The notes under the pieces are model-generated. The model searched no databases. It had not been told where the DNA came from and saw only the letters and a program-made list of their open reading frames with translations. Below, one piece after another: positions 1 through 27,596 of a stretch of 27,596 nucleotides of DNA; positions within the stretch are counted from its first letter, which is position 1; the number at the start of each line of letters is the position of its first letter. The position numbers and the translations under genes are program-made. This DNA comes from Octopus sinensis (Eukaryota): the NCBI RefSeq assembly GCF_006345805.1, contig NW_021833324.1, positions 1 through 27,596 of the forward strand, in the 5' to 3' direction.

Positions 1-218
1 TTTGTCTTCTGGGTGTTTAGCTCGTTGTGGGTAATAAAGAAATAGGTACGTTCTCTGCCGCTACTGTCTGAGTTCAAATTCCGCCGAGGTCGACTTTGCC
101 TTTCATCCTTCGGGGTCGATAAATTAACATATACACAAAGACAGACAGACACACACACACACACACGCACATACATACATACACACATACATAGAAACAT
201 ACATACATACATACATAC

Positions 219-249
<31 letters not shown>

Positions 250-834
250 CATAAGTCAGAGAGAGAGTGCCGCTACATTGTTGCTCAGTATCCTAGAAAT
301 AGCAACCAAATCACCCTGTGATTACCTAACCCTTGTACTTAGATAATAGTTGTGATTATCCCAGTCGTATTACCTGCTCATTTACGGCTGTCAGAGTTAG
401 ACAATAATTCATTTGCTACACAGCTAATCGAGTGAACTAATGTTAAAAATCTTAACCAAGAATAAAAATTACAACCATTGTTGGACTTATTTTATCGTAC
501 TTTCGTTAGCTTTGGCTGCTATTTCTAGCATATGGATAGCCTTCTTGACGGCCTGATCGATTTGCTCGACTAAAGGCGGTGCTCCAGCATGGCCACTTCC
601 AAATGACTGAAACAAGTAAAATAAAATAACATATATATATATACATAAACATATATATATATATTATATATATATATATATATATACATAAACATATACA
701 GATATATATATACTCAGGTAAATTGTAATTGAAGAAATCCTATATTGTAGATTTCTATAACTGACAAAGAGAGGCAGATAAAATCTACCTTTTATAATAA
801 GAGATAAATATATACATATATATATATACATATA

Positions 835-1180
835 TACGACAGGCTTCTTTCAGTTTCCGTCTACAAAATCCACTCACAAGGCATTGGTCGGCCCGGGGCT
901 ATAGCAGAAGACACTTGCCCAAGATGCCACGCAGTGGGACTTAACCCGGAGCCATGTGGCTGGTTAGCAAGCTACTTACCACACAGCCACCCCTAAGTCT
1001 ATATACATATATACGACAGGTTTCTTTCAGTTTCCGTCTACTAAATCCACTCACAAGGCATTGGTCGACCCGGGGCTATAGCAGAAGACACTTGCCCAAG
1101 ATGCCACGCAGTGGGACTGAACCCGGAGCCAAGTGGTTGGTTAGCAAGCCACTTACCACACAGCCACTCCTGCGCCTATA
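835..1180 (-). mobile_element. Two tandem 5' halves of SINE family A (local ~177-bp duplication)
   Basis: Near-identical copies at 835-990 and 1012-1180 sharing private variants (ggcattgg, ccggagcc); head at 1157-1180. Confidence 0.85.
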
Positions 1181-1261
1181 TGTATATATATATCCATATA
1201 TATATATACGTAAACATATACATATATATACATAAACATATACATATATATATATATATAT

Positions 1262-1532
1262 ATGTTTTGATTTTCCTTGTTTCAGTCATCTGACTGTGGC
1301 CATGCTGGAGCACCGCCTTTAGTCGAGCAAATCGATCCCAAGACTTATTCTTTTCAATCCTAGCGTTTCTTACCAAGCGGCTAATTGACGGGGATGTAAA
1401 CACCCCAGCATCGGTTGTCAAGCGATGTTGAAGGGGGACAAACAGACACACACACTCACACACACACATATATGTATACATTTATATACGATGGGCTTCT
1501 TTCAGTTTCCATCTACAAAATCTATTCATAAA
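1262..1532 (-). mobile_element. 3' half of SINE family A
   Basis: Reverse complement of the 18140-18400 part of the full copy. Confidence 0.8.
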
Positions 1533-1879
1533 TACACACACACACACACACACACACACATATGTGTGCTTTCCTTTCTGTGTCTGCGTGCGCGCGTTTC
1601 CAGTTCATTGCTTGTGCGTGTGCGTGTGTGTGTGCGCTCTAGTGTGTGCGGGTGTGTGTGCGTGTGAGTGTGTAACTGCGTATTTTCATTTTTGTGTGTG
1701 TGTGTGTGTGGTGTTTGTCTGTATGTATGTGTGCGTGTGTGAGTGTGAGTGTGCGTGTGTATTTTCGTTTCTGTGTGTGAGTGTTTGAGTGTGTAACTGT
1801 GCATTTTCAATTTTGTGTGTGTATGCTTGTGGGCGTTTGTGTGTGTGTCGTTACGCACGCACTGGTGTCGAAAGGCACA

Positions 1880-2323
1880 AACGCACACATACACACACAC
1901 AATTGAAAATACAGTCACACACGCACACACCTTTTCCCTGTGTTGCTTAGCAACGGGTAATAATAGAGAAGAATAGTTTTATATTGAGAGGGAGAGAGAA
2001 ACTTATATGTTGTATAGTGAGTTAAATACAGACAGACAGACAGACAGAGAGAGAGGGGTAGACAGAGAGAGAGAAGAAGGCCTTAAGTACTGATGAAATT
2101 AAATGGCGTGAGTGGGGTGGGTCAGCAAAAGATACAGAAAATTCAGGTATCCTGTCAACAGAAACTTTGCATTTCCAATTCTGTCTCAGATACAATCTAA
2201 CTTTACAATGGCAAACGAAATGAAATGTATATTTCAAGTCAGCGATAATCGGAAGATTTTAAAAATACACGCAGACAACACACACACACACACACACACG
2301 CACACACACACACACACACGCAC

Positions 2324-2367
<44 letters not shown>

Positions 2368-2800
2368 TTGAAAATACAGTCACACACGCACACACCTTTT
2401 CCCTGAGTTGCTTAGCAACGGGTAATAATAGAGAAAAATAGTTTTATATTGAGAGAGAGAGAAACTCATATGTTAGATAGTGAGTTAAATACAGACAGAG
2501 AGAGAGCGTAAAAGACAGAGAGAGAGAGAGACAGACAGACAGAGAGAAGAAGATCTTAAGTAACTTTCTGATGAGATTAAATGGAGTCGTTCAGTTTGTC
2601 TGCAAAAGATACAATCGAACGCTACAGTAGCTAAACCTCTTTCGCTTCATTTTTCGGTTACAAAACCAAATGTCTATTTCATATGTCACCAAAAATCGGA
2701 AGATTTTAAATATACACGCAGACAAATACACACACAGACACACACACGCACGCGCACACACACACCACAGCACACGCACACGCACACACACACAAACACA
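1880..2800. repeat. Diverged ~470-bp tandem duplication with CA microsatellites
   Basis: tgaaaatacagtcacacacgcacacaccttttccctg at ~1903 and ~2369; aatcggaagattttaaa at ~2247 and ~2694. Confidence 0.8.
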
Positions 2801-2832
2801 CACACACATACATACATACATACATACATACA

Positions 2833-2863
<31 letters not shown>

Positions 2864-2869
2864 GTATAT

Positions 2870-3068
2870 ATATTTCAAAATAGAAAATTACCCTTTAACA
2901 GGCAATTTTTACATGCTAGAAATAGCAGCAAAGATTGCTACGATCCATTATTTTCTGGCAAATTTTGAAGTACATGAAAAATAAAGACCTTTATTTTTTT
3001 ATATATGTATATATATATACATCTACATATATATATATATACACACACACACATATGTATAGATATAT

Positions 3069-3130
<62 letters not shown>

Positions 3131-3713
3131 CATAAATATATAAATATATATATAAATATATATATATATATATGTACATATATAGGCGCAGGAGTGGCTG
3201 TGTGGTAAGTAGCTTGTCTACCAACCACATGGTTGCGGGTTCAGTCCCACTGCGTGTGTATTTGTGTGTCTGTGTTTGTCCCCTAGCATTGCTTGACAAC
3301 CGATGCTGGTGTGCTTATGTCCCCGATCGGCAAGAGAGACCGATAGAATAAGTCCTGGGATTGCAAAAGAATAAGTCCCGGGGTCGAGTTGTTCGACTAA
3401 TGGCGGTGCTCCAGCATGGCCGCAGTCAAATGACTGAAACAAGTAAAAGAAAAGAATAAAAGAATATATATATGTACCAGTTTCGCACTTGGGTCGATGT
3501 AATCGACTTAATCCCTTTGTCTGTCCTTGTTTGTCCCCTCTATGTTTAGCCCCTTGTGGGTAGTAAATATATAGATATATAGATATTTCAAAATAGAAAA
3601 TTACGCTTTAACAGGTAATCTCTACATGCTAGAAGTAGCAACAAAATCTTGGCACGATCCATTATTTTCTGGCAAATTTTGAAGTCCATGAAAAATAAAA
3701 ATCTTTATCTTGT

Positions 3714-3720
<7 letters not shown>
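2870..3720. repeat. ~130-bp direct repeat (2873-3000 and 3585-3712)
   Basis: tatttcaaaatagaaaattac...gatccattattttctggcaaattttgaagt occurs twice, ~712 bp apart. Confidence 0.8.
3183..3462 (+). mobile_element. SINE family A with internal deletion of the central region
   Basis: Head runs to ...cccactgcgtg and joins directly to the GT-rich/3' tail part. Confidence 0.85.
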
Positions 3721-3780
<60 letters not shown>

Positions 3781-3793
3781 TACATATATATAT

Positions 3794-3826
<33 letters not shown>

Positions 3827-3839
3827 ATATGTATATGTA

Positions 3840-4038
3840 GGTCTCGGGTTGATCCGGGGTTAACCACAGTAAGTAAGGTACTCAATACATAGCAGAGTAA
3901 AATTAATTTATTATATAGAAGGAGCTTCTACAGGACTAGTACTGTTTCATTCAAGAGAAATCTTCAGGAAGGCTTCCTGAAGATTTCTCTTGAATGAAAC
4001 AGTACTAGTCCTGTAGAAGCTCCTTCTATATAATAAAT
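3840..4038. mobile_element. Probable Penelope-like retroelement end in inverted (fold-back) arrangement; perfect 66-bp arms 3906-3971 / 3973-4038
   Basis: Arms checked as perfect reverse complements around G3972. The left arm extends ~65 bp further and contains the hammerhead motif. PLE assignment is inference. Confidence 0.6.
3968..4026 (+). ncRNA. Type I hammerhead ribozyme motif, Penelope-like-element type; mirror copy on the minus strand at ~3918-3976
   Basis: Stem I GCUUC(3972-76)/GAAGC(4016-20); core CUGAAGA 3977-83; stem II UUC/GAA with UCUU loop (U-U at the base); GAAA 3996-99; stem III ACAG/CUGU with palindromic ACUAGU loop; GUA cleavage triplet 4013-15. Confidence 0.7.
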
Positions 4039-4060
4039 ATATATATGTATATATATATAT

Positions 4061-4545
4061 GTACCAGTTACGCACTGGAGTCGATATAATCGCCGTATGT
4101 CTGTCCTTGTTTGTCCCCTCTGTGTTTAGCCTCTTGTGAGTAGTAAAGAAATAGGTATTTTGTCTGCCGCTACGCTCTGTGTTCAAATTCCCCCGAGGTC
4201 GACCTTGCTTTTCATTCTTTCGGGGTCGATTAAATAAGTACCAGTTACGCACTGCGGTCAATATAATCGACTTAATACTTATGTCTGTCGTTGCTTGTCT
4301 TCTCGGTGTTTAACCCCTTGCGGGTAGTAAAGGAATTGGTATGTTGTCTGCCACTACGGTCTGAGTTCAAATTCCGCCGAGGTCGACTTTGACTTCCATC
4401 CTTCGGGGTCGATAAATTAAGTACCGGTTACTACGCACTGGGGTCATTATAATCGATTTAATCCGTTTGTCTGTCCTTGTTTTTCCCCCCTGTGTTTAGC
4501 CCCTTGTGGGTAGTAAAGAAATAGGTATTTCGTCTGCCGCTACAC
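4061..4545 (+). repeat. Tandem ~180-bp head-less SINE family B units
   Basis: gtacc(a/g)gtta at 4061, 4238 and 4421; each unit has a B-box and lacks the A-box. Confidence 0.85.
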
Positions 4546-4556
4546 TACACACACGC

Positions 4557-4658
<102 letters not shown>

Positions 4659-5052
4659 GTACGGTGTTTAGACCATTGTGGGTAATAAAGAAATAGGTAC
4701 GTTGTGTGCCGCTACGGTCTGAGTTCAAATTCCGCCGAGGTCGACTTTGCGTTTCATCCTTCGGGGTCGATAAATTAACATATACACAAAGACAGACAGA
4801 CACACACACACACGCACATACATACATACATACATAGAAACATACATACATACATACATACATACTTACATACATACATAAGTTTGAGAGAGAGTGCCGC
4901 TACATTGTTGCTCAGTATCCTAGAAATAGCAACCAAATCACCCTGTCATTACCTAACCCTTGTACATAGATGATAGTTGTGATTATCCCAGTCGTATTAC
5001 CTGCTCATTTACGGCTGTCAGAGTTAGACAATAATTAATTTACTACACAGCT

Positions 5053-5945
5053 GTAATCGATGTAATCGACTTAATCCCTTTGTCTGTCCTTGTTTGTCCC
5101 CTCTGTGTGTAGCCCCTTGTGGGTAGTAAAGAAATAGGTATTTCGTCTGCTATTACGTTCTGAGTTCAAGTTCCACCGAGGTCGACTTTGCCGTTCATCA
5201 TTTCAGGGTCGATAAATAAAGTACCAGTTTCGCACTGGAGTCAATGTAATCGACTTAATCCATTTGTCTGTCCTTGTTTGTCCCCTCTGTGTTTAGCCAC
5301 TTGTGGGTAGTAAAGAAATAGGTATTTCGTCTGTCGTTACGTTCTGAGTTCAAATTCCGCCGAGGTCGACTTTACCTTTCATCATTTCAGGGTCGATAAT
5401 TTGGGTACCAGTTACGCACTGGGGTCGATGTAATCGACTTAATCCGTTTGTCTGTCCCCTCTGTGTTTAGCCCCTTGTGGGTAGTAAAGAAATAGGTATA
5501 TTACGTCTGCGGTTACGTCCTGAGTTCAAATTCCGCCGAGGTCGACTTTGCCTTTCATCATTTCAGGGTCGATAAATAAAGTACCAGTTACGCACTGGGG
5601 TCGATATAATCGCCTTAATCAGTATGTCTGTCATTGTTTGTCCCCTGTGCGTTTAGCCCCTTGTGGGTAGTTAAGAAATAGGTATTTTGTTTGCCGCTCC
5701 GCTCTGAGTTCAAATTCCGCCGAGGTCGGCCTTGCTTTTCATTCGTTCGGGGTCGATTATATAAGTACCAGTTACGCACTGGGGTCAATATAATCGACTT
5801 AATACCTTTGTCTGTCTTTGTTTGTCTTCTGGGTGTTTAGCTCATTGTGGGTAATAAAGAAATAGGTACGTTCTCTGCCGCTACTGTCTGAGTTCAAATT
5901 CCGCCGAGGTCGACTTTGCCTTTCATCCTTCGGGGTCGATAAATT
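5053..5945 (+). repeat. Tandem ~180-bp head-less SINE family B units, about 5 copies
   Basis: gtaccagtt at 5221, 5405, 5581 and 5765 (spacing 176-184 bp). Confidence 0.9.
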
Positions 5946-6034
5946 AACATATACACAAAGACAGACAGACACACACACACACGCACATACATACATACAC
6001 ACATACATAGAAACATACATACATACATACATAC

Positions 6035-6065
<31 letters not shown>

Positions 6066-6443
6066 CATAAGTCAGAGAGAGAGTGCCGCTACATTGTTGC
6101 TCAGTATCCTAGAAATAGCAACCAAATCACCCTGCGATTACCTAACCCTTGTACTTAGATAATAGTTGTGATTATCCCAGTCGTATTACCTGCTCATTTA
6201 CGGCTGTCAGAGTTAGACAATAATTCATTTGCTACAAAGCTAATCGAGTGAACTAATGTTAAAAATCTTAACCAAGAATAAAAATTACAACCATTGTTGG
6301 ACTTATTTTATCGTACATTCGTTAGCTTTGGCTGCTATTTCTAGCATATGGATAGCCTACTTGACGGCCTGATCGATTTGCTCGACTAAAGCCGGTGCTC
6401 CAGCATGGCCACTTCCAAATGACTGAAACAAGTAAAATAAAAT

Positions 6444-6455
<12 letters not shown>
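5821..6455. repeat. Local segmental duplication of 1-640; third partial copy at ~4670-5052
   Basis: Base-level match including non-SINE sequence (gtgccgctacattgttgctcagtatcctagaaatagcaacc...). Confidence 0.9.
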
Positions 6456-6485
<30 letters not shown>

Positions 6486-6486
6486 C

Positions 6487-6525
<39 letters not shown>

Positions 6526-6544
6526 TAAAAGAACATATATATAT

Positions 6545-6787
6545 ATGTTTTTATTCACCTTGTTTCAGTCATTTGACTGTGGCCATGCTGGAGCACCGCC
6601 TTTAGTCGAGCAAATCGATCCCAATACTTATTCTTATGAAGCCTAGAGGTTCGTGCCAAGCGGCTAATTGACGGGGATGTAAACACCTCCAGCGTCGGTT
6701 GTCAAGCGATGTTCGGGGGGAGGGACAAACAGACACACACACATATATATATATATATTTATTTATATACGACGGGCTTATTTCAGT
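6545..6787 (-). mobile_element. 3' part of SINE family A, cut off by the CpG-rich block
   Basis: Matches the SINE up to gacgggcttatttcagt at 6787; shares an internal deletion with the 1262-1532 copy. Confidence 0.8.
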
Positions 6788-6959
6788 CGAAAAATAACAA
6801 GTTAAATGATTTTATTTTTCACGTAAAATCGAAATTGCTAATATCGAAATTACGACCGCTACATTACGAACAAAACTACAGGGACGTCGTGGTTTCTTTA
6901 ATCGTAAAGAAAACAAAAAGTGCCACCGTGGGGCCGCCAGCTACGCCTTTGGCCCGCGT

Positions 6960-7280
6960 GCTCGTATAGCAAAACGTAAACATCCGGTGAATTTATGCTT
7001 CAAGTTACGGTACGAAGCAATGTCAACAAAACTCTAGCGTGGTGGCTATCGGGAAGATAATACAAAGTTTCGCATACGATCACCGCGTCACGCCGCGTTG
7101 TCGTATATCAAAACGTAAACATCCGGTAAATTTATGCTTCAAGTTACGGTACGAAGCAATGTCAACAAAACTCTAGCGTGGTGGCTATCGGGAAGATAAT
7201 ACAAAGTTTCGCATACGATCACCGCCTCACGCCGCGTTGTCGTATATCAAAACGTAAACATTCGGTAAATTTATCCTTCA
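6960..7280. repeat. 139-bp tandem repeat, ~2.3 copies
   Basis: aaaacgtaaacat(c/t)cgg recurs at 6971, 7110 and 7249; the first two units are nearly identical. Confidence 0.9.
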
Positions 7281-7797
7281 CCTTACGATATGCACCGGGA
7301 AAATACACATACGTGGACTGACCCGTAATTAAAAAAAATCAGACCCGTAAGCTTACGGATCGGCCCACGCTGGATAGTCACGCTCTAGGTGACCGTCGCA
7401 CGCCGGTCGCCTGCGTCTCCGCCGCCGTACTGTGCGTGAAATCGAAAGCACGAAACTAAACGCGCGATATCGTCCGTACGTATAAAAACAGCGACGTGGT
7501 CCGACCCGTAAGTCGTAGGAGGTGCTCAGACCGCAAGGAAACGGATCGGCCCCGGCTGGATAGTCACGCTCTAGGTGACCGTCGCACCCCAAGGGGGCCC
7601 AGACTATATTAGGGGATGAACATCAGGCAAAAATTAGCCAGCCGGCAAGATTCGTATTCTCAGTTAATTTCTGGACGCCTTGCTATACTGTTCCCAGTTC
7701 GATATCGTCCTACAACGGTTTGCTTTGCCAAAAATTGTCCGCACTTGCCCGCGTACGTTAGCTTTTCGCGGTGGTTCGCTCCTTCTCTCGCGTTCGT

Positions 7798-10172
7798 GAG
7801 TTCGATATCAGCCAGGACGTCGCGGCCCGTAGCTTTGCGTTTTTATTTATTTATTTTATTGTTCGTTCGTTCGGTAGCGTTGCTGTGATGTTATGTTGGT
7901 AAAGTAAACGTCACGAGTTCGATATCAGGCAGGGCCTCGCGGCCCGAAGCGCAACATTTTTTTTTTTTTGCTCGCTCGTTCGGTAGCGTTGCTGTGTTCA
8001 GTGATGTTATGTTGGGAAAGTAAACGTCACGAGTTCGATATCCGGCAGGTCCTCGCGGCCCGAAGCGTAATATTATTTTTTTTTTTGTTCGCTCGTTCGG
8101 TAGCGTTGCGGTGTTCAGTGATGTTATGTTGGTAAAGTAAACGTCACGAGTTCGATATCAGTCAGGGCCTCGCGGCCCGAAGCGTGATATTTTTTTTTTT
8201 TTTCGCTCGTTCGGTAGCGTTGCGTTGTTCAGTGATGTTATGTTGGTAAAGTAAACGTCACGAGTTCGATATCAGGCAGGGCCTCGCGGCCCGAAGCGTA
8301 ATTCTTTTTTTTTTTTGTTCGCTCGTTCGGTAGCGTTGCGTTGTTCAGTGATGTTATGTTGGTAAAGTAAACGTCACGAGTTCGATATTAGGCAGGGCCT
8401 CGCGGCCCGAAGCGTGAAATTTTTTTTTTTTTTAGTTCGCTCGTTCGGTAGCGTTGCGGTGTTTAGTGATGTTTTGTTGGTAAAGTAAACGTCACGAGTT
8501 CGATATTAGGCAGGGCCTCGCGGCCCGAAGCGTGAAGTTTTTTTTTTTTAGTTCGCTCGTTCGGTAGCGTTGCGGTGTTTAGTGATGTTTTGTTGGTAAA
8601 GTAAACGTCACGAGTTCGATATCAGGCAGGACCTCGCGGCCCGAAGCGTAACATTTTTTTTTTTTGCTCGCTCGTTCGGTAGCGTTGCTGTGTTCAGTGA
8701 TGTTATGTTGGTAAAGTAAACGTCACGAGTTCGATATCAGGCAGGTCCTCGCGGCTCGAAGCGTAATATTATATTTTTTTTTTTGTTCGCTCGTTCGGTA
8801 GCGTTGCTGTGTTCAGTGATGTTATGTTGGTAAAGTAAACGTCACGAGTTCGATATCAGCCAGGGCCTCGCGGCCCGAGGCGTAAAACTTTTTTTTTTTG
8901 TTCGCTCGTTCGGTAGCGTTGCGTTGTTCAGTGATGTTATGTTGGTAAAGTAAACGTCACGAGTTCGATATCAGGCAGGGCCTCGCGGCCCGAAGCGTAG
9001 AGTTTTTTTTTTTTTTTTTGTTCGCTCGTTCCGTAGCGTTGCGTTGTTCAGTGATGTTTTGTTGGTAAAGTAAACGTCACGAGTTCGATATCAGGCAGGG
9101 CCTCGCGGCCCGAAGCGTTATATTATTATTTTTTTTTGTTCGCTCGTTCGGTAGCGTTGCTGTGTTCAGTGATGTTATGTTGGTAAAGTAAACGTCGCGT
9201 GTTCGATATTAGGCAGGGCCTCGCGGCCCGAAGCGCAAGATTTTTTTTTTTTTTTGTTCGCTCGTTCGGTAGCGTTGCTGTGTTCAGTGATGTTATGTTG
9301 GTAAAGTAAACGTCACGAGTTCGATATCAGGCAGGTCCTCGCGGCCCGAAGCGTAATATTATTTTTTTTTTTTGTTCGCTCGTTCGGTAGCGTTGCTGTG
9401 TTCAGTGATGTTATGTTGGTAAAGTAAACGTCACGAGTTCGATATCAGGCAGGGCCTCGCGGCCCGAAGCGTGAAATTTTTTTTTTTTAGTTCGCTCGTT
9501 CGGTAGCGTTGCTGTGTTCAGTGATGTTTTGTTGGTAAAGTAAACGTCACGAGTTCGATATCAGGCAGGGCCTCGCGGCCCGAAGCGTAAAATTTTTTTT
9601 TTTTTTGTTCGCTCGTTCGGTAGAATTGCGTTGTTCAGTGATGTTTTGTTGGTAAAGTAAACGTCACGAGTTCGATATCAGGCAGGGCCTCGCGGCCCGA
9701 AGCGTAATATTATTATTTTTTTTTGTTCGCTCGTTCGGTAGCGTTGCTGTGTTCAGTGATGTTATGTTGGTAAAGTAAACGTCGCGTGTTCGATATCAGG
9801 CAGGGCCTCGCGGCCCGAAGCGCAAGATTTTTTTTTTTTGTTCGCTCGTTCGGTAGCGTTGCTGTGTTCAGTGATGTTTTGTTGGTAAAGTAAACGTCAC
9901 GAGTTCGATATCAGCCAGGGCCTCGCGGCCCGAAGCGTAAAACTTTTTTTTTTGTTCGCTCGTTCGGTAGCGTTGCTGTGTTCAGTGATGTTTATGTTGG
10001 TAAAGTAGCTTTCGCGAGTTTCATATCAGCCAGGGCCTCGCGGTCCGAAGCGTAAGATTTCTTTCTTATTTTTGTTCGCTCGTTCGGTAGCGTTGCTGTG
10101 TTCAATGATGTTATGTTGGTAAAGTAGCCTTCGCGAGTTCGATATATGAGCCAGGGCCTCGCGGCACGTAGC
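7798..10172. repeat. ~117-bp tandem array, 20 full units plus a partial unit
   Basis: Unit starts (gagttcgata) at about 7798, 7915, 8031, 8148, 8262 ... 10016, 10135. Each unit has GGGCC-TCGC-GGCCC followed by a variable T-tract. Confidence 0.97.
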
Positions 10173-10309
10173 GTTAAGTGATTGTCATACGACGCTGGTT
10201 TTCCAAACGTCCCTAAACCGGTCGGTGGTCCTCTAGCGGCGGCGTTGCCAATAACTGAAAAATGCAGCGGCGACTATGACCGACGCATGAGTATATGTGT
10301 CCGTGTGAT

Positions 10310-10790
10310 ATGGACGAGGCACGAATCGGCAACTCCTGGGGTGAGTTCTCGGTATCGAGCACGACTGGGGCCGGCGTGTCGGCGGACGAATCCCAAAGCA
10401 CGACAAAAGCCCAGCCAAACGGCGGCGGGAGAATCTCGGAGAAAGATCGCAGTGCTTAAGTAGCAGGTGATTTAGGTCGGTCGATAAGTCAAACTTATAG
10501 TCGACGTGAAGCACGAGAGTGTGTTTGTGTAATATCGGCGATGCACGAATCGGCAACTCCTGGGGTGAGTTCTCGGTATCGAGCACGACTGTGGCCGGCG
10601 TGTCGGCGGACGAATCCCAAAGCAAGACAAAGCCCAGCCAAACGGCGGCGGGAGAATCTCGGAGAAAGATCGTAGTGCTTAAGTAGCAGGTGATTTAGGT
10701 CGGTCGATAAGCCAAACTTATAGTCGACGTGAAGCACGAGAGTGTCAGTATGTGATCGACGAGGCAGGAAGCGGCGATTTCTGAGGTGAG
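10310..10790. repeat. ~224-bp direct duplication (2 copies plus a partial third)
   Basis: cacgaatcggcaactcctggggtgagttctcggtatcgagcacg at 10320 and 10544; gtgagttctcggtatcgag again at 10786 and 12301. Confidence 0.9.
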
Positions 10791-10859
10791 TTCTCGGTAT
10801 CGAGCACGAGTGGGGCCGCTGTGCCGGCGGACAACACCGGACTTTCTCGAAACTAATGG

Positions 10860-12665
10860 TGTCGTCACCCACGTACACGTGGACGTACCCACGACCAATG
10901 CTGGAAGGATGCCACGAGATACACGTGGTTGGTACTGCGACGTGGTCCGTCCCGTAAATTCCCGAAAGAAGGAAACTGCGGCGAGTATAAAGTAGGGGCC
11001 GCCAGTAGAAGGGTTGCGCTAGCTGCCCGTTGCTCCGCCGCCCTACCGTGCCCGATCTAGTAAGGCTGATGCGAACCTCGCGGTATCGCCTTCGTACACG
11101 TGGACGTACACGCGACCGATGCCGGAAGGATGTCACGAGATACACGCTGTCGATACAGAGACGTAGTCCGCCCCGTAAAATCCCGAAAGATGGCAACTGC
11201 GGCGAGTACAAAGTAGAGGCCGCCAGCGGCAGGGTTGCGCCAGGCCTGCGCCAATCGCCCGGAGCTCCGCCGCCCTGCCGTGCCCGAAATCGAAAGAACG
11301 AACCTAAGCTCGCGGTATCGCCACGTAAACCTGGACGTACACGCGACCGATGCCGGAAGGATGTCACGAGATACACGCTGTCGATACAGAGACGTAGTCC
11401 GCCCCGTAAAATCCCGAAAGATAGCAACTGCGGCGAGTATAAAGTAGAGGCCATCAGCGGCAGGGTTGCGCCAGGCCTGCGCCAATCGCCCGGAGCTCCG
11501 CCGCGTTACCGTGCCCGAAATCGAAAGAACGAACCTAAGCTCGGGGTATCGCCACGTAAACCTGGACGTACACGCGACCGATGCCGAAAGGATGTGATGA
11601 GATACACGCTGTCGATACAGAGACGTAGTCCGCCCCGTAAAATCCCGAAAGATGGCAACTGCGGCGAGTACAAAGTAGAGGCCGCCAGCGGCAGGGTTGC
11701 GCCAGGCCTGCGCCAATCGCCCGGAGCTCCGCCGCCCTGCCGTGCCCGAAATCGAAAGAACGAACCTAAGCTCGCGGTATCGCCACGTAAACCTGGACGT
11801 ACACGCGACCGATGCCGGAAGGATGTCACGAGATACACGCTGTCGATACAGAGACGTAGTCCGCCCCGTAAAATCCCGAAAGATAGCAACTGCGGCGAGT
11901 ATAAAGTAGAGGCCATCAGCGGCAGGGTTGCGCCAGGCCTGCGCCAATCGCCCGGAGCTCCGCCGCGTTACCGTGCCCGAAATCGAAAGAACGAACCTAA
12001 GCTCGGGGTATCGCCGAGTAAACCTGGACGTACACGCGACCGATGCCGAAAGGATGTGATGAGATACACGCTGTCGATACAGAGACGTGGTCCTTCCCGT
12101 AAAGTCCCGAAAGATGGAAACTGCGGCTAGAATAAGGTGGGGGGCCGCCATCGGCAGGGTGCGGCAGCCTCTCGGAGCTCCGCCGCCCTAATGTACCCGT
12201 TAGAACGAACAGAAGCTCGCGATGTCGTCCACGTACGCGTGGACGTACACGCGACCGTGTACCAGAGTTATCGACGAGGCACGAAGCGGCGAGTTCTGGG
12301 GTGAGTTCTCGGTATCGAGCTCGAGTGAGGCCGCTGTGTCGGCGGACGACACCGGACATTCTCGAAGCTAATGGTGTGACCCACGTAAACGTGGACGTAC
12401 CCGCGACCAATGCTGGAAGGATATCACGAGATACACGCTGTCGATACAGCAACGTGGTCCGTTCCGTAAATTCCCGAAAGATGGAAACTGCGGCTAGTAT
12501 AAAGTAGGGGCCGCCAGCGGCAGGGCTGCGCAAGGCCTGCACCAGTCGCCCGTTGCTCCGCCGCGTTACCGTGCCCGAAATCGAAAGAACGAACCTAAGC
12601 TCGCGGTATCGCCCGAGTACACGTGGACGTACCCGCGACCGAGGTCGGAAAAGTATCACGAGATA
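10860..12665. repeat. 231-bp GC-rich tandem array with a 462-bp dimeric higher-order repeat
   Basis: ggacgtac at 10881, 11102, 11333, 11564, 11795, 12026, 12241, 12393 and 12625. Diagnostic variants alternate (gatggc/gatagc, gccgcc/gccatc). Confidence 0.95.
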
Positions 12666-12692
12666 TACCACACAGCCACTCCTGCACCTATA
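12666..12692 (-). mobile_element. 5' head (~25 bp) of SINE family A
   Basis: taccacacagccactcctgcaccta is the reverse complement of the head at 18013-18037 with one mismatch. Confidence 0.7.
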
Positions 12693-13032
12693 TTCATTTT
12701 TCTGCATTTAACACAGCTGAGACGCCGTACACTCACACATGTATGTGCATGTATACACATAAATATATATGTTTATATATGCAATAGAAATATGCACGCA
12801 TATGTATGTATAAGTTTATATATATATATACACACATTATATTAATACATACATTTTTATACTTATTTACGTGTATATATACACATGTTAGCACATATGT
12901 ATATCTATCTATACACACACACACACACACACACACAGATTATATATATATTATATATATATATATATATATAATGTATATATGTGTGAGTCTGTATATA
13001 TGTATGTATGCATGTATCTATATATATATATA

Positions 13033-13262
13033 TTTGTTTACTACCCACAAGGGGCTAAACATAGAGGGGACAAACAAGGACAGACAAAGGAATTAAGTCG
13101 ATTACATCGACCCCAGTGCGAAACTGGTACTTAATTTATCGACCCCGAAAGGATGAAAGGCAAAGTCGACCTCGGCGGAATTTGAACTCAGAGCGTAACG
13201 GCAGACGAAATACGTCTACGCATTTCGCCCGGTGTGCTAACGTGTCTGCCAGCTCGCCGCCT
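13033..13262 (-). mobile_element. Full-length tRNA-derived SINE, family B
   Basis: Minus strand: ggcggcgagcTGGCAGACACGTTAGC (A-box-like) ... GAGTTCAAATTCC (B-box), then gtcgactttgcctttcatcctttcggggtcgataaattaagtacc and the tail. Confidence 0.85.
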
Positions 13263-13324
13263 TTTTATATATATATGCGGATATATTGTATGTGTAAGCA
13301 TATGTATATGCATTTATACACATA

Positions 13325-13718
13325 CTAGCAGTATCGCCCGGCGTTACTCGGGTTTGTAAGGGAAATAATTATATAAGCATTTTTAGAGATGTAAAGTATA
13401 ATAGCCATCTCAATATGGCTAACCACAAAGGGGGAGGGGTGTTACTGTAGCTTTTTACGTTCTGAGATTTAATAATAAATTTTAGAGAGTTACTTCCCTT
13501 ATATATGTCAAAAATGGATTAAAAATGGGAAAAATTGATGGTAAATTTTTTTTTAATCGTAGACTCATCGTAGACGCGCGCTAATACCCAGACGGTCTGG
13601 ATATGAATCACGACTATAAGATACCCGGTTTTGGTTAAACTGCACCACAAAATGTGGGAGTAGTTAGGAATCTAAATCGTAGGAGACAGACACACAACCT
13701 CACTTTTATATATAAAGA
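13325..13718 (-). mobile_element. Non-autonomous Helitron-like element, family 1, apparently complete
   Basis: Minus strand A|TC... start at 13718, subterminal CCCG..CGGG hairpin, CTAG end at 13325-28 followed by T (A|T target). Confidence 0.8.
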
Positions 13719-13811
13719 TTTCCTCTATTTACATAATATTGAGGTCTCTTTCTTTCTTTTGTTATCTTACTGTTTTTACCAATATACATATATATATATA
13801 AATATATATAT

Positions 13812-14135
13812 AGTTACAGAGATGTACTTGCATAGCAAGTGACTTGATCTGAGATCGTGTGCTGGAGCGAAAACAGTTGCAGCGTTGAAGGTGTTTATAA
13901 GCCATTTAAGAAACACACAAAAACCGTTAGATTCACTTCAACATTTAAATTAAATTTGTCAAAATATTTTCGTTGCTTTGAGACCGCGACCTGTTAGCAC
14001 GATATTTTTATCAGTGAACAGGTCGCGGTCTCAAAGCGACGAAAATATTTTGGCAAATTAAATTTAAATGTTGAAGTGAATGTAACGGTTTTTGTGTGTT
14101 TCTTAAATGGCTTACAAACACCTTCCACGCTGCAA
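13812..14135. mobile_element. Second probable Penelope-like element end in inverted arrangement; ~119-bp arms 13877-13995 / 14017-14135
   Basis: Arms are reverse complements with about 6 mismatches. The left side extends ~65 bp further and the centre abuts the hammerhead core. Confidence 0.6.
14007..14057 (+). ncRNA. Minimal type I hammerhead ribozyme motif with G3-C8 core variant
   Basis: Core GUGAACA 14014-20, extra G, stem II GUCGC/GCGAC, GAAA 14041-44, palindromic AAUAUU stem III 14044-49, U17. Stem I UUUAUCA/UGGCAAA has one mismatch; the other arm preserves UGACAAA. Confidence 0.6.
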
Positions 14136-14214
14136 TATATATATACACACATATATATATATGTATGTATGTATGTGTGTATATGTGTATGCATGTATGT
14201 GTGTGTGTGTGTGT

Positions 14215-14435
14215 GCGTGTCTGTGCTTGTGATTGTCCTCCACCACTGCTTGACAACGAATGTTGGTTTGTTTACATCCCTGTCACCTAGTGGTTTGACA
14301 AAGGAAACAGATAGAATAAGTACTATGCTTACAAAAATAAAACTGGAGTTGATTCATTAAACTACAATTCTTCAAGGCATTGCCCCAGCATGGCCACAGA
14401 GCAATGGCTGGAAAAAGCAGAAGAATAAAAGAATT
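14215..14435 (+). mobile_element. Diverged 3' half of SINE family A
   Basis: cttgacaacgaatgttggt...gatagaataagtact...ccagcatggccacagagcaatggctggaaaaag. Confidence 0.6.
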
Positions 14436-14439
14436 GAGG

Positions 14440-14620
14440 GGGACCTCTACATGGTAGCTAGACCTGGTAGAAATAGCAGCAAAATTCCCCCAAATCACAC
14501 CTTACTGTCTTATCTATGTATATATGTATGTATGAGCCTAGGGGAGACCTCTACATGGCAGCTAGACATGGTAGAAATAGCAGCCAAATCTCCCTCAAAT
14601 CACACCTTACTGTCTTATCT
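14440..14620. repeat. ~102-bp tandem pair of a dispersed repeat (ctagaaatagcagccaaatctccctcaaatcacacc type)
   Basis: Two copies; related motifs at ~291, ~4920, ~6110 and ~19921. Confidence 0.7.
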
Positions 14621-15115
14621 TTCTGCTACTTGGATATAGGTGTTATATTCGTCTAAAAAAACTTTCCTGTCACACACTCACGTACACGCACACACACACA
14701 CACACACACACACGCGCGCGCACCGTCACACACACACACACGCGCACACACACACACACACACGCACGTTAGCTTACAATTTTATTTATATATTTGCGTG
14801 TGTATGTGTGGAAATGGAAGTGGGAGGCAGAGTGAAAGAATCACTCACCACAGTAAGTGAATTAGTTTCATTTTATTCGTTGCCCACTGTGTGTGTGCGT
14901 TTGCGTGTGGTGTAAACCAGACTAAGAAAAGCATTTGACACACACACCAGAATGTGAGTTTTCTGTAAATTTTGCTTAATTGGAGTTTAAATTTTAAAAA
15001 CTGGACCTGGCATGACGCGATGCATTGTACTCTTAAAAATGCCAGATAAATTGTAATTGAAGAAATCCTATATTGTAGATTTGTATAACTCCCAAAGGGA
15101 GGCAGATAAAATCTG

Positions 15116-15727
15116 CTCGGGTTTGTAAGGGAAATAACTATATAAGCATATTTAGAGAGTTATAGCCAAAAAATAGCAAAAAATGCATTAAAAATGGAAA
15201 AAATATGATGGTAAATTTTTTTTAAATCGTTGACTCATCGTAGACATTTTTAGAGAGTTACTTCCCTTATATAATAGCGAAAAATGCATTAAAATGGAAA
15301 AAAAACGATGGTAATTTTTTTTTTAAATCGTAGACTCATGTAGACGCTTTCTTAGCCATTTCTGTTTTGGTGTCTTCAAGCCATGAAGTCGTTGTTCTAA
15401 AAGAACACTGGTCTCCTTGACAACGCATTACGACGTTGATTTCCTTACACTCCCTTCCCCACAGGTGCAGGTGTGAGCGTGGACGCCAACTCCGCCGCCA
15501 TCGACACACGAAAAATTATGCATTAAAAATGGAAAAAAAATGATGTTAAATTATTTTTAAATCGTAGACTCATCGTAGACGCGCGCTAATATTCAGACGG
15601 GCTCGACATGAATCACGACTATAAGCTACCCGAATTTGGTTAAACTGTACCGCAAAATGTGGGAGTAGTTAGGAATCTAAATCGAAGGGGACAGACACTC
15701 ACACAACTACAGTTTTATATATATAGA
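15116..15727 (-). mobile_element. Helitron-like family 1 copy lacking its 3' end, with internal subrepeats and ~150 bp of extra sequence
   Basis: Same 5' end (ttttatatatatagat) and body as 13325-13718; three aaaatgcattaaaa...aaatcgtagactc subrepeats. Confidence 0.75.
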
Positions 15728-15744
15728 TATACATAGCGCAGTAG

Positions 15745-16112
15745 TGGTGAGATATGACAGCAAAGAAAAGCATACATTCACTCTCTGCATGCAATTAGAC
15801 TCGGAAAGTTCGTGAGGAACCCATTGACCCAATTTGCTGACTTTTCCGATAGCACACAGGTGTCAATGAATGGTTGAATGACCAAATCCAAGCTTCTCTG
15901 CTTGTTCCTCAACAGTTACGATGATATTTTGTTCCACCAGGGTTTTCAGGATGTCCTTGTCGAGTTCTACAGATCTTTCAGGATGAGGCTCGTCTTCTAG
16001 GTTGTAGTTTATGGCTCGGGATTTCTGGAACCACCATTGACACTGCCTTACGCTTATTGTCCAATCCCCATATACTGCATAAATATTTCTTGTACTTTGC
16101 ACACATTTATAT
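15745..16112 (-). pseudogene. Decayed mariner (Tc1/mariner) transposase fragment: N-terminal HTH region and WVPHEL motif
   Basis: Translation STRNIYAVYGDWTISVRQCQWWFQKSRAINYNLEDEPHPERSVELDKDILKTLVEQNIIVTVEEQAEKLGFGHSTIH*HLCAIGKVSKLGQWVPHELSESNCMQRVNVC. WVPHEL is at 15806-15823, with an in-frame TGA at 15863-15865. No DD34D region or TIRs seen. Confidence 0.93.
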
Positions 16113-16405
16113 TCTGTTATTCTTTTATATGTTTCAGCCTTGAGGTTGTGGCCATGCTGGATCATGTGTGTGTGTTGTTGTGTGTGGTGTTGTGTGTGTC
16201 TATCTGTCTGTATGTATATATGTATATGTATGTGTGTGAACAATAATATTTTCAACAGATGTGTTGCAAATGTATCTGATTGTTCTCAAGCTTCAATACT
16301 GTGTGTGTGTGTATGTGTGTGTGTGTGTATGTATGTATGTATATGTATGTATGTATGTATATGTATGTATGTATGTATGTGTGTATGTATGTGTGTGTGT
16401 ATGTA

Positions 16406-16440
<35 letters not shown>

Positions 16441-16896
16441 ATGTATGTATGTATGTATGTATGTATGTATGTATGTATGAGTGTATGTTTACTTTATTAC
16501 TAATTACTCTCTTCCAAGAACATTTTCACTCACTCTTAGCTCTTAGCTTCCCATACATTTTACTCATGTATCTATCATCGTCATAGACAGAATACTTTCA
16601 CTTAAGACTTCCTCAAATCACTGTCTATTTACTTTCATTTTATTCGTTGCCCACTGTGTGTGTGCGTTTGCGTGTGGTGTAAACCAGACTAAGAAAAGCA
16701 TTTGACACACACACCAGAATGTGAGTTTTCTGTAAATTTTGCTTAATTGGAGTTTAAATTTTAAAAACTGGACCTGGCATGACGCGATGCATTGTACTCT
16801 CAAAAATGCTAGGTAAATTGTAATTGAAGAAATCCTATATTGTAGATTTGTATAACTCCCAAAGGGAGGCAGATAAAATCTGCCTTTTATAATAAA

Positions 16897-17167
16897 CTAG
16901 CAGTATCGCCCGGCGTGCTCGGGTTGTAAGGGAAATAACTATATAAGCATTTTTAGAGAGTTATAGCCAAAAATAGCAAAAAATGCATTAAAAATTGAAA
17001 AAAAATTAAGGTAAATTTTTCTTTAAATCGTTGACACATCGTAGATATTTTTAGAGAGTTACTTCCTTATAAAAAAGCGAAAAAATGCATTAAAATTAAA
17101 AAATATGATGGTAATTTTTTTTTTAAATCGTAGACTCATCGTAGACGCGCGCTAATACCCAAAGGGC
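16897..17167 (-). mobile_element. Helitron-like family 1, 3' part
   Basis: ctagcagtatcgcccggcgtgctcggg end; 5'-truncated. Confidence 0.75.
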
Positions 17168-17659
17168 TCGTTTGTTATTCTGGGTAACTTCTGTAAAATT
17201 ATTAAAATTTTGTTCAAACATCGCTATAGAAAATGGGTTATTAGCTATATTCAATTGGGTATACAACAAAATTTTACGATAGAATTGTTATTCTGGGTAA
17301 CTTTCTGATACCCATAATAAATTTATGGCAAAATAGGCCTTAATTTCATTTAAGGTTGAGGGAAATAACAAACTATCCTTTCTTTCGGTTTGTTTACGTT
17401 TAGCGTAATGATTTCAAATAGGCTCATTCGAAAAAGTAAATAGAAATAGTGTAAGGCTTTACTCTTCTGGGAAAGTCTGTGGCTTGGTCCATTTTCTTCA
17501 GAAAACTCACCAAAGAAACAGTTTTTAAATTTTCACTCCATTCAGGTGCCAATTCGTTTTTTTATCGCTGTCGGATTCACTGTTTTCACTTTAATAGCTG
17601 CAAACTTGCAAAGACAAAGGAGGAGAAGGGTGATAGCGTCAGTGAAACAATTCGCTCCT

Positions 17660-17901
17660 TTGTGTGTGTGTGCGTTTGCGTGTGGTGTAACCAGACTAAG
17701 AAAAGCATTTGACACACACACCAGAATGTGAGTTTTCTGTAAATTTTGCTTAATTGGAGTTTAAATTTTAAAAACTGGACCTGGCATGACGCGATGCACT
17801 GTACTCTTAAAACTGCTAGGTAAATTGTAATTGAAGAAATCCTATATTGTAGATTTCTATAACTCCCAAATGGAGGCAGATAAAATCTGCCTTTTATAAT
17901 A

Positions 17902-17906
<5 letters not shown>
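17660..17906 (-). mobile_element. Helitron-like family 2 (related copies at 14866-15115, 16633-16895 and 717-804)
   Basis: Minus-strand start A|TCTCTTATTATAAAA followed by the hairpin GGCAGAT-TTT-ATCTGCC; near-identical ~250-bp copies. No 3' CTAG identified. Confidence 0.55.
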
Positions 17907-17944
<38 letters not shown>

Positions 17945-17960
17945 TGTATGTATGTATGTA

Positions 17961-18012
<52 letters not shown>

Positions 18013-18015
<3 letters not shown>

Positions 18016-18405
18016 GCGCAGGAGTGGCTGTGTGGTAAGTAGCTTGTTTACCAACCACATGGTTCCGGGTACAGTCCCACTGCGTGGCATCTTGGGCAAG
18101 TGTCTTCTACTATTGCCTCGGGCCGACCAAAGCCCTGTGAGTGGATTTGTTTGATGGAAACTGAAAGAAGCCCGTCGTATATATTTATATATATATATGA
18201 GTGTGTGTGTGTGTCTGTGTTTGTCCCCCTAGCATTGCTTGACAACCGATGTTTACGTCCCCGTTACTTAGCGGTTCGGCAAAACAGACCGATAGAATAA
18301 GTACTAGGCTTACAAAAGAAAAAGTCCCGGGATCGAGTTGCTCGATAAAGGCGGTGCTCCAGCTTGGCCGCAGCCAAATGACTGAAACAAGTAAAAGAGT
18401 AAAAG
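18013..18405 (+). mobile_element. Full-length tRNA-derived SINE, family A (OR2-like, CORE-type)
   Basis: A-box-like TGGCTGTGTGG, B-box-like GGTACAGTCCC, CORE-like ATCTTGGGCAAGT, internal microsatellite, tail TGACTGAAACAAGTAAAAGA. Many partial copies in the window. Confidence 0.85.
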
Positions 18406-18539
18406 GATATATATATATACATAAATAGATATATACATAAAAAGATAGACAGATAGAGAGATAGATGGCTAGATAGATAGGGGAAAGAGTCAAACAGACA
18501 TATATATATATATACATAAATATATATATATATATATAA

Positions 18540-18582
<43 letters not shown>

Positions 18583-18590
18583 ATATATAT

Positions 18591-18643
<53 letters not shown>

Positions 18644-19093
18644 GAGGAGTGAGAGGCAGAAAGTGACGTTCCCGGATACCAACACACACACACAACATCA
18701 CACATAAATACACACACACGCACAAACATAAACAGGCGTGTATACACACACACACAGACACACCGATACACACCCCAGACATCATTCGTCTTATGTGTAT
18801 ACATGTGTATATACTCCACCCTCTCTCTCTCCCCCTTTCTCTCTCTATAGACGTATGTAATATTCATACACACTTACATATATAAATATTTACCTGCTTA
18901 TGTACATACATAAATACATACATATACACACATCCGTTAGTTTTCCTTTCTTTTTCACGTCCAAATTAATTATAATTCCTAATTAATGACTTAATTGTGA
19001 GACCTTAATGTCATTTAACTTATTTAATTCATAAAAATGCTGACAATGTCTCTTTGATTTTAAATAAATAATTTAGACAAAGTTTTGTCTAAA

Positions 19094-19185
19094 TTTCCCG
19101 CCTTTTTCTCCACGTTTTTTGTCATTCAAATTAGCGTTGCTAGGCAACATATAGAAACAATTGAACGGGAAGCGGCAGAAGTTAT
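19094..19185. promoter_or_regulatory. Candidate promoter: E2F-type TTTCCCGC (19094) and RFX X-box GTTGCTAGGCAAC (19136-19148)
   Basis: Motifs match established consensus sites and lie in locally CpG-containing, non-repetitive sequence upstream of a good splice donor. Confidence 0.5.
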
Positions 19186-19292
19186 AGAGACTCCAGACTG
19201 GGCGGTTTGTGTGATACCAGACCAGAAATATCACCAGACACCCTTAAGCATGGGTTGTCACAGATGGATTTACCCGTCATCTTCTCTACGAG
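19170..19292 (+). other. Candidate first exon of an unidentified plus-strand gene
   Basis: Ends at the donor CGAG|GTATGC (19292/19293); ATGs at 19250 and 19264. No product recognisable. Confidence 0.35.
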
Positions 19293-19516
19293 GTATGCTT
19301 ATGTGTGTGCAAGAAGGCTACGTATAATAATGATGTATATTTATATTCCTATATAAATGTATTGGCAATCCTGAGTCGGAAATTATCCAATACCTGAAAT
19401 ATTCCAACATCTTTTGATATTTCTTTTTTAAACTTGTACATATACATGAATAAATGTATACACAAACACACATACATAATATATATATATACACACCTAC
19501 ATTTCTACAGTTATAT

Positions 19517-19564
<48 letters not shown>

Positions 19565-20708
19565 CATCCTGTGGCATAACTACAGATGAACACCCCATCG
19601 ACTTTGTTTCCTCATAACTTCCAGGAAGATGGATATTTTTAATGAAACTTCCACTTTCATTTTCTAAGAGAAAAGCATGCTCTCAAAAGAAATCCTCTTT
19701 TACAAAGCTCTTATTTAAATCCCTGTGGATAAATCCCAGCAAGAATCTTCTCAGGCTCTCCAATATTTTACAATTATATAAAGAGAAAGAATCGGGGGCC
19801 AGAAAGTGGGGCTAAAAATAATCAGAGATTTTTTAAATATTCTTTTTATTTTTTTATAACATAAATGTGTTTCTGAGGGAAAAAATGAGAAAAAAAAAAG
19901 AAGACAAGGAGGGTGGTGTGCTAGAAACAACAGCCAAATCTCCCTTAAATCACACACTTTTTCCCTCGAACCCTTACAAAACATTTTGCCAACAAATTTC
20001 TTTTTAATCGTAATCTACATCGTTTGAAAGTTATTTCTACCAAATTTCATTCAAAAATACCCATTTTTATACAAAAATACCTTTATACACATGTATATAC
20101 CTACATATACACACATGTCTTTGCTATGTTTTTTAAACACATAAAACTCATAGATGCATACTTTTATAATATTTTACACTTAAACCGCCACAGGACAATA
20201 TTTTCAGAGTTGCTTCTTAAAGTGTCCTTCACTTTTTTTATGACAAACGATACAAATTTCAGAGTATTTGGCTGTTATTTCTAGCATGATGTTAGGCCAT
20301 CTATAGGACAATATTTGACATGGATGCTTTGCAAATTGTCCTTGGATTTTTATTTGTGATGAGACAAGAATGTGAAGGTTTAGGTGGCTCTTTCTAGCAT
20401 GAAATGAGACCATATACAGGTCAATTTTATTTATGAATGCTTCTTATCTGTCCTTCAAATTTTATATGAAAAGTAAAGTGGTTTCTATTTCTAGCGTGAA
20501 AAATGACCAGCTATGGGAAAGCTTTTACTGAATGCTTCTTAAAGTGTCCTTCTCTTTTTTTATGAACCCCCAACAACAACCCTACGAGGACGAAAGGCAA
20601 TGTTTGTGCGTGTGTGCAGTTGGAATGTCACTGCAACAACAACAACAATCTATTCTTATTAAACGTTAAAAACTGTCAGATGCAGACTGCACACACGCAC
20701 GCACAACG

Positions 20709-20984
20709 CTGATGACGACGATGATGATGATGGTGATGATGGTGATGATGACGACGACGATGATGACGATGATGGTGATGATGATGATGATGACGACGAT
20801 GATGATGATGATGACGATGATGATGGCGATGATGGTGATGATGATGATGGTGATGATGACGACGATGATGATGATGATGACGATGATGGTGATGATGATG
20901 ATGGTGATGATGATGACGATGATGATGATGATGATGATGATGATGACGATGATGGTGATGATGATGATGATGACGATGATGACG

Positions 20985-21015
<31 letters not shown>

Positions 21016-21050
21016 CGATGATGATGGTGATGATGATGACGATGATGGTG

Positions 21051-21081
<31 letters not shown>

Positions 21082-21270
21082 CGATGATGATGGTGATGAT
21101 GATGACGATGATGATGGTGATGATGATGATGACGATGATGATGACGATGATGATGACGATGACGCGACCACGACGGCGGAGACGACGACCACGACGGCGT
21201 AGACGGCCACGACGACGACGGCGGAGACGACGACGGCGAAGACGGCCTCGACGACCACGACGACGGCGGC
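20709..21270. repeat. Compound trinucleotide microsatellite (GAT/GAC/GGT)n grading into GACG-rich variants
   Basis: Directly visible, ~560 bp. Confidence 0.95.
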
Positions 21271-21352
21271 GGTGGTCGTCTGCCTTTTAATGGAGAATCA
21301 ATGATTATGAAAGTCTCTGCTTTCGGACCAGACATTCCTATACATACATGCA

Positions 21353-21428
<76 letters not shown>

Positions 21429-21687
21429 CACAAACATACATACATATAGCCTTATTTCTATACATACATTCCTAAATATGTGTATATATATATATATAAA
21501 CACATGTACATATACTGTATATAAATATATACACACACACAAAGAGAGTGTGTTGAGGAATGTTACAACAATAAGTGTGTAGAATGCAATGTATGCGATG
21601 CAGGTTCGATTCCCAAGCGAAGCCATTTACAACAACAACAACAATAATAATAAGAAGAAGATTGAAGTTTAATATTTCTGGAAATAT

Positions 21688-24600
21688 TTATTTGTCAAAA
21701 TAAAAGAAAGCAAAAGATTGAGGTCCAAGAATAATTCCAAAAACCATCAAAGAATTGTCTGAAACATCCAAACCAAGAACTTCAGAGACTTCATTATCAT
21801 CCCGTCTGAGGAGTAAATATTTTGGATTATCTTTTAATCCCCGGATTTCATCATCTTCAGATGTTTCCTCTTCAATATGTCGAGGTATTTCGTAAATATT
21901 GTTTATTTTATCTGTTATATAAACACATTCACCAATTATGGTCAGACGAGCTCTTGGAATATAACATTCCAGAACATAAAACCTTCCTCCTCCTATTCTT
22001 ATCCTCCTCACCAAAGACTTTTCTCTGAACCATTCCACAAAACACAAAACTTCCCCCCCTCCAGACCCCTTCTCCTCCATCTCCTTCTTCAAAACAACAA
22101 CATCACCAAAAGATGTGACTCCCACATCATCCAACACCCCTTCATCTCCCTCCAACCTTCCCAATCTCCCCATCTTCCCACGACACACTTCATCTTTACA
22201 TTTCCCATCTTTGATATCAACCACATCCACATAATAAGGGTCAAAGATGAAGGAGTCTTTGCAATAATAGTAATCCTTGTTTTTCTCCCATATTCTTTTG
22301 TATTTCTTGTCTCTCTCTTCTTGAGTTATGTCTCTAATATAATGACCACCACACACGAGTTGATTGTCGTTGTATTTATATATCCTGTGGTAGTATTTCT
22401 CAGTTCTGATGGTTTTTAAACGACAGAGATCCCTGTTGAAGACCCTCATTTCTCTCCCAAAGGCGACAATGAAACGTTCCTCTGTCCACCGACATATGTC
22501 CAGTGCTGGTCGTTGTTGTTGTTCATGTTGAAGTATGTCCACTGTTGTTGTTGTTGTTCTGATTAATGTGACACTTTCTCGAAACATCAACACACTCACA
22601 TTCTCATCTAACTTAATTAGTTTACTGTTCCGGTCCCTAATGTCCCTCAAATCATAATCAACAGGTTCTTCGAATGCAGGAATGGAAAAAGGGACCATTG
22701 CTGTCCTATATGGAAGTCTCCTCACTAATATTTCATCAATTCCTGAATTATTAATCTCCGCTATGTAATTACCACATCTCACCTTTAATCTACCTTTACC
22801 AATTATTTCACCTGATTTACCTCTTCCTCTTCCTCCTCCATCTCCATCTCCTCCTCTGTATTCCAAGTTGTTAATTAATTCATTACTGAATATTTCCTTG
22901 TTCGTTTCAGATGTAATGGAAGGGAAACGAAGACCAGAATCAAGATTTAATGACGACACAGATTCCAGAATGTTCACTTGGTCCCCATCAATCTTTATGC
23001 AATGACATTCAATCAATTCATTATGTACACACCAGTAAATACCCACCACTTTTCTCCATATTACACCATAAGGGATGAGACTCGACCAAACTTGAGATGT
23101 CTGCAAATCTTCTCCATTCAGTTGAAATATTTCTTTCCTTTTAGGAACCGTGGCCATTATGTGTGATTCTTGTGTAAAACACACACCACCAACTAAACTT
23201 GCAACATTTCTGTGACGTAGCAACTGGCCGTCTTCATCGAATATTTTAACATTTCCATTATTGGCTTTTTCACACACAACTGTCTTTCCTTCCTCAGAGA
23301 CATCAAAATCTTTTACTTGAACAGGACATTCGTCTGTTTGTAAACGAGCAACCGGGAAGCTGTCTCGATTCACCATAAACAACCCTTCAACATACAATTC
23401 ATTCTCTCTTCCCCATTTCCCAAGGCTTCCAACAAACCTTGGTCCTTTACAGTCTATACTGGAGAATTCTACTTCATCTTTATAAATTCTTTTATTTAAA
23501 AATATTCTCTTGTATTCCCCATTCTGGGTCAAACACAAAATATTTCGATATCCAGATGAACCAAAACATTTCTCCCACCCACCATAAATGTACAAAAAAC
23601 TGTCATCAATTGTCATCCTGTCATCACCAAAATAATACTCCATGTAGTGTCTGACTGAATGTAAATATTGACCACCACTGTTGAAGAAAATGATGAATCT
23701 CCTGTTGAAGACAATGATGACATCTTCATCAGTAACTTTAATATCCTGGATTATATCAGAATAACCTCCATCTTCGTCTCTCCTTATTAATGGTTCAGGT
23801 ATGTCTACTTTTTTTATTTCCTTCACACTCGAATGTATTTCATCAATATCAACAAAATGCAAATGTCTTCCATCTCTCAATTCACTAAAAACCAGTTGAT
23901 TATTTGATAAAGAAGCCACACATTCATAATTATTTCTCGTTTGGTAACTTACCAACGACAATGGAAACTCCACTTTTAATGTCTGCAGTTGGTATTTATT
24001 ATTAAAAGGAACCTCAGTCGTAATGACCAGTGTGTTTGACTGCCATCGACACATTTTAATATAATCATAAACATTCACTTTGATTGAATCCAAAAGGTGA
24101 CCATCCAATGTGAATATCTTAATGTTTCCATTCTTCCTGTCACATCCTGCAATCAGATTATTTTCAGTAAGAACCAAACGTTTAATCTCCGCTGGTTCTT
24201 TGTCTCCCAAATGTTTAGGGAGAGGAATACGTCTGCCTTTATCAGAAACTGTCAGGTCCTGTAGATATAAAGTGGAAGACAACATTTCACTGAGAGAAAT
24301 GTGTCTGGAAAATACATCCACCAGGTCGATATAATAATTAAGTTGATTATTAGTAACGAGATCATTAACCAACAAATTCTGATCGTTTATGGCAAACATA
24401 CGGCTTCTGTCTATCAGATAAACAGACGTTTGGTCAATAGATCCACCTTGGAGACTGAGGGGACGTTTCACTTGGGACATTAAAACACTGGGGACCATCT
24501 GACGACCGCCATGACCACCACCACCTATTCTAGTGTTGTACTGAAAAGCTTTTCCCCTAGTAACAATTAATAGCTTTTCTGTTTTCTTGTCTATTGATAA

Positions 24601-26079
24601 TGATTTCACAAACACAGGGATATTAATTGTCTTAATTACTTCAACTTGATTATAATAATTGATGGCTAAAATGTCTAAATGTGATGGTTTATCACAATAA
24701 CAAACAATTTCACATTCACCCATCTTACATACCCGTACATAAGGCTGCCTTAATGATACACTTCTCACTGTCTTTGATAGGTTTCCGATGACCCTTAATT
24801 GTTTCTGTAGGGGTAATGTGACCCCTATATGATTACAATCCCATCGACATATATCTGTGGCTGTAGACGGCAGAGATAATTTGGACACAATGTCTCCTTC
24901 CTCAGTAATGTACATCAAACAATCATGTTTGATGTCGGACACCACCAACTGTCCATTGGACAGATTACATATTTCGCCAATGACAAGTTTTTGGTCATTC
25001 TCCTTTTCTTTGAGTTGTAGATTTAGATTTCTGATATAAGGACTTTTAATGGGTAAAAGACAGTCAGATGACCAGTCTTGATACTTGTAAAGAAGAACCC
25101 TGTTGAGTTGAGTGTCCGGGACATAAAGAGTTCCTTGGAAAACAGCAATGTGAGGGTGAACAGGGAAAGGCAGTTCCCACTGCCATTTCATTTGTCCATA
25201 TAGATCGTAACATCTGAGAACAGAGTGTCTCCTGAAGAGGACATAGAAATAAACATTATCAGAGTAGATGTGATGAGGGTAGCCATAGAATGGAAGGTAT
25301 TTTTGAAAAAGTTTTTCTCCACATGTGGAATAAAATACCATTTTATTTTCGTTTCCATCTACGACTACAAAATTAATTGGAGTTGCAGCAATGCTGACAT
25401 TATGATGTCCCAGAGAAATTCTTTCTGCGATGTCAACTTTATCTTCGTTGATCAATAGGATTTGGACCTCGCTTTTGTTTTCATTGGTGGTCACAGCTAA
25501 ATACTTATTTGATACAATATGACATATTTTCATGTAACCAGTTTGCACCTTTATTAAAGGGCCTTTTCTTAGTTCAGGACAGGTGATATACTGAAATCCT
25601 TTCATTTCACAATAAAATACCAGGAATCTGTTTGCGTTTATTCTACAACAGAAAGAAGGAAGCTCAAGGAAAACTGAATTATTTTGGTTAATTATTTCCC
25701 CGTTATCAGTGAATAATTTAGCTTTCTTGTTTTTGTAAATTATTAATATAGAAGATGTAGACATAGGTAGAATATTAGTAACATTGTAGCAATCCTCAAT
25801 ATAAATATAGTTGTTCAATGTTGGGGTCCATAGCTGGTGGTTATATGACTGCCTGGTCCAAAAGTCTTCATTTGTTCCAATGATATGAAGGACATCAAAA
25901 CAATCGGTTACAAAAATGTTTTCTTTGCCAACAGAAATATGGCGGCATTTCATGCCAATTTCTCTTGTTGTCACAGCACCTGTACCTGATATCCGATAAA
26001 TAATATGTCCCTGAAGGACATAAAAATGGTTTTGGTACACAGAGATGTGGCTTGGAATGTCCAGGGAATTGGTATCCAC
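21688..26079 (-). CDS. Main 1463-codon ORF of a large multi-beta-propeller protein (NHL/TolB-like repeats, resembling C-terminal domains of mollusc TRIM-like proteins); true frame begins further upstream
   Basis: 4.4-kb stop-free ORF in an AT-rich genome, with complex globular-type sequence. Recurrent blade motifs: VIGEICNLSNGQLVVSDIKHDCLMYITEEG, EIKRLVLTENNLIAGCDRKNGNIKIFTLDG, VKDFDVSEEGKTVVCEKANNGNVKIFDEDG, and D(I/M)CRW-type motifs about every 230-290 aa. The track start is a GTG; the frame is open to ~26121. Family assignment is from motif recognition only. Confidence 0.9.
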   Translation of the reverse strand: MDTNSLDIPSHISVYQNHFYVLQGHIIYRISGTGAVTTREIGMKCRHISVGKENIFVTDCFDVLHIIGTNEDFWTRQSYNHQLWTPTLNNYIYIEDCYNVTNILPMSTSSILIIYKNKKAKLFTDNGEIINQNNSVFLELPSFCCRINANRFLVFYCEMKGFQYITCPELRKGPLIKVQTGYMKICHIVSNKYLAVTTNENKSEVQILLINEDKVDIAERISLGHHNVSIAATPINFVVVDGNENKMVFYSTCGEKLFQKYLPFYGYPHHIYSDNVYFYVLFRRHSVLRCYDLYGQMKWQWELPFPVHPHIAVFQGTLYVPDTQLNRVLLYKYQDWSSDCLLPIKSPYIRNLNLQLKEKENDQKLVIGEICNLSNGQLVVSDIKHDCLMYITEEGDIVSKLSLPSTATDICRWDCNHIGVTLPLQKQLRVIGNLSKTVRSVSLRQPYVRVCKMGECEIVCYCDKPSHLDILAINYYNQVEVIKTINIPVFVKSLSIDKKTEKLLIVTRGKAFQYNTRIGGGGHGGRQMVPSVLMSQVKRPLSLQGGSIDQTSVYLIDRSRMFAINDQNLLVNDLVTNNQLNYYIDLVDVFSRHISLSEMLSSTLYLQDLTVSDKGRRIPLPKHLGDKEPAEIKRLVLTENNLIAGCDRKNGNIKIFTLDGHLLDSIKVNVYDYIKMCRWQSNTLVITTEVPFNNKYQLQTLKVEFPLSLVSYQTRNNYECVASLSNNQLVFSELRDGRHLHFVDIDEIHSSVKEIKKVDIPEPLIRRDEDGGYSDIIQDIKVTDEDVIIVFNRRFIIFFNSGGQYLHSVRHYMEYYFGDDRMTIDDSFLYIYGGWEKCFGSSGYRNILCLTQNGEYKRIFLNKRIYKDEVEFSSIDCKGPRFVGSLGKWGRENELYVEGLFMVNRDSFPVARLQTDECPVQVKDFDVSEEGKTVVCEKANNGNVKIFDEDGQLLRHRNVASLVGGVCFTQESHIMATVPKRKEIFQLNGEDLQTSQVWSSLIPYGVIWRKVVGIYWCVHNELIECHCIKIDGDQVNILESVSSLNLDSGLRFPSITSETNKEIFSNELINNLEYRGGDGDGGGRGRGKSGEIIGKGRLKVRCGNYIAEINNSGIDEILVRRLPYRTAMVPFSIPAFEEPVDYDLRDIRDRNSKLIKLDENVSVLMFRESVTLIRTTTTTVDILQHEQQQRPALDICRWTEERFIVAFGREMRVFNRDLCRLKTIRTEKYYHRIYKYNDNQLVCGGHYIRDITQEERDKKYKRIWEKNKDYYYCKDSFIFDPYYVDVVDIKDGKCKDEVCRGKMGRLGRLEGDEGVLDDVGVTSFGDVVVLKKEMEEKGSGGGEVLCFVEWFREKSLVRRIRIGGGRFYVLECYIPRARLTIIGECVYITDKINNIYEIPRHIEEETSEDDEIRGLKDNPKYLLLRRDDNEVSEVLGLDVSDNSLMVFGIILGPQSFAFFYFDK

Positions 26080-26082
26080 CTC

Positions 26083-26270
26083 AATAACTGCTGACCATCC
26101 ACATTGTAACAGGTAACCCTGTTAATATTGGAAAAGGATACTAAAAGTTTATTTTGTGCTCCTACAGCAATATCTGAAGGGGTTTCTTTGGTTATGAATT
26201 CGTATTTTATTCTATTCTCTTCCCAGTCAATGACGTATATGGTCCGACCAAACATTTCTACACCTATAGG
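26083..26270 (-). CDS. Middle segment of the same beta-propeller gene, between two -1 frameshifts
   Basis: Frame reads (P)IGVEMFGRTIYVIDWEENRIKYEFITKETPSDIAVGAQNKLLVSFSNINRVTCYNVDGQQL, which is blade-like. One extra T at 26083-26084 gives GQQLFEVDTNSLDIPSHISVY, paralleling GEKLFQKYLPFYGYPHHIYSD later in the protein. Confidence 0.75.
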
Positions 26271-27079
26271 TAGTTAGAATGTTCAAAATAAGAAACCAAG
26301 ATTAATCCTAGCTGAATTCTTTTGATTCGCAAACTTAAAGGGTTGATAATAAGAACCATTTTTCGGAAGGGCAGGGTGGCGAGGACTGTGTCTTCACTGA
26401 TTCTGGTAAAATCAGTGACAGAAGATGAGCAACGAACATCGTTTCTGTTGCCGTCTCTTGTTATACAACATATTGTCATACAGTGGCGGGAATATGTTAC
26501 AATACCCCCTTGTATGACAACAATATTGGATATTGGGTTGCTTAAGTCTTCACCAGATTCCTCAATCTCTACTTCTCTGGTCACAACTGGCCGAAGAGGC
26601 CGAAATTTTGTGGTTACTTTTGGTGGTTCAATGGTCTTGTGGTTGTATGGGTTACAGGTGACATAAATGTCAAAGAGTCTTTGTTGAAACCAATCAAGGT
26701 TTTGGTGAACAAAATCATTATTTTGTTTTGCAAATTCCAGAAATCTTGGCATTTTACATTTGATATTACGTAAAACTCGAGATCCATCTAAACTCAGAGA
26801 GTGCATGTGATTACATTTATCCTTTACATAATCTATAAACGTATTGATGTGGTCTGTTTTGATTAGTGTTCGGTAACATGTCACAATATGAAGGAAACTT
26901 GGTAACATGGACTTTTCCTGTTCTTTAGATTTCTTTGTGTCTTTTCTTTCCTGTTCTTCTCTTTTCTTTGTGTTTTGTGTATGTAATATTTGGGTAAGAT
27001 TTGGTGTAGTTTCCTTATAAATTGCTGTTGTGGCAGGAATGAGAGCCAACATTTTGTTTTCTTCATTAATCTTCTCCAT
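26264..27079 (-). CDS. N-terminal segment of the beta-propeller gene: charged/helical region followed by the start of the first propeller
   Basis: 271-aa ORF from an ATG with an in-frame upstream TAA. ISNIVVIQGGIVTYSRH...VTDFTRISEDTVLATLPFRKMVLII matches the downstream unit ATDICRWDCNHIGVTLPLQKQLRVI. Confidence 0.75.
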   Translation of the reverse strand: MEKINEENKMLALIPATTAIYKETTPNLTQILHTQNTKKREEQERKDTKKSKEQEKSMLPSFLHIVTCYRTLIKTDHINTFIDYVKDKCNHMHSLSLDGSRVLRNIKCKMPRFLEFAKQNNDFVHQNLDWFQQRLFDIYVTCNPYNHKTIEPPKVTTKFRPLRPVVTREVEIEESGEDLSNPISNIVVIQGGIVTYSRHCMTICCITRDGNRNDVRCSSSVTDFTRISEDTVLATLPFRKMVLIINPLSLRIKRIQLGLILVSYFEHSNYL

Positions 27080-27596
27080 TTTATGAATATAGAATTATTA
27101 TCTTTTTCTGTTAAATATATTCTTTTCTGTGGATTTTGTTTTCTTCCTTTCGAATACAATTTATCTCTTCAAAATTCACTAATTTTTACATGAAAGCTGA
27201 AATAAAATGAAAACTTTATTAGTTTTGTGAAAAGCTTTTGATAAAATAATATTTACTTGATTCATTCAAAGAATTTCAAGGAAAACACACATTTCATTAA
27301 ATATATTAACAAATTGTTTATTTGACAGTGAAGTTAAACATTTAAACTGTTTCAATGGAATAATCATTAGAAATAAAACTTGAAGATATAAATACACCAT
27401 TATCTTTATTGACTGAATATAAGTGATGGTGAAAGGTTTTGTAGTAAGAAGGAATATAAATATTTTGTTGAGGTTATTTCTACAGATATTATCGGTAGAA
27501 ATTATAGCCAGGACTGATTTCCGCTACAACATTTCATATCGAAATGTCAGACGGAAACAAACAATGAGATCAAAGAGAAAAACATCTGTTTTTTGT

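What the first reader, a model, noticed from the sequence alone, without database searches (positions are those of the whole stretch)
6788..12665. 5.9-kb CpG-rich multi-satellite block sitting inside a split SINE
Seen: the left flank is the 3' part of SINE A ending at 6787 and the right flank is the 25-bp head starting at 12666, both on the minus strand. Against the intact copy (18013-18405), ~122 bp (18038-18159 equivalent) is missing and there is no target duplication. The block has no microsatellites or SINEs and contains four repeat families in a nested order (10755-11110 recurs at ~12270-12660). Inference: foreign DNA patched into a break. Candidate sources are an rDNA intergenic-spacer orphon, a subtelomeric or centromeric satellite, or viral homologous-repeat DNA.
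Basis: partly seen in the sequence, partly recalled or inferred. Interest (0 to 1): 0.72.

Follow-up and report, generated by a model that had tools for sequence, protein, structure and literature searches.

The report
Spacer-like repeat block inside octopus SINE
A 5.9-kb stretch of CpG-rich, non-coding tandem repeats really does sit inside a broken SINE in this Octopus sinensis contig; it is an old insertion shared with Octopus vulgaris, it looks like a ribosomal-DNA spacer although its source could not be traced, and it is a curiosity rather than a new kind of element.

Summary
Window 6788-12665 is a compositionally distinct block: GC 0.52 and CpG o/e 1.62, against 0.36-0.38 and 0.7-0.9 in the flanks. 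It is built only of direct tandem arrays (139, 186, 118, 223 and 231 bp) and interrupts a minus-strand SINE. About 122 bp of the SINE are missing, there is no target duplication, and the joins are blunt.

It is not a misjoin. The window is an O. sinensis contig. The same block with both junctions is present at the orthologous locus of O. vulgaris chromosome OX597841.1 and in a diverged second O. vulgaris copy. Array copy numbers differ among the three.

The block has no genes, no terminal repeats, no rRNA or tRNA, and no telomere repeats. It matched nothing in the viral, phage, metagenome or protein collections. The proteins annotated on it are spurious translations of the 231-bp array.

Its architecture resembles an rDNA intergenic spacer: one-directional sub-repeats, poly-T units, a reiterated TATA+GGGG motif and CpG-island composition. 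No octopus rDNA could be reached with these tools, so that origin is inferred only.

Best reading: ectopic spacer-type DNA captured during end-joining repair of a break, then evolving as a variable repeat cluster. Interest is low to moderate.

The parts
6548..6787 (-). 3' part of the split SINE A (positions about 148-393 of the intact copy, including its internal microsatellite)
   Evidence: blastn; global alignment
6788..12665 (+). Inserted CpG-rich non-coding block made of direct tandem arrays, all in one orientation
6788..6953 (+). A+T-rich leader of the block. It holds a degenerate fragment of the 231-bp module: the 12-nt word GGGGCCGCCAGC at about 6930 is shared with 12507.
6954..7287 (+). 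139-bp array, 2.4 copies here. Both O. vulgaris loci have one copy fewer.
7345..7590 (+). 186-bp spaced duplicate. It encloses a degenerate, rearranged 231-type module at 7401-7511.
   Evidence: (D13, D7)
7798..10174 (+). 118-bp array, 20 copies. Each unit holds a T10-T18 run and a short GC hairpin. The edge units are degenerate (61-78% identity to the reference unit). A 234/350-bp higher-order periodicity is present.
10296..10832 (+). 223-bp array, 2.4 copies in all three loci
10741..11092 (+). Edge module A: the head of a 223-bp unit plus a 231-type unit, with an intact TATAAAGTAGGGG motif at 10985-11005
10869..12167 (+). 231-bp array, 5.7 copies with a 462-bp dimer periodicity. The inner units carry a weakened form of the motif.
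11069..12130 (+). Annotated 353-aa protein P0001. It is a spurious ORF that stays open because 231 = 3 x 77.
12256..12665 (+). Edge module A', a repeat of module A (84% over 350 nt) with an intact motif at 12497-12517. The block ends abruptly inside a 231-type unit.
12666..12690 (-). 25-bp 5' head of the split SINE A
18013..18405 (+). Intact SINE A copy used as the reference. Its positions 26-147 are the part missing at the split copy.

Best explanation
A piece of non-coding, tandem-repeat-rich DNA from elsewhere in the octopus genome was joined into a double-strand break inside a SINE by an end-joining type of repair. About 122 bp of the SINE were lost. The most likely source is a fragment of a ribosomal-DNA intergenic spacer or a spacer-like array. 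The event happened in an ancestor of O. sinensis and O. vulgaris and predates a local duplication of the region.

Since then the block has behaved as a passive cluster of variable-number tandem repeats. The interiors of the arrays are homogenised and change copy number by unequal exchange or slippage, while the edge units decay. It encodes nothing, and the proteins annotated on it are artefacts.

Shown: the insertion anatomy, its age relative to the species split, the copy-number variation, and the absence of coding or transposon features. Inferred: the repair mechanism and the rDNA-spacer origin.
For: Insertion anatomy. There is a single 122-nt gap in the SINE, no target duplication, 0-1 nt of overlap at the join, and no inverted or direct terminal repeats. 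The block has no similarity to any non-block DNA in the window, L001, L002, L004 or L005.

Real and old.
- The window is contig VCDQ01003899.1 of GCA_006345805.1, which is O. sinensis (PMC10700109).
- Both junctions are 99.4% and 99.6% identical at O. vulgaris OX597841.1, 9.61-9.64 Mb (L002).
- They are 98.0% and 96.5% identical in scaffold CATOCA020000018.1 (L001).

Variable arrays. Copy numbers in window/L002/L001 are 20/19/30 for the 118-bp unit, 5.7/9.6/3.6 for the 231-bp unit and 2.4 in all three for the 223-bp unit. Edge units are more diverged than inner ones.

Non-coding. Variable sites by codon position are 3/8/4. There is no credible Pfam hit, and no relative exists outside the ORF's own three-member cluster among 5.8 billion and 1.84 billion proteins.

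Spacer-like features. All arrays point one way. A poly-T run occurs in each of the 20 units. A TATA+GGGG motif is reiterated 6 times in the window, 10 times in L002 and 4 times in L001, always on the + strand. Degenerate copies of the promoter-bearing module lie on both sides of the 118-bp array. The composition is that of a CpG island.

Published spacers have the same features. PMC6730533 describes sub-repeats, CpG islands over most of the spacer, a poly(T) tract as putative terminator, and core promoters with TATA and GGGG boxes. PMC1215480 (abstract) describes duplicated core promoters.
Against: No sequence of octopus rDNA could be compared, so the spacer origin rests on resemblance only. 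No fragment of 18S, 5.8S or 28S lies at either end or anywhere in the window, L001 or L002. The block begins and ends inside repeat modules, so it carries no landmark of a spacer boundary.

The TATA+GGGG motif is intact only in the two edge modules. The inner 231-bp units have GAGG, and half of them have TACA. The annotated protein sets show the 231-bp array at only these three loci; this is weak evidence, because rDNA is rarely annotated with proteins.

The repair mechanism is deduced from the scars. No empty site was found.
Confidence: 0.45

Rival explanations
1. The mode of arrival is the same (capture at a break), but the source is some other complex satellite: a subtelomeric, pericentromeric or locus-specific minisatellite cluster, not rDNA.
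For: The block carries no rRNA fragment. Multi-family CpG-rich arrays also occur outside rDNA. No second source locus could be shown at all.
Against: There are no telomere repeats. The locus lies at 9.6 Mb of a 29.2-Mb chromosome. Promoter-like modules reiterated on both sides of a poly-T array, all in one direction, are more typical of a spacer than of a plain satellite.
Confidence: 0.3
2. The block is the non-coding part of a transposable element that landed in the SINE. Candidates are promoter-bearing 5' monomer arrays of a LINE, a repeat-carrying Helitron or Helentron derivative, or the interior of an LTR element.
For: Tandem CpG-rich monomers that each carry a TATA-like motif recall the promoter monomers known from some LINE 5' ends (from memory, not tested). 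Octopus genomes hold many active TE families (PMC13282606).
Against: There is no target duplication, no inverted or direct terminal repeats, no Helitron-type ends, no poly(A) and no ORF with a TE domain. The target lost 122 bp, which transposition does not cause. The only other copies share their flanks over several kb, so they arose by duplication, not transposition. No copy occurs in about 110 kb of other octopus DNA.
Confidence: 0.1
3. The block is a reverse-transcription chimera. A LINE enzyme copying a SINE RNA jumped to a long non-coding transcript, for example an antisense spacer transcript, and then back to the SINE RNA.
For: The SINE 5' end is complete to position 1. Both SINE parts are collinear and in the same orientation.
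Against: It needs two template jumps, a 5.9-kb antisense transcript and a return to the same RNA. Target-site hallmarks of the SINE cannot be read because its tail abuts a microsatellite. Nothing specifically favours this reading.
Confidence: 0.05
4. The block is a fragment of viral DNA (a repeat region of a large DNA virus) or other horizontally acquired DNA.
For: Its composition differs strongly from the host flanks.
Against: There is no protein-coding potential and there are no palindromic repeats. Three exact-pattern scans of IMG/VR found nothing. So did the tblastn-confirmed viral scan, blastn against phage records and two metagenome scans. These searches are insensitive to diverged DNA.
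Confidence: 0.03
5. The block is an assembly artefact: a misjoin of unrelated reads.
For: The window is a short unplaced contig, and tandem arrays are hard to assemble.
Against: Both junctions are reproduced at 96.5-99.6% identity in two loci of an independent assembly of another species.
Confidence: 0.01

Closest known systems
rDNA intergenic spacer of invertebrates (Drosophila, Daphnia and mussel types) and dispersed rDNA-spacer orphons
   Same: Several sub-repeat families sit in one orientation. A promoter-like module is reiterated, with intact copies at defined places. Poly-T tracts and CpG-island composition are present, and sub-repeat number varies between copies (PMC6730533, PMC1215480).
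   Different: No rRNA gene fragment is attached. Identity with the species' own spacer is untested. The block sits alone between the two parts of one SINE in a gene-family cluster.
Filler-DNA insertions at repaired double-strand breaks, such as nuclear copies of mitochondrial DNA
   Same: There is no target duplication, target bases were lost, the joins are blunt or have 1 nt of overlap, and the inserted DNA is unrelated to the site.
   Different: The size is large (5.9-8.4 kb), the source has not been identified, and the content is purely tandem repeats.
SVA-type composite retrotransposons (SINE-VNTR-SINE)
   Same: The linear order is superficially similar: SINE head, then variable tandem repeats, then SINE tail.
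   Different: There is no sign of mobility. The three copies share flanks over kilobases, and there is no poly(A) or target duplication.
Promoter monomer arrays at LINE 5' ends (mouse L1 type)
   Same: Tandem CpG-rich units of about 200 bp each carry a promoter-like motif.
   Different: No LINE body follows, and four other unrelated arrays are attached. The comparison is from memory only.

Membership tests
rDNA intergenic-spacer orphon | Sequence identity with the spacer between 28S and 18S of the same species | not testable with these tools
   No eukaryotic genome or read collection can be searched by DNA. Protein-based routes found only the three paralogous or orthologous loci.
rDNA intergenic-spacer orphon | Attached remnant of 28S 3' end, ETS or 18S | tested here: not met
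   No Rfam match at gathering score in the window, L001 or L002, and none at E<=1 in 6500-12900.
rDNA intergenic-spacer orphon | Unidirectional sub-repeat arrays with duplicated promoter modules (TATA and GGGG boxes) and poly-T tracts | tested here: inconclusive
   The pattern is present and matches published descriptions. Promoter or terminator activity is not shown, and the motif is degenerate in the inner units.
Transposable element (DNA transposon, Helitron, LTR or LINE) | Target-site duplication, or the family's characteristic termini | tested here: not met
   No TSD, no TIR, no terminal direct repeat longer than 12 nt, no poly(A), and the ends do not fit Helitron termini (sequence).
Transposable element (DNA transposon, Helitron, LTR or LINE) | Dispersed copies with unrelated flanks | tested here: not met
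   L001 and L002 share flanks with the window on both sides. No other copy occurs in L004, L005 or elsewhere in the loci. The sample is small.
Transposable element (DNA transposon, Helitron, LTR or LINE) | Coding capacity, or relation to an autonomous partner | tested here: not met
   Only repeat-generated ORFs are present, with no TE domain.
Endogenous viral fragment or viral homologous repeats | Viral genes, or palindromic repeat units with matches in viral collections | tested here: not met
Subtelomeric satellite | Telomere repeats adjacent, and a chromosome-end position | tested here: not met
   No TTAGGG dimer with up to 1 mismatch. The orthologous locus lies at 9.6 Mb of 29.2 Mb.
Break-repair filler insertion | Target deletion, no duplication, and blunt or microhomology joins | tested here: met
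Break-repair filler insertion | Identified donor locus and an empty ancestral site | not testable with these tools
   No outgroup locus was obtainable: the closest O. bimaculoides protein (78% identity) is not on record. Paralogous gene copies do not extend to the block.

The most novel reading that the evidence does not exclude
The block is not inert. On this reading it is a spacer-derived, germline-unmethylated array of promoter and terminator modules that has been kept since before the O. sinensis / O. vulgaris split. It would act as a transcription unit or chromatin element, for example a source of non-coding or small RNA or a nucleolus-associating site, inside a rapidly expanding octopus-specific gene cluster. 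A second version is that the DNA was acquired horizontally from a parasite or virus.
Probability: 0.06. Interest if true: 0.6.

Novelty: new member of a known kind. Interest (0 to 1): 0.3.

Why it matters
If the spacer origin is confirmed, this would be a dated natural example of kilobase-scale capture of rDNA-spacer DNA at a chromosome break in a cephalopod. It has a readable scar (a SINE with 122 bp missing) and three copies that show how sub-repeat arrays expand and contract after leaving the rDNA.

In practice it flags three database proteins as translations of a 231-bp repeat. They are the window's 353-aa product, CAI9742837.1 (which UniRef labels 'serine/arginine repetitive matrix protein 1-like') and CAJ1099424.1.

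It does not point to a new mechanism or a new class of element.

Tried and rejected
Searches that found nothing:
- Rfam at gathering score on the window, L001 and L002, and at E<=1 on the block; only microsatellite-type false miRNA hits in the flank.
- ARAGORN found no tRNA.
- Pfam on all block ORFs gave only sub-threshold or repeat-inflated hits. YuA_Gp49 scored 37.8 bits with 0 stretches passing, so it was rejected as an artefact.
- The protein search with the 231-bp ORF found only its own cluster. A concatenation of the other nine block ORFs from both strands found no hit.
- Exact look-ups of three block ORFs in public assemblies: not on record.
- Three IMG/VR pattern scans, one tblastn-confirmed viral scan, two metagenome scans and one phage blastn: nothing.
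- A literature search for octopus or cephalopod rDNA spacers or satellites, and for four motif strings from the block: nothing relevant.
- No telomere repeats.
- The 118-bp unit has no structure beyond shuffles as RNA, z = -0.37.

Ideas tested and dropped:
- The bacterial-type terminator scan shows the hairpin plus T-run only in some units and is not meaningful here.
- I looked for an empty site downstream of two paralogues of the neighbouring gene. Homology there stops within 1 kb of the gene, so they are uninformative. The closest O. bimaculoides relative in the hit list (78% identity) is not on record.
- The left-flank paralogue inside the window (1-712 matches 5821-6527) diverges before the SINE, so it gives no empty site either.
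- In situ origin of the block from the missing SINE segment is rejected: the block has no similarity to any SINE copy.
Full report
**What the window is.** A cluster look-up of the longest block ORF showed that its only relatives are two Octopus vulgaris 'hypothetical predicted proteins'. The ORF itself lies on contig VCDQ01003899.1, which is 27,596 bp long, the same length as the window, and belongs to assembly GCA_006345805.1. The O. vulgaris genome paper names that assembly as O. sinensis (PMC10700109). The surroundings are typical octopus intergenic DNA: microsatellites, SINE copies, SINE-derived tandem arrays and a mariner-like element.

**Checking the observation.**
- blastn of the intact SINE at 18013-18405 against the window places its positions 148-379 at 6787-6559 and its positions 1-25 at 12690-12666. 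Both are in the same orientation, opposite to the intact copy.
- The intact copy reads as a tRNA-derived SINE on the + strand, so the split copy is on the minus strand.
- Joining the two flanks in a script and aligning them to the intact SINE gives one clean internal gap of about 122 nt, with a single ambiguous T at the join.
- There is no target duplication. The block ends share no inverted repeat and no direct repeat longer than a 12-nt motif word (one search finds no inverted pair of 30 nt or more).
- The block has GC 0.515 and CpG o/e 1.62. The flanks have 0.36-0.38 and 0.71-0.89.
- No microsatellite of period 2-6 and no SINE lies inside the block.

**Anatomy of the block.** Everything is in direct orientation.
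- An A+T-rich leader (6788-6953) is followed by a 139-bp array (x2.4, 6954-7287).
- Next comes a 186-bp spaced duplicate (7345-7590). It encloses a degenerate, rearranged piece of the 231-bp module (7401-7511).
- A short unique stretch follows, then 20 copies of a 118-bp unit (7798/7844-10174). Each unit has a T10-T18 run preceded by a small GC hairpin. The first and last units are degenerate.
- A 120-bp unique stretch follows, then a 223-bp array (x2.4).
- A 231-bp array (x5.7, with 462-bp dimer periodicity) is bracketed by two edge modules, A (10741-11092) and A' (12256-12665). They are 84% alike over 350 nt.
- The motif GTATAAAGTAGGGGCCGCCAG is intact only in A and A'. The inner units carry GAGG in place of GGGG, and every second unit has TACA in place of TATA.
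- The block stops abruptly inside a 231-type unit.

**The block is not coding.** Long ORFs on both strands arise because 231 = 3 x 77. Among twelve in-register units from three loci, variable sites fall 3/8/4 on codon positions 1/2/3, so there is no third-position excess. The Pfam hits are artefacts of repetition. Neither the word-indexed search of 5.8 billion proteins nor the exhaustive search of 1.84 billion representatives found any relative outside the three-member cluster. A concatenation of the other nine block ORFs found nothing.

**It is real and old.** Two O. vulgaris loci were retrieved through the cluster members. L002 is chromosome OX597841.1, 9,614,037-9,636,022. L001 is the unplaced 78-kb scaffold CATOCA020000018.1.
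- L002 is collinear with the window from about 2850 to 21160, at 98-99.4% identity in unique parts. It is therefore the orthologous locus.
- Both junctions are present in both loci: left 99.4% (L002) and 98.0% (L001), right 99.6% and 96.5%.
- L001 shares several kb of flank on each side but is only 92-97.6% identical to L002. It is a diverged duplicate or a very divergent haplotype.
- The insertion therefore predates the species split and that duplication, and a misjoin is excluded.
- Array copy numbers differ. The 118-bp unit has 20/19/30 copies in window/L002/L001, the 231-bp unit 5.7/9.6/3.6, the 139-bp unit 2.4/1.4/1.4, and the 223-bp unit 2.4 in all three.
- In O. vulgaris only, a copy of the mariner-like element seen at window 15114-16895 has landed inside the block (L002 4808-6663, 97.7% identical).

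**Where it came from.** The block has no detectable similarity to any non-block DNA in the window, L001, L002, L004 or L005, about 110 kb in all. It is therefore neither a common dispersed repeat nor derived from the SINE.
- It contains no rRNA, tRNA or other Rfam family and no telomere repeats.
- Nothing matched in IMG/VR, phage records or JGI metagenomes.
- Its architecture is what the literature describes for rDNA intergenic spacers. Those have sub-repeat families, CpG islands over most of the spacer, poly(T) tracts taken as terminators, and core promoters with TATA and GGGG boxes (PMC6730533). They also have duplicated promoters within the spacer (PMC1215480, abstract).
- Degenerate copies of the promoter-bearing module lie upstream of the poly-T array, and better copies lie downstream, all in one direction. 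This is the layout expected of a spacer.
- This is a resemblance, not a test. No octopus rDNA sequence could be reached with the tools, and no rRNA remnant is attached.

**How it got there and what it does.** Three features are the signature of end-joining repair that captured a stray DNA fragment: loss of 122 bp of target, the absence of any duplication or element termini, and a blunt join. Transposition does not leave that signature.
- A reverse-transcriptase template-switch chimera is possible but needs more steps.
- Substitution counts hint that the block's CpGs are not hypermutable. Against the ortholog, 0 of 251 CpG positions differ versus 9 of 967 others. Against L001, the figures are 7 of 305 versus 20 of 1141. 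In the right flank against the ortholog they are 3 of 66 versus 16 of 1247. This would fit an unmethylated state, but the numbers are small.
- Unique parts of the block diverge between the species about as fast as the flanks (98.1-99.7% against 98.0-99.3%). There is therefore no sign of constraint.
- I conclude that the block is a passive, variable repeat cluster.

**Context.** The block lies about 9 kb downstream of a 1463-aa intronless ORF (21688-26079, minus strand). The ORF has no Pfam domain and belongs to an octopus-only family with more than 30 paralogues on the same O. vulgaris chromosome. Two neighbouring paralogues, at 9.57 and 9.72 Mb, share only the gene and less than 1 kb of flank with the window. 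The block is therefore not part of that duplication unit.

**Verdict.** The rDNA-spacer source is the best guess but unproven, the viral source is unsupported, and the misjoin is refuted. It is a new instance of known processes, of low to moderate interest.

Noticed in passing
window 21688-26079 (-), with further ORFs at 25971-26255 and 26264-27079 (-): A 1463-aa intronless ORF with no Pfam domain. It belongs to an octopus-only family with more than 30 paralogues (75-96% identical) clustered on O. vulgaris chromosome OX597841.1. Members also occur in O. sinensis and O. bimaculoides. The function of the family is unknown.
   Followed up: partly
window about 14862-16895; L002 4808-6663: A mariner-like element (ORF with the Mos1 HTH_48 domain at 15863-16255). 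A 97.7% identical copy is inserted inside the block in O. vulgaris but not in O. sinensis or L001, so the family was active around or after the species split.
   Followed up: partly
window 11069-12130 (+); L002 10001-11986; L001 10001-10600: Three database proteins are translations of the 231-bp tandem array: the window's 353-aa product, CAI9742837.1 (661 aa) and CAJ1099424.1 (199 aa). Their Pfam 'YuA_Gp49' hit is a repeat artefact.
   Followed up: yes
window 823-1190, 4094-4543, 5060-5944: SINE-derived tandem arrays. One is two head-to-tail copies of the SINE A head (177-bp period). The others are up to five copies of a 184-bp unit from a second tRNA-like SINE.
   Followed up: no
window 1-712 and 5821-6527: A 0.7-kb direct duplication at 96.8% identity, about 5.8 kb apart, in the left flank. 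The two copies diverge at an (AT)n microsatellite before reaching the SINE.
   Followed up: partly
window 20710-21272: A long (TGA)n array followed by a (GAC)n-type array, about 0.4-1 kb from the stop codon of the large ORF. It creates poly-Ser, poly-His and poly-Met ORFs.
   Followed up: no
window 6788-7843 and 10175-10868 versus L002 and L001: CpG positions in the block are not substituted more often than other positions: 0/251 versus 9/967 against the ortholog, and 7/305 versus 20/1141 against L001. This hints at a lack of germline methylation, but the numbers are small.
   Followed up: partly
window 6954-7287: The 139-bp unit has one more copy in O. sinensis (2.4) than in either O. vulgaris locus (1.4). 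This looks like a recent species-specific duplication.
   Followed up: partly

What the first reader, a model, noticed from the sequence alone, without database searches (positions are those of the whole stretch)
21688..27079. Apparently intronless ~1797-aa protein with about six tandem, highly diverged beta-propeller units
Seen: equivalent anchors at ~26410 (TDFTRI), 25650 (FCCRIN), 24850 (TDICRW), 24050 (IKMCRW), 23180 (GVCFTQ) and 22490 (LDICRW), spaced 690-870 bp. The N-terminus is charged/helical with no obvious RING, B-box, signal peptide or TM segment. Established: TRIM-NHL-like proteins normally carry a single propeller, and NHL domains bind RNA or proteins. Inference: a lineage-specific multi-propeller scaffold or sensor, possibly in innate immunity or RNA binding.
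Basis: partly seen in the sequence, partly recalled or inferred. Interest (0 to 1): 0.75.

Follow-up and report, generated by a model that had tools for sequence, protein, structure and literature searches.

The report
Broken octopus six-propeller gene copy
This is a frame-shifted copy of an undescribed, octopus-only gene family whose ~1,800-residue proteins string six NHL-like beta-propellers behind a short helical head, and two of the six propellers change much faster than the rest, as expected of a recognition protein.

Summary
In this window the gene is not one ORF. Two indels found only in this copy split it into three frames (271, ~57 and 1463 codons). Intact single-exon paralogues of 1798-1801 aa exist in Octopus vulgaris, at 96% nucleotide identity including flanks. 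AlphaFold models show an N-terminal helical domain followed by all-beta units of about 24 strands each. Foldseek returns only multi-propeller proteins. No Pfam family reaches threshold. The units link to canonical NHL propellers only through bivalve RING/B-box proteins. In 1.84 billion representative proteins, full relatives appear only in Octopus and Argonauta. New here: paralogues are mosaics of unit-sized blocks, and propellers 4 and 6 show dN/dS of 2.0-3.3 while 2, 3 and 5 mostly show about 0.5. Best reading: a cytosolic multi-propeller binding platform with two diversifying recognition modules. The architecture is well supported. The function is inferred and no ligand is known. I found no paper on the family.

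The parts
21688..27079 (-). Whole gene copy: a family member collinear with the intact 1798-aa paralogue P0002, read here in three frames
   Evidence: tblastn of P0002 covers residues 1-271, 256-335 and 334-1798. Nucleotide identity to the P0002 gene plus flanks is 96%.
26543..27079 (-). N-terminal domain (P0002 residues 1-182): a disordered Lys/Glu-rich head, helices at about 66-146, then the conserved linker HKTIEPPKVTTKFRPL
   Evidence: AlphaFold model 2 places helices at 66-98, 103-123, 125-130 and 132-146 with pLDDT 70-79. It has no similarity to the units or to TRIM coiled coils. Coordinates.
25780..26542 (-). Propeller unit 1 (anchor TDFTRI at 26416-26399). Both frame breaks fall inside it.
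   Evidence: Model 2 residues 186-412 have pLDDT 77-88 and about 24 strands. Unit 1 occurs in two old sequence classes among paralogues, with dS 0.6-0.77 against 0.03-0.10.
26269..26275 (-). Frame break 1: a 2-nt surplus (TCTAACTACCTATAGG against TCTA--CGCTTATAGG) that creates the TAG at 26266-26264
   Evidence: It is unique to the window among seven copies compared.
26083..26084 (-). Frame break 2: one T missing from a TTT run (TTATTGAGG against TTATTTGAGG)
   Evidence: It is unique to the window among seven copies compared.
24985..25779 (-). Propeller unit 2 (anchor FCCRIN at 25653-25636)
   Evidence: Model 2 residues 421-670 have pLDDT 71-89 and six four-stranded sheets. Under purifying selection, dN/dS 0.3-0.6.
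24187..24984 (-). Propeller unit 3 (anchor TDICRW at 24858-24841). Its C-terminal third carries a Gly/Arg-rich insert and is poorly modelled.
   Evidence: Model 2 residues 703-855 have pLDDT 74-86. This unit gives the best sequence link to bivalve TRIM-like propellers.
23314..24186 (-). Propeller unit 4 (anchor IKMCRW at 24060-24043), a fast-evolving module
   Evidence: Model 1 residues about 286-568 have pLDDT 70-88 and 24 strands. dN/dS is 1.3-2.4 among close copies. Variable sites are enriched in loops.
22627..23313 (-). Unit 5 (anchor GVCFTQ at 23187-23170). It is the shortest unit, has a Gly/Arg-rich insert, and is the most conserved among paralogues (93-99% aa identity). Only its first ~70-100 residues are recognisably homologous to other units.
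   Evidence: hhalign U4-U5 E 2.6e-4. pLDDT mostly below 50. Identity table.
21691..22626 (-). Propeller unit 6 (anchor LDICRW at 22503-22486), a fast-evolving module. The stop codon is at 21688-21690.
   Evidence: Model 1 residues 820-1133 have pLDDT 75-91 and about 25 strands. dN/dS is 1.2-3.7 among close copies.
17989..27596 (.). Segmentally duplicated block (gene, at least 517 bp upstream and about 3.7 kb downstream) shared with the P0002 locus
   Evidence: blastn aligns window 17989-27596 to L001 19716-9481 at 92-94% identity. Partial sharing with L002 and L003.

Best explanation
The region is one copy of an Octopoda-restricted multigene family with a single coding exon. It is most likely from Octopus vulgaris or a very close relative.

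Architecture. Intact members encode ~1,660-1,900-residue proteins with no signal peptide or TM segment, so they are presumably cytosolic. Each has an N-terminal helical domain of about 180 residues, a conserved linker, and six tandem homologous units of 229-311 residues. Each unit is predicted to fold as a six-bladed, NHL-like beta-propeller. The units arose by duplication of a whole propeller of the kind found at the C-terminus of molluscan RING/B-box (TRIM-like) proteins. The RING and B-box are absent here.

Family evolution. The family spreads by segmental duplication of blocks of about 10 kb or more, many of them on one 29-Mb chromosome. Unit-sized blocks are exchanged between paralogues. 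Units 2, 3 and 5 evolve under purifying selection and units 4 and 6 under diversifying selection concentrated in loops.

Inferred mechanism. The protein is a multivalent binding platform. The conserved propellers hold constant partners or the overall architecture. Propellers 4 and 6 are variable recognition surfaces for fast-changing ligands, which could be protein or RNA of pathogens, mobile elements or other rapidly evolving partners.

This copy. It carries two private frame-breaking indels in unit 1. It is therefore either a very recently inactivated pseudogene or an intact gene with assembly indel errors.

Shown versus inferred. Shown: repeat structure, fold class, taxonomic range, mosaicism, selection pattern and frame breaks. 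Inferred: cytosolic location, binding-platform role and kind of ligand.
For: Repeat: (P/E down to 6e-7; 14 of 15 unit pairs in register).

Fold: (model 1, U4 and U6 at pLDDT 70-91, 24-25 strands each). (model 2, U1-U3 at pLDDT 71-89). (Foldseek top hits are all multi-propeller proteins such as LRP2, LRP4, DDB1, IFT-A and Utp21, E 1e-13 to 2e-22).

NHL link: (U3 against mussel P0078, prob 91-93%; against P0080, prob 95%; U1, U4 and U5 against P0086, E 3-6e-4 in register). Searches show these bridging proteins carry RING/B-box and match TRIM3, Brat, Thin, teneurin and PknD-type NHL propellers.

Range: (only Octopus and Argonauta). Argonauta P0059 is collinear over residues 4-1798.

Single exon.

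Purifying selection on a conserved single-copy member: P0063/P0083, dN/dS 0.45.

Mosaicism: (dS differs more than 10-fold between units of the same gene pair).

Diversifying selection: (P0002-P0006, U4+U6: 106 nonsynonymous against 10.8 synonymous changes, p 0.0018; contrast with U2+U3+U5 p 5e-6). (four methods agree; all 10 close pairs give 2.0-3.3). (variability is higher in loops).

Frame breaks. Recent or artefactual break: (72 private substitutions, 3.7 nonsense changes expected if neutral, 0 seen, P 0.026).
Against: No Pfam or PDB sequence match is significant for the family itself, so the NHL assignment rests on transitive links.

Unit 5 and the end of unit 3 are modelled with low confidence. 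Model pTM is 0.35-0.47, so the arrangement between propellers is unknown. I could not run a domain-level structural comparison.

The dN/dS pairs share sequences and recombination is evident, so the pairs are not independent. Conversion from unsampled divergent donors could contribute to the pattern.

No expression, localisation or ligand data were available. Many family copies are broken, so part of the family may be decaying.
Confidence: 0.6

Rival explanations
1. The window copy is an intact, functional gene and the two frame breaks are assembly errors, not mutations.
For: The rest of the copy has no stop in 1,786 aligned codons. Its private substitutions (17 synonymous, 55 nonsynonymous) resemble those of intact copies, and 0 nonsense changes are seen where 3.7 are expected under neutrality. 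The O. vulgaris reference assembly is Nanopore-based and polished with short reads (PMC10700109), which is error-prone in multi-copy regions. One break is a T lost from a TTT run.
Against: The other break is a 2-nt surplus with adjacent substitutions and is not a homopolymer slip. Other loci also hold multiply broken copies (L003 minus strand, L008). The source assembly of this window is unknown.
Confidence: 0.4
2. The family is a decaying swarm of duplicated pseudogenes with no present function, and the high dN/dS only reflects relaxed constraint.
For: Many fragmentary gene models and broken copies exist. Overall dN/dS between copies is 0.5-1.1.
Against: Several 5.4-kb ORFs are intact in DNA of about 36% GC. 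Units 2, 3 and 5 show dN/dS significantly below 1 (p 0.001). Units 4 and 6 exceed 1 significantly, which relaxation alone cannot produce. The six-unit architecture is retained in Argonauta and in a single-copy member with dN/dS 0.45.
Confidence: 0.1
3. The proteins are RNA-binding post-transcriptional regulators, like the NHL domains of TRIM71 and Brat, rather than sensors of foreign ligands.
For: The closest recognisable fold class is the NHL propeller, whose TRIM-NHL members bind RNA (established knowledge). The faint PDB profile hit is TRIM71 (E 0.27).
Against: The similarity is far too weak to transfer function. Diversifying selection on two propellers and copy-number expansion are not typical of conserved developmental RNA regulators.
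Confidence: 0.15
4. The ORF belongs to a mobile or selfish element. That would explain the missing introns, the many copies and the broken copies.
For: It has a single exon and is multi-copy. Some gene models are fused to DUF4371 transposase-like or C2H2 segments.
Against: Copies share about 10 kb of flanking DNA, as in segmental duplication. I looked for no terminal repeats, and Pfam found no transposase, integrase or reverse transcriptase in the ORF. The fused models look like annotation run-ons, as shown for the MIB2-like case. Most copies lie on one chromosome.
Confidence: 0.05

Closest known systems
TRIM-NHL proteins (TRIM2, TRIM3, TRIM71, Brat) and the expanded RING/B-box plus propeller proteins of bivalves
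   Same: The repeating unit matches the whole C-terminal six-bladed propeller of bivalve RING/B-box proteins, and in register. Those proteins match canonical NHL domains. The blades carry the motif 'xxLVVxDxxNxxIKIFxxDGxLL'.
   Different: There is no RING, B-box or recognisable TRIM coiled coil. There are six propellers instead of one. Pfam NHL is not reached at threshold.
Multi-propeller scaffolds: DDB1, CPSF160 and SF3B3 (three propellers), and tandem WD40 proteins such as Utp21 and IFT-A subunits
   Same: These are the best Foldseek matches. All are cytosolic or nuclear proteins built from several propellers that serve as binding platforms.
   Different: Those propellers are seven-bladed WD40-like. 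There is no sequence similarity, and TM-scores are only 0.13-0.28. They are ancient conserved single-copy genes, not lineage-specific diversifying families.
LDL-receptor family YWTD propeller arrays (LRP2, LRP4)
   Same: They carry strings of six-bladed propellers and are top Foldseek hits.
   Different: They are secreted or membrane proteins with EGF and LDL-A modules between the propellers. No such modules, signal peptide or TM segment are present here.
Diversifying recognition families: TRIM5 and fish finTRIM B30.2 loops, and fungal HET-E/D/R NLRs with hypervariable WD40 repeats (from general knowledge, not tested here)
   Same: They share lineage-specific expansion, clustered paralogues, exchange between paralogues and dN/dS above 1 confined to the binding module.
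   Different: The folds or domain contexts differ. Here no effector domain (RING, NACHT, death fold) accompanies the variable propellers.

Membership tests
TRIM-NHL (RBCC-NHL) proteins | N-terminal RING finger | tested here: not met
   No Pfam RING in the window ORFs or in P0002, P0052, P0054, P0059 or P0063. The N domain lacks Cys/His zinc motifs.
TRIM-NHL (RBCC-NHL) proteins | B-box zinc finger(s) | tested here: not met
   No B-box hit in any family member. The bridging bivalve proteins do have one.
TRIM-NHL (RBCC-NHL) proteins | Coiled coil between the B-box and the C-terminal domain | tested here: inconclusive
   Helices at residues 66-146. hhalign against the coiled-coil regions of P0086 and P0087 gives E 0.4-0.8, meaning no detectable homology.
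TRIM-NHL (RBCC-NHL) proteins | A single C-terminal NHL propeller | tested here: not met
   There are six tandem units.
NHL-repeat six-bladed beta-propeller (Pfam PF01436 / TolB-like six-bladed superfamily) | Six four-stranded blades closing a propeller | tested here: met
   DSSP of the AlphaFold models gives about 24 strands per unit for U1, U2, U4 and U6 at pLDDT 70-91. U3 is partly modelled and U5 poorly. Closure itself was not inspected because no coordinates were available.
NHL-repeat six-bladed beta-propeller (Pfam PF01436 / TolB-like six-bladed superfamily) | Pfam NHL match at or above the gathering score | tested here: not met
   Best scores are 13 bits (window middle piece, E 0.11), then 18.5 bits against a cutoff of 20 in P0063 and 17.1 bits in P0080. 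A scan of 27 members gave only sub-threshold DUF4934 and WDR90 propeller hits.
NHL-repeat six-bladed beta-propeller (Pfam PF01436 / TolB-like six-bladed superfamily) | Homology to bona fide NHL propellers through intermediate sequences | tested here: met
   U3 to P0078: prob 91-93%, E about 1e-6. U3 to P0080: prob 95%. U1, U4 and U5 to P0086: E 3-6e-4. P0078 matches teneurin NHL at 1e-6. P0086 matches TRIM3 at 3e-9 and Brat at 3e-8. The link is transitive and of moderate strength.
DDB1/CPSF160/SF3B3 triple-propeller family | Three seven-bladed WD40-like propellers plus a C-terminal helical domain, with sequence homology | tested here: not met
   Here there are six units of about 24 strands. 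No Pfam hit to the CPSF_A/MMS1 families. The Foldseek similarity is at fold level only, TM 0.13-0.28.
LDLR-family YWTD propeller arrays | Signal peptide, EGF-like modules flanking each propeller, TM anchor | tested here: not met
   No EGF, LDL-A or Ldl_recept_b Pfam hits. No hydrophobic segment: the highest 19-residue Kyte-Doolittle mean is 1.4.

The most novel reading that the evidence does not exclude
Octopods possess a previously unrecognised family of cytosolic recognition receptors. It is built from six NHL-like propellers, and it generates diversity by shuffling whole-propeller cassettes between dozens of paralogues and by positive selection on the loops of propellers 4 and 6. That would make it a germline-encoded, modular sensor system for viruses, mobile elements or self/non-self cues, with no counterpart described in other animals.
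Probability: 0.2. Interest if true: 0.8.

Novelty: new variant of a known kind. Interest (0 to 1): 0.5.

Why it matters
Cephalopod genomes are known for a few large lineage-specific expansions, such as protocadherins, C2H2 zinc fingers and GPCRs. This family is another one: dozens of 5.4-kb single-exon genes with a six-propeller architecture that I found in no paper and that no domain database recognises. If the selection pattern holds, conserved propellers plus two diversifying ones with cassette exchange between paralogues, it gives a concrete candidate for a variable recognition system in an animal without adaptive immunity. It would also be a natural example of whole-propeller duplication and divergence for protein evolution and design. 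For annotation, many 'hypothetical protein' fragments on one O. vulgaris chromosome are pieces of this family. Some fused gene models (to MIB2-like, C2H2 or DUF4371 segments) are probably artefacts.

Tried and rejected
- **Pfam scans.** Scans of the window ORFs, intact paralogues and 27 aligned members found nothing at threshold.
- **PDB sequence profile search.** It gave no significant hit. TRIM71 NHL scored E 0.27.
- **Word-indexed homology searches.** Searches with the mussel propeller, and with a P0080+P0078 alignment, returned almost nothing new: only P0086 and P0087.
- **N domain against TRIM coiled coils.** No similarity.
- **Look-up of the window's own ORF products.** They are not on record, so the source record could not be identified.
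- **A MIB2-like Ank-RING protein sharing the linker and the start of unit 1**. The shared exon belongs to a broken family copy 25 kb downstream of the RING exon, so I rejected it as a probable annotation run-on.
- **Long ORFs at 10.2-12.7 kb and 20.6-21.6 kb.** They are translations of satellites and microsatellites, not genes.
- **Rfam and tRNA scans of the window.** Both empty.
- **Literature searches.** Five searches by accession, by cephalopod/TRIM/NHL terms and by novel-gene terms found no description of the family.
- **Chance recurrence of the anchor motif.** Rejected on the in-register profile alignments.
Full report
**1. What is in the sequence**

On the minus strand, 27079-21688 is not a single ORF. 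It reads in three frames: 27079-26264 (271 codons, then TAG), a middle stretch of about 57 codons (26255-26083), and 26079-21688 (1463 codons).

A protein search with the long piece returned 57 proteins. All are from Octopus vulgaris, O. sinensis or O. bimaculoides, all are 'uncharacterized', and typical full length is 1,780-1,800 aa.

The closest full-length one is P0002 (1798 aa). It is encoded by one uninterrupted exon on O. vulgaris chromosome OX597841.1 at 9.57 Mb. The window aligns to that gene and its flanks at 96% nucleotide identity over 6.2 kb. Homology continues over window 17989-27596, so the copies arose by segmental duplication of at least 9.6 kb.

Relative to P0002, every indel in the window copy is a multiple of three except two:
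- a 2-nt surplus within 26269-26275;
- one T missing from a TTT run at 26083-26084.

Six other copies, from both sequence classes of that region, lack both changes.

As it stands the copy is frame-shifted.

**2. Pseudogene or assembly error**

Outside the two indels there is no stop in 1,786 aligned codons. The copy has 72 private substitutions (17 synonymous, 55 nonsynonymous), a ratio like that of intact copies. If it had evolved neutrally, 3.7 nonsense changes would be expected, and none is seen (P 0.026). The breaks are therefore either very recent or artefacts.

The O. vulgaris reference assembly is Nanopore-based with short-read polishing (PMC10700109), which leaves indel errors in multi-copy regions. 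I could not establish which assembly the window comes from, because its ORF products are not on record. Other loci hold copies broken in several places: L003 minus strand 3903-9346 and L008 66806-71662. Real decay therefore also occurs in the family. I leave the question open, at about 60:40 for a real, recent pseudogene.

**3. The repeat**

All six anchor motifs are at the stated positions, 684-873 bp apart.

Aligning an 18-sequence family alignment against itself gives off-diagonal matches (P0002 numbering):

| Segments aligned | P |
|---|---|
| 976-1354 to 711-1056 | 4e-6 |
| 1514-1723 to 993-1168 | 1e-5 |
| 1516-1627 to 730-810 | 5e-5 |
| Matches tying in the first two units | 0.006-0.02 |

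I set the unit boundaries 42 residues upstream of each anchor. Each unit begins there with an NHL-like blade, for example 'ENNLIAGWDESNRNIKIFTLDGHLMDSIKV':

| Part | P0002 residues |
|---|---|
| N domain | 1-182 |
| U1 | 183-436 |
| U2 | 437-701 |
| U3 | 702-967 |
| U4 | 968-1258 |
| U5 | 1259-1487 |
| U6 | 1488-1798 |

Profile-profile comparison of the unit sub-alignments:

| Pair | E |
|---|---|
| U3-U6 | 6e-7 |
| U4-U6 | 1.4e-6 |
| U3-U4 | 5e-5 |
| U4-U5 | 2.6e-4 |
| U1-U3, U1-U2 | about 1e-3 |

In 14 of 15 pairs the best local alignment starts at the same offset in both units. That is what duplication of a whole unit predicts. Generic blade-to-blade similarity would not give it. The N domain matches none of the units.

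**4. Fold**

I predicted two overlapping AlphaFold models from family alignments.
- Model 1 (window 25089-21691, 1133 aa) has mean pLDDT 57.8. It is confident for U4 (70-88) and U6 (75-91), moderate for the first part of U3, and poor for U5.
- Model 2 (P0050, family residues 1-968) has mean pLDDT 67.8. It shows helices at 66-146 (70-79) and confident all-beta U1 (77-88), U2 (71-89) and U3 up to residue 855 (74-86).

Strand counts are about 24 per unit, meaning six four-stranded blades.

Foldseek against the PDB returned only multi-propeller proteins for both models: LRP2/megalin, LRP4, DDB1, CPSF160, IFT-A and Utp21, at E 1e-13 to 2e-22. TM-scores are low (0.13-0.28) because the relative placement of the propellers is not predicted (pTM 0.35-0.47).

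Tandem propellers are therefore well supported for five of the six units. U5 is the shortest unit, has a Gly/Arg-rich insert, and is homologous to the others only over its first two blades. It is probably a propeller, but that is not shown.

**5. Which kind of propeller**

No Pfam family reaches threshold in any member. The NHL repeat appears only below its cutoff: 13 bits in the window, 18.5 against 20 in P0063, and 17.1 in P0080. A PDB sequence profile search shows TRIM71 NHL at E 0.27.

The useful link is indirect. Beyond octopods, the exhaustive profile search found a mussel protein, P0078, at E 2e-4. P0078 has a B-box above threshold, a weak RING, and a C-terminal propeller.

- U3 aligns with the start of the P0078 propeller at hhalign probability 91-93% (E about 1e-6). 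It aligns with a 169-aa Logan fragment, P0080, at 95%.
- U1 and U5 also align to P0078 in register.
- U1, U4 and U5 align in register to P0086, a RING/RBCC protein, at E 3-6e-4.
- P0078 matches the teneurin NHL region at 1e-6.
- P0086 matches TRIM3 NHL at 3e-9 and Brat at 3e-8.
- The Mytilus B-box protein P0087 matches PknD-type 'Pizza' propellers.

Each octopus unit therefore corresponds to the entire C-terminal propeller of molluscan TRIM-NHL-like proteins. The family itself lacks RING, B-box and any detectable TRIM coiled coil, so it is not a TRIM protein.

**6. Distribution and age**

In 1.84 billion representative proteins, only 29 matched at E up to 1e-3. All substantial hits are Octopus or Argonauta hians.

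- Argonauta P0059 (1913 aa) is collinear with P0002 over residues 4-1798 at 35% identity. The six-unit architecture therefore predates the Octopus-Argonauta split.
- A divergent member sits on another chromosome: P0063 in O. vulgaris (OX597815.1, 66.5 Mb) and P0083 in O. bimaculoides. It also has a single exon and is collinear at 32% identity.
- That member evolves under purifying selection between the two species (dS 0.059, dN 0.027, dN/dS 0.45).
- Most of the expanded subfamily lies on one 29.19-Mb chromosome, with copies at 9.57, 9.80, 10.31, 21.9 and 22.66 Mb.

No relative turned up in squids, cuttlefish or other molluscs. I do not know how well the library covers those genomes.

**7. How the family evolves (new here)**

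Paralogues are mosaics.

| Part | aa identity among O. vulgaris copies |
|---|---|
| U5 | 93-99% |
| U2, U3 | 83-96% |
| U1 | two classes, about 65% or about 95% |
| N domain | several types, 27-45% or 74-96% |
| U4, U6 | 57-88% |

Synonymous divergence differs more than ten-fold between units of the same gene pair:
- P0002-P0006: U1 has dS 0.71, against 0.02-0.06 elsewhere.
- P0002-P0016: U4, U6 and N have dS 0.38-0.55, against 0.01-0.10 elsewhere.

This pattern requires exchange of unit-sized blocks between paralogues, by recombination or gene conversion.

Within the youngest group (P0002, P0003, P0005, P0006 and the window copy), all ten pairs show dN/dS of 2.0-3.3 for U4+U6. For U2+U3+U5, eight pairs fall between 0.46 and 0.72. 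The other two, P0002-P0005 (1.22) and P0005-window (1.63), have very low dS (about 0.02).

For the two intact genes P0002 and P0006:
- U4+U6 carry 106 nonsynonymous against 10.8 synonymous differences (binomial p 0.0018 for an excess over neutrality).
- U2+U3+U5 show a deficit (dN/dS 0.43, p 0.001).
- The contrast between the two sets gives Fisher p 5e-6.
- NG86, LWL85, YN00 and ML agree.

Variable positions in U4 and U6 are 1.5-2.3 times more frequent outside strands and cluster in specific loops.

Caveats: the pairs share sequences, recombination blurs the phylogeny, and I did not fit site models.

**8. Most likely mechanism**

Shown: a protein with no signal peptide or TM segment, made of a helical head and six homologous propellers, of which some are conserved and two diversify.

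Inferred: propellers are binding platforms, so six in a row give a multivalent scaffold. I propose that the conserved propellers hold constant partners or the architecture. Propellers 4 and 6 would be exchangeable, positively selected recognition surfaces.

The ligands could be proteins or RNA of pathogens or mobile elements, or other rapidly evolving partners. The variable N domain types may couple to different downstream partners.

No effector domain is present, so signalling would need partners.

I put about 0.9 on the architecture and the evolutionary pattern and about 0.3 on the recognition-platform mechanism. That gives 0.6 for the whole statement.

**9. Comparison with what is known, and novelty**

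The fold class (NHL-like six-bladed propeller) and the idea of multi-propeller scaffolds are known. New are the six-fold tandem arrangement without RING or B-box, the restriction to octopods, the single-exon multigene organisation, the cassette mosaicism and the localised positive selection. None of these was found in the searchable literature.

I rate it a new variant of a known kind. Interest is moderate at 0.5: a real, undescribed and evolutionarily unusual family, but with no functional data, and the copy in this window is broken.

Noticed in passing
window 7798-10174: A 118-bp satellite (also scored as 234 bp), about 20 copies at 90-91% identity. Each unit has a long T run next to a GC-rich segment. 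It accounts for the strong GC and AT skew at 8-10 kb.
   Followed up: no
window 10296-12167: GC-rich (54-60%) tandem repeats of 223 bp (2.4 copies) and 231 bp (5.7 copies). They produce overlapping 130-366-aa ORFs on both strands (10233-12707). These are spurious: their Pfam hits are scattered low-complexity matches.
   Followed up: partly
window 4094-4543, 5060-5944 and 823-1190: Repeats of about 180 bp (184 bp at 4094-5944, 177 bp at 823-1190). The 184-bp unit contains 'GAGTTCAAATTCC', which resembles a tRNA B box and suggests a SINE-like element. Short stretches near them (window 815-1178, and 4155-5679) also match L001 and L003. ARAGORN and Rfam found no tRNA or RNA family.
   Followed up: partly
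window 20710-21272 and 21356-21531: A (TGA)n/(GAC)n microsatellite and an (AT)n tract sit 150-1000 bp downstream of the gene's stop codon. They are in the same place in the P0002 locus. They generate spurious poly-Ser, poly-His and poly-Met ORFs at 20659-21626.
   Followed up: partly
L003:3903-9346 (minus strand), O. vulgaris OX597841.1 about 21.9 Mb: Another family copy broken into at least four frame pieces. It lies tail-to-head near the intact P0016 gene (27567-32924) and the start of P0017. Its N-terminal piece is annotated as a separate 411-aa gene.
   Followed up: partly
L008:10001-71662, O. vulgaris scaffold CATOCA020000001.1: The gene models named 'E3 ubiquitin-protein ligase MIB2-like' (P0070, P0096: ankyrin repeats plus a MIB-type RING) end in an exon at 66806-67210. 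That exon is actually the linker plus start of unit 1 of a divergent, frame-broken family copy at 66806-71662, 25 kb downstream of the RING exon. This is probably an annotation run-on, though a real RING-propeller fusion transcript is not excluded.
   Followed up: yes
Proteins P0001, P0004, P0009 (O. vulgaris gene models): These are chimeric models. P0001 holds two family copies in tandem. P0004 has a C2H2 zinc-finger array fused to a family member. P0009 has a DUF4371 transposase-like segment fused to one. All are likely merges of neighbouring features.
   Followed up: partly
L004:10001-14989 (O. vulgaris OX597815.1, 66.5 Mb) and L005:3001-8025 (O. bimaculoides CM046602.1): A single-copy, single-exon, divergent family member (P0063/P0083, 32% identity to P0002). 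It is conserved between species (94% aa identity, dN/dS 0.45). It may represent the ancestral gene from which the expanded subfamily derives.
   Followed up: partly
O. vulgaris OX597841.1 (29.19 Mb), with O. sinensis and O. bimaculoides scaffolds of 12-35 Mb: In all three Octopus species most family members sit on the smaller chromosomes or scaffolds. In O. vulgaris they span at least 9.6-22.7 Mb of one 29-Mb chromosome, which suggests a chromosome enriched for this family.
   Followed up: no
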